Below, one piece after another: positions 1 through 54,454 of a DNA stretch of 54,454 bases (the first letter of the stretch is position 1; the number at the start of each line of letters is the position of its first letter). Both the position numbers and the translations under genes were made by a program. The stretch comes from a virus (Duplodnaviria; Caudoviricetes): IMG/VR virus record IMGVR_UViG_3300036668_000246, positions 1 to 54,454 of that record. One strand, written 5' to 3'. A model generated the notes under the pieces. The model had not been told where the DNA came from. It searched no databases and saw nothing but the letters and a program-made list of their open reading frames with translations.

Positions 1-1752
<1,752 letters not shown>

Positions 1753-1773
1753 CTAGAAGTAGAGGTGATTTAA

Positions 1774-3606
1774 GTGGTTCAGACAAATGCAAACTTTAGC
1801 TCACGCCCGCAATACAGAATAGAACTCTTCACCGAAGCTTACGCGGTGTCTGGCGGCACTAGAATTGATGTCTCTGCCAATCTAGTAAAGTGGCAAACCG
1901 TAAATAATAGCCCAAACAGTACTGGAACTCCTCGCTCGTACTCTGTGCCCAATGGTAGGGTAAACAGCACTAGTGGCACCTTGGTACCGTCGGGCGGGGA
2001 CAGCAATCTAAGCTTCGACTTCAACTATGCTGCAGGTCAAAGCTTTACCATATATAGCGGATTCAGCAGGTACATACCTTCCGCAAATGGCAGCACTACT
2101 GTTTCTATTTCCGCGAGTCACAGCTTGCTGGGCTCAGCTACTGCAACTGTAAGTGTAGCCCAAGTTGTTACTGTAGTTAATAGAACTATCTCTTTTAATG
2201 GTAACGGCGGAGACACCCCGAGCTCTCAAACCGTGAGTGAAGGCAGTACAATATCTCTGCCGTCATCCTCACGATCCGGTTACACTTTTGACTACTGGAT
2301 TATAGGCGGGTCAGCATACTATGCTAGCCAAAACTATACTGTCAACAGTGACGTAACTGCGACCGCTAGCTGGACTGCCAACACTCCTGCTCCTAGTTTC
2401 AGTGACGGCCTGGACTTTCCTTACAGTATGCGCGTCGGGACTTACTATTATGAGCCGTTTACCGCCAATAATACCACTAACTATCAGCTGATCCAAACCG
2501 TCTCTGGGTTAACTATATATAATGCAAATAGCACCAGTGGATTTATAGCTGGTACTGTCTCCGCATCTCCCGGAGGGTACACATTCATTGTTAGAGCTAA
2601 TGGTCCTGGCGGGTCTACTGACACTTCAAGAACCGTATACATCAGCCCCGCCCTTCCACAGTGGACGGACACCTCTGTAACGAGTAGCGGGAGATTAGGA
2701 GCTTACTATAGTTCAAGCTTTTCTGCCACATACGCCACTTCTTGGGTAATCAGTGGGGTACCTAGCGGGCTAACTACTTCTGGGACGTCCTCTTCTACGG
2801 TGACAATATCAGGGACGCCTACAAGTGCTGGAACTTACACCTTTAATGCAACGCCTCGAAATTCAGACAACGAGGCAGCTTCTACTGAGTACTTTACAAT
2901 AACGATCACCCCTAGACTTCCTGTCTGGTCCGACACATCTTTAACAACTACCGCCCGCGTTGGTGTCACGTATAGCAGTACCATTTCTGCAAATTATGTA
3001 CACAATTGGAGTGTTGTAAGCCTAGAGGGTGTGGGGTTATTTTTTAACGAACAAACAAACCAGACTGCTCTCAGTACGTCGACACTTTCAGGAACTCCCA
3101 CAAGTTTTGGTAACTTATCCTTTAGCCTAACTCCCAGGAATTCCGCCAATGAGGCAACAACAACGGAAAATTACTCAATAACAATATATGATGCCTCAGT
3201 TGTTTGGTCTGATCAAGTCCTAGCTTCCAGTGTTGTAGTGCAAGATGAAGCCTACTCCGATCAGGTATCAGTTGCAGCAGGCCCAGTTTCTATTACTTAC
3301 TCTGAGACCCCTGGATTCCCGCTACCACCTGGTCTGTTTGTTAACTCGACTACTGGTACTGTCACCGGGTCAGTTTCAACTCCGGGAACTTACTCATTTA
3401 AAATACGTGCCACAAACGGTAGTTCAGAGTCTATCGATACCAGTCTACTAAGCCTATCTGTTGAAGCGGCTGGAGGCTATGTAAAGGTCTGGAATGGAAC
3501 CGTTTGGGTCGACGGGACGGTAAACGTTAGGACTGCTGGCGGCTGGGTTGAAGGTACTGCTCAAGTCAGATCCGCGAGCAGCTGGGTGACCAGCTTCACT
3601 AGCTAG
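1774..3606 (+). CDS. Ser/Thr-rich adhesin-like or tail-associated protein with an InlB B-repeat-like domain and several Ig-like repeats
   Basis: RTISFNGNGG...RSGYTFDYW...VTATASW resembles the Listeria-Bacteroides (Flg_new) repeat; repeated P-x-W-x-D...ISGTPT-x-G-x-Y-x-F and LPPGL...TGTVTG Ig-like units; GAGG upstream of the start. Confidence 0.7.
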   Translation: MVQTNANFSSRPQYRIELFTEAYAVSGGTRIDVSANLVKWQTVNNSPNSTGTPRSYSVPNGRVNSTSGTLVPSGGDSNLSFDFNYAAGQSFTIYSGFSRYIPSANGSTTVSISASHSLLGSATATVSVAQVVTVVNRTISFNGNGGDTPSSQTVSEGSTISLPSSSRSGYTFDYWIIGGSAYYASQNYTVNSDVTATASWTANTPAPSFSDGLDFPYSMRVGTYYYEPFTANNTTNYQLIQTVSGLTIYNANSTSGFIAGTVSASPGGYTFIVRANGPGGSTDTSRTVYISPALPQWTDTSVTSSGRLGAYYSSSFSATYATSWVISGVPSGLTTSGTSSSTVTISGTPTSAGTYTFNATPRNSDNEAASTEYFTITITPRLPVWSDTSLTTTARVGVTYSSTISANYVHNWSVVSLEGVGLFFNEQTNQTALSTSTLSGTPTSFGNLSFSLTPRNSANEATTTENYSITIYDASVVWSDQVLASSVVVQDEAYSDQVSVAAGPVSITYSETPGFPLPPGLFVNSTTGTVTGSVSTPGTYSFKIRATNGSSESIDTSLLSLSVEAAGGYVKVWNGTVWVDGTVNVRTAGGWVEGTAQVRSASSWVTSFTS

Positions 3607-3961
3607 GCTTCTTCTTCCTAGTGCGAGTTACTGGCTTGTGTAGGCTCTCAACTATTTTCATCTCTCTGGTCTGAACTTTTTGGAGGCCAATAGTTAAATC
3701 ACGAATAATATCCAACTGAGACGATACTTTTATTACGTGATTTTCAATATTATTCACACGATCTGCCAGCGAGCCCCCGCCATTCTCCCATAGTTGGTGC
3801 TCGACCCTATCTAAGCGGTCTGCTACTGACCTGCCGTCCTTATCAATGCCAAGCGCATCATCGACACGCTTTGCTATCCGATAAACAGCGACCATAGCCG
3901 CAATTAAGACACCAAAAGCAGTAATTGATGCTGCCACGGCCATCAGGAGTTCATTGTTCAT
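3599..3961 (-). CDS. Small membrane-anchored coiled-coil protein (possible holin-like or lysis-associated protein)
   Basis: One N-terminal hydrophobic helix, NGGGSLADRVNNIE motif typical of actinophage membrane proteins, basic C-terminus. Confidence 0.5.
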   Translation of the reverse strand: MNNELLMAVAASITAFGVLIAAMVAVYRIAKRVDDALGIDKDGRSVADRLDRVEHQLWENGGGSLADRVNNIENHVIKVSSQLDIIRDLTIGLQKVQTREMKIVESLHKPVTRTRKKKPS

Positions 3962-4007
3962 ATATACTTAGTCCTACCTGGGAGAGTGATTAGGTTTGCT
4001 TTTACCC

Positions 4008-4020
4008 ATTTTACCCTACT
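4008..4020 (-). promoter_or_regulatory. Conserved promoter-like motif AGTAGGGTAAAAT (copy 1)
   Basis: 13-bp identity with 37225-37237 and 11-bp identity with 46437-46447; contains the TAAAAT hexamer; lies upstream of the gene starting at 3961. Confidence 0.6.
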
Positions 4021-4088
4021 AAGGGCCCCCCGATTCGGGAGTCTAGCCATTAAGTTGGTCACTCCTTACAATCTTTTAAAACATTTTT

Positions 4089-4127
4089 TGCGTTTTGTTT
4101 TGCAAACGCACTTAAAAGGTGTAAGCT
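4089..4127 (+). promoter_or_regulatory. Putative promoter for the primase operon with overlapping inverted repeat
   Basis: TTGCAA-16 nt-TAAGCT; 7-bp inverted repeat TGCGTTT-N8-AAACGCA (4089-4110) overlaps the -35 element. Confidence 0.4.
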
Positions 4128-4149
4128 GATGACAGATTTTGGAGAACTA

Positions 4150-4185
4150 ATGACTACTCGCAATTACGGAAGATTGGTAAAATAA
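4150..4185 (+). CDS. Putative 11-aa leader mini-ORF (MTTRNYGRLVK) coupled to the primase gene
   Basis: GGAGA upstream of ATG 4150; its TAA overlaps the primase ATG (TAATG). Confidence 0.35.
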   Translation: MTTRNYGRLVK

Positions 4186-6890
4186 TGGGAGACTGGACCT
4201 CAGCTGACGGACGACTCGGTCCTGCAGCTAAATACTACGCTCAGACTCTCAACTGGCAAGTTTTTCCTGTACACGGCATAGACCTTGTTGGTAAGTGCAC
4301 TTGCGGTAGGGCACATAAGGAGACTAAAGAAATTGCCAAACACCCGGCTTCGCCGCAGGGCCAGAAAGACGCAACAACTGACACTGTCAAACTAAACGCA
4401 TGGTGGGAAGAAAACCCTAGATATAACGTTGCCCTTTTCGCAAAAGAGTCAGGTTATTTTGTAATCGATATTGACCCAAGGTCCGGTGGTGACGCATCCT
4501 TTGAGAAGCTTAAAGAGATGGCTAAAGATGCCCTGCCCCCGACTGTAGAGGCAATAACAGGCGTTTATTGGAGCAAGGAAACTGGCGAACATGTTCGCGG
4601 GCGTCACATGATATATAAATGCTCCCCCGATGAGAAATTTATCGGTAATTTTAACGCTAAAGGCCTTGGCGGTATAGACATAAAGCATAACGGCTATGTA
4701 TTGATTGCCCCATCAAGGCACCATTCAGGGGTGACCTATGAATGGAAAGAAGGCCACGCTCCTTGGAACATAGAGGTTGCAGAGGCACCAGAAGAGCTTC
4801 TCAACATAATACGCGTCAGATCAGTGCAGAGGAGCGCATCTGGCACTAGCTATTCAGTTGGTGACTGGGACTTTCTAGACGGACTTTCACTTGGAGACGG
4901 CCGTGTAGATATAAAAAAGATCTTAGAAGAAGGCATATCAGAAGGCAACAGAGCAGTAGGCCTGTACTCGCTTGCTTGCGCTCTAGCCAATAAGTTTGGT
5001 ACAACAGTAGACGGAAGACTAGCAGTAGAGTCCATGATGCTTAGGTTTAATGCAGAAATGGTCAGGCCGCCTATGGAAATAGAGGGCCCTAACTCGATCC
5101 TGATGCACACCAGGAGAGCACTCGACTGGGTGGCCGATAACCCCAAGACGAATCTCTACTGGGATGGCATCTCAGATTGGGTTAAAGATCAGGGTATGGA
5201 AGTTGGCTCAAATCTACAACGTCAGTTCTTATCGCCAGTCACCTCTTCTACTGCTTTTAATTACGAAACTGATGAAGGTACATACTTAGCACCCTTAGGT
5301 GAAGAAGATGGCATTACCAAGAATACTGCAAATAATATTGGTGATCAAATGGCGTCATTTGCAGCGGAGGGTCGTGGCCTCAAGGAAGTCGCACTGGGTG
5401 GTAATCTAAATCTGCCTAAAGATGTCGATGCCTTAAGCGGAGACGCTGGCGGGCGGCCTGGATTTAGGAGTCTCTCTGATGTCGGTAACGGTAGGCGACT
5501 AGTTGACTCTTTTGGGTCAACTATTAGATATACCCCAGACGTTGGTTGGTTTGTCTGGGATGGGAATTACTGGAAGCCCGATGCTCAAAAGTTATCTATT
5601 AGAGAAGTATCTAAGATGGTCTCCACAGTTACCGCTAGCGAAGTTATAAACTATGGACCTGATGACGCTAGAGCTTCTGAGATAGTTAAATGGGCTAACC
5701 AGGCTAAGTCAAACTCTAGAATTACCTCAATGATCGAGCAAGCAACCTCAGACACCCGCATACAAGTAAACATTAACGAGTGGGATAGCAGCCCCACTTT
5801 GCTAGGTGTAGCTAACGGAGTAGTCGATCTAAAAACTGGAGAGCTAAAGAGTGGACGACCGGATCTCCACATAACTAGGCGATCTCCTATCTCGTACGTG
5901 CCCGGTATGACCAACATCAGGTGGTCCACTTTTTTGGATGAAGCCACTAACGGAGACAAGGAAATGCAAGCCTGGCTCCAGCGGGCAGTCGGGTATACCC
6001 TCACTGGGTTGAATAATCAAGACGTTCTTTTCTTGATCTACGGACCTCCGGGTTCAGGTAAGAATACTTTCATTGAGACAATATATGAGGCATTAGGTAA
6101 ATCTGAGTATGCATGGGCACTAGACCCTAACGTGCTTGCACTTGGCGATCGAATGAACTCCACCGATGAGTACCACATGGCCGAACTACGTGGTCGTCGC
6201 ATGATCTGGGTGGATGAGCTCCCTGAGAGTGAGCGTATCAAGGAAAATCAGGTCAAAAAGCTGACTGGTTCTGGTACTCTACAGGGGCGATCCCCTGGAG
6301 AAAAGCCGATCCAGTTCACCTCGCACGGCAAGCTGTGGATTTCTACAAACCACCGTCCTATTATTACAGACGATGCTATGTGGCGTCGTATGCGACCTAT
6401 TCCTCTGACAAATAAGCCAGAGGTACCGGACCCTAGCCTAAAAGAGTATTTGGCCGACCCAGAAGGAGCTCTTCCAGCAGTCTTAGCATGGGCAGTAGAA
6501 GGTGCTGTTAAATATCTTAACTCCAGTGCAGTTGACCCGTTGGGTTGGTGTACGAGGGTGAAAGAAGCTCATGATGTTTACAAAAAGAATGAAGATAGAA
6601 TCGGAGCTTTCCTAGACGAGGAGATCAAAGTTGTGGTAGGAGCGTCTATAAACCTATCGTCCCTGTTCCAACTATATAAGAACTGGAGCTATGCTCGTGA
6701 TGAGAAAAATCTCACTCAGATTGGATTCCAACGGAAACTTTCTGATAGAGGTATAGAGATAATTGGAGTTGGCAACAAGGCAACCATCCTAGGATATCAA
6801 ATGGGCCTAAGGGAAGTTCCGAGTACTACTATGATAGACTACAGCGCACACGCTAGATACGCAGCTGGAACTCCAGGTGGGAACTTTTAG
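4185..6890 (+). CDS. Bifunctional primase-polymerase fused to a D5-like SF3 helicase
   Basis: Prim-pol motifs CTCG, VIDIDPR, RGRHMIY, GIDIKHNGYVLIAPS; GNR primase C-terminal motif; D5_N segment (WFVWDGNYW, NGVVDLKTG); Walker A GPPGSGKNT, Walker B WVDE, TNHRP and DDAMWRR. Confidence 0.93.
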   Translation: MGDWTSADGRLGPAAKYYAQTLNWQVFPVHGIDLVGKCTCGRAHKETKEIAKHPASPQGQKDATTDTVKLNAWWEENPRYNVALFAKESGYFVIDIDPRSGGDASFEKLKEMAKDALPPTVEAITGVYWSKETGEHVRGRHMIYKCSPDEKFIGNFNAKGLGGIDIKHNGYVLIAPSRHHSGVTYEWKEGHAPWNIEVAEAPEELLNIIRVRSVQRSASGTSYSVGDWDFLDGLSLGDGRVDIKKILEEGISEGNRAVGLYSLACALANKFGTTVDGRLAVESMMLRFNAEMVRPPMEIEGPNSILMHTRRALDWVADNPKTNLYWDGISDWVKDQGMEVGSNLQRQFLSPVTSSTAFNYETDEGTYLAPLGEEDGITKNTANNIGDQMASFAAEGRGLKEVALGGNLNLPKDVDALSGDAGGRPGFRSLSDVGNGRRLVDSFGSTIRYTPDVGWFVWDGNYWKPDAQKLSIREVSKMVSTVTASEVINYGPDDARASEIVKWANQAKSNSRITSMIEQATSDTRIQVNINEWDSSPTLLGVANGVVDLKTGELKSGRPDLHITRRSPISYVPGMTNIRWSTFLDEATNGDKEMQAWLQRAVGYTLTGLNNQDVLFLIYGPPGSGKNTFIETIYEALGKSEYAWALDPNVLALGDRMNSTDEYHMAELRGRRMIWVDELPESERIKENQVKKLTGSGTLQGRSPGEKPIQFTSHGKLWISTNHRPIITDDAMWRRMRPIPLTNKPEVPDPSLKEYLADPEGALPAVLAWAVEGAVKYLNSSAVDPLGWCTRVKEAHDVYKKNEDRIGAFLDEEIKVVVGASINLSSLFQLYKNWSYARDEKNLTQIGFQRKLSDRGIEIIGVGNKATILGYQMGLREVPSTTMIDYSAHARYAAGTPGGNF

Positions 6891-6904
6891 GTCTAAGGAG
6901 CAGT

Positions 6905-7723
6905 ATGAAAATCTTTATAGCTACACCAATGTATGGCGGTATTGCCAAAAGCAATTACACTATAAGTTTGCAAAACCTAGTTACTAGACTAGCTCAGGGC
7001 GGTCATACGGTAGGAGTTACAACAGTCGGTAACGAAAGTTTGATTACTAGAGCTAGAAACACCCTTGCACATAAGTTCTTAAAGACGGATTTTGACGTAC
7101 TTTTATTTATCGATGGAGACCATGGTTTTGATTCGGAAGATGTACTAAAAATGATTGAATCCGACAAGGATATAATCGGTGCGATCTACCCGATGAAGGG
7201 CATTAACTGGGAAAATGTTAGACTTGCAGCACTAGCAGGGTTCCAAGATCTTTCAATTTTTTCTGGGTATTTTGCATCTAACCTACTTCCTGAATCTACA
7301 AAGGATTTTGACAGTGATCAGCCTTTTAAGGTCAAAGACATGGGCACCGGCATGATGGCAATCAAGCGCTCTGTCCTTGAGGAGCTCAAGCAGGTACTAC
7401 CCACTTATAAAAGTAACTCTATTGGTAATTTAGGTATCGACATGGGAGAGCAGGTTACTGAGTTCTTTACAACTAGAATTGACGAAAACGGAATTCTTCT
7501 ATCAGAGGACTACACCTTCTGCAGAATGTGGCAAGAAGCTGGAAATGACGTGTGGGCAGCCCCATGGGTTAGGATAACCCACTCAGGTGATTATAATTTT
7601 AATGGCACTTTTACTGCCTCAGTTCAGATCGAAGAGGTTAGGCAGGAGCTGCTAAGAAGGCAAGAAGCTGCTAAGTTGGAACTTGCATCTACAGAAGCGG
7701 AAGAAAAAGAACCTTCTAAATAG
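6905..7723 (+). CDS. Phage GT-A-fold glycosyltransferase-like protein
   Basis: IATPMYGG, ESLITRARN, LLFIDGD (DxD), GTGMMAIKR, LSEDYTFC motifs; AAGGAG ribosome binding site. Confidence 0.75.
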   Translation: MKIFIATPMYGGIAKSNYTISLQNLVTRLAQGGHTVGVTTVGNESLITRARNTLAHKFLKTDFDVLLFIDGDHGFDSEDVLKMIESDKDIIGAIYPMKGINWENVRLAALAGFQDLSIFSGYFASNLLPESTKDFDSDQPFKVKDMGTGMMAIKRSVLEELKQVLPTYKSNSIGNLGIDMGEQVTEFFTTRIDENGILLSEDYTFCRMWQEAGNDVWAAPWVRITHSGDYNFNGTFTASVQIEEVRQELLRRQEAAKLELASTEAEEKEPSK

Positions 7724-7775
7724 TGAGAAAATAGTTACTAAGGGAAACTCCCTAGATATCCGAGGTAACTAAATA

Positions 7776-7868
7776 TTGGCTAATTCAAACCTATATGTTT
7801 GTTCAATCTGTGTAAAGCATCACGTTGTTCCATCGCTAGCGCGGGAATGCGAAAGCAAGCACAAATAA
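7776..7868 (+). CDS. Unannotated 30-aa zinc-finger-like miniprotein
   Basis: TTG start after GAGGT; translation LANSNLYVCSICVKHHVVPSLARECESKHK contains C-x2-C-x12-C-x3-H; below the ORF-track length cutoff. Confidence 0.6.
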   Translation: MANSNLYVCSICVKHHVVPSLARECESKHK

Positions 7869-7940
7869 ATATCTATTAAAGAGTAGCAAAAACCCCAACG
7901 ATGTAGTAGCATAGTCTTGACCCGTACTTAAGGAGAGATT

Positions 7941-8216
7941 ATGGCTTTAGTAGATCGAATAACGAATGCTAAGACATCATATAAGAAAACCTTCATGTGT
8001 AAGCTGATATCAGTCTTACAGGACCCAAAGCTAACTGAAGCGGACGTAGACGCCGTTATTTCGGTTATAAACTCTAGTCCGTTAGCCGAGGGTTATGTGC
8101 CGAACATACGACTCGCATACGCTCTTCGAGAAGAAGGATATGATGTAAGTTCAAGCGCAGTTGATCGCCATAGGCGTAGAGACTGTTCTTGCTATAGAGT
8201 GATAACGGGAGCATAA
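7941..8216 (+). CDS. Hypothetical protein, possible helix-turn-helix/Zn-binding
   Basis: AAGGAG RBS; C-terminal HRRRDCSC; stop overlaps the next start (TAATG). Confidence 0.6.
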   Translation: MALVDRITNAKTSYKKTFMCKLISVLQDPKLTEADVDAVISVINSSPLAEGYVPNIRLAYALREEGYDVSSSAVDRHRRRDCSCYRVITGA

Positions 8217-9421
8217 TGGATTTGGCAAAGAAACTAGAAGAGCTTCGTTCACCTGGTCGCAGTGGGTCAGATTCGAAAAAGATTGGCACCCCTGAGGATT
8301 GGCGTTCTCGCATGGATCTTGACTCAGTAAAAGGAGGATTTGTAATATCCTCTCCACGCCCGGAAGGCGAGCAGACAGCAGATGCAACTAGTGTCTTGGC
8401 TGAATTTGGATTGGATCCCCGCGATTGGGTAGTGTCGTCGATGCGAAGGGGCAAGTGGCAGAAATATGATGGGGACTATCTAGAGTCACTTCGGGTAAAT
8501 CTACTTCCAACCGGTCAGGTTGCAGAAGACAGCTTTGATGTTGAATCTCTAATGGATGAGATTAAAAAGTGGCGTCCGGCCAAAGGAATTAAAAAGTCAA
8601 CAGGGACTGGTGCTTTCTTGGCTGCCCCTAGCGACCAGCAGATTGGTAAGAAAGCTAACGGTCAGGGGACAGAGCAGTCTATAGGACGACTACTGCAATT
8701 AACTGAGAGTGCTGTACATAAGTTTGAAGCGTATAAGCGAATGGGTCTATCACTAGGAACCATATGTCTTGCCCTACCAGGAGACCACGTTGAGGGTAAC
8801 ACTAGCCAGCACGGAAGACTTCAAGGGCTTGCTGCATCAGATCTAGGGCTCACAGAGCAGACCAGAGTTGCCCGTAGATTGCTTTTAGCACAGATTAAAG
8901 CCTTTGCACCACTTACGGAGAACATGATTGTTCCTGTGATCAACGGTAACCATGATGAGGTAACTCGTCAAGTTGCTGCCGACCCAGCTGACGGGTGGAA
9001 CGTAGAGATTGCGTCTGCAGTGCAAGATATCTGCGCAGAGAACCCTGCACTTGCACATGTCGAGTTCAGGTACCCGTCCAGCGGGCATCAGACGCTAACC
9101 GTGGACGTTGCTGGCACAATGTTAGGCCTATTTCACGGACACCAAGCTAGTCAGAATAACATCATGAAGTTTTTGTCCGGTCACGCAGCGGGGCAGACGG
9201 CCCTAGGTACGGCTGATCTTTGGATCTCAGGGCACTTTCACAACTTTAGGAGCATGGACATTAGCCAAAGATTGTGGCTACAGTGCCCCACAACAGATCC
9301 CGGAAGCGAATGGTACAGAGACCGTAGCGGCATGGAGTCAAAGCCCGGATTGCTGACTGCTGTTATCGGTGGAGACTTTGAGCCACGAGAATTCATAAGC
9401 GTACTAGCAGTGAGAGGTTAA
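8216..9421 (+). CDS. Calcineurin-like metallophosphoesterase / Mre11-like nuclease
   Basis: Motifs SDQQIG, GDHVEG, GNHDE, FHGH and GHFH in canonical order. Confidence 0.8.
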   Translation: MDLAKKLEELRSPGRSGSDSKKIGTPEDWRSRMDLDSVKGGFVISSPRPEGEQTADATSVLAEFGLDPRDWVVSSMRRGKWQKYDGDYLESLRVNLLPTGQVAEDSFDVESLMDEIKKWRPAKGIKKSTGTGAFLAAPSDQQIGKKANGQGTEQSIGRLLQLTESAVHKFEAYKRMGLSLGTICLALPGDHVEGNTSQHGRLQGLAASDLGLTEQTRVARRLLLAQIKAFAPLTENMIVPVINGNHDEVTRQVAADPADGWNVEIASAVQDICAENPALAHVEFRYPSSGHQTLTVDVAGTMLGLFHGHQASQNNIMKFLSGHAAGQTALGTADLWISGHFHNFRSMDISQRLWLQCPTTDPGSEWYRDRSGMESKPGLLTAVIGGDFEPREFISVLAVRG

Positions 9422-9432
9422 GTGTAAGAATA

Positions 9433-10494
9433 GTGAAGGTAGCGGTCTACACAGTTGCACTCAATGAAGAGAACTTTGTATCAAGATGGTATGAAAGCGC
9501 AAAAGACGCCGACTATCTCTTAATTGCAGATACCGGAAGCACTGATAAAACCGTGAAAATAGCAAAAAAGCTTGGAATCAACGTAATAAACGTAAAAGTC
9601 CGACCTTGGCGATTTGATGATGCACGTAATTCCTCTCTTATTTCGATTCCCGATGATGTCGACTACTGTATCGCCTTAGATATGGACGAGGTCCTCTTAC
9701 CCGGATGGCGTGAGGAGCTCGAGAATGCCCTAGAGAAGGGCTGGACGCGTCCGAGGTATGAATACACGTGGAACTGGAAAAACGACGCTGAGACCGAGCC
9801 AGGACTCCAATATGGTGGTGATAAGATTCACGCCAGAGCCGGGTACAGGTGGACGCACCCAGTTCATGAGGTTTTGACGCCCTACGGCGACATTGAGGAG
9901 ACTCAAGGGTGGGTAGGTCTCAAAATCCGCCATCATCCAGACAAAACTAAGTCAAGATCTCAGTACTTCCAGCTCTTAAAGATGTCCATAGAGGAAGCAC
10001 CAAATGACGACAGGAACGCATACTATTACGCCAGGGAGCTTTTCTTCTGGAATATGTATTCTGAGGCAATAGAAGAGTTTAAGCGCCACCTGAGTCTACC
10101 TACGGCTCTTTGGGCACCAGAACGAGCTGCCTCTATGAGGTATTTGGCCAAAATGATCCCGCTTGAGAGTGAAAAGTGGCTTCTATCAGCAATTCTCCAA
10201 GCTCCTGGTCGAAGAGAGTCCTTAGTTGAACTCTCTCAATTGTACTTCACTGAGTCTAACTGGCAGGAATGCTTGAAATACGCAAAAATGGCGTTAGATA
10301 TTGAAAATAAGCCATTGGACTTTTTATGCGAAGATTTCGCATGGGGATACCTTCCATGGGATCTGGCTGCAATTTCCAGTTACTGGCTTGGAAATAGTCA
10401 GGATTCAGTAACGTACGGCAAAATGGCCATAGAGTTAAGCCCTAAAGAACTGCGTCTAAAGAAAAATCTAGATTACTATTTAGGTAAAATTTAG
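9433..10494 (+). CDS. Family 2 glycosyltransferase with C-terminal TPR repeats
   Basis: NEE, ADTGSTDKT, FDDARN, LDMDE (DxD), PVHE; followed by helical TPR-like repeats (YYYARELFF...). Confidence 0.88.
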   Translation: MKVAVYTVALNEENFVSRWYESAKDADYLLIADTGSTDKTVKIAKKLGINVINVKVRPWRFDDARNSSLISIPDDVDYCIALDMDEVLLPGWREELENALEKGWTRPRYEYTWNWKNDAETEPGLQYGGDKIHARAGYRWTHPVHEVLTPYGDIEETQGWVGLKIRHHPDKTKSRSQYFQLLKMSIEEAPNDDRNAYYYARELFFWNMYSEAIEEFKRHLSLPTALWAPERAASMRYLAKMIPLESEKWLLSAILQAPGRRESLVELSQLYFTESNWQECLKYAKMALDIENKPLDFLCEDFAWGYLPWDLAAISSYWLGNSQDSVTYGKMAIELSPKELRLKKNLDYYLGKI

Positions 10495-10952
10495 CTATTT
10501 TTATTCTTTTCGATGAGAGCGTGGAATGCCTCTACAGCGTTAGCGCTAGTGCGACTCTGCCACGTGAACTTACACTCAGTGCAGCCAACTATTTTCATAG
10601 TTGCCCATCGGCCGCCGTCAGGCCGATCTACTGTAGCGGTTATTAGTTTGTCAGTTTTTGCACGACAGCTTGGACATAGTGGGAATTTCTTATATCGCAT
10701 CTCTTGCCCGTCCCAGTTTACGGAAAGAGTATTTCTCATCTTCTGGTAGTCTAAGCCACCCCAGATACCCCAAAGTTGCTTGCTATCAAGAGCCCACTTC
10801 ACGCAATCGCGCTTCACTGGGCACACTTCGCAAAGCTTTTTAGCTTCTATCTGCTGCGAGGGCTTATTAGCAAAGAAACTATCCATTCTATCTAGATTTT
10901 CTGGTTTAGCACACTCTGCCCTATCGTGCCAATCTGGTGATTCAATAAACAA
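10491..10952 (-). CDS. whiB: WhiB-family Fe-S transcription factor with C-terminal Zn-ribbon
   Basis: W...AEC, AKKLCEVCPVKRDC, GIWGGL; extra CPSC...CTEC. Confidence 0.9.
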   Translation of the reverse strand: MFIESPDWHDRAECAKPENLDRMDSFFANKPSQQIEAKKLCEVCPVKRDCVKWALDSKQLWGIWGGLDYQKMRNTLSVNWDGQEMRYKKFPLCPSCRAKTDKLITATVDRPDGGRWATMKIVGCTECKFTWQSRTSANAVEAFHALIEKNKNS

Positions 10953-11283
10953 TATCTACCTCCACAAAAGTTGCGTCTCGTTCATACTCTTCGTCTGATA
11001 AGTCGTAGTAGGTGGGGAATCTTTCGCCCTCAAGGTAGGAGTACCCAGCTTTAGTTATCCATGCTGCGTCTATAAGCCTATGGGCAGCGCCAATCGTCTC
11101 TGATACGCCTTCTTGCTGTATAGCAGATGCTAAAGACCTTCTGTAGGAGACATCACTGTCGAAGTATATGTGTTCACTCAGGAAGAAGATGATAGAGTCT
11201 TCTGACCCCTGGCGCGGAAAGCCGTCGCCATCCCAAGTGATCCAAGTAGGATCCTTAGGTAGTCTTAATTTTAATACGTCCAC
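10942..11283 (-). CDS. Hypothetical protein
   Basis: ORF packed in the operon and overlapping the whiB start; TAAAAT hexamer 7 nt before GTG. Confidence 0.6.
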   Translation of the reverse strand: MDVLKLRLPKDPTWITWDGDGFPRQGSEDSIIFFLSEHIYFDSDVSYRRSLASAIQQEGVSETIGAAHRLIDAAWITKAGYSYLEGERFPTYYDLSDEEYERDATFVEVDIVY

Positions 11284-11337
11284 ATAAGTAATTTTATATA
11301 AAGTTTTATTGAAGTGTACCGTAGATTACAAAATTAG

Positions 11338-11595
11338 TTAATTAGTTCCAAAAGGGCTGACTGAAGCCTGTTTTAGAGATCCAAAAGCAGTAACTATAAA
11401 TATATTGGCCTTCTGGGCCTCTTCAACCTCAGAGATAGTTTCAGCCTTAGGATAGGAAACTTTGATCTCTAAAGTAACTTTATCCAAGACGTCCTCAGCC
11501 GCGATTGCTAGAAAAGATGCAATTTTACCTATAGCTAAAGTTTTTGCTTCCTCCAGAGTCTCTGCTGCAACTTTTAGCTCAAAAGATGTTCTCAC
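11338..11595 (-). CDS. Hypothetical protein
   Basis: GTGA overlap with the upstream gene. Confidence 0.6.
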   Translation of the reverse strand: MRTSFELKVAAETLEEAKTLAIGKIASFLAIAAEDVLDKVTLEIKVSYPKAETISEVEEAQKANIFIVTAFGSLKQASVSPFGTN

Positions 11596-12032
11596 TGTTG
11601 AGCCTTCCTGTAGCGCTTTTCTAGTTTGTAAGGAGAATAGTGGACGCCCTTAAGCTCTGGTAATTTTCCATCAGTAGCGTTGAATATTACGTCTCCATAG
11701 CGTATAGCCGCAACGGAACCAACCCGTCCATTGTGGAGCGGTCCAAGTTTTTCTGAGAAACCGTCTGATTTTACCCGTACAACGTCGCCAACTGTGATCT
11801 GTCCAGGCTGTAGCGGTACCCAGATATAGTCGTTCTCGGTTATCTCTACCTTTAAGGCGTGACCTCTAGCCAGTAGTGGGAATACTCGAAGAACCTCTTC
11901 GGTCATATTATCACTAAGGGTCGCAGTCTGCTCCCAAGCCTCAAGAAGCTTTAAGATGGCCTTACCTGATCCAACTTTAACCTTTGCGGCTTCTAGTTGT
12001 TCTTTGATCCACTCGGGATTTAGTTCTGGCAT
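11592..12032 (-). CDS. Hypothetical protein with C-terminal KOW/SH3-like segment
   Basis: ITVGDVVRVK...HNGRVGSVAAIRYGDV pattern; AAGGAG RBS; TAATG coupling. Confidence 0.6.
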   Translation of the reverse strand: MPELNPEWIKEQLEAAKVKVGSGKAILKLLEAWEQTATLSDNMTEEVLRVFPLLARGHALKVEITENDYIWVPLQPGQITVGDVVRVKSDGFSEKLGPLHNGRVGSVAAIRYGDVIFNATDGKLPELKGVHYSPYKLEKRYRKAQQ

Positions 12033-13042
12033 TATATTCTCTCCTTTGATAAGTCTAACACTATAGATTCTAACTTGTTGAGTACTTCGTCTCTACTAGG
12101 AATATTATTCCTGTAGCTAATTAATTGCTCAGATGCTATTTGTTGACGCGCAAACGTGTCAGAGTCCTCCACTTGATACGCTAGGAGGCCCCAAGATTGG
12201 TCAAATCCCACAGTGTCTTGCCAATATGTCACAACGGGTGTTTCCGTGTTGAGGGCTTGGATGTGTCTATAGGACCACCAAGTTCCAATTTTTCGGTCCT
12301 GAGGGGGCATAATAAGACCTAAAGAAGTCTTTATGACACCTAATGCCTGCGTGTCAGTTGCTTTTGTGCCGGGTTTAGTTGCTAAGCCGGGATACCTAGC
12401 AGTAGCAGCCACAGTTTTCCACCAAGAACTAGACATATTCTCTACCGCCCAGGCTTCATTCCTTATGATCGTCTTGACGGGGGTAGTGAGTAGAAGGCTA
12501 TCAACAGAAACTGGGACTACAGAGCCAGAGTCTATAAAAGAAATTTTGTTAGCTATAGCACTACTAGAAAGCCAGGGCACAGACGGAACTAATGTCTTGG
12601 GCCACTCCAATGTGGCCATTTTGTCTGCAACGGACTCTATTGCTGATCTAACTGGACCAGTTTTAGCAGTTAGGTAGTCAACACGATTAGCAAAAAAGCT
12701 ACTAAAAATCTGATCTGGGTCACGCTTAAATGATCGGATGCTGTTTTTGTATTGCCAAATCTGGGGGCTGTCTACAACCAAGCGCAGCTTGGGAGACTCG
12801 TACATCAGGTTGAGCACGTGAAGTGCACCATAAAGCTTATTTGCTGCAGGGGAAGTTAGAGGTGAGAAGCCGAATATTACTAAATCGAACTCTTCCAGGT
12901 TGGACCTGGTCCAAAATATTTTAGGCTCAGACCATGTTACGGTTCCGAGCTCAGAATAAGCCGATGCTAGAGTGCTAAAGAATGAGACGTTGTTGGGCTC
13001 TTTGCAATGACTGGAGCTCATTCCGGTAAAAAGTATTTTCAT
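12032..13042 (-). CDS. Putative GT-B-fold glycosyltransferase-like protein
   Basis: N-terminal MKILFTG strand, FDLVIFG, C-terminal GLIMPP...WWSYR..QAL..ETPVVT reminiscent of the GT-B nucleotide-sugar domain; the gene is clear, the function tentative. Confidence 0.4.
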   Translation of the reverse strand: MKILFTGMSSSHCKEPNNVSFFSTLASAYSELGTVTWSEPKIFWTRSNLEEFDLVIFGFSPLTSPAANKLYGALHVLNLMYESPKLRLVVDSPQIWQYKNSIRSFKRDPDQIFSSFFANRVDYLTAKTGPVRSAIESVADKMATLEWPKTLVPSVPWLSSSAIANKISFIDSGSVVPVSVDSLLLTTPVKTIIRNEAWAVENMSSSWWKTVAATARYPGLATKPGTKATDTQALGVIKTSLGLIMPPQDRKIGTWWSYRHIQALNTETPVVTYWQDTVGFDQSWGLLAYQVEDSDTFARQQIASEQLISYRNNIPSRDEVLNKLESIVLDLSKERI

Positions 13043-13057
13043 AGTCTTTCCTTAAGT

Positions 13058-13089
13058 AGGAGGCAGGGTCCCTAAGAACCCCGCCTTCT
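13058..13089 (-). terminator. Stem-loop downstream of the SSB gene
   Basis: Minus strand AGAAGGCGGGGTTC-TTAG-GGACCCTGCCTCCT, about 14-bp imperfect stem; weak U tail. Confidence 0.55.
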
Positions 13090-13105
13090 TCTTATATTCT
13101 ATTGG

Positions 13106-13711
13106 TTAGAACGGGGTGTCTGCACTAATTGGCGCTGCAGGAGCTGGTGCCGGTGCTGGTGCCTCAGAGTAAGCAGGCGCAGCAGCAGGGGCTGGTGCCT
13201 CGGAGTAAGCAGGCGCAACAGCAGGAGCTGGTGCCGGTGCTGGTGCAGGTGCAGGAGCCGCAGCTGCCATGGGAGCACTGACCGCAGCTGAAGCAGCTCC
13301 AGTAGGGTAATAACGCTTAATCTCGTTGCTCTGGTTGCCGTTATAGCTACGTATACCAAGGGTTCCACGGAAGGTGCGACCGAGAAAAGCCTGCTCTGCC
13401 TGGGCAGGTGTAGGGTTAGCTTCCCAGAAGTTGGTGCCTAAGCCCATTGAAGATGCCTTCATGAAGAACATCTGCATAGCCTTGGGGTTGTCAGGGCTCA
13501 CGACTAGTTGATCCCAGACGCGACGCTTGTCATGCGTTCCACCCTGGACCTCATTGGTAATCTTGAACATGAGCTTACCGGTTTGAGCAGTTGCGGCCTG
13601 AGCTTCAATAATCTTTAGCTCATAGTCGCCATCTGGTAGTGGCTCGAAGTTGTTGCTTGTTGCTGCTGTTCCAGCCTGCTTTAGCAGGTCTGAGAAGTTA
13701 ACAGTTGACAT
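13106..13711 (-). CDS. DUF669-like single-stranded DNA-binding protein
   Basis: FEPLPDGDYELKI, TGKLMFK, NEIKRY, Ala/Pro linker and DTPF C-terminal tail; adjacent to the AAA ATPase. Confidence 0.8.
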   Translation of the reverse strand: MSTVNFSDLLKQAGTAATSNNFEPLPDGDYELKIIEAQAATAQTGKLMFKITNEVQGGTHDKRRVWDQLVVSPDNPKAMQMFFMKASSMGLGTNFWEANPTPAQAEQAFLGRTFRGTLGIRSYNGNQSNEIKRYYPTGAASAAVSAPMAAAAPAPAPAPAPAPAVAPAYSEAPAPAAAPAYSEAPAPAPAPAAPISADTPF

Positions 13712-13722
13712 ATTATCTTTCC

Positions 13723-14487
13723 TTACTTAGTTGTTGGTATTGTTGGAGTCTTCTTTTCACCGAAGACCATGTCTAGCATACGTTCGACCCCGAGGTCGCC
13801 CTGTTGTACTATTTTTCCTAGACGCCCTTGGACGCGCTCTCCAGCTTCCCACTCAGGAGTACGCTCAACATACATGCGTCTTACCTTCAGGGGGGCCTGC
13901 ATTGGATCGGGGTTTGGTTCCGTCTCCACTGTGAGTGCTCCGAGGATGTCATAGAAATAGGGGGCCTGAATAGCTAGCTGGCCCTGTAGGTACGGACGGA
14001 ATACACCGTCTTGGCCCTTACGTGCCATGGCTGTCAGTACTACAGCCTCTAAAGGCTGAGTAGGGTGCATAGTGAGGTCACGAAGGTCACGAAGTAGCGC
14101 TCCCATGTGGCGAAGTAGTTCGCCCCACTGTTGCATCTTCATTTGCTCTGTGCCAGCAATGTTGTCCATGCACTTAACCTGCAACTCTGAGATGGAGTCA
14201 ATGATTAGGGACTTGAACTGGTGCTTACCGCTCTGAAGCCATTGAAATGTCTTCATGACCACATCGTACTCACGGACTTGGACCACAACTGTGTCCCAAG
14301 TTCCATCAGCGATTGGCGGTTCTTCGGTCATTGGATCCCAATACTTGATAGTTACGGGTAGAAATCTGTGTCCACCCTCAACATCAAGCATTAGGCGTGG
14401 GTATGGTGCCGTGACTGCAAAGCTGGACTTTCCAACTTTGGATTCGCCATAAACCATAATTGTTAAACTGCGATCGACGTCAGACAT
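13723..14487 (-). CDS. AAA_24 / Sak4-like ATPase (recombination)
   Basis: Walker A YGESKVGKSS, LDVEGG, Walker B LIIDSIS; context Cas4-ATPase-SSB. Confidence 0.85.
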   Translation of the reverse strand: MSDVDRSLTIMVYGESKVGKSSFAVTAPYPRLMLDVEGGHRFLPVTIKYWDPMTEEPPIADGTWDTVVVQVREYDVVMKTFQWLQSGKHQFKSLIIDSISELQVKCMDNIAGTEQMKMQQWGELLRHMGALLRDLRDLTMHPTQPLEAVVLTAMARKGQDGVFRPYLQGQLAIQAPYFYDILGALTVETEPNPDPMQAPLKVRRMYVERTPEWEAGERVQGRLGKIVQQGDLGVERMLDMVFGEKKTPTIPTTK

Positions 14488-15419
14488 TACTCACTTCCTT
14501 TCTTCTCTTCTGTTATTCCATAGTAGCCGTAAGGGTCGGAGACCGCAAACGCATCGCTAAGTGCCGCCTCTGCGGCAGAGCCGTCATCAAAGAGCGGACA
14601 AGTAGCGAAGAATTGACACTTCCACTTGCAATCCTTAGTTGGTGTAGGGTATGCATTTCTATAGTGACTACCGCCAGCATCGAGTGCTTCACGCACGTCT
14701 AGCATGTCGGTCAGTGTGCCTTCTAGTTGATCTAGAAAAGCACGGAGTGTAAATCTATTGTGCCGAACTTCAATCTGTTCGTAGAATGGTGGCTTGGCAT
14801 ATGCGCCACGCTTGACCTTACGGAGCATAGTAAAGATGGCCCCATCTGTGCGCTCGCCTGGTACTTCTTGCGCCTCGTCTAGGAGCATGTAGGTCTTAAC
14901 CTGCTCGTTCATGTGTGCCATGGAGCCAAAGTCAGCAAAAGAGCCGCCTACGGTCTTAAAGTCACGAATCATGCGCGCACCATCAAGCTTTCGACGTACA
15001 CGCATGTCAATCTTACCCTGAAGGATAACCTTACCGTCAAGCATAGGACGCTCGAGAATCTCCTCTGTGGAAATCATTTCAAGTTCTGCGTCAATACCCT
15101 CTTGCTCGATCCACTCTAGGTAGCCCTCAAGCATAATGCGACCAAGGTCTGCCTCAGCTTCCAGTGACGTAGTGTCTCTATACGAATCGCTCATCTTTTT
15201 TAGATCTTCTCGTACTAGGTCAGTGTGCGCCTCTAATAGATCCTGCCCCGTTGAGTAATGACGGTCTAGTGCTTCGTGAATTCGTGAGCCCAGTGCAAGC
15301 GCCCCGGTGAAGTTTTGAATCTTTGGCTTCAAACGTCGATAGTATGTTAGCCACCAACGGCGCCTGCAGTCCTTAAAAGTTTGAATCTCTGAATTAGAGA
15401 TTCTAATTGGGTCTGACAT
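14487..15419 (-). CDS. Cas4/RecB-like PD-(D/E)xK exonuclease
   Basis: SNSEIQTFKDC, GSRIHEAL, GKID, DFKT, QVKTY and C-terminal CKWKC...C cysteine cluster. Confidence 0.88.
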   Translation of the reverse strand: MSDPIRISNSEIQTFKDCRRRWWLTYYRRLKPKIQNFTGALALGSRIHEALDRHYSTGQDLLEAHTDLVREDLKKMSDSYRDTTSLEAEADLGRIMLEGYLEWIEQEGIDAELEMISTEEILERPMLDGKVILQGKIDMRVRRKLDGARMIRDFKTVGGSFADFGSMAHMNEQVKTYMLLDEAQEVPGERTDGAIFTMLRKVKRGAYAKPPFYEQIEVRHNRFTLRAFLDQLEGTLTDMLDVREALDAGGSHYRNAYPTPTKDCKWKCQFFATCPLFDDGSAAEAALSDAFAVSDPYGYYGITEEKKGSE

Positions 15420-17278
15420 TATTTTCCTTTCTTACTGTTCTCTAATAGTTCTAGTAGCTTGGCCTTATCTTTTACAATCTGGTCAAAGTTCTCGGACTTC
15501 ACGTCAAGCGCTTCAATTACACGCTCTTCGATAGTTCCTTCAGTCACATAGTCCGTGATAATCACTGAGTCGTGGATCTCTGACCCAATCCTGTGAACGC
15601 GATCCATTGCCTGCTTGTGGTCAACAAGTGACCACGGTCTCTGAAGCATAACAAGTCTTCTTGCTGCTGTCAAGGTAATTCCAACACCACCAGCTTGCGC
15701 AGTGAAGAGAATCCACTTAATTCGTCCAGCCTGGAAGTCGTCGACTGCCTTTTGACGCTCGTCACCCGACTGTGAGCCGGTAATCAAACCGTGGGCCATA
15801 CCTTCTTTGGTCATGCGGGCGCTAAGTATCTCAATCAACTGTCGAGAGACAGCGCAAACGGCGACAGAGTCGCCTCCAAAGTCTCCATTTTTGACGTCAT
15901 CCATCAAGGCATCTACCTTGCAAGACGGGTCAGACAGCAGTAATTTCTCATCGCCGGATTCGTCTATTGTCATCTGACCGTAAGAGCTAGCAAACTGGAG
16001 CAATCTCATCGTTTGAGTGAGCGGATTAGGTGCAACAATAACGCCACCTTCGCCGTTACCAGATTCCATATCTATTTGCTCGAACTGTTCGGCAGGAGTC
16101 GAGTCCAGCAGTGCGATCATATTCTCAAGCATTTGCTTATAGGCCTTTGCCTGTTTAGCGCCCATCTCAACGTCTCTGCGATCATTAATAATCTCTGGAA
16201 GCCACGGGAGCACACGGGCTTTAAGCATGCGACGCATGCGAGGATGTATCCCGGCATAGAATTCATCCTCCATGTGTGGCTTAAGCCCTAGGATCATCAT
16301 TCCACCAAAAGCATTCATCATGGTGTTGACATAGCGGTCAATCCACTTAGTCTTGCTTGGCCACTCTTTGTCGTCTAGCCAACGCAGGATCGGGTACAGG
16401 TCTACAACATTATTTGCTATAGGAGTACCGGTAAGTGCAAATCTAAGATCTGCAGCACCGCTAGCAGCCCAGAGAGCTCGTGTTTGCTTGGACTTAGGGT
16501 CCTTAGAGCGGTGAATTTCATCGGCAACTACTGCCTTAAAGGGAATATCATTCAATTCTCTGTTGTGCACCTCGCATCTGCCCTCTGAGACGGCAGAATT
16601 GTGGCCACCGCATGCCACACAGCGGGCCAGGGCAATGCCTCCATAAGACTGAAGTTTAGAGTGAGTCCGTAGGGATTCCCAATTTATGATGTAAACATCT
16701 GCTTCTGTCTCGAAAGCCTTCCTCCGCTGAGTAGCAGTGCCTTTAATGATCTGAACGTTAGTCCCTGGCCACCACTTCTCAAACTCTCTCGCCCAGTTGG
16801 CCTTCAAAGTGTTGGGGCAGACAATCAAAGCCGGGAAAACTTCCTCTCCGCGGTCCTGTAAGGCCTTTAGGGACCTAATAGCCTGAGCGGTCTTACCTAG
16901 GCCTGGTTCGTCCGCTAAGAGTGCCCTGCGAGCTGTTGTGAGGAACTCTACGCCAGCTCTCTGGTGGGGAAATAGGTCTTCATCGCCAGTGTCTGAAGTT
17001 TCAAGCTCTCTAAGAGCATTCGCTGGGTCAATTCTAGTCAATCGCTCATTAGATGCCCATTCTTTGAGCAGTGGGCCGATCTCAAGTTGGTCCTTGAAGG
17101 TTGAGCGGAGCGATAAGCATCCAGTCCACGACACCGGGATGCGCCAAACATTCTTGGCACCGTCCCATTTGGAGCCAGGAAGTGCTCTACAGACCTCTTT
17201 TAGACGCCATTCGGTATTGATGATGATGTGCTCACCGTCAAGCTCTACATAGACAGACAACCTGTCCTCCTTCGTCAT
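15419..17278 (-). CDS. SNF2-family (SF2) DNA helicase
   Basis: LADEPGLGKT, DEIH, LTGTP, GGVGITL, QAMDRVHRIG. Confidence 0.93.
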   Translation of the reverse strand: MTKEDRLSVYVELDGEHIIINTEWRLKEVCRALPGSKWDGAKNVWRIPVSWTGCLSLRSTFKDQLEIGPLLKEWASNERLTRIDPANALRELETSDTGDEDLFPHQRAGVEFLTTARRALLADEPGLGKTAQAIRSLKALQDRGEEVFPALIVCPNTLKANWAREFEKWWPGTNVQIIKGTATQRRKAFETEADVYIINWESLRTHSKLQSYGGIALARCVACGGHNSAVSEGRCEVHNRELNDIPFKAVVADEIHRSKDPKSKQTRALWAASGAADLRFALTGTPIANNVVDLYPILRWLDDKEWPSKTKWIDRYVNTMMNAFGGMMILGLKPHMEDEFYAGIHPRMRRMLKARVLPWLPEIINDRRDVEMGAKQAKAYKQMLENMIALLDSTPAEQFEQIDMESGNGEGGVIVAPNPLTQTMRLLQFASSYGQMTIDESGDEKLLLSDPSCKVDALMDDVKNGDFGGDSVAVCAVSRQLIEILSARMTKEGMAHGLITGSQSGDERQKAVDDFQAGRIKWILFTAQAGGVGITLTAARRLVMLQRPWSLVDHKQAMDRVHRIGSEIHDSVIITDYVTEGTIEERVIEALDVKSENFDQIVKDKAKLLELLENSKKGK

Positions 17279-17332
17279 TAAGTAATTATATTATCAGAAA
17301 AAAAGCTATCTGACTACTATTTTTTGATAATA
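17279..17332 (-). promoter_or_regulatory. Leaderless-type promoter of the helicase operon with inverted repeat
   Basis: TATAAT 6 nt before the ATG at 17278; inverted repeat TATTATCA (17289-17296) / TGATAATA (17325-17332). Confidence 0.55.
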
Positions 17333-17335
17333 GTT

Positions 17336-17800
17336 TTAATCTTGTAGCAATGCTACAGGTTTCCAGCCAGTTTTTACTAATCTTAGTAGACCATGTCTAA
17401 TTGCATCAAGTGCGTGACCCTCGCCACCCCTGTGCCAATACTCTAGCTTCTTTAGTTTAGGGTTGTCAAACATTGCTTTTGCATCTGCAGGTGATTGAAA
17501 GTAGATATCATCCGCTGGACGTCCGTTATCCATTAGGCACTGCTTAAGTATGCCAATCTGCTCTAGAGAGTAAGGCGCTTGAGTGCTTTTAACAGTCTTA
17601 GCATTAATCGTAAACCGCTCGCAAGTAATATCTAGGTTATACCGCATCGCAGGATCCCACAGGACCTTACGTATGACCTCCGCATACCCTTCCTGTTGTA
17701 CTTCAAGAGACCACTCTAGAACTGGCTCAGCGGCTCCGTCACGGCTGAATAGAGCTATACCAGTAGCTTTACCTGGATCAACTGCTAATACATACATCAT
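17336..17800 (-). CDS. RuvC-like Holliday junction resolvase
   Basis: VLAVDPGKATG, CERF, EQIG, HALDAIRH; start revised to ATG 17800 (ATGA overlap with the polymerase stop). Confidence 0.75.
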   Translation of the reverse strand: MMYVLAVDPGKATGIALFSRDGAAEPVLEWSLEVQQEGYAEVIRKVLWDPAMRYNLDITCERFTINAKTVKSTQAPYSLEQIGILKQCLMDNGRPADDIYFQSPADAKAMFDNPKLKKLEYWHRGGEGHALDAIRHGLLRLVKTGWKPVALLQD

Positions 17801-19617
17801 GCGTACTTCACTCCCCAATTCTCTAGAGGCCCTTCAACGTCAGCAGTTAGCGGTACAGCCCAACCTTCTGTTGTAGTCATGCACTCTTTCACTATTCTCT
17901 TAATCTCTTCTGCGTCTTTTCTAGGCGCATTTAGGACAATCTCGTCATGAACTGGGACAATTAGCAAGTCAGTTAGGTCAGCTTGGTCTAGTTTTACGAG
18001 ATTTGATTTAAAAATCTCGGCCGCTCCTCCCTGAATTAGGTAGTTAACCAATGTGTACACACGATCATCATCACAAGGGAGGCGCCTACCGGTCCAGGTG
18101 TTGACATAACCGGTACCTTCTGCTTCTAGTCTTTGGAGGCCTCTAGCCTCTACAGCCTTTTGGAACCCCTGCATACCCGGGAATCTAGTATCAAAGCTGT
18201 CTGATACCGCACGCATCTGATCTTCAGCTACGCCGGCAGTTAGTGCTTGCTTAGCTATACCAGCACCGTATAGCCGTCCATAGACAACTCCCTTAATTAG
18301 GGCACGTCGTTTATCAGACTTCTCCATAGTTGGATCTTGGTATATCTCACGGCCAATCTCGGTAAACGGGTCAGAGCCAGTGGCATCTGCCCGCAAAAAG
18401 AGTTGAATCAGGTTTGGATCCTGGGACAGAGTAGCAAACATACGGAACTCCACCTGGTCAAGGTCCGAAGTAATAATTACGTGGTCATCATCTTTTGGCA
18501 AAAATGCGCGGCGAACGGTGTCATCACCCTTTGGGAGAGTCTGCAGAGCTGGATTCTGAATTGACATGCGACCAGTACGAGCGCCCATGGTATTAATTGA
18601 TGGATGAACATACCCATCTACATTTTCATTGATAAAGTTGGAAAAGTAGGTATTAGCAACTTTAAGAGCTTTGCGGTACTTAAGTGTTGTATCTGCCAGC
18701 TGCTGGACTTCCAGGCTACCGTCACGAACTAACATCTTAAGTTGATCAGCATTTGCAGACCTCTGTCCAGTCTCTGTAAACTCTGTTATTACTGCCCCCA
18801 TGCTCTCAAACACTTTTACTAATTGTTGGTTACTGCCAATTGATATCCCATAACGGGACTTACCCCAATCGCGAACCTGATCTGTATACGAGATCAGCTC
18901 GTCGTACTTTTTCTGAGAGTAGTTAAGGTCTAATCGCGCACCATTCAATTCCATTGTTGTGGCTATGCGTCTAGTATTCATCTCTAATTCGTACGCCATA
19001 CTATACGGCTTGCCCGGAGCAGTCTTTTCCCAGAATTTTTCAAATAGTCTCATAGTTAATACTGGATCAAGCGCGCCATACTGCCAGTATGGGTCAAACT
19101 TAATCGGAACAGTGCCCCAAGTCCAGCCGTTATCGGACATACCGTAGTCTAATACCGACTGGGCAGCAGCAGCTTGTGGGTCTATGTACTGGGACGTAAG
19201 CCTCTTCAGCGCCCCGGACCCAAGCGGATCTATGAGCTTAGCCATAATCATTGTGTCGTGAGAGCGATACCACGGCATCTTCCAAGCCGAGTGTTGGTCA
19301 AACCATTTGGCCTCAAAGGCAATATTATGGCAGACTAAGGGGCCTTCAAATCTATCCATTGCCTCATAGAAGACACCCTTCCAGTCATCCCAAGGAATAG
19401 ACCAACCAGTCATACCGTCACCAACTTGGACTAGTCGCAGCTGGCCGTGCCAGGGGGAAAGTGCATCTTTACGAGGCTTACCTGGAAGTTCTCCGGTTTC
19501 GGTGTCGATCGCGATGGCTTCCAGCGGACGCCGCTCTCCCAACCAAGTTAGGAACTCTCTAGCTTTGTCAACTGTGTCTACCAAGTGGAGTTGTACTCCG
19601 TCTAGACCAGTTATCAT
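17797..19617 (-). CDS. polA: Family A DNA polymerase (3'-5' exonuclease plus polymerase; no 5'-3' exonuclease domain)
   Basis: IDTET, HNIAFE, YGALD, TGRMS..PALQ, DLDQVEFR, KGVVYGRLYG, NYLIQG, VHDE. Confidence 0.96.
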   Translation of the reverse strand: MITGLDGVQLHLVDTVDKAREFLTWLGERRPLEAIAIDTETGELPGKPRKDALSPWHGQLRLVQVGDGMTGWSIPWDDWKGVFYEAMDRFEGPLVCHNIAFEAKWFDQHSAWKMPWYRSHDTMIMAKLIDPLGSGALKRLTSQYIDPQAAAAQSVLDYGMSDNGWTWGTVPIKFDPYWQYGALDPVLTMRLFEKFWEKTAPGKPYSMAYELEMNTRRIATTMELNGARLDLNYSQKKYDELISYTDQVRDWGKSRYGISIGSNQQLVKVFESMGAVITEFTETGQRSANADQLKMLVRDGSLEVQQLADTTLKYRKALKVANTYFSNFINENVDGYVHPSINTMGARTGRMSIQNPALQTLPKGDDTVRRAFLPKDDDHVIITSDLDQVEFRMFATLSQDPNLIQLFLRADATGSDPFTEIGREIYQDPTMEKSDKRRALIKGVVYGRLYGAGIAKQALTAGVAEDQMRAVSDSFDTRFPGMQGFQKAVEARGLQRLEAEGTGYVNTWTGRRLPCDDDRVYTLVNYLIQGGAAEIFKSNLVKLDQADLTDLLIVPVHDEIVLNAPRKDAEEIKRIVKECMTTTEGWAVPLTADVEGPLENWGVKYA

Positions 19618-19630
19618 TTTAAATCTTTCG

Positions 19631-20101
19631 TTAAGGTATTATCTCAACATTATAGATCTCTGCAACGGCAAAGTCAACTGCTGCTGCATTTTTTAATAAT
19701 CTTTGCGCCACGACAGTTAGATATCTGGCACCATTGTCGTCGTATTTATAGAGAGCATCTAGTACTGCGTCTGGTTTATCACTCACTTGAGACCAATATC
19801 TATATTTCTCTGGAAATATTAAATCAAGACTATCATCGGGAGCACAATCGTCGCAAGGCACTGAGCTCTCAATTAAACTTGAAGAAGGCTTCTCCTCAAG
19901 TTTATACCGAGACACTAGACGACAGGCTGCCCCGTGAAAAATAAGGGAGACACCGATGCGATATAGAACATATGAACCAGATTCTGTTTTATATAGCTCA
20001 AATTCAATCCAACGGTACGAGCCTCTACGTGCTGAAGTTGACTTAGCAATTAGGGAACCATTGAATTGCAGAGTGCGGTCCCCGTCCCTTACTGAATACA
20101 T
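19631..20101 (-). CDS. Hypothetical protein
   Basis: Tightly packed ORF with H...C and CxxC residues. Confidence 0.6.
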   Translation of the reverse strand: MYSVRDGDRTLQFNGSLIAKSTSARRGSYRWIEFELYKTESGSYVLYRIGVSLIFHGAACRLVSRYKLEEKPSSSLIESSVPCDDCAPDDSLDLIFPEKYRYWSQVSDKPDAVLDALYKYDDNGARYLTVVAQRLLKNAAAVDFAVAEIYNVEIIP

Positions 20102-20104
20102 AAA

Positions 20105-22945
20105 TTAAACGCCACCCTCCAGGTCTGACAATCTCTGTTCAAAAGATTTCAGTTGGCCTTCCTGCCTCTGAATTATTCTGTGAAGCCCTGCAATTATGGA
20201 GTTAAACTGAACTGCGTCTGGCTCGCCGTTTTCATCGTACAAGACAAATTTACTTAAGCCTAAATCATGTAGTTCTTCTGCGATATATCCATAAAGGAGA
20301 GGGGCTCTAAGGTCCCCATCTCTACTTACATCACCTGTGTACTTAAATTGACGTATGACTGCAGATGTCAAGAGATCTAAGTCGATATCAGCATCACTAA
20401 TCTGTTCCTTGTACTTCTTAGAGGAGCTCTGCTTTACTACAAGATTATTGCTTTGTATGCTCATCTGGGTTCCAGACCCGGTTGGTGCTGCGTAGCTGAA
20501 ACTACCTGCTACGTTAAGGTCACCAGTGGATCGGAATCCTGGTGCCTCTATCTGACCGTTAGCATTTTTTGTAATAATTGCGCCATTAAGATTTATATTA
20601 CTGTTTGCGCCATTAAGATTTATATTACCGACTATGTTGGCATCACCATCTACGTCAAGATCTGCTTCAATAGTGTATAGTTTGTTACCACCAACAGCAA
20701 ACCCATTATCACTGAGTGCGGCATAAGTGCCATTACCGCCCTCTATGACTGCCCCGTTACTCCAGATGTAAAACCTACCGCTACCTGGACCAGCTAAAAG
20801 TAGCGATGAGCCCCTGTCAGTGCCCGAACCTATGATTGTCCCGGTTAAGTCACCCGCAATGTCATAAAATGCTGCAACGCTACCCTGGATTTCTACGTGC
20901 TGGTTGCCGCTGTTAGGAGGGGGCGCAGTGGCCAGGGTGCTACCGGTTATGGCGGTACCGAATATAGTACCACCGGTTATGGTAGTACCGTTTATGGTTA
21001 CACCATTTATACTACTTGCATCAATGGTGCCACCGCTAATTCTATCCGCGCTAAAGGTTCCAGAAGTTATAGAGGTAGCTGATAAGTTAGTTACTGTTAT
21101 TAGATTGGCATTCAAGGTCCCACCATTGATAGTGTCAGCACTTAAAGTCCCTGTGGCTACCTTGTTACCATTTATTTGAGTAAGTAATGTGGAGTCTACA
21201 GTGCCAGTAGGACCTGACCCAATAGTGAGTCCAGATGCAATTGTAACCTGCCCCGTGTTGGCGTCTATAGAGAACTTAACGTCACTAGAACTTGCACCAT
21301 ATGCCACGAATAGATCTTTACTCATCTCAATTCTAGGATAAGTGGTGCCAGAACCTGTAGCAATTGTGTTAGCGCTAACTAGATAAGCAGTGAGCTCCCC
21401 CACCCCTATCTTTGAAGCGGTAATACTTCCTGCTACGATATCGTCGGTGCCTACTCTGCTGATCCTAATTGGGTTAGGTTGAGCAGATCCGGCAGTTCTA
21501 TTCCCAGCGTTGTCAACGGCCACTAGCTTAAAGTAATAATCAGTTTCGTAATCCATGTCTACATATCCGCCAGCTCCATCGGGATATCTGGAGACAGGGA
21601 TATAGTTGTCAGTTTTTGCAATCATCGACCCAATTCGCGTCGACGAGCTAGTGCTAAATCCATTTATAGGTGACACATGTACTTCAATAAACGCAAGAGA
21701 GGGGTTAGGGGGGCTTCCGCTATTGTCAATACCATTCCAAGTGACAGTAACTACCCCAAGGTCAGCAGACAGGATTGGAGCTGACGGAGGCAGTAAGGTG
21801 GAAGAGTAGACACCAGTGCTAGTTGTGTAGGTAGTAGGGACGGACCGATTTAAACTTGTATCTACTGCAACTACTTGTAGGTATACAGTTACGCCTGGTC
21901 TCAGATTGTCTAGGAAAAAACTTGTATCTGTGCTGACAATACCGGTTTTTATATTCCAGTCCCCACTGGGCGAATAGCGAAGCCACACATCATAGCCAGC
22001 CAGATCTGTCAACGGACTATCGTTAGCATTTGTAGTGGGTGCCTCCCACAGGAGTAGCATGCTTGCCTTAGGTTGACCTGCCTCATCGGCGTAATTGTCA
22101 GCCGTGTCTGACACGTTCACAACGGGTGAGGGAGCAATAGCGTCAGAAGTTATAGCGCTGGCAGGATTAAATACTGCCCATCGGATTCCATCCCAATAGT
22201 AGGTTGTGTCGGGGTTAGTACTAGTGTCAATCCAAGTGTCCCCAACATTTATGACTTCCTGTGCCACTGAGTATACGTATTGAGTAGCCAGAACAGTTTC
22301 TAATGCTATTGGGGACGCTATTTCCTGATCAAACTCATATGTAATGCTAGAAGAGGTGGGCGTACCTGATACTAAGTAGATACCGTCTAATCCTGGATAA
22401 AGACCGCCAAGTTCAATTGTGCTAATGATGTCCCCAACCTCAAAAGTGTGGGGCCCTGTAAAGTTTATCGTAGCTGTAGTAGTACTTGACTCTGTTGTGT
22501 CTACTAAAAACCTACTTAATAGGTCCTCTACACTTGTTGAAGGGACATCTAAATTTGGGCTGTACGTCACCGTGTACAGAGGGTCGGCTGACACCCTCTC
22601 GGTTACAACAAAAACACCCGACACAGCGTAAGGTGAGTTTAGGCCCGACACTTTTATGGATTTATCTTTGGATAGTCCATTATTTGTGTCAAAAGTAAGG
22701 ACCACTTCATCTATTCCTCCAGTAACTAGTTTAGATTTGTAAGTTGCACTCACTATTTTTTTAAAAGTTGATGGCGCTGACGTTGAGACAACAACAGAGG
22801 GAGTAGAGGTGCTCCCCGCTACGTAGAATGACTCTGTCGCAGCATACGAGGCGACTTTAGTCTGGCGCAATTCTGTTGATCGGATCCTGCTGTCCATACT
22901 AGAAAGTACGTTGGTTATATTTTTTGGTCTTCTTCTAATTGTCAT
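20105..22945 (-). CDS. Tail tip/spike protein with FN3-like domains and a C-terminal intramolecular chaperone (peptidase S74-like)
   Basis: W..P...DLAGY.V...VVAVDT..N.S FN3 patterns; short repeats (GTLSAD, GTFSAD); SSSKKYKEQI...YGYIAEE...coiled-coil C-terminus. Confidence 0.8.
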   Translation of the reverse strand: MTIRRRPKNITNVLSSMDSRIRSTELRQTKVASYAATESFYVAGSTSTPSVVVSTSAPSTFKKIVSATYKSKLVTGGIDEVVLTFDTNNGLSKDKSIKVSGLNSPYAVSGVFVVTERVSADPLYTVTYSPNLDVPSTSVEDLLSRFLVDTTESSTTTATINFTGPHTFEVGDIISTIELGGLYPGLDGIYLVSGTPTSSSITYEFDQEIASPIALETVLATQYVYSVAQEVINVGDTWIDTSTNPDTTYYWDGIRWAVFNPASAITSDAIAPSPVVNVSDTADNYADEAGQPKASMLLLWEAPTTNANDSPLTDLAGYDVWLRYSPSGDWNIKTGIVSTDTSFFLDNLRPGVTVYLQVVAVDTSLNRSVPTTYTTSTGVYSSTLLPPSAPILSADLGVVTVTWNGIDNSGSPPNPSLAFIEVHVSPINGFSTSSSTRIGSMIAKTDNYIPVSRYPDGAGGYVDMDYETDYYFKLVAVDNAGNRTAGSAQPNPIRISRVGTDDIVAGSITASKIGVGELTAYLVSANTIATGSGTTYPRIEMSKDLFVAYGASSSDVKFSIDANTGQVTIASGLTIGSGPTGTVDSTLLTQINGNKVATGTLSADTINGGTLNANLITVTNLSATSITSGTFSADRISGGTIDASSINGVTINGTTITGGTIFGTAITGSTLATAPPPNSGNQHVEIQGSVAAFYDIAGDLTGTIIGSGTDRGSSLLLAGPGSGRFYIWSNGAVIEGGNGTYAALSDNGFAVGGNKLYTIEADLDVDGDANIVGNINLNGANSNINLNGAIITKNANGQIEAPGFRSTGDLNVAGSFSYAAPTGSGTQMSIQSNNLVVKQSSSKKYKEQISDADIDLDLLTSAVIRQFKYTGDVSRDGDLRAPLLYGYIAEELHDLGLSKFVLYDENGEPDAVQFNSIIAGLHRIIQRQEGQLKSFEQRLSDLEGGV

Positions 22946-25116
22946 TATGAGCGCACGCCACCAATCTTTTGTATTGAGCCATCTGAAATAAGGGTTAAGG
23001 AGACTTCTTCTGGAAGCGATGATGCGTCCGGGACGCTAACATCAAATTCTAAGATCTTGCGAATAAGTACGCCATTACTGCTTGGCTCCAGCGGGCTAGC
23101 AAGTCGCAATTTTATAAATTCGTCTTCAATAATTACTGAACACCAGTCCCCAGGCGAGAATGTCCCCACACTCGGTAGAGCCGAGCCATTTATAGACATT
23201 TGAAAGTTAGAAATTGGTGGTTTAGCATCATTTAAAAACTGCTGGGCATATATAAAAAGAGTTCCCTCGTCGCTGACATTGTCTACTTTCTCTACTTGAT
23301 CAAGTAGTGGCCATCCATCAGCTAGGTAACTTAGACTTGACTCAGCGGCGTATGGCAAGCTTGCCTCAGAGAATCCGGTGTCGTCGACACCTTGAACCCA
23401 GAATCTAGTGGCAGCATCTTCAGCTGTCTCATCTAATTGCACATCTAATATGTTGCCGGGATGCTCAAATACAAGTTGGTCTGCACCATAAGCTGCTGGA
23501 GGGGCTGTAGTACCGTCGGGAATTACACCTATATCTCCAGTGTATACCCAGGCTACGCCATTCCAAACATATAGTAGTCCGTTGGAGTTCACTATCCTGG
23601 AATCATTCACTGAATTGCCTGAGGATGGTAACTCTATATAGTAATCAACAGCATTTAAGCTATTTAGAAGGGATGTTAGGTATGCCCGTAAAGTCGGAGG
23701 AATTAGCGGCAAGAACATGAAAGTTTTTTTAAAAGTTTTAATTGCATTATCGTAAGTGCAGTCAATCCTGTACTCAAAGCCGTTAATCACGTTGGAATAC
23801 TCAGAGAGTATATCTCCCACATAAAGTAGTTCCGATCCTCTGAACAGTGGATTAACACGGGGGTCTTGTGCACTAAGATCTTGCGTAGAGTAGTCTATGT
23901 CAAGCCCAGAGTTTCCAGTAAACTCCCCATATGTGGAGAATTTTGCAGAGGGTGCTACTACCACAGTTCCACCGCCAGTTGGGCTAAATCTAATATTGGT
24001 AGATGACAGGGTTACATAGCTAAAAGTTAGGGTTGTAGGGACAGAAGATATAACGTAGAGGCCGTTTAGCGTGCCATTTACTCCACTAACTGTGACAATG
24101 TTGTTAGCCTCAAAACCGTGCGGTGTGGTAGTAGTAAGAGTGGCTAGTCCGCTCACTCGCTGCGCGTGGCTTACTGAAGCCTGTATCGGGCTTATAGCCG
24201 TATTGGTTATATTAGACCCGGTATTTTCGTAACTAAAGCTATTTACAGTTGCGGCAGTTACTACGTACCTCCCGTTAAAGTTAGGGTCCAATGCAATATC
24301 AGACATTGAGATCCGCTGACCCAGGACTAACCCATGAGCGGCATCTAACACTATAGTTGCCACATTAGACGACCTGCCTACTGACAGGATTGTTTGAAAA
24401 AACTCGGCGGATGGCTCTATTTCAGAATTGGAGAACGAAAAGTCAAAGAAGTCAACCTTCAGGCTTTCTAGTAAGTCTCTTGCGTACTCATAGGTATCTT
24501 GGCGGACGGTCACGGTCGATGCACCGTCAACTCGATCTGTAGAGGACAGGTTTACGCCATTTTTCTTTTTAAAGTAAAAGGTATCGTTAGTTGGTGCGGG
24601 CGATGCTACTACGTAGTAGTATCCGTCAAGATCTCTGTTCGTATCTAGGCCCCATGTTAGGTAGACTGGCATACCGGCTAGAAAGTCGAAACTCCCGTAA
24701 GGAAGTACCGACTTGCCGACCCCCGCAGTAATTGAAAGTTCAGTCTCATATGAGTTGCTCCAAGTTTTCCAGGCCACTCTTTTATGTAAATAGCTCGTAA
24801 ACTCAGAACCTTCTACAGAAAGAACCCTGTCTTTGACATTATAAGATCTAGTCCATATGATCCCTCCCCATACGCAGACCCCATTACGGGTCACGTAGAG
24901 GGAAGTCTTCCCGGGCAGCGTGTTGTCGTAGAGCCCTAAACCAGAAGTATCTTCTATTACAGGTATATCACCCGAAAAGCTACCAGCTTCGCGAAGAGAT
25001 CTGCTGTAGGACACATTTGAAAAAGGGATTTCTGCTAAAAAATCGTTAGAGACCAAGTCATGCACAAAGTATCGATACTGAACGTCTATACTTTGACGCA
25101 AAATTGTCTCTACCAT
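22945..25116 (-). CDS. Minor tail (hub-like) protein with inserted beta modules
   Basis: Follows Dit; RNGVCVWGGIIW motif of actinophage minor tail proteins. Confidence 0.78.
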   Translation of the reverse strand: MVETILRQSIDVQYRYFVHDLVSNDFLAEIPFSNVSYSRSLREAGSFSGDIPVIEDTSGLGLYDNTLPGKTSLYVTRNGVCVWGGIIWTRSYNVKDRVLSVEGSEFTSYLHKRVAWKTWSNSYETELSITAGVGKSVLPYGSFDFLAGMPVYLTWGLDTNRDLDGYYYVVASPAPTNDTFYFKKKNGVNLSSTDRVDGASTVTVRQDTYEYARDLLESLKVDFFDFSFSNSEIEPSAEFFQTILSVGRSSNVATIVLDAAHGLVLGQRISMSDIALDPNFNGRYVVTAATVNSFSYENTGSNITNTAISPIQASVSHAQRVSGLATLTTTTPHGFEANNIVTVSGVNGTLNGLYVISSVPTTLTFSYVTLSSTNIRFSPTGGGTVVVAPSAKFSTYGEFTGNSGLDIDYSTQDLSAQDPRVNPLFRGSELLYVGDILSEYSNVINGFEYRIDCTYDNAIKTFKKTFMFLPLIPPTLRAYLTSLLNSLNAVDYYIELPSSGNSVNDSRIVNSNGLLYVWNGVAWVYTGDIGVIPDGTTAPPAAYGADQLVFEHPGNILDVQLDETAEDAATRFWVQGVDDTGFSEASLPYAAESSLSYLADGWPLLDQVEKVDNVSDEGTLFIYAQQFLNDAKPPISNFQMSINGSALPSVGTFSPGDWCSVIIEDEFIKLRLASPLEPSSNGVLIRKILEFDVSVPDASSLPEEVSLTLISDGSIQKIGGVRS

Positions 25117-25155
25117 GTCTTTACCTTTGTCTTTTTGTTAGTCTAAGTCTAGCAG

Positions 25156-26373
25156 CTAGCCGATCCAGCCAGACTTGTACAGCACTGTCAAGCTTGCTAG
25201 CCCATCGGGGTCTGTGAATTCAATGTAGGTTTTTTCAGGAGATTCCAAAAGGTATGCCCAGTCGAGTAAGGTTTCAGTTCTAGACCTACCGCTCGTTACG
25301 ATGTCGGATCCCGAAGTAGAGATCGAGACTTCTCGAGAATAGGTGTCTATATCTAAGGTCTCCGTAGCTGCAATCGGGGCAACTATGGTTATGGTCCCAT
25401 AAATTACACCAGCTGAGCTAGAGACATATATAACTGCAGGAGAACTTGGAGAGGCTGAAGCTACTCCCCCTTCTATCCTAAAGATGGCAGGAACCGGTAT
25501 GTTACCTATATTCTCCACCTCTACCCTTGAGGCCGGGAATTGCGCCCCAGCTGGGATAGTGACCGAGTTGTAGGTGTAGAAGCTATCGTCTACCCACTCG
25601 TACTTTATTGGGTCTCCGGCCTTAAGGTCTATAGAAAAATCAATCCTACCCCTAGCATTTACGCTAGTAATTTCTGGTCTTCCGCTTAGTCTAACAAAAG
25701 AAGCTTTCGATGGCGATTCATCTACTTTTAACCATGTGCCTTTAGAGACCAGATTTGTTGCCTGTATTAGCTTATTCCTGGCTGCAGGAGTGTCCTTAGG
25801 ATTTTGAACAAGTATTGAACCTGAGAGTGTTATCTCCCTTGCAGTGTATCTACCTTTGGAGTCATACGAGCCGTCGCCCCATCCGCGGGGGAGGTCTGGT
25901 ATCTCAACGTCCGGCTGTTGCCACCATCCATCGATGTCACTGCAGATCCAAATCACCGGGTCAATATACCCGTTCTCATCGGTTGGGTCTTCTATAAAGT
26001 TTAACTTTAAATCTCCAAGACTTATCCCTGCTTGTAGCTTTAGTCCAGTTAAGTAGGGAGTTGGCAATCTAGTTAGTGAGCCATTTACTAGCCTGGTTTC
26101 GGCAGCTTGCAGGTCTGCAGATGGCGCGTCTTCGTGGTACGTACGCGCTCTCCCCCAATGGGCATAGATCACTACATTTTCCGTAGGTGTGTACGGAAGT
26201 AGAACTCGGGTGCCGCCCGTCTGTGCTGTAAACCAGCCCAGTAACTCAAAATCATATCGTACGGATGCCAAATTGTGGCCACCCGGTACGGGAGAATACG
26301 ACTCTCCTTGGACTACATCCACGCTTGTAATTGCGCTGCCACCCTGAGAATCAAACGTAATTGTATAGGCCAC
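25156..26373 (-). CDS. Distal tail protein (Dit)-like with N-terminal InlB B-repeat
   Basis: Directly after the tape measure gene; YTITFDSQGGS...GWFT..TGG...IYAHW; REITLSG, LKAGDPIKY, ENIGN motifs. Confidence 0.78.
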   Translation of the reverse strand: MAYTITFDSQGGSAITSVDVVQGESYSPVPGGHNLASVRYDFELLGWFTAQTGGTRVLLPYTPTENVVIYAHWGRARTYHEDAPSADLQAAETRLVNGSLTRLPTPYLTGLKLQAGISLGDLKLNFIEDPTDENGYIDPVIWICSDIDGWWQQPDVEIPDLPRGWGDGSYDSKGRYTAREITLSGSILVQNPKDTPAARNKLIQATNLVSKGTWLKVDESPSKASFVRLSGRPEITSVNARGRIDFSIDLKAGDPIKYEWVDDSFYTYNSVTIPAGAQFPASRVEVENIGNIPVPAIFRIEGGVASASPSSPAVIYVSSSAGVIYGTITIVAPIAATETLDIDTYSREVSISTSGSDIVTSGRSRTETLLDWAYLLESPEKTYIEFTDPDGLASLTVLYKSGWIG

Positions 26374-29300
26374 TAGAACCCACCTCGCCTCATCTGGAAT
26401 GCAAGTTTGCGGGAAACCATATTAGCTAACGCTTTCTCATCCATACCTTGAGATGGATTTACAATAATTTGGACAGTAGAGCCAGTACCTGCAGACTTAT
26501 TAGAGTTTATAGCCTCCAGTAGGCTCCTATTCTGAGCAGTTGCTCTAGCGTTGACTACAAATTCTCCATTTGATAGCATCGCAGGTATGGAGTCAGATCT
26601 AGCAGTCCCTGCACCAGACAAAAAGCCGCCGGAGGCAAAACCAGCTAGTCCGCCATTTTTAAATGCAGAAATGTATCCACCGTCTTTGTTGCCGCGGGTA
26701 ACGCCGACGCCTTTAAAGGACCTCATGTCAAACTCGGGAATAGTGAGCCTGAAGTCCTTCAATCCGGCTTCTATACTGGTCTTGAGCGCATTTGCGCCGT
26801 CTGTACCAGACTTGGAAAGACTCTTTACCAAGCTCGCTCTTTGCCCCTCCGTGCCCTCTACCAAACTTTTAACTAGGTCCGCTCCAGCTTCACCCATATT
26901 TTCTACTTGTTTATAGACCTCTTCCGGCAGCTGCGTGACAAGTATAGCTAGGTTGTCCTTCCAGTTCTGCTGTGCAACGACTTGTTCAGCAAGGCCTTCT
27001 AGATAGAAGTCTAGGTTAAATTTTTGATCGTTATAGTAGTCTTCCCAGTTATCGGTGGCGTCTTCAGTGTCGTCTGCCTGCGCCTGCGCCCAGATCTTTA
27101 GGTCTGCCTTGTTCTGGTTTAGGCCTTCTCTGTAGTCAATAAAGTCATCAAGTAGTCCTTGAATTCTTATTTTCTCGGCTCTAGCAAGCTCGCCCGCGGC
27201 TGCGGCTGCTTCGGAGGCTTCTACTTTATGACGCCTAATCGCTGTCTCGCCTTCACCTATTGCAAGATTAGCAAGTTTCTGCATGTCAATTTGACCGTCA
27301 GTGGTGTGAACGTTAATTTTTAATTGATCAGCTTGCTCAATTAGTGAAGTTTTGTACTCATCCATCTCATTTAGAGCAGTTACAATTTCTTCATTAGAGA
27401 ATCCAACTTCTGCGGTAAAACTTTTAAACTGCTCTTGCGCCTTAGGTAGATCAGTCACTGCAACGTTGGATAGAGCGCGTCCCATTGCTCCAAAAGAATC
27501 AGCGATGGCTGTAGTTTTAAAGGTAGAGTAAGTGTAATCATCTTGCGCTAAAGATAGTCGGCTCATGCTATCTTTCATTGAGTCTAAGCTTTTTATTGAA
27601 TTCGCGTAATATCCTGAATTTGCCTTAGTTGCTTCACCCCAAATATCGGATGCAGACTTTGCCTCTTCAAATCCCTCGGCAATTCCCTTGGTAGCTTTCT
27701 CCATCCGAGCACCTTTAACTGCGACCACTGCAGTGACTCCAATCAATACTGCAGCTATTATCGCAATAATAGGCGCTAGAGGCGCCATGGCAGCCACGAC
27801 TGATGCACCAACCGCTTTTGCTGTACCTCCGGTTGCAACCAAGGCCGCAGTGGCGCCGCCGGCAGCTGGAACGACTAGCCCTAGTTGGACAACAAGTCTA
27901 GTTATAAACCCCACACCAATTGTTCCAATGTTAGTCAATACAATGAACATAAGACCGAGCGCACTTGAGACTGCCACTATCTGACCTACAAAACTATCAA
28001 ATATTGGTTTTAGGGCTATCATCATTTGGTCTATACCCTCTAGGAAAAAGTTCAAAGTTTCAAAGAAAGTAGTAGGGACCGAGGAATCAGCAAGTGAAGC
28101 CACGATGCTGGTAAGAGTTTGGAGAACATCTGCAAGAGCAGGGCCCGTTTCTACTGCAGCTTGGACCAACTGTTGGAACTGGAAGCTACCGGAATCTAGA
28201 ATTCTCCAGAATTCGCCAACGGCAGGGTTTGCGCCAAGTCTTAGTATCGTCTCAAAGGCTCCGCCTATGGCATTACCCATATCTATAAAGTTCTGGGCAG
28301 CCCCTTGGAAGTACGATTCTAGGAAGATTGCATCAGCATCTTCCCACGCTTGAGTGACCTCTTCCAGCCAGTCCAAGATCATGTAGCCACCACTACCTGG
28401 TACAAAATTAGCTGCAACTATTGCCCCAAGTGATCCAAATATGTTGCTAAAAATAGAACCAAATTTGGCAGCATTATCGCCAACTTGGTTAAAGAACTCC
28501 TCAAGTTCTCCGTTTGCTTGCTGAGTATCTAAAAATGAGGCCCAAGCGTTAGTTTTATCCTCGAGGTATTCGATAAATCTTCGAGTCAGTGGGTCAGCAG
28601 CGATTAGTGATGAAAGCAGGCCGGAGAACAAGTTGCCAAAGATAGTCCCAAAGCTAGGAATGTCTCTAGCCATATTTCTAAGCACAGTATCTAGATCTTC
28701 TAAGTCATCAGTAGCTAGGAACACATCGTTAAAATTACCAAAAGCCTCACCGGATGCGGCTCCTATGTCATAGAATCTTTCCTCTAATACTGTAAATAGT
28801 CCAGAATTAATCAGCCTAGAGAGCTGCTCTTCCAGAATAGGCAAAAACCCATTGGCGGCAGACTCTCTAAGGTCATCTTGGAGAGGAGATATGAAAGTTA
28901 AGAATTCAGCAAAGGACCTCTGGGAGTCAGTGAGACCCGCGAAAGGGTCTTTAATGCCCGCGCCCATACCCTGTACGCCCTTGTTAACCTGGTTGTTGAG
29001 GTCTTCTCTATTAGAGATTGCCCTTCTATATGCAAGTTCTGCTTCGGTAAAGGCCTGCTGTGCCTCTCTTCTTGCCCTAGAGTTTGGAGCAAGGTCAGCA
29101 GTCCTAAGCAGGGCCTCCCTGGCCTTCTCTAAATCTAGTGCCGCACTGCCCTCTGTAAGGGCCGCCTCTTCTGCAGCAAATTTAAGATCTTTATAAGACT
29201 TAGCCAAATCATCTACTGACCCGCCTAATGCTGTTGTAGGGTCAGTAGCATCTGCTACTGCTGCCCCCACTCCGTTTAGTGCGAATTTAGCAACCCCCGT

Positions 29301-29699
29301 TGCAACTTTTAGTGTTATGGCCGCAGAAGCAACCGCTATAAATGCTGGGACTACAGACAAAGCAGCTCCAGCTACAGCTCCAAGCCCTCCAACTAGTGCG
29401 CCGAGGCTTCCTGCAAGCGCGCCTAAGGCGCCTTGAAGAACATATCCTCTACGGACCAGAGAACTAAAAGATTTAGATGCCTGTTCTGCTTCAGGATATA
29501 AGTCGCGAAGTTGATCACGAAGTACCGTAAATCTGTTAGTCTTGCCCCCTCGGTTGAGCCCCCTGGTTAGGGCATTTCCCATATCTCGGCCGGCCTTGTT
29601 TGCAGACTTGACAGTGCCACTAAAGCCTCTTTGTATGTCACTCTCTACCCTATCGGTAAGTGCGCGAACAACTACATATGCTGAACCTACAACGGCCAC
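26373..29699 (-). CDS. Tape measure protein
   Basis: 1108-aa Ala/Gly-rich helical protein with hydrophobic segments; N-terminal VGSAYVVV; C-terminal GAGTARSDSIPAMLSNGEFVVNA; follows the chaperones. Confidence 0.93.
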   Translation of the reverse strand: MAVVGSAYVVVRALTDRVESDIQRGFSGTVKSANKAGRDMGNALTRGLNRGGKTNRFTVLRDQLRDLYPEAEQASKSFSSLVRRGYVLQGALGALAGSLGALVGGLGAVAGAALSVVPAFIAVASAAITLKVATGVAKFALNGVGAAVADATDPTTALGGSVDDLAKSYKDLKFAAEEAALTEGSAALDLEKAREALLRTADLAPNSRARREAQQAFTEAELAYRRAISNREDLNNQVNKGVQGMGAGIKDPFAGLTDSQRSFAEFLTFISPLQDDLRESAANGFLPILEEQLSRLINSGLFTVLEERFYDIGAASGEAFGNFNDVFLATDDLEDLDTVLRNMARDIPSFGTIFGNLFSGLLSSLIAADPLTRRFIEYLEDKTNAWASFLDTQQANGELEEFFNQVGDNAAKFGSIFSNIFGSLGAIVAANFVPGSGGYMILDWLEEVTQAWEDADAIFLESYFQGAAQNFIDMGNAIGGAFETILRLGANPAVGEFWRILDSGSFQFQQLVQAAVETGPALADVLQTLTSIVASLADSSVPTTFFETLNFFLEGIDQMMIALKPIFDSFVGQIVAVSSALGLMFIVLTNIGTIGVGFITRLVVQLGLVVPAAGGATAALVATGGTAKAVGASVVAAMAPLAPIIAIIAAVLIGVTAVVAVKGARMEKATKGIAEGFEEAKSASDIWGEATKANSGYYANSIKSLDSMKDSMSRLSLAQDDYTYSTFKTTAIADSFGAMGRALSNVAVTDLPKAQEQFKSFTAEVGFSNEEIVTALNEMDEYKTSLIEQADQLKINVHTTDGQIDMQKLANLAIGEGETAIRRHKVEASEAAAAAGELARAEKIRIQGLLDDFIDYREGLNQNKADLKIWAQAQADDTEDATDNWEDYYNDQKFNLDFYLEGLAEQVVAQQNWKDNLAILVTQLPEEVYKQVENMGEAGADLVKSLVEGTEGQRASLVKSLSKSGTDGANALKTSIEAGLKDFRLTIPEFDMRSFKGVGVTRGNKDGGYISAFKNGGLAGFASGGFLSGAGTARSDSIPAMLSNGEFVVNARATAQNRSLLEAINSNKSAGTGSTVQIIVNPSQGMDEKALANMVSRKLAFQMRRGGF

Positions 29700-29711
29700 T
29701 GTCAGTCCTCC

Positions 29712-30421
29712 TTACTGCCCTATTGGGGAGTCAAGTACGCTGCCAAATGGCATCGCGCTATCTCCATTAAAATCAGTCGGTGCTACATAAGATTTTGTCT
29801 CAAATGACTCTGCCTCATAGTCGTAGTCGCCATTAGAGTTTGCAGCTCTAGACGACGATGGTGACTTAATACCCCAGTTGTATGGAACTCCATACATAAC
29901 GCCATATATGTGCTCTCTGGCTCTTGTCATCATTTCAGCAGATTCGGGGCTAGCATAGCGAAGATCCTCCTCGAAGAAGAAATGCAAGACATCACACATG
30001 TCTGATGCATCCAACTCTCCCAAGTTGATTTTATTTACCATTGCTTTTCCATGTACGTAGGGCCAGAGGTCTACCGCCCAGCTTATTAGGCCTCTGGCTG
30101 CTGATTTGGGCGGTCTGAGTACTGTCCTACTAGCCAAGCGACAATCTCGCTTAGAGTTTCAACATGTACAATTTTTTCCTTGTGATGAATTAACGTATTG
30201 AATCGTTTGAAGCTCTCGTCAACTAATATGTTTCCGAAAAAATCAGTAATCACTTGAGCAGATGTTCCACTATCTTCGCTTGATGATTTTGCAATAAGTT
30301 CTAATAGAACCGACCCCTGGATATGCCTTACGCAGGTAAATTCTTCTTCGTGTAGTTTAAATGTAACGGGCTCACGAACGGTTAATTCTTTGCCAGCACC
30401 AAAATCTTTGAATCTTTCCAT
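29712..30421 (-). CDS. Tail assembly chaperone, frameshifted long form (about 236 aa, gpGT-like)
   Basis: The 29712-30137 ORF is in the -1 frame relative to the upstream ORF and overlaps it at C CCA AAT. Confidence 0.8.
30086..30421 (-). CDS. Tail assembly chaperone, short form (111 aa, gpG-like)
   Basis: Position upstream of the tape measure gene; start revised to ATG 30421 after AGGAAAG. Confidence 0.8.
   Translation of the reverse strand: MERFKDFGAGKELTVREPVTFKLHEEEFTCVRHIQGSVLLELIAKSSSEDSGTSAQVITDFFGNILVDESFKRFNTLIHHKEKIVHVETLSEIVAWLVGQYSDRPNQQPEA
30104..30110 (-). other. -1 programmed frameshift slippery heptamer CCCAAAT
   Basis: X XXY YYZ in the correct phase (CGC CCA AAT), five codons before the stop. 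Confidence 0.8.
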
Positions 30422-30478
30422 TATATGTCTTTCCTGTATCGTCAATACCTACATAAATACGCAGATACATCAATTGTA

Positions 30479-30991
30479 CTATCTAATGTGACGTATCAGT
30501 TGGCTGCTTAGGTAGCGATTAGGCTTTGTCCCCGGGTGTTGGACTATTTTTGTTTTTATGATTCTAGAACCCTTGCTAAAAATTAGATTCCCCCCGGGTT
30601 TATTTGGGGTGATTATATGCGGGCGAGTCCCCTGGTGGTGCAAGTAGGCGTAATTTAGTCCAGAGCCAATTTTTAGTGTTTGGCCGTTAGCTGATCCTCG
30701 GTGGTGCATGTAGATGGAACCCCTAAGAGCTCCTGTCTTAACACCAACTTGTCTTCTGGCACCGGCAACTATCTTTACACCTATTTTATGCATGTGCCGC
30801 CCCACCATGCCGCTTGGTACGTTCATCTCATAATTGAGGATTGGTTTATATATAACAACACCAGACAATTCAAGGTAGACCGATGCTCTAGCCATCCTAG
30901 AGCTAGCTGGCCTACCTCTGCTTCGAGAGCGTAAGCCTTTGCCCGCCCAATATATGATTGGACTATCTGGTATTAAACCCCATGCTGGCAT
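30479..30991 (-). CDS. HK97 gp10-like neck / tail completion protein
   Basis: VKTGALRGSI, YAYLHHQGTRPHII, VQHPGTKPNRYL. Confidence 0.75.
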   Translation of the reverse strand: MPAWGLIPDSPIIYWAGKGLRSRSRGRPASSRMARASVYLELSGVVIYKPILNYEMNVPSGMVGRHMHKIGVKIVAGARRQVGVKTGALRGSIYMHHRGSANGQTLKIGSGLNYAYLHHQGTRPHIITPNKPGGNLIFSKGSRIIKTKIVQHPGTKPNRYLSSQLIRHIR

Positions 30992-30992
30992 T

Positions 30993-31502
30993 TTATGGTA
31001 CCGCCATAGTAATCACTAAGTCTGTAGTCTGAAAGCCGCCCTCGGGTGCAGAGGTTTCTAGGGTAGCAAGTACTCCAATACCATAGCCGGTCTCATCCCA
31101 TTGGTCTAATTGATTAATGGACTCCATTAAAACCCATGCGTCGATGGCCATAATCTCCGAAGCAGCTTCTATACGCTCTGCAGAAGGAGGTCGGCCATTC
31201 TGACCTACTATTGGCGTCTCCCTTGATATAGAGATCGTCATTGTAGCACTACGTGGCACATGACACCGCTGAGGTTCACCAGCTTGTGCTCCTGGAGGCC
31301 CTAGATACATTTGTTGGAAGTAGACAACTAGTTGCTCACAGTCAATAGCGGGCATGCCCATCGTCCAATACTGACGGCGTGGTAGCGGGACGTTATAGGA
31401 CTGAAAAACAGTAGCAACCCTTTGAAGCACACCTGACATCATGTCCCGAAGATTTACTGCGTCCTCAGAGACACCACTTAGATCTAGCTCTCCGCTTACC
31501 AT
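30993..31502 (-). CDS. Putative tail terminator
   Basis: Position in the head-tail joining module; DCEQLVV and EGG motifs. Confidence 0.55.
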   Translation of the reverse strand: MVSGELDLSGVSEDAVNLRDMMSGVLQRVATVFQSYNVPLPRRQYWTMGMPAIDCEQLVVYFQQMYLGPPGAQAGEPQRCHVPRSATMTISISRETPIVGQNGRPPSAERIEAASEIMAIDAWVLMESINQLDQWDETGYGIGVLATLETSAPEGGFQTTDLVITMAVP

Positions 31503-31504
31503 GA

Positions 31505-31693
31505 TTACTCAGCTTCTGTAGCTGTGTCGTCCTCTACAACAACTTCTTCTTCAACTACGTCTTCAACTACAACCGGGGCAACTTCAACAACTGGCTCTGG
31601 CTTAGGTGCAACGTACTTAGGAGCTGCTTTCTTCACTACTGGCTTTGCGCTACCTGGCATATCCTGGGCACGAAAGTTAGTTTGTACTGACAT
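31505..31693 (-). CDS. Small protein with basic/Pro N-half and acidic C-half (62 aa)
   Basis: Start revised to ATG 31693 (MSVQTNF) downstream of the adaptor stop. Confidence 0.55.
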   Translation of the reverse strand: MSVQTNFRAQDMPGSAKPVVKKAAPKYVAPKPEPVVEVAPVVVEDVVEEEVVVEDDTATEAE

Positions 31694-31706
31694 GATTTCT
31701 TCTTTC

Positions 31707-32828
31707 TTAATACGTCTTGATCTGGAGGTTTCCAGATGCAAGTATCGGAGTAAGGCTCTCTAGGCCGTCAACCATTTGATTGCCGTAGAGCTCCCATGTT
31801 CCTGGATCCACCATACCTAGAGTAGCTTGCGCTTCCTTGTAGGTTATAGTGAAACTTAATATGTCCTCCCCTTCGACGGTGGTTAGCGTGAAGTTGCCAT
31901 CGATAGGAGATGATTTAGTGGCTCCGTAATTTCTAAGATTAACAACTGGCGACCACCCGGATGCGGGGAAAAAATTACTCAGATCTGCCCCACTGCCAGC
32001 GGAAGACCAGCTAACTGAAGCTGTCTGAACGGTGGCACTCATTGAAAGATCGAACTCGGGGTCTGCTACCTGCTTTAGTGGCTTAGCTACATACTTACGA
32101 GCACGAGGTCTGTCAGGGGAGAACACCTTTGACTTGCGACGAGCATTATCCGGGTTTACGACTTTTAGAAACAAGTCAATCTCATAGAGACCGGTTCGAA
32201 GTTCGTCAATGAATTCTTGGTTGTCCAAGATTGTGTACGAGACGCCCTGCCTTGAGACGGAGGTTACACGCTGAGGTAGCTCGCAATCTTCGTCACCAGC
32301 CCAAAGTCGAGCAAATTCAATCGCTAATTTACGAGCAGCCATTTTTCCAGCTATTGGCACTGGCATCCCGTAAGCGTAAGTAACTTCTACATTGCAGGGT
32401 GTCCAGGGGGTACCGGATTTAATATGTATTGTTGAATGATCTACAAGGTAGTAGCTTGAAGGATCTAAGATAGTGCCTGTCCTATTACGAATAGTTATAA
32501 TTCTAGTTACGGGACGGCCGCGGAGGCGTATTCGAGAGTCAGGAGACATGCCATCTGCAGCTAGCTCGGAGTACTCGTCAAAATCCCCTGAAGGGATGTT
32601 GAAAACGTCTCCGCCAAAAAGAACGGGGCTAATTGTGTTAGTAGACGCCCCCATGCGGTTATTTCTAAGAGTGCAGGTGTAACGCTCAGTTACAACTGTC
32701 TCACCCATATACTTGCGACCGGACATTGCCCAGAGTAGATTCGACGCAGTCTGAGCAGCCTCTAAGCTGTACTCAGTGTAGGAGAAATCTCCCATGTCTT
32801 CTGGGAGTACCCAAAGGTTGCTTGCCAT
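31707..32828 (-). CDS. Head-to-tail adaptor
   Basis: ASNLLWAMSGRKY, VTYAYG, CELPQRVTSVSRQGVS, TGLYEID..L..VNP motifs. Confidence 0.8.
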   Translation of the reverse strand: MASNLWVLPEDMGDFSYTEYSLEAAQTASNLLWAMSGRKYMGETVVTERYTCTLRNNRMGASTNTISPVLFGGDVFNIPSGDFDEYSELAADGMSPDSRIRLRGRPVTRIITIRNRTGTILDPSSYYLVDHSTIHIKSGTPWTPCNVEVTYAYGMPVPIAGKMAARKLAIEFARLWAGDEDCELPQRVTSVSRQGVSYTILDNQEFIDELRTGLYEIDLFLKVVNPDNARRKSKVFSPDRPRARKYVAKPLKQVADPEFDLSMSATVQTASVSWSSAGSGADLSNFFPASGWSPVVNLRNYGATKSSPIDGNFTLTTVEGEDILSFTITYKEAQATLGMVDPGTWELYGNQMVDGLESLTPILASGNLQIKTY

Positions 32829-32853
32829 ATTTATTACCTCTTAGATAAAGTTT

Positions 32854-32897
32854 AACGGGTGGTAGCCTAAGCTAGTTTGCTCAAGCCGCCACCCGTT
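32854..32897 (-). terminator. Stem-loop after the major tail gene
   Basis: Minus strand AACGGGTGGCGGCTT...AGGCTACCACCCGTT, long stem. Confidence 0.65.
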
Positions 32898-32911
32898 CTT
32901 GTTAACTATTT

Positions 32912-34024
32912 TTAGCTAGGGTTTTCGTTTGACGTAATTACGTTATCAATAGAACCGTCTTCGTCATAGCCAACTGCTCCTGGCACATTGTAGCCAGCTC
33001 CACCAGAGGTGATGCTAGTAGTTGCAACTGGGTACGGGAAGCTCTCTGCCAATGAGTTCACAGTCGTTACACGAGCGCCACGGGTGACAGGCGTGCTTAG
33101 AATGTCTTGAGTAATTGAAGAGTTTAGGTAGCTAACAACGTTACCCGATACTCCAGAGACAGTCTTGTCACCATTAAATAGTGATCCAACATTCTGAACT
33201 GAAATAACATCGCCAACTTCTAGTAGTGGCGGTGCACTAAAGGTCAGGCTTGCAGTAGTGTCAGTCAGTGTTGCAAGGAAGCTGTCAACTGTGATGGCGC
33301 TTGGTGAGCTAGCATTAGCCGAGGTAAATACTACCTGGTCAGTTGCGTTGTCAGTCCAAGTGTAGAATCCAGATAGTCCGGTTGGAGCCCAGTCAGAACG
33401 TGCATAAGCGTATGGACGCTCCGTAGCAACCGGGAACTCCCAGCGGCCGTCGATACCTGACTTAAAGTTCTCGTTTCCTAGACCATAGCCTTCGAAGGTG
33501 TTAGCCATTAGACCGTTTTCAATAACACGGTCGCCGGACTGACGCATCTTGACGTACGGGAAGACCCAGTAGAAGTAAGGAAGAACGCCAGAACGCTTTC
33601 CGCTCTTCACTGCGTGGGACCATGCTTCAATGGCAACACCGTTGCCGGCAGGGTCATCACCAACACCAGGAGCGGCCCAACCGATTGACTTGTTGTTTGG
33701 GTCGAGCGCGGTGCCTAGGTTCTTGCGTAGTAGTAGTCCACCAGAAATCAGAGCCGAAAGCTCTGGGTCTGGCTCGCAGATAGCAAGTTCCATAGTGATT
33801 CGCTTTAGAGTGTCCGGGGCCTTGTAGGTCACGCAAATAACGCCGTTAGCGCCCTTTTCAGTGATCTCGTCGCCCTCTTCGTACTCGGGGGTAAAAGAAA
33901 CTCTCATGAAGGCGGAGGTAGTGTAGCTATCCTGATTGCCAGTCATAAGGTTCCCAGCAGCATCTAGGCGTGTGACACGGATTGACACACCCTGAATGCT
34001 GGCTGCATATTCTTGAGTAGCCAT
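32912..34024 (-). CDS. Major tail protein with C-terminal accessory domain
   Basis: IRVTRLDAAG, PEYEEGDEITEKGANG..C, ICEPDPEL, YWVFP; AAGGAG RBS. Confidence 0.85.
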   Translation of the reverse strand: MATQEYAASIQGVSIRVTRLDAAGNLMTGNQDSYTTSAFMRVSFTPEYEEGDEITEKGANGVICVTYKAPDTLKRITMELAICEPDPELSALISGGLLLRKNLGTALDPNNKSIGWAAPGVGDDPAGNGVAIEAWSHAVKSGKRSGVLPYFYWVFPYVKMRQSGDRVIENGLMANTFEGYGLGNENFKSGIDGRWEFPVATERPYAYARSDWAPTGLSGFYTWTDNATDQVVFTSANASSPSAITVDSFLATLTDTTASLTFSAPPLLEVGDVISVQNVGSLFNGDKTVSGVSGNVVSYLNSSITQDILSTPVTRGARVTTVNSLAESFPYPVATTSITSGGAGYNVPGAVGYDEDGSIDNVITSNENPS

Positions 34025-34047
34025 AAGCTATTCTCCTTATTTCTTGA

Positions 34048-34911
34048 TTAAGCTGTTAGATCGACTCGAACAGCGAGGTGGATGGATGTGTCAAAGTAAG
34101 CTGCCGCAGGGCGGATTGCCTTGATCCTCATGTCATTTTTATTGCCCGACACATCGTAAGCTTGCGCTAGATTGTCGTTTACGACATCAACGTCACCAAG
34201 GTAAACCTTGACAGCGCCTGTGCCATAAATCCATTTGTTGGTGCCTGATGCAGCAGCACCTGTTACACCTGTTGGGCCATTACCTGAATAGCCAGCACCT
34301 ACGATTACTGGGGTGCCAATTCTAGTGACAAGAGTTCCGTCTTTTGACTTCTCTAACCTAGTATTTAGAAGGGAAGCTACGTCGCTGGTCATGTGGATTA
34401 CTCCAGTCTCGCCTGCGTCTGATGCGACTGCAATTGAGCGCTCTAGCTCAGCAAGTGCAAGTATGGCACCAAGAGCGGTTCCGCTATTAACTAGATCAGT
34501 TCCGGCATCAGATAGGGCTTTATTGTCGTGACTCTCGCCCTTTCGAACCGCACCGTCCCAAAGCTCTGTCTCTATAGATTTCTGGCTCATGCCTTCAATC
34601 TGACGAGATAGTCGAGCAATTCTGTCAATAGCGTTGAAACTTAGTCCCGAGCGTACCTCGGTCAATTCGATGAAGAAGGGCTTGATGTCATCGTAGTAGT
34701 TGATAACTCCGCCGGTAACTACAGACCCACTGGTGTTATCTGTGTCATCCCAGTTTTTGAGCTCCTGTACGGTGGTCTCCCATTCTTGGGCAAAACCGCG
34801 GACCCACTGGTCCTCTCCTGGAGCGTTCTCTGGCTTAACAACAGCAAGTAGGCCAAAGGCGGATGGCACGATTGCGGGTGCCGATACTACGCCTGTCTTT
34901 GAGAAAGCCAT
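34048..34911 (-). CDS. Second capsid protein (putative pentamer / minor capsid protein)
   Basis: Directly after the major capsid gene; IETELWDG, GVIHM, TRIGTPVIVGAGY, WIYGTG motifs as in cluster B-like actinophages. Confidence 0.65.
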   Translation of the reverse strand: MAFSKTGVVSAPAIVPSAFGLLAVVKPENAPGEDQWVRGFAQEWETTVQELKNWDDTDNTSGSVVTGGVINYYDDIKPFFIELTEVRSGLSFNAIDRIARLSRQIEGMSQKSIETELWDGAVRKGESHDNKALSDAGTDLVNSGTALGAILALAELERSIAVASDAGETGVIHMTSDVASLLNTRLEKSKDGTLVTRIGTPVIVGAGYSGNGPTGVTGAAASGTNKWIYGTGAVKVYLGDVDVVNDNLAQAYDVSGNKNDMRIKAIRPAAAYFDTSIHLAVRVDLTA

Positions 34912-34948
34912 TTAAAATCCTTAATTTAAAATTATTTAGGGGGTGGGA

Positions 34949-34974
34949 GCCCCCCGAGCCGAAGCCCGGGGAGC
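34949..34974 (-). terminator. C(UUCG)G-capped GC-rich hairpin between the two capsid genes
   Basis: Minus strand GCTCCCCGGGC-TTCG-GCTCGGGGGGC. Confidence 0.7.
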
Positions 34975-34992
34975 CGCCCTATTTAGTTATAT

Positions 34993-37119
34993 TTAGAGCT
35001 CGATGGTTGATGCAGCTACGCCACCAAGGGTGTCGCGCAATGCAGCAGCCGAACCGTTAATGTTAACGGTCTGAGTGATCTTTAGAGATTCGATACCAAC
35101 CTTGGCAACGCCCTCGAAGGTCTCAACGAACATCTTGTAATCGTTGGTTCCAACTAGTGACGAGTCACGGATAATACCTAGGTCCAGCGATCCACCGTCT
35201 AGGAACAAGAATGTTCCTTCAGCGAATAGGAACCAGTCGAAGCTATCTGGGAACTCAAGAAGTGCAGCTGCACCCTGAGCACCAAAGTAAGTCATGTCAG
35301 GTGAACCGACTAGAGTTACGTTTGAACCAGATAGGTAGCCTTCGATCTCTGCACGGCCAACAGCTAGGGTGCTGTCTCCAGGCATTGAAACTGCAAGGTC
35401 AGAAGCCATAGCATCGTATACCCAGTCTGGGATAAGAGCCTTTAGTGTAGTGGTCTGAGCAATGCGGTGACGTGAACGGTAAGCAACAGCTGCCTTACGT
35501 ACTGATACCAAGAAGTCGCGACCAAAACCAAGGATGGTTCCGGAAGTAACTGCAGTTGATGCTGCAGCAATCTTGGTTAGTAGGTCAACTTCACCTGCAC
35601 GAGCGTGTGCAACTAGAGCTAGCTCGTTGTGGCGAGCAATCAACTCTGGGTACGCACGGGTCATTAGGTTACCGAACTGTAGCTGTAGTGTTACAGCGTC
35701 AGTTACTGCGGTGTTTTCTGCAGCAGCAACAACCGTTAGGCTTTCCTTTGTTGCGCCACCTGGAGCAGCGTCAACAGCAGCAGTCCATACACCAACAGCG
35801 TCAGCGTAGTCACCCGATGCAAAGCTCGGAGCAGTTACGAAGCGGATACCGCCACGGTCTGCCTGGAACTTTGGAAGTGAGTCACGTACTGGACGTACAG
35901 TGGTTGAACCTAGGCCGAAGATGTCATACTTGGTCTCAACTGGAGCACCATGTCCACCAGAAGCAACAAGTGCCTGGGCTGATAGTGATTCAATCTTGGC
36001 CGAGTTAGCCTCAGCATCGGTACCGAGGAAGCGGTCCTCAGCATATGTGGTCGAGAAAGACGCAACAATGTGCTGCTCTCCGTCGCCACCGTTTACACGG
36101 CGAAGAGAGTGAAGTCTCTTCTCCATGGCCTGAGATAGCTCAGACATATCGTTAATGGTGCTTCCCGCGGTGTATCCAGGGATGTCAGCGCCAGCAGTAA
36201 TTGCTACTACAGGTGCCAGAGATTCCTGAACTACAGGTTGACGGTCGGCTGGGGCCTCGAAAGGCTGTTCAGCTGCAGCAGTCACTGCTTGCTCCTTCTG
36301 CTCTTCTACAAGAGCTGTTGATGTTTCAATAGTTTCATCTGAAGAGAGCTCAGTGGCTTCTTCAGTCGTGGTTGATAGTTCAGAACCGTCTACCTGAGCG
36401 GTTGATGCTTGAATTGTGGCGTCCTCAGTAACTACTTCAGTAGTAACTTCTTCTTCTGCAGAAAGTTCTGCAGCAGCCTCTGTTACAACTTCAGCAAGTT
36501 CCTCGGCAGCAGCCTCAGTCTCAACTGGAGTCTCGACGACTTCCTCTTCTGCTGCGGCTACTACCTCATCGGTAGAAAGCTCAGCTTCAGTGGTAACCTC
36601 TTCGACTACTTCTTCTGCAGAAAGTTCTGCAGCTTCGGTAATCTCGACAGCAGTGTCAACAACAACTTCGGCAGAAGCGAGTTCTTCAGAAGCGGATGCC
36701 TTAATCGACATTTCCTCTTCTTCCGTCTCTTCTTCTTCCTCGGCTGGCATCTCTTCTGCCTCTACCTCTTCGGTCTCTTCTACAGCAGGAGTTTCCTCTG
36801 CTGGAGTTTCGTCCATAGGTACGTCTTCTTCGGTCATAGCCATTTCCTCTCCTTCGTCGTCAGCCATACCCTTGACACGGGCAGTAGCTTCTGCTGCACG
36901 GGTTGCAAGTTCTGCAGCCTGTGCTTCGCGGTTTGAAAGTTCCCCGCGTACCATGTCTAGAGAGTCGGCAAGCGACGTCATAGCATCAACTGTCTCAGGA
37001 GTCGGGTCTTCACCCTCAACCATTTCAAACTGCGAGATGATCTCTGCCTGAAGCTCTGTGACTTGATCGTCACCTAGCTCAGCGAGTGAATCTAGCTGAG
37101 TTTTAATTTGGTCGTACAC
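34993..37119 (-). CDS. Major capsid protein (putative hexamer) with long acidic N-terminal scaffold-like region
   Basis: AGGAGG RBS; coiled-coil and Glu-rich N-half; ALVASGG..AP....YD, RGGIRF, EGTFLFLDGGSLDLGIIRDS..N.Y..F.E.FE. Confidence 0.88.
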   Translation of the reverse strand: MYDQIKTQLDSLAELGDDQVTELQAEIISQFEMVEGEDPTPETVDAMTSLADSLDMVRGELSNREAQAAELATRAAEATARVKGMADDEGEEMAMTEEDVPMDETPAEETPAVEETEEVEAEEMPAEEEEETEEEEMSIKASASEELASAEVVVDTAVEITEAAELSAEEVVEEVTTEAELSTDEVVAAAEEEVVETPVETEAAAEELAEVVTEAAAELSAEEEVTTEVVTEDATIQASTAQVDGSELSTTTEEATELSSDETIETSTALVEEQKEQAVTAAAEQPFEAPADRQPVVQESLAPVVAITAGADIPGYTAGSTINDMSELSQAMEKRLHSLRRVNGGDGEQHIVASFSTTYAEDRFLGTDAEANSAKIESLSAQALVASGGHGAPVETKYDIFGLGSTTVRPVRDSLPKFQADRGGIRFVTAPSFASGDYADAVGVWTAAVDAAPGGATKESLTVVAAAENTAVTDAVTLQLQFGNLMTRAYPELIARHNELALVAHARAGEVDLLTKIAAASTAVTSGTILGFGRDFLVSVRKAAVAYRSRHRIAQTTTLKALIPDWVYDAMASDLAVSMPGDSTLAVGRAEIEGYLSGSNVTLVGSPDMTYFGAQGAAALLEFPDSFDWFLFAEGTFLFLDGGSLDLGIIRDSSLVGTNDYKMFVETFEGVAKVGIESLKITQTVNINGSAAALRDTLGGVAASTIEL

Positions 37120-37224
37120 TGTACCTCCTAGGCCAGTTAGTTTTGGGTGGTTGTTCCACCCACTGATTTACAGTCAAGGCCGAGGGACTTACGCATAATA
37201 CGCAAGGCGCTCCACCTAGGGATA

Positions 37225-37237
37225 ATTTTACCCTACT
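37225..37237 (-). promoter_or_regulatory. Conserved promoter-like motif AGTAGGGTAAAAT (copy 2), upstream of the major capsid gene
   Basis: Identical to 4008-4020. Confidence 0.65.
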
Positions 37238-37239
37238 TT

Positions 37240-40200
37240 TTAGGTAAGGAGTCGGAGCAGCTTGCTCATCTCAGATTGAACTTCACCCTGAGAGTACACA
37301 TCTGCTCCAGATATGTAGGATTTTAGACTTTGCGTAGCAATATCTGCATCCTTTTTACCGATTTTTGCCTCGACACGAGTAATCATCTGATCGATGAGGT
37401 CCTTGAGTCCAGACGGTAGATCGCTAAACTTTAATTTCTCTGCATCCTTGCCAAAAGGGAGAGGTAGGTTGGAAATCACAGTGCCTAGCTCTGCGGCGGT
37501 TGCGCGAACATTCTCTAGAGCTTCTGGATTTAAAGCTTTTGAGTCAATTCGGTCAATCATCCCAAGAAGGTCGTCACTCGCACCTGCGGAAGCGGCATAG
37601 TCTCCAGCAAAATCAAGATTCTCAGCTTCCTCTGCCTTCTTTAGAGCTTTTGATAGACCTGCAACACCTAGGTTTTGCTTTAGGCGAGCCAGAACCGTTC
37701 GGTACTTGCCCTTTGCGTCGCGTGGCTGATTTACACCGGAAACGTATTTAGGCTTGCCATCCTCGTCTAGACCGTTGGGGTCTGTTTTACCAGACTTGAC
37801 ATCCTTAGCTGCTTTAATCTCTTCTTCGGTTTGCTTGTCGGCCTCGGACTTAGAGTCTCGTAGTTTTTTTAGGTCAGCGTCAGAGATTTCGTCGTCATCA
37901 GTTTTTGCAAATTCTGAGTAAGCACTAGCTGTAATGCTGGCACGCATGGACGCTACCCTCTGGGCAGCTGCCATGGACTCAGCGTTTTTCCATTGCATCG
38001 GGATCAGAGCGGACTTCTTTAGAGCTCTAGCACGCTTCGCAATGTGTCTGCGCACTGCAGCCCGATCGGTTGCCTTAGCCCTTCCGTAGGCTTGGATTGC
38101 ATTTTTAAGGTCTTCTTCATCCCTAATTGGGTAAGCACCATCTGGCATTGCAATCCCTTTATCCGCTAATTCCAGCCGCTCCTCGGGGGATATCTTTGCC
38201 AGCTCTGCTACTGCCGCTGCGGTTAGAGTCTTCTCTCGAAGGATCATGGCGCTAGCAGTGATTGCTTGTAGATTTGCCTCGCGGAGAGACTTTTTTGCTT
38301 CCCTGACACGGATTTTTAGGTCTGGAGCAGTAGCAGCTAACTTTCCAAAGGTGTGAGCCTTATAAGATAAAGCCTGTACCGCTTCACTCTTTAATACGGC
38401 CATATGGCTCGCTCCAGCAGCGACTAACGCAAGCATCTTTCCGCCTGCTATCATCGCACGAGCAGTTGGGAATCCAGGCACGTTTACCTGGCAAACGGCA
38501 ACTAGCTCTAATGAGCCTCCAATTGGACGCCAGTCTCCGGAGGGGGCAGATGCGCGAAGTGCACGAACCTGCATCTCATCTGCATCTGGACGCAAACAGC
38601 CTGCAACCCATATACCAAACTGATCTTCGCCAGCGTGAACATCCGCAATGGCAGAAGCAGTGTCATCGTAATGCTTTGCTGCATCGGCAGCACTGGCATT
38701 CAGTGGAGCGTGCCCACCAGCAAGAGTTAACTGACCAACAGTGGCATCAGTTCCCTCTGCAGTGTGCACTACTCCAGTGTTGAAGTATGCGTACTTACTA
38801 CGTGAGCGAGGAGGCTTAGTTGAACGTGGTAGCCCAATGTGGCTAACGTGCCACGCAGCAATATGGCCATAGATGCGGCCATCCTTGTCTACGCTTAGAG
38901 GCGTGGGTTTGTCAAGTTTTTGGTCTTCAAACCAGGATGCAGGCGGTGCCATCGGGATCTCGGATTCTAGATACCCGGAAGCCATAATCGGCTCAAGGTC
39001 GCAAAGACCATCGATGCACTCTTCGTAGATACCGTCTTCTGGAGTCACGTATTCTTCCTGATCCCCCAAGTTAATAATTGCAATCGTGCATTCCTGGAAT
39101 GCAGGCTTAGCTACAATTGTAGCAGCCATAACACGGGCTTTGTTTATAGTGAGCTTGTCCTTGCCCATCTCTTCGCCAGCTTCATCCTCGGATCCTTCTT
39201 TCAGAGACGCCTTTGGGTTCTTCTCTTCTTTAGCTTCAAATTTATCAAGATCGACGGACACCCCACGCAAAAAACCATTCTCGACTAGTCTTTGAGCTTC
39301 GCGACCATACGGTCCAGTGTCGAATACACCAGTAGCATTCCCTAGGCCGCCTTTGATGCGCTCCACATTGTCAATACGACCAACAACTACAGAACCATCG
39401 TGACCGTTACCAGTTTTAATCTGCCACAGAAGAGGTAGAGGTAGGTCACGTAGTGTTATTGCCCCACTCACAAACTTGCGCCCATCGCCGGACTCGAGCT
39501 CTTCCGGCACCAACATAGGGATCATAAACCCAGCGCCTTTATCAGTACGAGCAGATGCAATTAATGCAACTTTTTCGCGGGCATCTGCTGCCTTAGCGAG
39601 TAGCTCGGATCTTCTAAACATTGCGGAGTCAAACTCTGCTTCTGAAGAGAATAAGCTGTACTCTGAGCTCATATTCTTGTCATTGCCTGGATTTAGCTTG
39701 CTACCTGTATAAACACCAGTTACTTCCTTGTGACGCAGCTGGCAGTAGCCCTTTGCGCGTGGGCCCATGTACTTAGAGAGATTACGGACACAGCGGGTCC
39801 AGTCCCCAGGAGTGCCCCATCGGATTTTTGCTGCACCCTTGCCTTTGGTCCAGTATCGACGAAGACCTTCCGCGTTTCCACGATTACGGTCAGCACCGCC
39901 AGCTGCAAGCAGCGGCTCTACTACCTTTTCCCAGAAGATGGAGAAATTGTATGCTGAAGCCTGCAAAGGCGACGCCTCGTCTGCCTGCTCTAAGACATCA
40001 TTTAAGACTTCTTTATCATCAAGTTCTACTACCGGTGGAGGCGTAGAGGACTTAAGGTCACTGAGGACTTGATTGTCCCGGTTCCACTTTCCATTCAAGC
40101 GTACATAAGTTACTGGATCGGTGGATGTCTTACTTTCGGGGACAATTGCAACAACATCCATCACGGCTTCTAAATCGTCAGGAGATAGCAGTGCCAAATA

Positions 40201-41520
40201 TTTAACAACTATGTCCGACTCACTCGGGGAATTTATAGCATCAGATGCTTTCTCACCAGCGGCATTTAGAGGCTTAAATGTGCTCCGCTGCTTTGCCGCC
40301 CATTTAGGGAAATCAGACATAAGCTCATTAATATCTTTAGCACTAAGAGGAGGAAGCGTCCCTGGCAAATGAGCCTTTGGCTGGTTAATTGGGGTCCTAG
40401 GCTCTCCAATTATCCCAGACATGTCTAAGGGTCCTTCATATGTGGGAACTCTGCGTGGACCAGTTACTGGGGCATCTGCCTCTGCACGCGTAAACTTGGC
40501 ATCAACGCTTACAGTTTTGCCATTATCTAATTTAACGTCAACCAATCCAGTGGCAGAGTCTACATTTTGTATGACACCAGAGCCACGCTCGCTGTCTCCC
40601 GCTATTACAACACGTCCTCCAGCTTTTGAGAACAAGCCCCCCGCATCTCTAACCTGATTTGAAGCTTTCTCTGAGCGCTCTTCAGGCGTGTAGTTGCCAT
40701 CTCGATTTGTAGGTGCTGCAGCGCTAATAATTGGTACACCCGCGGCACTTAGGACTTGGTCTATCATGTCAAAGTCTTCGTCAGCTAGCGCACCCCCCAT
40801 GAGTTGGGTCTCTTCTGGGTCAATCTCATGCAGCATCACTGGCGAGTAAGGGCGGTCCTGTAGGAAAGCAGAAATAATAACAGCAGAAGACGGGTCAATC
40901 ATCACGTAATCTTTTTTACACGTATCTGAGCTGTTGTCTAAGGCCTTATCGTATGAATATAGGTCTGCATCAACGTGACCCATGTTGTCCCAGTTGCAAT
41001 CGTCCCAAACATAGACTGACCCGTCGATGTCTATCTTGTACAGACGATCTATGCCAGAGTTATCCATGCGAATCCTTGCCATAAACTCTGGACCAACAAA
41101 GGGATCTAACTCGTGAGCTAGCTTAAAAGCATTTAGATCTGGCTCATAGTATGGTTCGACTTCTGAAATCTCGTAGGCGCCGGCTGACATGGCCTTCTTG
41201 TTCTCACGTTCAACTAAAGTAGATGCCCACCGTTGAGCAGCGTCCCCACCCCAAAGTGCCCAAGCGATACGGCCGTTAGACGGGAATCCATCCTCTCCGC
41301 GCTCGTAGCCTTTTGCCTTCTTGTCAACTTCGTGACGAGGGAAATATTTAGCAATGTGTCGAATCTTCTCTAGGCCAATTTGACCGCCAGAAGCAAGAGT
41401 GCGGGCAGTGTTCAACCCAACAGGTGTGCCACCACGTCCGGTTTCTTTGCGCCAGCTTAGAGCTTTTTTAGCCTCATTTTGGACTCCACCTGGAATAGTG
41501 TACATTCTGGACTCTGCCAT
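37240..41520 (-). CDS. Capsid maturation protease multidomain fusion (1426 aa)
   Basis: ESGDGRKF...LPLPLLWQ...GHDGSVVVGRID...GVSVDLD...ATIV..PAF protease core; GRIYGHIAAW and PSGDWR domain; additional N- and C-terminal modules; directly upstream of the capsid gene. Confidence 0.82.
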   Translation of the reverse strand: MAESRMYTIPGGVQNEAKKALSWRKETGRGGTPVGLNTARTLASGGQIGLEKIRHIAKYFPRHEVDKKAKGYERGEDGFPSNGRIAWALWGGDAAQRWASTLVERENKKAMSAGAYEISEVEPYYEPDLNAFKLAHELDPFVGPEFMARIRMDNSGIDRLYKIDIDGSVYVWDDCNWDNMGHVDADLYSYDKALDNSSDTCKKDYVMIDPSSAVIISAFLQDRPYSPVMLHEIDPEETQLMGGALADEDFDMIDQVLSAAGVPIISAAAPTNRDGNYTPEERSEKASNQVRDAGGLFSKAGGRVVIAGDSERGSGVIQNVDSATGLVDVKLDNGKTVSVDAKFTRAEADAPVTGPRRVPTYEGPLDMSGIIGEPRTPINQPKAHLPGTLPPLSAKDINELMSDFPKWAAKQRSTFKPLNAAGEKASDAINSPSESDIVVKYLALLSPDDLEAVMDVVAIVPESKTSTDPVTYVRLNGKWNRDNQVLSDLKSSTPPPVVELDDKEVLNDVLEQADEASPLQASAYNFSIFWEKVVEPLLAAGGADRNRGNAEGLRRYWTKGKGAAKIRWGTPGDWTRCVRNLSKYMGPRAKGYCQLRHKEVTGVYTGSKLNPGNDKNMSSEYSLFSSEAEFDSAMFRRSELLAKAADAREKVALIASARTDKGAGFMIPMLVPEELESGDGRKFVSGAITLRDLPLPLLWQIKTGNGHDGSVVVGRIDNVERIKGGLGNATGVFDTGPYGREAQRLVENGFLRGVSVDLDKFEAKEEKNPKASLKEGSEDEAGEEMGKDKLTINKARVMAATIVAKPAFQECTIAIINLGDQEEYVTPEDGIYEECIDGLCDLEPIMASGYLESEIPMAPPASWFEDQKLDKPTPLSVDKDGRIYGHIAAWHVSHIGLPRSTKPPRSRSKYAYFNTGVVHTAEGTDATVGQLTLAGGHAPLNASAADAAKHYDDTASAIADVHAGEDQFGIWVAGCLRPDADEMQVRALRASAPSGDWRPIGGSLELVAVCQVNVPGFPTARAMIAGGKMLALVAAGASHMAVLKSEAVQALSYKAHTFGKLAATAPDLKIRVREAKKSLREANLQAITASAMILREKTLTAAAVAELAKISPEERLELADKGIAMPDGAYPIRDEEDLKNAIQAYGRAKATDRAAVRRHIAKRARALKKSALIPMQWKNAESMAAAQRVASMRASITASAYSEFAKTDDDEISDADLKKLRDSKSEADKQTEEEIKAAKDVKSGKTDPNGLDEDGKPKYVSGVNQPRDAKGKYRTVLARLKQNLGVAGLSKALKKAEEAENLDFAGDYAASAGASDDLLGMIDRIDSKALNPEALENVRATAAELGTVISNLPLPFGKDAEKLKFSDLPSGLKDLIDQMITRVEAKIGKKDADIATQSLKSYISGADVYSQGEVQSEMSKLLRLLT

Positions 41521-41523
41521 TTG

Positions 41524-41853
41524 CTATCCTTCTTGAGTGCCGTCATAGTAGAGGTTAGTTACACCATCTAGATCAGCGATGGTAATCGGGCCTTGATCAA
41601 ACTTCTTGACTATCTCTGGGACTAGATCATCATCGCCAAAGTCGTCAGGCAGAGGGGCTGTGTCAGATGACCAGTCGTAGTTGTAGATTACAGACTTAAC
41701 AGTGTCATCAATTCCAGATTCGTCACGTTCAATAAACTCCCAGTCGGAGTCTTTTCTGATTAGCAAACCTAGGGGGCCAATCATCAATACTTTTGATACT
41801 GTGTCGGACTCTTGGTCTATTATAAACCAGATGCTGATTAAATCTTGGGCCAT
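41524..41853 (-). CDS. Acidic hypothetical protein
   Basis: ORF ends 3 nt before the protease start; AGAAAG upstream. Confidence 0.6.
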   Translation of the reverse strand: MAQDLISIWFIIDQESDTVSKVLMIGPLGLLIRKDSDWEFIERDESGIDDTVKSVIYNYDWSSDTAPLPDDFGDDDLVPEIVKKFDQGPITIADLDGVTNLYYDGTQEG

Positions 41854-41922
41854 GATTTACTTTCTACGTAGTAAGTTGAGCAGCGTCCTGCTATGGCTAT
41901 TATATTTTAGCACGAAAATGTG

Positions 41923-42123
41923 TTATCGTTCTGTATCTTCATCTAAAATGCCGGTAAGAGTCCTGTAGTAGAGCTCGTCAGTCGCTTGAGGCAACTCAAA
42001 AACTAAACTATAAAGCTCAGATGTTGTCAGTGTCTCTAAGTCTACTACAATTTCCTGCGCGCCGTCCTCTGCATCAATGCGGATGGATATTTTAGTCTCA
42101 TGAAGGCGTTTTATCTCTGCCAT
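41923..42123 (-). CDS. Small acidic hypothetical protein
   Basis: TGATG overlap with the metallopeptidase ORF; GGAAGG upstream. Confidence 0.6.
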   Translation of the reverse strand: MAEIKRLHETKISIRIDAEDGAQEIVVDLETLTTSELYSLVFELPQATDELYYRTLTGILDEDTER

Positions 42124-43526
42124 CAGTTACCGCCTTCCTTTTCTTGAGATTTTAACAGACCCTTAGATCTTAGCAGGTCCATAAACTCAGGGGTTGCGTT
42201 GCCAGTAACTACGTACTTGGTTAAAGCTTCTGCAAAGTTCTCTTGAACATTTTTTTCCCCGTAATTGCTTACTTTTTGACCTCTAACTCCATATAACTTG
42301 TAATCTTCAGCTAATGCCACGTCTCCATCATCTTTTGGACCACGGCCCCAGTTGTCAAAGGCTATAACGTGAGCTAGTTCATGAATAGATGTACCTGTTG
42401 ACTTTTCGCCTAGGGTTTTAGGCTCTATGGAGTGCCAACCGGTCTCAGTTCTGGCTCTATTTTCCCAAGCTTTAGCCAGTCTAGAAGGTAACATATGACC
42501 GCCACCCGAAGGGAATGCAAAACCAAGAGTATTGGCCGAACTACTATACATGCTCCCCATTGTAGCTGCCAAAACTGAACTAGGCGCCGTAATTGACATG
42601 CTCATGGGTTTAGGAATATCAAGTTTTTCTTTAATTGTATTAAATGCATTTGCAACGTATTTTATATCGTCGTTAGTACCGACCGCGCCTCTCCCAGCGG
42701 GGGACGCATATACTTTAATTGTATTGCCGTCAGGATCAGATATTTCGCGATATGCACTCCGCTTACCGTCTGTCCCAGAGAGCACTCTTCTGTACGCATT
42801 GGATAGTACAACTTTTCTAGCGTAATCAATCTGCGCGGCGGGAGCTGTGTCCTCGTATCGTTCTATTGCGTTAGATAGTCTTACATTTTCGAAAGTTGAA
42901 AGCATTGCCCCCTTATCTGAGATTTTCCAATCTCCCTTTAGGCTGGCTATAAATCCTTCATCTAAGTCCGGAACATTTCTGTATATCTCGTTTTTGTAGC
43001 TAGCTAGGAGCCTATCCTCTTCCCGAGCTAAGTTGACATAAGGCTGAGCTAAATTACCTTTTGAGAACTGCCTCCTGTGCAAGGGAGCCATAAGCTTGGC
43101 TACGTCTTCAGCCTCCAACACTCCATCTTCTCTTATCTGAGGTGCCCTGTATTGAGAATTAATCCCTAAGGTCGACATATCAGAATACTGCTCAAGAAGA
43201 TATTGCAACTGAGCTATGTATTGCTCTTTAAGCTCAACCGACGGTTCTTCCCCGTATCTACGCCTCAGGCGACCAATTGTTGCTACATTCTGTAGAACAA
43301 AGTCTCCCCCTGAACCCTTGCTTACAGGTAAGGAATTAAATACGTCACTTATAAATGAGTCGTAATTCTGAGATTGTAGCTCAGTGAGGGATGTTTCAGG
43401 TGCGGTCTCGTCTGGCTCGATTGGGTCGTCCCAAGAAATGGCAGATGTGTCATAATTACGACCAGACCTTGAAGCCTTAGTTTGCTCAGACGAGGCAGTA
43501 TCAGGGGCTGCCTCAGCCCCTCTTAT
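42123..43526 (-). CDS. Zn-metallopeptidase-containing -1 frame extension (467 codons) of the upstream head-region protein
   Basis: Frame open from 43526 to the stop at 42123; IHELAH (42369-42383) followed by SNYG....QENFAE; no ATG or GTG in the first 106 codons. Confidence 0.75.
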   Translation of the reverse strand: MRGAEAAPDTASSEQTKASRSGRNYDTSAISWDDPIEPDETAPETSLTELQSQNYDSFISDVFNSLPVSKGSGGDFVLQNVATIGRLRRRYGEEPSVELKEQYIAQLQYLLEQYSDMSTLGINSQYRAPQIREDGVLEAEDVAKLMAPLHRRQFSKGNLAQPYVNLAREEDRLLASYKNEIYRNVPDLDEGFIASLKGDWKISDKGAMLSTFENVRLSNAIERYEDTAPAAQIDYARKVVLSNAYRRVLSGTDGKRSAYREISDPDGNTIKVYASPAGRGAVGTNDDIKYVANAFNTIKEKLDIPKPMSMSITAPSSVLAATMGSMYSSSANTLGFAFPSGGGHMLPSRLAKAWENRARTETGWHSIEPKTLGEKSTGTSIHELAHVIAFDNWGRGPKDDGDVALAEDYKLYGVRGQKVSNYGEKNVQENFAEALTKYVVTGNATPEFMDLLRSKGLLKSQEKEGGN

Positions 43527-43532
43527 TTTGGG
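43503..43532 (-). other. Putative -1 programmed frameshift signal: CCCAAAA plus downstream hairpin
   Basis: GGC CCA AAA TAA G then AGGGGCTG-AGG-CAGCCCCT (8-bp stem). Confidence 0.78.
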
Positions 43533-46399
43533 CCGCGGCCCTCGCCTTTGTCTAGAATTTCTGTCTGGAGGTTGCCGTCAATATCAAGGTATTGGATTGC
43601 AACTCCAGGCTCTCCACCGTCGGTAGCCGGGACTTCTTTAACTTGTTGCACGGTGCCAATGTACCCGCCATCGGGGTCGTACAATGGGTCGCCAGATTGC
43701 ATATCTTCGGCTAGCTTAGTCCCGCCGGAGGGGGCAGATGCGTCATCGGCTGACTCTCCATCCTCGCCTAAGTACGGTGCATTGGCATCTCCGCCTGCAA
43801 AATCAGGGTCCTCAGGGTCGAAGTCAGGATCTTGATCCCTATTCTTGGCGTATTCTTCGAAGTCGATACCTAGCTCGTCTGCTCTGCGGCGTAGCTTCTC
43901 GTCTAACCTAACCCACTTCGCGTAAGGAGTTGGAGCATCGTCCGTATGTAGCATATTCCTAGTCTGAAGGTTGTCGACTACCTCCCCGTCGCCGAACCTG
44001 ACTGCAGCCGTGTCCTTGTAGCCGCCGTTTTTACCAGAAACTGCATTTAGTCTAACCACTGTACCGATTACTAAATCACCCTGGTTGTTGATAAACCGTA
44101 CTTGGTCTCCAGGCGCAACTATGGTGACACCATCTTCAGATACAAACGGAATTTGATCCTTATTTCTTAGATCAAATGATTCTGATTGTAAGAACCTCTT
44201 CAAATTCATAGGTAGCGTCTGTACTACTTTTTCAAGTGCAGTGCCCTTGTAGCGGCTGCCTAGCTCTGTTTTAAGAGTGCTTAGAAGTTTATCGATCGAT
44301 TCAGGGGAGTTAGGTAGCCTGCCCAAGAGCTGCACAAGGCGCTCTTTAACTAGGGCAAAGTCCTTTGAGTCAACGGCTTCATAGAATGATGCAACAAAGC
44401 TACGGCTCACATTGCCGAACTGGTTCCTGTAATTCTTTTTGTTTCCAGTATCTGACTTGTTTAGCTTGCGTGCTCTACCTGTGAGGAACTTAGAAATATT
44501 CTCATCTTCGGTCACCAGCCTCCAGTTGTTCACATCTTTAGTCTTGCGAAGGTACTTCAACCTCTGAGCCATATCTTTGTCTGGTCCAAAGTAGCTGCGA
44601 AGCTCTTTTTCAACGGGGACGCCTTTAGCGTCCACACCCTTAAGTCCGGGAGTTGTTCTGCCTAGCAGTAAGTCACGGGTCTTTGTTAGCCCGCTGGTCT
44701 TACCGTAAAGTCCAGCAAAGCTGTCCTTGTAGTCAGAATTGTAGAAGTCATAGACAACTTCTCCACTATCAGGGTCTGTGACCGTGTAGCGTTCCATGAA
44801 CTGGTTTCCAATTGTGCGCTGAACTCCAACTTCATAGTTGTAGGTTTTGCCATCAGTATCAGTGAATGACCCTCTCTCTACAACAATAGTTCCGTCTTCC
44901 TTAATTTTGGCATTAGGGTTTTCTTCAAGAAGAGCGTCAATAATAGAGTTAGGGTCTTCGACTTGGCGAGGGTTGCCCTTGTCGTTCTCCACCATAATTA
45001 GCTTACCGTTCTGGTCTACCAGATTCTTAATTTTCTTGTTGCGGAGCTCTTCGTCAGTCTTTTCAGATGGGGCAATCGGATTACCGTCATCTGCACGGTC
45101 TATTTTGTTAACCTCTTCAGACTTAGGTGCCTTCTTAGGGACTACCTTTTTAGGGGTAGTCACTTTTGGAGGTTCCGGTGTCGTGGGGTCAGCAGGATTT
45201 TCAGGCTTAGTTGGCTTAGCAGTTGGCTTAGCTGGTTTAGTTGGTTTAGCTGGTGTCAGTTCACTGCCCTCTACTACTGAGTAGTCTCTGCTAGGGACTA
45301 GAGGGACCCTAGTCCTTTCCCCCTTAGAGTCCTTGATCTCCATCCAAGACTGTCCACCTTGAGAGACATCTATACGGAGGTTCTCGACCAGGTACTCATT
45401 ACCTTTGCCGTCAGTTATAACATCACCCTTGTTTAGGGCGGATCCTTTAGCAAGTTTAATCTTAGAGTACGCAGCCTGGACTTTTATCAGCTTACCCAGG
45501 TCAGGTGCAGGAGCATCTTGTTCAAATGCAACTAAATACGCTTCATTGGCGGAGTTTCGAACTTTGACAGGATTAAATATATCCAAGAGCCTAGCTAGCT
45601 CTGAATCCTTCTCGTCCTGAGACATCCCATCATACTTAGAGTCGGTCTCGCTCTCTTCAATATCTCCAGGGCCGCCTCCACTTTTACCAAAAATTCTCTC
45701 AGCGAGCTCAATGTACTGTTCCTTTTGAGCTGGATCATTAGAGTCTATTTTTTCAAGTTCAGCCATTAGTTCTAGGGGTGTCTTGACATCAACAGTTTCT
45801 TTAGGATCTTCAACAAGTTTGTTTACTTCTTCACCTTTTAGGGCCTGCTCTGCTAGTGCCGGCGGGAGCTTAGCCAGTGGCTCTTGATCCCTCTCTGAGC
45901 GGAAATCTTTGTCCTCATCGGTGGTTAGGCCGCTGGTAGCTAATTCAATGTCCAATTCATCTGCAGGCTGGACGTTTAGACTTGCCAGATCTTGAGGTTG
46001 CTCGGCTACTGACTTTGGCAGAGTGTGGGCTAGATCTGGATCTACGCCTCTTGCCTTCAGGAAATCTTTGTCAATCTTTATCTTAGAGCTGACTTCTGCG
46101 TTTTTAGGAGTTACCTCTACTACGCTATTCTCTGGGATTCCGTACTCTTCATAGCCCTTGCCGACTAGCATACGAATGTTGTTTACTTCACTCTTGTCGG
46201 TTGCAGTTCCACCGATTGCTCTACCCTTTAGCTTTACTATTCCTCTACCATCACCAATGCTAAAAGCTGCCAATAGTGCGGCCCCTGTGACTACCCAACG
46301 GCCTTTTTTATCCCTAGGTTGGCCCTTAACACGTGCTTTACGTGCAGCGGTGGAGTTACCGCCTGCTGCGATTAGGGCGTCAAGAGTTAATTTGGACAT
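43523..46399 (-). CDS. Large head-region multidomain protein (958 aa)
   Basis: N-terminal ALIAAGG and QPRDKKGRWV motifs; several SH3/KOW-like segments (KGDVI, PGDQVRF, SGDPLY); Pro/Lys linker. Confidence 0.75.
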   Translation of the reverse strand: MSKLTLDALIAAGGNSTAARKARVKGQPRDKKGRWVVTGAALLAAFSIGDGRGIVKLKGRAIGGTATDKSEVNNIRMLVGKGYEEYGIPENSVVEVTPKNAEVSSKIKIDKDFLKARGVDPDLAHTLPKSVAEQPQDLASLNVQPADELDIELATSGLTTDEDKDFRSERDQEPLAKLPPALAEQALKGEEVNKLVEDPKETVDVKTPLELMAELEKIDSNDPAQKEQYIELAERIFGKSGGGPGDIEESETDSKYDGMSQDEKDSELARLLDIFNPVKVRNSANEAYLVAFEQDAPAPDLGKLIKVQAAYSKIKLAKGSALNKGDVITDGKGNEYLVENLRIDVSQGGQSWMEIKDSKGERTRVPLVPSRDYSVVEGSELTPAKPTKPAKPTAKPTKPENPADPTTPEPPKVTTPKKVVPKKAPKSEEVNKIDRADDGNPIAPSEKTDEELRNKKIKNLVDQNGKLIMVENDKGNPRQVEDPNSIIDALLEENPNAKIKEDGTIVVERGSFTDTDGKTYNYEVGVQRTIGNQFMERYTVTDPDSGEVVYDFYNSDYKDSFAGLYGKTSGLTKTRDLLLGRTTPGLKGVDAKGVPVEKELRSYFGPDKDMAQRLKYLRKTKDVNNWRLVTEDENISKFLTGRARKLNKSDTGNKKNYRNQFGNVSRSFVASFYEAVDSKDFALVKERLVQLLGRLPNSPESIDKLLSTLKTELGSRYKGTALEKVVQTLPMNLKRFLQSESFDLRNKDQIPFVSEDGVTIVAPGDQVRFINNQGDLVIGTVVRLNAVSGKNGGYKDTAAVRFGDGEVVDNLQTRNMLHTDDAPTPYAKWVRLDEKLRRRADELGIDFEEYAKNRDQDPDFDPEDPDFAGGDANAPYLGEDGESADDASAPSGGTKLAEDMQSGDPLYDPDGGYIGTVQQVKEVPATDGGEPGVAIQYLDIDGNLQTEILDKGEGRGPK

Positions 46400-46436
46400 A
46401 GAGGTAATCCTTTATATAGTAATAGAACTAGTTAAA

Positions 46437-46447
46437 ATTTTACCCTA
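46437..46447 (-). promoter_or_regulatory. Conserved promoter-like motif TAGGGTAAAAT (copy 3)
   Basis: Matches copies 1 and 2; 37 nt upstream of the ATG at 46399. Confidence 0.6.
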
Positions 46448-46467
46448 TTTGTAAGTTAGTTAGTAGT

Positions 46468-47328
46468 TCAAGACTCTTTACGAGGCATAGAAGCTAGTCT
46501 ACCTAACTGCAGTAGGGTAGTCTCACCGAGTGATCCCGAAGCAATCAGAACCTTTATACGGACAGCTGAGTGCAATACCGAAACATCATCAGCTGAATTT
46601 GAATAAGTTTGCGTAATTGCAAATCTCTGAGAATCATCTAACTCGGGTGCGCCAGATATCCACAATGCAGAGGCGTAAATAGGTGCCTCTACCCCTGGGT
46701 GGCCTTCGGGCAGTAAGTCCGAGTAATCTGACAAGTCATCTAAATCTTCTGACTCTCCAGAAGTCGCATACTCTGCAAAGGTAAATACTTCCCACAGTAT
46801 TGCGGATCTCAGTGCGTCATTGTCGCCAAGGTAGCTGTACTTGGTGCAGGCTTTTCTAGCTACAGCATAGGCGCTCTCAAGAGAGACTGCCCTGCTAGCA
46901 CCAAACTCGGAATTTATGCTATACACAACCTCTGTTATCGACGCAGACGAAGGTACGCAGTTAGGGACTTTTTTACCCTTCTTGTCCTTCATGCCTACTT
47001 GTACGTAACCCTTCCAGCACGGGTCATCAGACTCTTTCTCTAAAGCTGCTGCAGTAATGCCATCTGCGGACTGGTCGATTGGCACACAGTTAGGGACTTC
47101 CTTGCCATCTTTACCTTTTTTTGTGCCAAGTTGTACGTAACCCTTCCAGCACGGGTCATCAGACTCTTTCTCTAAGGACGCGGCTTCATGAGCTGAATCC
47201 TTCATTAACTCGCCGTCTGGCATGTAATGGTAACCCTCAGGGGGTTCTTTCTTGCTGTCATCTATAATCTCTTCAGGTGCAGCATATCCGCCAGCAGCTC
47301 TAATAACGTTCTTTATGTAGTCTGACAT
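46468..47328 (-). CDS. Hypothetical head-region protein with duplicated CWKGY...VPNCVP module
   Basis: Two copies of LEKESDDPCWKGYVQ.G.K...GK.VPNCVP; GYHYMPDGELM motif. Confidence 0.7.
   Translation of the reverse strand: MSDYIKNVIRAAGGYAAPEEIIDDSKKEPPEGYHYMPDGELMKDSAHEAASLEKESDDPCWKGYVQLGTKKGKDGKEVPNCVPIDQSADGITAAALEKESDDPCWKGYVQVGMKDKKGKKVPNCVPSSASITEVVYSINSEFGASRAVSLESAYAVARKACTKYSYLGDNDALRSAILWEVFTFAEYATSGESEDLDDLSDYSDLLPEGHPGVEAPIYASALWISGAPELDDSQRFAITQTYSNSADDVSVLHSAVRIKVLIASGSLGETTLLQLGRLASMPRKES
46999..47175. repeat. 45-bp exact direct repeat, period 132 bp
   Basis: ttgtacgtaacccttccagcacgggtcatcagactctttctctaa at 46999-47043 and 47131-47175. Confidence 0.9.
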
Positions 47329-47787
47329 TTAGCGAACTCCTAGGAATGATTTGATCTGCCAGTTGAATGTTTTATGTGTATCAATACGGCCTGCAAGAAA
47401 ATCCATCAGGCCTTGCTCGTTGCAATCCTGTGCTTTTTTGAAGGTGTCTAATAGTGAGTGCATTAACTCATCGTTTATTCTTTTAGCAGATTGCAATAAG
47501 AAGGCAGGAGATGACCCATCTAGGCGATCCTCTTTTATACGAGACATCTCTGCATAATCAGTCAAAAAATATGGGGCAGGAAATCCGGCTTTAAGGATAT
47601 TCTCACCCAACGGGTCAATCGAACTATCCACGTCTTTATACAGGGTTTTAAAGAACTTGTGGTATTCCCCGAAGTCCGGTCCTAGGACGTTCCAGTGATA
47701 TCCATGAAAAATAAACTTGGCTGCCACTGTATCTGCTAGCAGGTGCGCTAGCTTTCTCGCTAGTTCTGTGTTCTGATCTGAATGCAT
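47329..47787 (-). CDS. dps: Dps family ferritin-like protein
   Basis: LLAD, HGYHWNVLGPDFGEYHKFF..LY, IDPLGENI, HK...WQIKS; ferroxidase ligands H, H, D, E present. Confidence 0.9.
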   Translation of the reverse strand: MHSDQNTELARKLAHLLADTVAAKFIFHGYHWNVLGPDFGEYHKFFKTLYKDVDSSIDPLGENILKAGFPAPYFLTDYAEMSRIKEDRLDGSSPAFLLQSAKRINDELMHSLLDTFKKAQDCNEQGLMDFLAGRIDTHKTFNWQIKSFLGVR

Positions 47788-47788
47788 G

Positions 47789-49555
47789 TTAGGCCTCTGG
47801 CTCTGCTAGTGGTGGCGCTGTATCAGCGGGGTTTAGAGTGGAATCTTCAACCTGCTCTGAACCGTCTACTTCTGCTGCGGGGGCTTCACCCTGCAATAGT
47901 GAATCAATTTCTGGAGGTATTGCTGCCCCTGTGGCTTCTGAGGCATTTGATCGCACCTGTTGCATCATATCGGGGGCTACAGCAGTTAACATTGCCTCTG
48001 TAAGCTCAGGTGTTACTTGACCTTTTTGAATGATCAACCTGAGGGCCAGTTCCTTAGGGTCAGGCGCATCTGCATCCGAGAATCCATGGGCCCTACGCCA
48101 AGTACTGTAAGAAATGGCTAATTTATCAAAACCAGCATCTGCATCTGTTGCGCGATCATTACGAGTAGCAACCTGTGATGGGTCGTACCAGATACAGACC
48201 TTAGAAACTTCTTCTTCAGAGTAACCGTTGGCAATTAGGTATGGACGCAAGTAAACAACATTTATAGCATCAACGATTAGCAACATCAAAGGCTCTATGT
48301 GAGCTTTGTAGAGGCTTTCATCAATCTGTAAGGCGTTAGAGTATTTAACGTTGGCAAGTCCCGTCACAATGTCTTTGGGGACGTCTAGGCCCTGCATGAT
48401 ACGCTCTAGAACACGGTCGGAGCGCTCAGCTAGTGCTGGGTCGAACGAACGTTCGAACTTAAACTGCTTGATCTTGTCGCCAAGCTCTGCTGGACCACGG
48501 ATAATCAAAGGAACGATAGCAGACGCGGAGTCTTCATCCTTGATCGGGGTGGTCATTGCATCGATTAGTTGATCTTCGAAGTCGTCTGCGGCCTCTTCGG
48601 GGTTAAACTGCTCGTTGTAGTTACCTTCTTCATCATATGGGTAGTCGGGGTCAGGCGATGCAGCGACCGATAGACCATCAGGTAGATAAAGAGCACCAGC
48701 GTTGAGACGAGATCTTGCAGTCGCACGGAAAGTCCTATTCAGTAGTAGTAGTTCGGCACAAAGGTCCAGTAGACCTCTTAGGGATGAGTCAGACTCCTGG
48801 CTGTAACGAGGGTGAGCCCTCCAAATTCGGCCAACAAATGCCCCCTTCGGGAGAAGAATTGCATCAAGGTTACCCTGTGACATCATCGAAGCGACCCCTC
48901 CACCAACATCGCGGCGAGGATTAATTATATAGTTACCTTTTTGATCTATCTGCAGCTCATCGGTTGACCGGACGTCCCATGATTCAGGAAGACCCGACCC
49001 GAGGCGCTCTGGAATCTGAACCAGGTAGCATTCTCCGGTAACTTGCAAGTTTAGGGCGGCATCTTTCAAAAGACCAGGCTGTCCACCGTAGGCGGAACTT
49101 AGGCGGTCAAGGGCTCGCTCGGCAGCTGCAGCTAGGCGAGGGTCTACAGACTCTACGTCTTGAATAGGAGACGGTGCTTCGCTTGGATTGCCAACTGCAG
49201 CTGGATATAGACGAATTCTTGAGACAACAGACGCAACTAGGTTAAAAGCGTACTTGATTTCGCCAATTGCGTCGTAGTACTCCCATGCTTCCGACTGCCA
49301 AGCGAATGCAGCAGACTGCCTGCGAGACTTAAAACGCTCAGCTTCGGTTTTATCGTCTAATTTTACCTGTGAGGCAGCTGCAGTCATGGCCCGCGGTGCA
49401 TTAAAAGCCTGAGGCTCAGCGTAAACTATTCCAAAGGCATCTACTGACACACCCGGGGCAACCCGAGTAGAGTTTTTTGGGGAACTAGCACGAATAGTTG
49501 GGCTAGTTGCCCAATCGTTAGTCGATTTTGCCGGTTCTTTCTTAAAAATACCCAA
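47789..49555 (-). CDS. Portal protein
   Basis: WQSEAWEYYDAIGEIKYA...SRIRLY, NLQVTGECYL, RIWRAHP, GLDVPK; position between terminase and head genes. Confidence 0.88.
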   Translation of the reverse strand: MGIFKKEPAKSTNDWATSPTIRASSPKNSTRVAPGVSVDAFGIVYAEPQAFNAPRAMTAAASQVKLDDKTEAERFKSRRQSAAFAWQSEAWEYYDAIGEIKYAFNLVASVVSRIRLYPAAVGNPSEAPSPIQDVESVDPRLAAAAERALDRLSSAYGGQPGLLKDAALNLQVTGECYLVQIPERLGSGLPESWDVRSTDELQIDQKGNYIINPRRDVGGGVASMMSQGNLDAILLPKGAFVGRIWRAHPRYSQESDSSLRGLLDLCAELLLLNRTFRATARSRLNAGALYLPDGLSVAASPDPDYPYDEEGNYNEQFNPEEAADDFEDQLIDAMTTPIKDEDSASAIVPLIIRGPAELGDKIKQFKFERSFDPALAERSDRVLERIMQGLDVPKDIVTGLANVKYSNALQIDESLYKAHIEPLMLLIVDAINVVYLRPYLIANGYSEEEVSKVCIWYDPSQVATRNDRATDADAGFDKLAISYSTWRRAHGFSDADAPDPKELALRLIIQKGQVTPELTEAMLTAVAPDMMQQVRSNASEATGAAIPPEIDSLLQGEAPAAEVDGSEQVEDSTLNPADTAPPLAEPEA

Positions 49556-49573
49556 GACGGGCTCCCTGTCTGT

Positions 49574-49864
49574 TTAGCGTTCTATCCAAGCGGAAATAAT
49601 TCCAATCATGGCGGATATAGCCAAGATTAATGATACCACAAACGTAAGTTGAGGTAAAATTGATGCTCCGGCGACAAAAATACCTGCCATCCAGAACCCT
49701 GTACACCAGTTACAAGTGATTAAGTACCCGATCTTAGTTCTTGGTGGGAACTTTGACCAAACTTTATTGCGAAATCCATCCGCAATGGCGTCAGTTGTGA
49801 TCAAATGAGTTGCACGGTAAGCTCCAAGAGCAAGAATTACAAAAGTAAACGCATCTATAGTCAT
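49574..49864 (-). CDS. DUF1360-like membrane protein
   Basis: LGAYRATHLITTDAI....R, YLITCNWCTGFW; hydrophobic helices. Confidence 0.75.
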   Translation of the reverse strand: MTIDAFTFVILALGAYRATHLITTDAIADGFRNKVWSKFPPRTKIGYLITCNWCTGFWMAGIFVAGASILPQLTFVVSLILAISAMIGIISAWIER

Positions 49865-50223
49865 TAGTCCTCCATCGAATTAATTGTATTGTATGGATTC
49901 CAGCCACGAAGGCGAGAACCGCATCCGCAGCCTGTATCTTTCTTAAATGCTAGCATCTTTCCGGATGATGTGACAACAAAAGAATCTTTTGTGACCTCTT
50001 TTGATGGAATAAACTCAGTATATCGCTCTCTAAAGACGATTTGTGGCCCTTCCGGAGCGTCTTTTGCGACAATAACATGATCTTCAGTGACAATGACTCT
50101 AGTTATTTCTAAATACGTTGCGCCCCCGGTGGGCTCGTAGCTTCGGAGTGTAGTCACATCGTCATACTGGCCAGTACCAGCAGCAACCAAGTGGCATGGA
50201 AACCTATCCATTAGGACCTTCAT
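49864..50223 (-). CDS. Hypothetical protein
   Basis: Start revised to ATG 50223, 1 nt after the terminase stop; C-terminal GCGCGSRLRGWNP. Confidence 0.6.
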   Translation of the reverse strand: MKVLMDRFPCHLVAAGTGQYDDVTTLRSYEPTGGATYLEITRVIVTEDHVIVAKDAPEGPQIVFRERYTEFIPSKEVTKDSFVVTSSGKMLAFKKDTGCGCGSRLRGWNPYNTINSMED

Positions 50224-50224
50224 G

Positions 50225-53200
50225 CTACCTGACCCTAAATACGCGACCAACATTGCCAGTATTTGGTCTAGCGACACCCATTTTACGATCTGCGAGGCTT
50301 TTTGCACGTAATTTACCACCAGAAAAGCCCGGCGGGGGTTTAATTAGCAGCGCGGTCATGGCGTGAACCATTGCATCGATGCGGTCAGGGGATTTACCTT
50401 CTCCTGGGATCCAAGAGTACATTTGAGATTCTAGTTCTGGGAGGTAATTTACGTGGTGGACACGTCCTTGCTCGTATGCAAGAAGAATTGGTTCTGCTCT
50501 TAGCTGTTTTCCGTACTTAGAGTGGACCTCGAGGACTTTGACGCTGGGGTCAATAGAGTTAATTGCGTTTCGTACGAGTGCGCCACCTTGATTAACTTCG
50601 GCAACAACGGGACAACCCCACTTGCGAGCCATTTCCACAACTTTACGGGCCCAGGTATCTGGGGAACCATGAATTGAAGCGTCCTCAAGAACCCAAGCAT
50701 GACGCTTGTATAAATCGTGCTCTGCAGTCGATGCGCAGACAACAATACCGCACTCGTCGCGGGGGTTCTCAGCGACCGAAGGGTCAACGCCGATAACACG
50801 TAACGGAGTAGACGCAGGGTAATTAGTGTGTCTAGCTGCTTCAACTAGCTCTTCGTTCCACATTGCGCCTTCTAGGTCGTCAAGCATCTCTCCATAGAGC
50901 TCTTGTCGAGCTAGAGATGTGCCTTCGTAGACGCCCATAATAGTCTCAAGATATGCGCCGGAGAGGTTTCCAGCGTTATCCATTGTGGAACCTTTTGTGA
51001 CAACTACCTTTGCGGCAGTCGCCCTATCTGTGCGAGATTCTTCAATAAGTTTGTAGAGAAGCGGAGTACGCTTAGGGGTGGTGGTCGCCAATATCTGTGG
51101 GTTCTTACCAAGACGAGTACCGACTCGTAAGTTGTCAAAAGCAGTCATGCCCGCAGCGTCTGGGGTCTGCCGCCAAGCGGCAACTTCGTCGCCCCATGCG
51201 TGACTATTGGACGTCGGGATCAGACCTTCACCTGCAAGATAGAGGTGACTTGCAGAGTCAACGGTTATACATCTCATGAATTTTGGAGTGGTTGGGTCGA
51301 TAGACACAATAGAGTGCTGAGTAGACTGATACTTCCACTCATACTTAGCTTTAGCTAACTTACGTGGATTACGCACGAGGGGGAAGGTGGAGTTAACTTG
51401 GACGTACCAAGCCTCTTTACTATAGACTCCGGCCCGCTCCCTAGGTTTCCGATAGTAGACCTTAGGTACCAGACCTAAACTCCTAGCAAGTTCTATGTAT
51501 CCATCGATTAGTACCTTATTTGTGTTATAGAACCTGAAAGCACCATTTGGCTCAACGCCGCCGTCAGAGTCAGTCAGTCCCTGTAGTAGAGAGAGGCGAT
51601 CTTCTGCTGACGCCCTTAAGTAGATCTCGGGAACATGCTTGTTGTTGTACAGACCCAACTCCCTCCAAGGAGCTATCAAGTCAGCAGCCCAAACGTGATC
51701 TTTATTCATGTCTCTACTGGCTAAGCCTGAACGCCCTAACTCCTCTAAAAGCCATGATTTGTCATCTGTGTGGGTAGCAATGTAACTAGGAGCAGCGCTC
51801 GCGCCATCTCCTAGAACTAGTCCAAGCACCCAAGGGTCGATTGGTAGAGGCTCAGTGGATACTACATACTCTACCGCTTTTGTTGCAGGGATGTACAAGC
51901 GTCTTTTGGTATTTGCACGTAGCTGGTTAGTGTCTTTTACTTGATGATTAGTGGACTCTCTGCCAAACCGGTCAGTTGCCCATGTCTCAGGGATAACCCC
52001 ATCAAAGTGAGTGGTAACGTAGCGAAGGTCGGTGTTTGTGAGAACCTTCCACCTGTGCTTGCCGTCTGCGTCAATGTGCGTTCCGTTTGAGAAGTTCAAC
52101 CTGTAGCTGTCTAGGGCCAGCTCAATCTCGTGGACTGCCGTCACATTGCAGGGGCTACCTAACTCATCGAATACAACATCTCCTACCTGTAGGTCTCCCA
52201 TAGTTGACCATCCAGTAGGTGTAGGCACAGGGGTAGCAATGTCCAGCCTAAATTGCGGTCCACGCAAACCATCAGGTTCGTCGGCAGTGAAGAGGGTTGC
52301 AGTGTTACCATTCGGCCAAGTCAGACGTCTTTTAGACGGCTCGTAGTGTGGCTTCTCTGAAGGAGGGGAGATGTTTATGATTCCGGAATTGTGAGTTTTT
52401 ATGTAGCTCTCAGTAATTAGGAAGGTGTGATCAGAGGAATCTACAGCTATACATCTAACGGGTACGCTCTCTGTGGGAGAGACGGACTTCACGTACCTCC
52501 ACTTTTCTTCTGACCTATATTTCTTCAGACTGGCTGCTTTTCGAGTCAAAGAAGCCACAGGTAGTGACGTTGTGAAAGTTATACGATATGCGTCAGACGC
52601 AGTGTAGGTTTTGCCATTTGGTGCGGCTACCTGCCTACCACCGAGGCGAAATTTTACACCTCCGTGCTTTATCCCGAGCGTGGAAACTAATCTAGCGACA
52701 TCGTTAATAAGAGTTTTATTTGTATTGTCAAACTCTATCTGACCCCTCTTGGATACACTGCCATCCGAGTCTATAAGTCCCTGAAGGAGCGACATCCTCT
52801 GGTCGATACTTGAGTGAAAGTATGACTCTGGGATGTGTTTATTTTGTATAAGATTGTTTAACTTAAGAGCCCGATTAAGTCCATCCGTGACCCCAAAAGT
52901 ATAGATAGTCTTATTGTCGGTAGTAGTGTAACCTTCGGAGTCAATTCGAGCACGCACTTCCGGTTGGTCGTCAGTGTGACTGGTGATAGTGGCAGACTTT
53001 GCCGTACCGTCCCCAAGCCACATCCCGAGGGTATATGGACCGATTGGCAGAGAAGCATCCTGCCCTACAACAGCAGCTATGCGGATTCCATGATTAGAGT
53101 TGAGGTAGCCATTTAAAGTTTTCTGGGTATTGTGCAGCTCTTCGGTAGTCCTAACGCCTTGGTACGTGTTTGGCATTCTCTGCTCGTAACTACGCTCTAC

Positions 53201-53716
53201 ATGAGTAGAAGTCAGCCATTTGTGGTTAGCATCTGCAACCACTTCAGTACCTGATATGTCTAACTTGTAGCAAGGTCGATTGTTTAGTACTGAAAAAACG
53301 TGAGTTACTTTACATGGGTTGCCGTCGCCGCCTATGACGATGTCGCCCACTTTTACGTCTGCCATAGACACAAAACCAGTAGGAGTAGCTATTTTAGTGT
53401 CTAGCGCTAAAGCTTCTCCCTCGACGATTACGTCTCGAACGTCAGCAGCAGTACGAGCAACAAGTGCAAACCGACGTTGACCTTCAGTTGTGTACTTTGC
53501 CGTCTCGCGAACCCACTCGGAGGCCATTCTGGTTTTTCCAAATCCACGCCCGGCAAGAACCAACCAAACATTCCAGTCGTCGCTAGGGGGAAGCTGCTCG
53601 GGGCGCGCCCAGACATTCCAGTCCCAGAGTAGGGCGTCTGGATCAATCCCCTCTAGTGCAGCAGCCTGCTCCTCTGGAGGGAGCATAGCAATAAGTTCCA
53701 TAATACTTTTACTCAT
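50225..53716 (-). CDS. terL: Terminase large subunit precursor with two inteins (473 aa after splicing)
   Basis: Walker A AGRGFGKT, LRGPQF|SHAWGDE (Walker B), TTTP, VIGVDPS, AEVNQGG, SPDRIDA. Confidence 0.95.
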   Translation of the reverse strand: MSKSIMELIAMLPPEEQAAALEGIDPDALLWDWNVWARPEQLPPSDDWNVWLVLAGRGFGKTRMASEWVRETAKYTTEGQRRFALVARTAADVRDVIVEGEALALDTKIATPTGFVSMADVKVGDIVIGGDGNPCKVTHVFSVLNNRPCYKLDISGTEVVADANHKWLTSTHVERSYEQRMPNTYQGVRTTEELHNTQKTLNGYLNSNHGIRIAAVVGQDASLPIGPYTLGMWLGDGTAKSATITSHTDDQPEVRARIDSEGYTTTDNKTIYTFGVTDGLNRALKLNNLIQNKHIPESYFHSSIDQRMSLLQGLIDSDGSVSKRGQIEFDNTNKTLINDVARLVSTLGIKHGGVKFRLGGRQVAAPNGKTYTASDAYRITFTTSLPVASLTRKAASLKKYRSEEKWRYVKSVSPTESVPVRCIAVDSSDHTFLITESYIKTHNSGIINISPPSEKPHYEPSKRRLTWPNGNTATLFTADEPDGLRGPQFRLDIATPVPTPTGWSTMGDLQVGDVVFDELGSPCNVTAVHEIELALDSYRLNFSNGTHIDADGKHRWKVLTNTDLRYVTTHFDGVIPETWATDRFGRESTNHQVKDTNQLRANTKRRLYIPATKAVEYVVSTEPLPIDPWVLGLVLGDGASAAPSYIATHTDDKSWLLEELGRSGLASRDMNKDHVWAADLIAPWRELGLYNNKHVPEIYLRASAEDRLSLLQGLTDSDGGVEPNGAFRFYNTNKVLIDGYIELARSLGLVPKVYYRKPRERAGVYSKEAWYVQVNSTFPLVRNPRKLAKAKYEWKYQSTQHSIVSIDPTTPKFMRCITVDSASHLYLAGEGLIPTSNSHAWGDEVAAWRQTPDAAGMTAFDNLRVGTRLGKNPQILATTTPKRTPLLYKLIEESRTDRATAAKVVVTKGSTMDNAGNLSGAYLETIMGVYEGTSLARQELYGEMLDDLEGAMWNEELVEAARHTNYPASTPLRVIGVDPSVAENPRDECGIVVCASTAEHDLYKRHAWVLEDASIHGSPDTWARKVVEMARKWGCPVVAEVNQGGALVRNAINSIDPSVKVLEVHSKYGKQLRAEPILLAYEQGRVHHVNYLPELESQMYSWIPGEGKSPDRIDAMVHAMTALLIKPPPGFSGGKLRAKSLADRKMGVARPNTGNVGRVFRVR
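51206..52249 (-). mobile_element. Class 3 intein with LAGLIDADG endonuclease (intein 2, 348 aa, aa 490-837)
   Basis: Starts RLDIATPVPTPTGW, block B DADGKHRW, LAGLIDADG helices LGLVLGDG and LQGLTDSDG, block F MRCITV, ends IPTSN|S. Confidence 0.9.
52388..53413 (-). mobile_element. Class 3 intein with LAGLIDADG endonuclease (intein 1, 342 aa, aa 102-443)
   Basis: Starts ALALDTKIATPTG, block B ADANHKW, LGMWLGDG and LQGLIDSDG, block F VRCIAV, ends IKTHN|S. Confidence 0.92.
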
Positions 53717-53728
53717 GGTTACAGTCTA
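53717..53728 (-). promoter_or_regulatory. Leaderless-type -10 element for the terminase gene
   Basis: TAGACT 6 nt before the ATG. Confidence 0.45.
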
Positions 53729-53736
53729 TCTCTTTC

Positions 53737-54453
53737 TCACTTAGGTCGGTAGAGCATCTCTTCAGTGTATGCGCCTTCACCGGAGGATGGGTCAGTTAGG
53801 AGGTCCTTGGCCTTAACTTTTATAGAGATTACCTTGCCACCTCCAGAGTAGTCTTTTGCAAGTTGGGGCAGCGTAGTTACCCAATCGCCCGAAACAATTG
53901 AGTCGGCATCTGTGGGGACTCCTCTGTAGATTGTGATCTCTTCTTCAGGGTCAAAGCCTAAGTCAGTTAGAGGCGTGTCTTCAGCGGCATTGGACGAACT
54001 GTCAGAAGTTCTTTGTCCTGGGTCGTACTCGTTAAAAATGCCTGTCTTTGTCTCTTTAGGCTTGTAGTCCCTGCTCTTGTGAGTCATAAAAGGCTCCCCG
54101 CTCAACTCTTGTAGCGTTGAAAGCATTTTCATGGTGTTATCAAAACGATCATTTTTATAAGTCGCGTTCTCTCCTACCGTTTCCGATGAGAATATTTTAG
54201 CCGCGTCCAGCCCAATCTTACCGTTATCCAACTCAACAAATAAACTTTTTATATTTGCAAAACTAAGAGTGTTGCCGGAGTTTTTATAGTCTTCGTATGA
54301 CCCGTCCCCGTGGAGTTGCTCGAACTTGGATTTAATTGCTGATGCCTCGAGGCCATACTTATCCAAGAAGTCTGTAAGCGTTTCACCCAGCGGTTCCACC
54401 TCATGGAAATCAAAGGCTCCAGCAACGCTAAAGTGACGATAAGGAGTTCCGCC
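53737..54453 (-). CDS. C-terminal fragment of a protein ending in an ADP-ribosyltransferase-like domain; 5'-truncated
   Basis: Frame open to the window edge; ITIYRGVP...GDWVTT....AKDY...VISIKVKAKDL...EEM pattern. Confidence 0.55.
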   Translation of the reverse strand, partial: GGTPYRHFSVAGAFDFHEVEPLGETLTDFLDKYGLEASAIKSKFEQLHGDGSYEDYKNSGNTLSFANIKSLFVELDNGKIGLDAAKIFSSETVGENATYKNDRFDNTMKMLSTLQELSGEPFMTHKSRDYKPKETKTGIFNEYDPGQRTSDSSSNAAEDTPLTDLGFDPEEEITIYRGVPTDADSIVSGDWVTTLPQLAKDYSGGGKVISIKVKAKDLLTDPSSGEGAYTEEMLYRPK

Positions 54454-54454
54454 C

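Follow-up and report, generated by a model that had tools for sequence, protein, structure and literature searches.

The 3′ terminus of a phage carrier gene holds a probable site of programmed −1 ribosomal frameshifting, by which a zincin-like peptidase would be appended to the carrier protein. We give this reading a probability of about 80%. It draws on a slippery signal with conservation and covariation among relatives, on coding in the −1 frame, on the fold and motifs of the module, and on assemblies free of indels at the junction. The window, that is, the whole stretch of viral DNA analyzed, is 54,454 nucleotides long; its relevant features are collected in Table 1.

According to the proposed mechanism, most ribosomes would read GGC CCA AAA and terminate at TAA, yielding the 958-aa carrier. 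Some would be held over C_CCA_AAA by the hairpin 4-5 nt further on, and there the Pro- and Lys-tRNAs would re-pair one base back (CCC AAA). Slipped ribosomes would read AUA AGA GGG... and 467 more codons in all, and the long product would be a 1425-aa carrier-linker-zincin peptidase fusion. Slippage itself, and its rate, are predictions from sequence.

Table 1. Features of the carrier locus (positions in the window)
Feature	Position	Strand	Remarks
Carrier ORF P0001, 0 frame	43523..46399	minus	958 aa
Slippery heptamer C_CCA_AAA (X_XXY_YYZ)	43526..43532	minus	correct 0 frame; Pro957 = P site, Lys958 = A site
0-frame stop TAA	43523..43525	minus	abuts heptamer
Putative stimulatory hairpin AGGGGCUG-agg-CAGCCCCU	43503..43521	minus	8 bp (7 without terminal A-U); 4-5 nt past heptamer
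−1 frame extension P0002	42123..43532	minus	469 sense codons + stop 42125-42123
Low-complexity linker, extension residues ~3-46	43395..43525	minus	predicted disordered; pLDDT <50 for residues 1-46
Short motif YDTSAISWD	43428..43454	minus	conserved; ~27 residues past shift, upstream of any start codon
TTG, first conventional start possible in −1 frame	43206..43208	minus	codon 109
Helical N-terminal region, extension residues 49-260	42753..43388	minus	AF2 model mbc54715fa5d0, pLDDT 78.9
Zincin-like metallopeptidase domain, extension residues ~261-463	42144..42752	minus	structure + profile matches
HELAH, HExxH zinc-binding and catalytic motif (H384, E385, H388)	42369..42383	minus	invariant in 12/12 A1 sequences
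ENFAE (E431...E435), helix with presumed third zinc ligand	42228..42242	minus	A1 columns invariant

Probable recoding signal in the window and among relatives

The carrier gene lies in the head-gene block, between the portal and MuF-like genes. Its product consists of a conserved N-terminal domain, a Pro/Thr/Lys-rich linker and a conserved C-terminal half of ~530 aa, which includes two small SH3/Tudor/KOW-like barrels. Family searches of Pfam and PHROG with the carrier matched 0 families. Residues 430-958 were modeled by AF2 with a pLDDT of 80.4; structure comparison of this model gave no functional match for the fold, and the last barrel resembled EF-P/eIF5A domain I (Z 8.0-8.7 over 61-66 residues). 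Relatives of the carrier amounted to 351 representatives at E≤0.001. Among the 150 of these that were listed, 61 reached the C-terminal end of the profile: the last residues are PK, PKx or PKKx in 46 and LKKA or IKK in 5, and 10 continue in frame. Giant proteins of 2000-4300 aa also begin with the N-terminal region of the carrier.

The C-terminal tail of the carrier is ...GEGRGPK*. The initial annotation had pointed to its GGC CCA AAA TAA end, containing CCCAAAA, and to an 8-bp hairpin 4 nt on; both were present on the minus strand, and the spacer between them is UAAG. The 39 window ORFs of at least 150 codons (17632 codon positions) held 38 in-frame X_XXY_YYZ heptamers (Y = A/T), and only the C_CCA_AAA of the carrier was within 2 codons of a stop. 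By the codon usage of the window, the chance of GGC CCA AAA for Gly-Pro-Lys is 0.049. In E. coli, AAA in the A site is less slippery than AAG, which may not apply to the host of this phage. The 45-nt window past the heptamer folds at -17.5 kcal/mol, a value equaled or bettered in 0.95% of 10882 same-strand windows, and the hairpin has no T-run 3′ of it on the sense strand. The shuffle z-score was only -0.93 for the window hairpin (63-nt stretch) and -0.16 for that of L010; the window hairpin alone is thus not statistically remarkable, and the main weight lies with the comparison of lineages. A variant in run X9 (C43516 to U) retained a U-G pair with G43508.

Junction DNA was available for nine split lineages (window with L001/L003; L004/L010; L006; L002; L015-17; L024; L026; L027; L028), whose proteins share 26-99% identity with their query. 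In all nine, a slippery heptamer lay in frame, the stop came 0-1 codons after it and a hairpin 5-7 nt after it, and the −1 ORF extended over 261-1094 codons. The heptamer was C_CCA_AAA, in the same frame as in the window, in L010/L004, L006, L024, L026, L027 and L028, and A_AAA_AAA in L002 and L015-17. The offset from carrier to module was always −1, and the +1 frame was shut within 16 codons in each of the eight lineages examined (all but L006). In the six lineages tested, each hairpin ranked among the most stable 0.06-6.2% of the 45-nt windows at its own locus, and the three remaining lineages, L026, L027 and L028, had dG of -23.6 to -28.0. Heptamer, stop and hairpin were thus kept in the alignment of homologous loci while stem sequences changed, the 5′ arm being G-rich in some lineages and C-rich in others. 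Within the PKA subgroup, the 15 pairs of the stem showed one compensatory GC<->AU change, two wobble changes and one broken cell.

Coding in the −1 frame and competing explanations

Sequence comparison indicates that the −1 frame is coding upstream of any start codon. The 467 open codons noted initially are the 469 of Table 1 counted after the two slipped codons, the 1425-aa long form agrees in size with the predicted frameshift product, and the apparent 314-nt gap is the distance to TTG 43208. No ATG or GTG had been seen in the first 106 codons; indeed, the earliest of all ATG, GTG and TTG codons is TTG 43208 (codon 109), and no ATG comes before codon 119. The predicted junction peptide is ...GRGPK-IRGAEAAPDTASSEQTK. 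Homologs of the extension (P0003-P0013) were detected, homologous extensions occupy the −1 frame of L010, L006, L024 and L015, and the start-less upstream part aligns with longer homologs. Within this part, YDTSAISWD aligns with GKKYDLSGIQWN of P0007/P0009 and GRQFDLSGLRQ of L006, and related FDL/IDF motifs were present in L015, L018, L021, L010, L026 and L027; one might guess at a role in processing or targeting. Over the 9 codons before the first ATG, L010, L026 and L027 had 5, 3 and 4 synonymous changes, respectively, and 0 nonsynonymous changes.

The strongest competitor, albeit an improbable one, is that the locus comprises two separate genes, the module starting from TTG 43208 or from some non-canonical codon upstream of it, with heptamer and hairpin incidental or regulating something else. 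Gene callers do split the locus: the start called for P0003 is an internal Met, and that of P0004 precedes the TTG equivalent by 41 codons. In exonuclease-bearing lineages (L010, L026), an ATG lies 28-40 codons past the site, and callers start there (P0009, P0047). P0010 and P0048 have an extra N-terminal region of 230-300 aa that begins with Met, suggesting that some modules may also be made on their own. However, separate initiation would have to accommodate 108 start-less codons in the window and a TTG with no Shine-Dalgarno-like motif upstream, such motifs being present in 22 of 30 window genes. It also fits poorly with the conserved peptide and purely synonymous change upstream of candidate starts, the constant −1 offset with a closed +1 frame, and the occurrence of heptamer, stop and hairpin in 9/9 split lineages and 0/2 in-frame fusions.

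These two fusions, L018 and L021, encode carrier and peptidase in one frame and keep ...RGPK.... Gly-Pro-Lys is encoded there as GGA/GGC CCT AAG, which is non-slippery; stop and hairpin are missing, and the 48 nt that follow form weak structures only (-3.5 and -5.6 kcal/mol). Such contiguous homologs without a slippery site would by themselves speak against recoding, yet they stand beside nine frameshift-type lineages. Since they lack exactly the slippery codons, stop and hairpin, they favor the view that the fusion protein is genuine and do not argue against recoding. C-terminal modules differ between lineages, consistent with domain swapping: the zincin module is present, or probably so, in eight of the nine extensions, and the ninth has an unrelated 265-aa module. 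Besides the unrelated module, the cargo sets comprise the peptidase either together with a DEDD exonuclease or with additional C-terminal domains. The frameshift site may therefore be a conserved "socket" coupling the carrier to various cargo in relatives, and the fusion may have become fixed in frame in some lineages.

In bacteria and phages, RNA polymerase is known to slip on long A-runs. Recoding could be transcriptional, with the polymerase stuttering on the A-run and adding one A to join the frames; the resulting protein would be the same as that of a −1 shift, and L002 and L015-17 have seven As. Transcriptional slippage on A-runs is covered as a general topic in part of PMC5009743. But the A-run is only four As long in the window and in six further lineages, the heptamer is without exception in the frame for tRNA slippage, and the hairpin is at the distance of a ribosomal stimulator (5-7 nt) in all lineages, making this explanation quite unlikely.

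Slightly less credible still is an artefact or decayed gene, in which a one-base assembly error or recent mutation split a continuous gene of the L018/L021 type. In-frame fusions do exist, and in the related contig L007 a one-base loss in an A-run disrupts the fused ORF, showing that indels do occur in these data. Support at 43526, checked through independent assemblies, revealed no indel: the junction was identical in IMG/VR assembly L001, and junction-spanning contigs of runs X3, X5 and X9, from other metagenomes, had 0 inserted or missing letters. Contigs drop rare variants, so a minority indel population is possible. Against decay, nine lineages break at the same codon pair and offset, with stop and hairpin, which is unexpected from random mutation, and the PK end recurs in the diverse representatives counted above. 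The least plausible proposal, that the hairpin serves the plus strand as intrinsic terminator and the remainder is coincidence, has in its favor a consensus scan that lists 43503-43521 followed by CTTATTTTGG as terminator-like, but this T-run is the mere complement of the slippery A-run, 5 such sites were found in the region versus 4.8 expected, long ORFs with family matches are all on the minus strand from 10491 to the window end, and the start-less conserved −1 ORF is left unexplained.

The zincin-like peptidase module

A lethal-factor-like peptidase had been proposed from HELAH and a downstream SxY...ExFAE motif. These motifs were found at H384-H388 and S422-x-Y424...E431-N-F-A-E435, and the domain has a zincin fold nearest to lethal factor and Pro-Pro endopeptidases. 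With VIA-align, the best matches were the M34 zincins: the catalytic domain of lethal factor (1yqy_A, Z 10.0, 195 aligned, rmsd 6.8), PPEP-3 9g0j_A (Z 9.6, 179 aligned, rmsd 4.1) and PPEP-2 6fpc_A (Z 9.2, 157 aligned, rmsd 3.8). HELAH aligned to HEFGH of lethal factor, and the region of S422-x-Y424-G425, just upstream of ENFAE, to its YG...EFFAEAF, in line with the M34 pattern HExxH...YG...E-FAEA. However, the relation in sequence is marginal (lethal factor E 0.0027, profile of alignment A1 versus PDB), the helical N-terminal region has no M34 counterpart, and the context differs, being a phage of environmental bacteria. A structure search with the helical region gave generic helical-bundle matches only, and a Pfam search with the module gave no match.

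The place of the gene and the analogy with polyvalent proteins suggest that both forms may enter the capsid and that the peptidase could be an effector, a self-processing protease being the alternative. It may free or mature cargo by self-cleavage, or act on host proteins. The initial annotation viewed the long form as minor and virion-borne, setting an "effector dose" by recoding. The recoding part is supported by the conserved signal, module exchange and intact assemblies; the dose part is an inference.

Comparison with known systems

In the IS3-family OrfAB transposase and in dnaX tau/gamma, the −1 signal is an A-rich heptamer with a downstream hairpin, and a fusion enzyme or alternative product is made at a set ratio. 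They share the bacterial signal type of the carrier; however, the proteins are unrelated, and their signals lie within overlapping ORFs, whereas that of the carrier coincides with a domain boundary, and the module downstream of it is swappable.

Phage structural proteins with −1 frameshift extensions include T7/T3 10A/10B and the Lactobacillus phage A2 major head and tail proteins, some with Ig-like domains (sections of PMC5009743 and PMC5221750). In these systems, as in the window, a virion-module gene carries the slippery heptamer at its extreme 3′ end, close to a stop and upstream of a stem-loop, and the whole upstream protein is common to both products. In contrast, the extensions in these accounts are short or Ig-like and on capsid or tail subunits; here they are enzyme modules of 261-1094 codons on a non-capsid carrier, and the added module changes between relatives.

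Polyvalent proteins have swappable enzyme domains, the zincin MPTase being the commonest hub domain (Iyer et al. 2017, PMC5512222, in part), and MuF-toxin fusions such as MuF-VIP2 are described in part of PMC7302621. The word "frameshift" has 0 occurrences in the available text of PMC5512222, and the relevant part of PRFect (PMC10885494) only raises the possibility of frameshifting in split MuF/VIP2 genes. Like the carrier, these are head-module proteins with swappable enzyme domains, but in the forms described they are single continuous ORFs, whereas the cargo of the carrier would be joined by recoding.

Slippage in the tail assembly chaperone G/GT sets a fixed short:long ratio, and some phages use separate or fused genes instead. 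In its lambda-type form this −1 frameshift is conserved (PMC10885494, in part). A conserved −1 slip is common to G/GT, as portrayed there, and the carrier locus, but gene, product and presumed role differ. The tail-chaperone pair of the same phage (30445..29712) has a C_CCA_AAT heptamer with a −1 ORF.

Probable slip site and start-less frame at the end of the carrier gene

Comparative evidence strongly supported -1 recoding at the end of the gene for the 958-aa carrier protein (P0001), and we assign this sequence-based reading a probability of roughly 0.8. The proposed event would be classical -1 tandem slippage, stimulated by the downstream hairpin, and with the stop adjacent, a domain boundary would be precisely where the short form terminates. 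In the window, the canonical heptamer was read GG[C CCA AAA], the 0-frame register that is right for tandem tRNA slippage, with both tRNAs able to re-pair, and the 0-frame stop TAA follows directly 3′. Given the codon usage of the window, 4.9% of Gly-Pro-Lys triplets would be encoded as GGC CCA AAA. Over the 45 nt that follow the heptamer, the folding energy was -17.5 kcal/mol, within the lowest 0.95% of the locus; the shuffle z-score of the hairpin (-0.93) was weak for a single sequence. Rfam contained no family at the slip site. The observation behind the initial annotation was confirmed: its coordinates, the 314-nt apparent gap filled by the -1 frame, the HELAH motif and the S-x-Y...E-x-FAE motif were all correct on re-reading of the window. 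A Shine-Dalgarno-like GAGGG located 6 nt before the heptamer was considered as an upstream stimulator and dropped, because it was unconserved in the related locus L010.

Positions of features around the carrier gene in the window
Feature	Position	Strand	Description
Large terminase	53716..50225	minus	1163 aa; LAGLIDADG/Hom_end intein-like insert at about residues 295-450
Portal	after terminase, before Dps-like gene	minus	
Dps/ferritin-like protein	47787..47329	minus	PF00210, 1.9e-11; phrog_3636
286-aa protein	between Dps-like gene and carrier	minus	
Carrier P0001	46399..43523	minus	958 aa, ends GGC CCA AAA TAA
Heptamer C_CCA_AAA	43532-43526	minus	
Hairpin AGGGGCUG-AGG-CAGCCCCU	43521-43503	minus	8 bp, 4-5 nt beyond heptamer
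-1 module P0002	after carrier, stop at 42125-42123	minus	
Two small ORFs	between -1 module and MuF-like gene	minus	
MuF-like protein	41520..37240	minus	1426 aa
Major head protein	after MuF-like gene	minus	

On the sense strand, the hairpin did not qualify as an intrinsic terminator, as no T-run follows it and the next bases are GAUACUGCC. A terminator-like score was obtained on the opposite strand only, where the hairpin together with the complement of the A-run scored as an intrinsic terminator (43503-43530, plus strand). The score probably arises as a side effect of the frameshift signal.

The -1 frame was open for 469 codons from the heptamer to its own stop, and the first ATG, GTG or TTG was a TTG at codon 109 (43208). 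Independent initiation at this codon, the alternative named in the initial annotation, found little support: no Shine-Dalgarno-like motif was present upstream of the TTG, compared with 22 of 30 window genes that have one, and the start-less stretch before it was conserved in homologues. Residues 24-108 of the window's extension were aligned by the longer homologues P0007, P0009 and P0010, and the extension of locus L006 aligned from residue 19 (hhalign probability 99.2%). A motif of the form [FY]D[LT]S..I or GIDFQS occurred 20-30 residues past the joint in the window and in L006, L015, L018, L021, L010, L026 and L027. In addition, the nine codons before the first ATG contained 5, 3 and 4 synonymous changes in L010, L026 and L027, respectively, and no nonsynonymous ones. 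Homology and synonymous change thus indicated that the start-less -1 ORF is coding. Besides frameshifting, modules in exonuclease-bearing lineages could also be initiated independently: these lineages have an ATG 28-40 codons downstream of the site. The module homologues P0010 and P0048 start with Met-led extra regions.

The junction does not look like an indel error, being identical in L001, an independent IMG/VR assembly of 99% identity, and free of inserted or missing letters over 43000-44000 in contigs of three metagenome runs (X3, X5 and X9), which showed substitutions only and, as contigs, may miss rare variants. One substitution in X9 changed C43516 to U in the 5′ arm of the hairpin; a U-G pair with G43508 was kept, and Ala was replaced by Val in the -1 frame. 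Contigs of run X13 left 43544-43679 uncovered, a gap that carries no weight either way. Such data do contain indels, as in locus L007 (~3240-3270), where one A was lost from an A-run, giving ETGEL* instead of ETGEIIEK... and breaking a fused ORF; the position is random and has no frameshift signal, and the split probably reflects misassembly or a dead copy.

Proposed frameshift signal in split lineages, compared with in-frame fusions

Related loci were chosen because their proteins resemble the carrier, irrespective of the signal, and every junction was then read by script. The split arrangement, with carrier and extension in different frames, was found in nine distinct lineages, in which the heptamer was C_CCA_AAA (seven) or A_AAA_AAA (two). 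Heptamer, stop and hairpin were kept in all nine and absent from both in-frame RGPK fusions. The spacer between heptamer and stem was 5-7 nt across the nine lineages, and the +1 frame was shut within 16 codons in the eight lineages scanned, a set that did not include L006. In the two lineages with an A7 heptamer, the frame change could fairly be attributed to transcriptional slippage instead of ribosomal frameshifting.

Junctions of the nine split lineages (L numbers denote related loci)
Lineage	Heptamer and stop	Downstream structure	-1 ORF (codons)
Window (= L001/L003)	C_CCA_AAA TAA	stem GGGGCUG/CAGCCCC	466
L004/L010	C_CCA_AAA TAG	stem GGGGCC/GGCCCC	839
L006	C_CCA_AAA TAA	long two-tier hairpin	975
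L024	C_CCA_AAA TAG		711
L002	A_AAA_AAA GAC TAG	stem GCCCCU/AGGGGC	261
L015-17	A_AAA_AAA GTT TAG	stem GCCCCU/AGGGGC	715
L026	C_CCA_AAA GCG TAG	two-tier hairpin, -23.6 to -28.0 kcal/mol (range with L027, L028)	1092
L027	C_CCA_AAA GCG TAG	two-tier hairpin, -23.6 to -28.0 kcal/mol (range with L026, L028)	1094
L028	C_CCA_AAA GCG TAG	two-tier hairpin, -23.6 to -28.0 kcal/mol (range with L026, L027)	619

For each of six lineages tested, the fold of the 45 nt behind the site was more stable than 93.8-99.94% of same-strand windows of the locus; taken singly, the hairpins of the window and L010 were unexceptional compared with shuffles. Stem sequences varied between lineages, and even the G-rich arm switched side. 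The 15 pairs of the PKA subgroup contained a single compensatory change (GC<->AU) alongside two wobble changes, and pairing was broken in one cell. Scans of viral contigs with P0086 and P0067 and of genome contigs with A3 and P0106 did not find further DNA for other subfamilies.

The in-frame fusions serve as a natural control. In L018 (1234 aa) and L021 (1188 aa), carrier and peptidase module lie in one frame and the joint retains the residues ...GE[ED]RGPK..., encoded by the non-slippery Gly-Pro-Lys codons GGA CCT AAG or GGC CCT AAG. There was no stop at this joint, and the next 48 nt folded at only -3.5 and -5.6 kcal/mol. These residues are therefore retained for the protein, and slippery codons, stop and hairpin occur only where the frame changes. 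A second in-frame form, in which a ~470-aa module with HELWH takes the place of the last barrel domain, was represented by proteins P0028-31 and by loci L005/L011, L008/L009 and L012, with L007 as a broken copy.

Carrier family and appended modules

Out of 1.84 billion, 351 representative proteins matched the carrier profile (E<=0.001). C-terminal ends were read in the 61 of 150 listed matches (of the 351) that reach the C-terminal end of the profile, the other 89 being fragments or N-terminal-only matches. Among the matches listed, the carrier ended at PK, PKx or PKKx in 46/61 and at LELKKA or IKK in 5/61, and continued in frame by 13-722 residues in 10/61. Many matches of 2000-4300 aa had only the N-terminal 200-450 residues of the carrier in common. 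This region (GFNDGANKGFWR.QPRD..GQWIEMGA...) heads giant proteins among the profile relatives P0085-P0192, which ties the carrier to giant polyvalent-type proteins; it may serve such phage proteins as a shared head-piece for targeting or packaging. The C-terminal half was modeled as two small SH3/Tudor/KOW-like barrels plus helices. Fold comparison of the carrier with BFVD and PDB returned generic small barrels and helical repeats only and no functional match, and the ESM Atlas had no usable match for residues 430-958. Neither the carrier nor the window's module matched a Pfam-A family at E<=0.01 or a PHROG at E<=0.001.

In a model of the module built from 12 sequences (pLDDT 78.9), residues 1-46 form a disordered linker, followed by a helical region and then the zincin domain. 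HELAH was invariant in 12/12 sequences of the family alignment and was placed in helix 374-395. Also invariant were E431 and E435 of ENFAE, on a helix further downstream, which align to EFFAEAF of lethal factor; both are candidates for the predicted third metal ligand. The best solved neighbor was the lethal-factor catalytic domain (1yqy_A; Z 10.0, 195 aligned, rmsd 6.8), followed by PPEP-3 (9g0j_A; Z 9.6, 179 aligned, rmsd 4.1) and PPEP-2 (6fpc_A; Z 9.2, 157 aligned, rmsd 3.8), and YbeY-type zincins scored Z 7.6-8.6. Foldseek alone gave E about 0.07 for this model. In the comparison of the module-family profile with lethal factor (E 0.0027), HExxH, YG and E-FAEA were aligned. Because no curated family was matched, we term the module a zincin-like predicted metallopeptidase with M34-like motifs and do not name it a member of a Pfam family.

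C-terminal modules differed between lineages, and unrelated enzyme domains were joined on one predicted polypeptide, as in polyvalent-type proteins. A DEDD exonuclease preceded the peptidase in L010 (RNase_T, PF00929, 4.7e-12; phrog_192) and L026, and one further small domain was added in L027. L006 and L024 had in common an extra C-terminal domain of about 250 aa with no family assigned, and L015 contained a different extra region after the peptidase; Pfam detected nothing in the 975-aa L006 extension. The 265-aa module of L002 was unrelated to the peptidase family (hhalign probability 0.2%; phrog_2563, function unknown) and not similar to that of L015. The peptidase was the constant partner in 8/9 lineages and the other domains were variable, with the L028 extension outside the family comparison. 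Motifs resembling R...S-x-S...E-x-E or YRG, similar to those of ADP-ribosyltransferases (ART), were spotted by eye in extra inserts at about residues 400-560 of P0047 and in the L006 and L024 C-termini. An ART-like reading of these domains is not claimed, as it rested on eye-spotted motifs, and neither a profile comparison of A5 with the PDB nor phmmer with P0046 gave a match.

Possible use of the proposed recoding, and genomic setting

Frameshifting in tailed phages is known mainly from tail chaperones and from small decoration extensions of capsid or tail proteins. In the present case, entire enzymes would be attached to a large carrier by this means, with different enzymes attached in different phages. 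We tentatively propose, at somewhat short of even odds, a joint reading in which a large head-module carrier family (351 representative clusters) has a conserved 'socket' for recoding, placed at the final two codons. Downstream of this socket, cargo (zincin peptidase, DEDD exonuclease, ART-like and others) would be swapped like cassettes, and the number of armed copies per capsid would be set by frameshift efficiency, not by gene copy number or promoter strength. The constant peptidase would free the cargo by cutting at the short FDL/IDF motif after the linker. Such a socket would be the translational counterpart of the polymorphic-toxin architecture. The predicted cargo and dose roles of the long form are plausible. 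On gene position only, carrier and module may be packaged in the capsid and delivered to the host. The peptidase is retained as the other domains vary, which suits a releasing or maturing role no less than an effector role.

The proposed recoding would tie translational control to phage proteins of the polyvalent or injected kind and their biology, and would provide a simple system in nature for studying how the copy number of a packaged enzyme is fixed by a virus. It also suggests an annotation rule, namely that genes past a ...R-G/S-P-K stop, currently truncated by gene callers, are not separate genes. The nine natural variants are a ready series for comparing slippage on C_CCA_AAA with that on A_AAA_AAA, at hairpin energies from -13 to -30 kcal/mol. 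According to Iyer et al. (2017; PMC5512222), zincin metallopeptidases are the hub domain of polyvalent proteins, proposed to act in self-processing or on host proteins. The arrangement was not found in literature on frameshifting with polyvalent proteins, MuF toxins, ejection or minor capsid fusions; this literature was of main texts, mostly from outside subscription journals, and an earlier description elsewhere is possible. The PRFect paper (PMC10885494) goes, in the portion covered, no further than suggesting that frameshifting might operate in split MuF/VIP2 genes. The review by Atkins et al. (PMC5009743) lists chaperone, capsid and Ig-like cases, and the terms metallopeptidase, ADP-ribosyl, prohead and minor capsid were not found in the text covered.

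The record is a 54,454-base IMG/VR fragment of 32% completeness (CheckV), and contigs of this phage came from salt-lake metagenomes (24 runs listed, all DNA contigs). Its portal shared 68% identity with the portal of Actinomycetia phage DSL-LC01, in which the gene set after the portal differs, and 57-63% with those of Microbacterium phages of 186-195 kb, including Pumpernickel (63%), which makes this a large actinophage-like virus. Among deposited phage genomes, the portal was the only part with this tie; in the 50,697 genomes of INPHARED, carrier and module were unmatched both by megablast (region 42000-46500) and by tblastn (P0002, P0001). The Dps/ferritin-like gene lies within the head-gene block, and L001 and L002 have 152-aa ORFs in the same place. 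In the MuF-like protein, MuF-type PHROGs (phrog_859, 3.6e-93) covered residues 663-1106 only, and the long flanks may hold further cargo domains. In addition, within 30445..29712 (minus strand), a 119-aa ORF directly upstream of a 1108-aa gene of tape-measure size contained C_CCA_AAT (30110-30104), and its -1 frame continues into a 141-aa ORF at 30137..29712. The pair follows the tail-chaperone G/GT pattern, has the same CCCAAA-type slip site and is probably this phage's 'first' frameshift.
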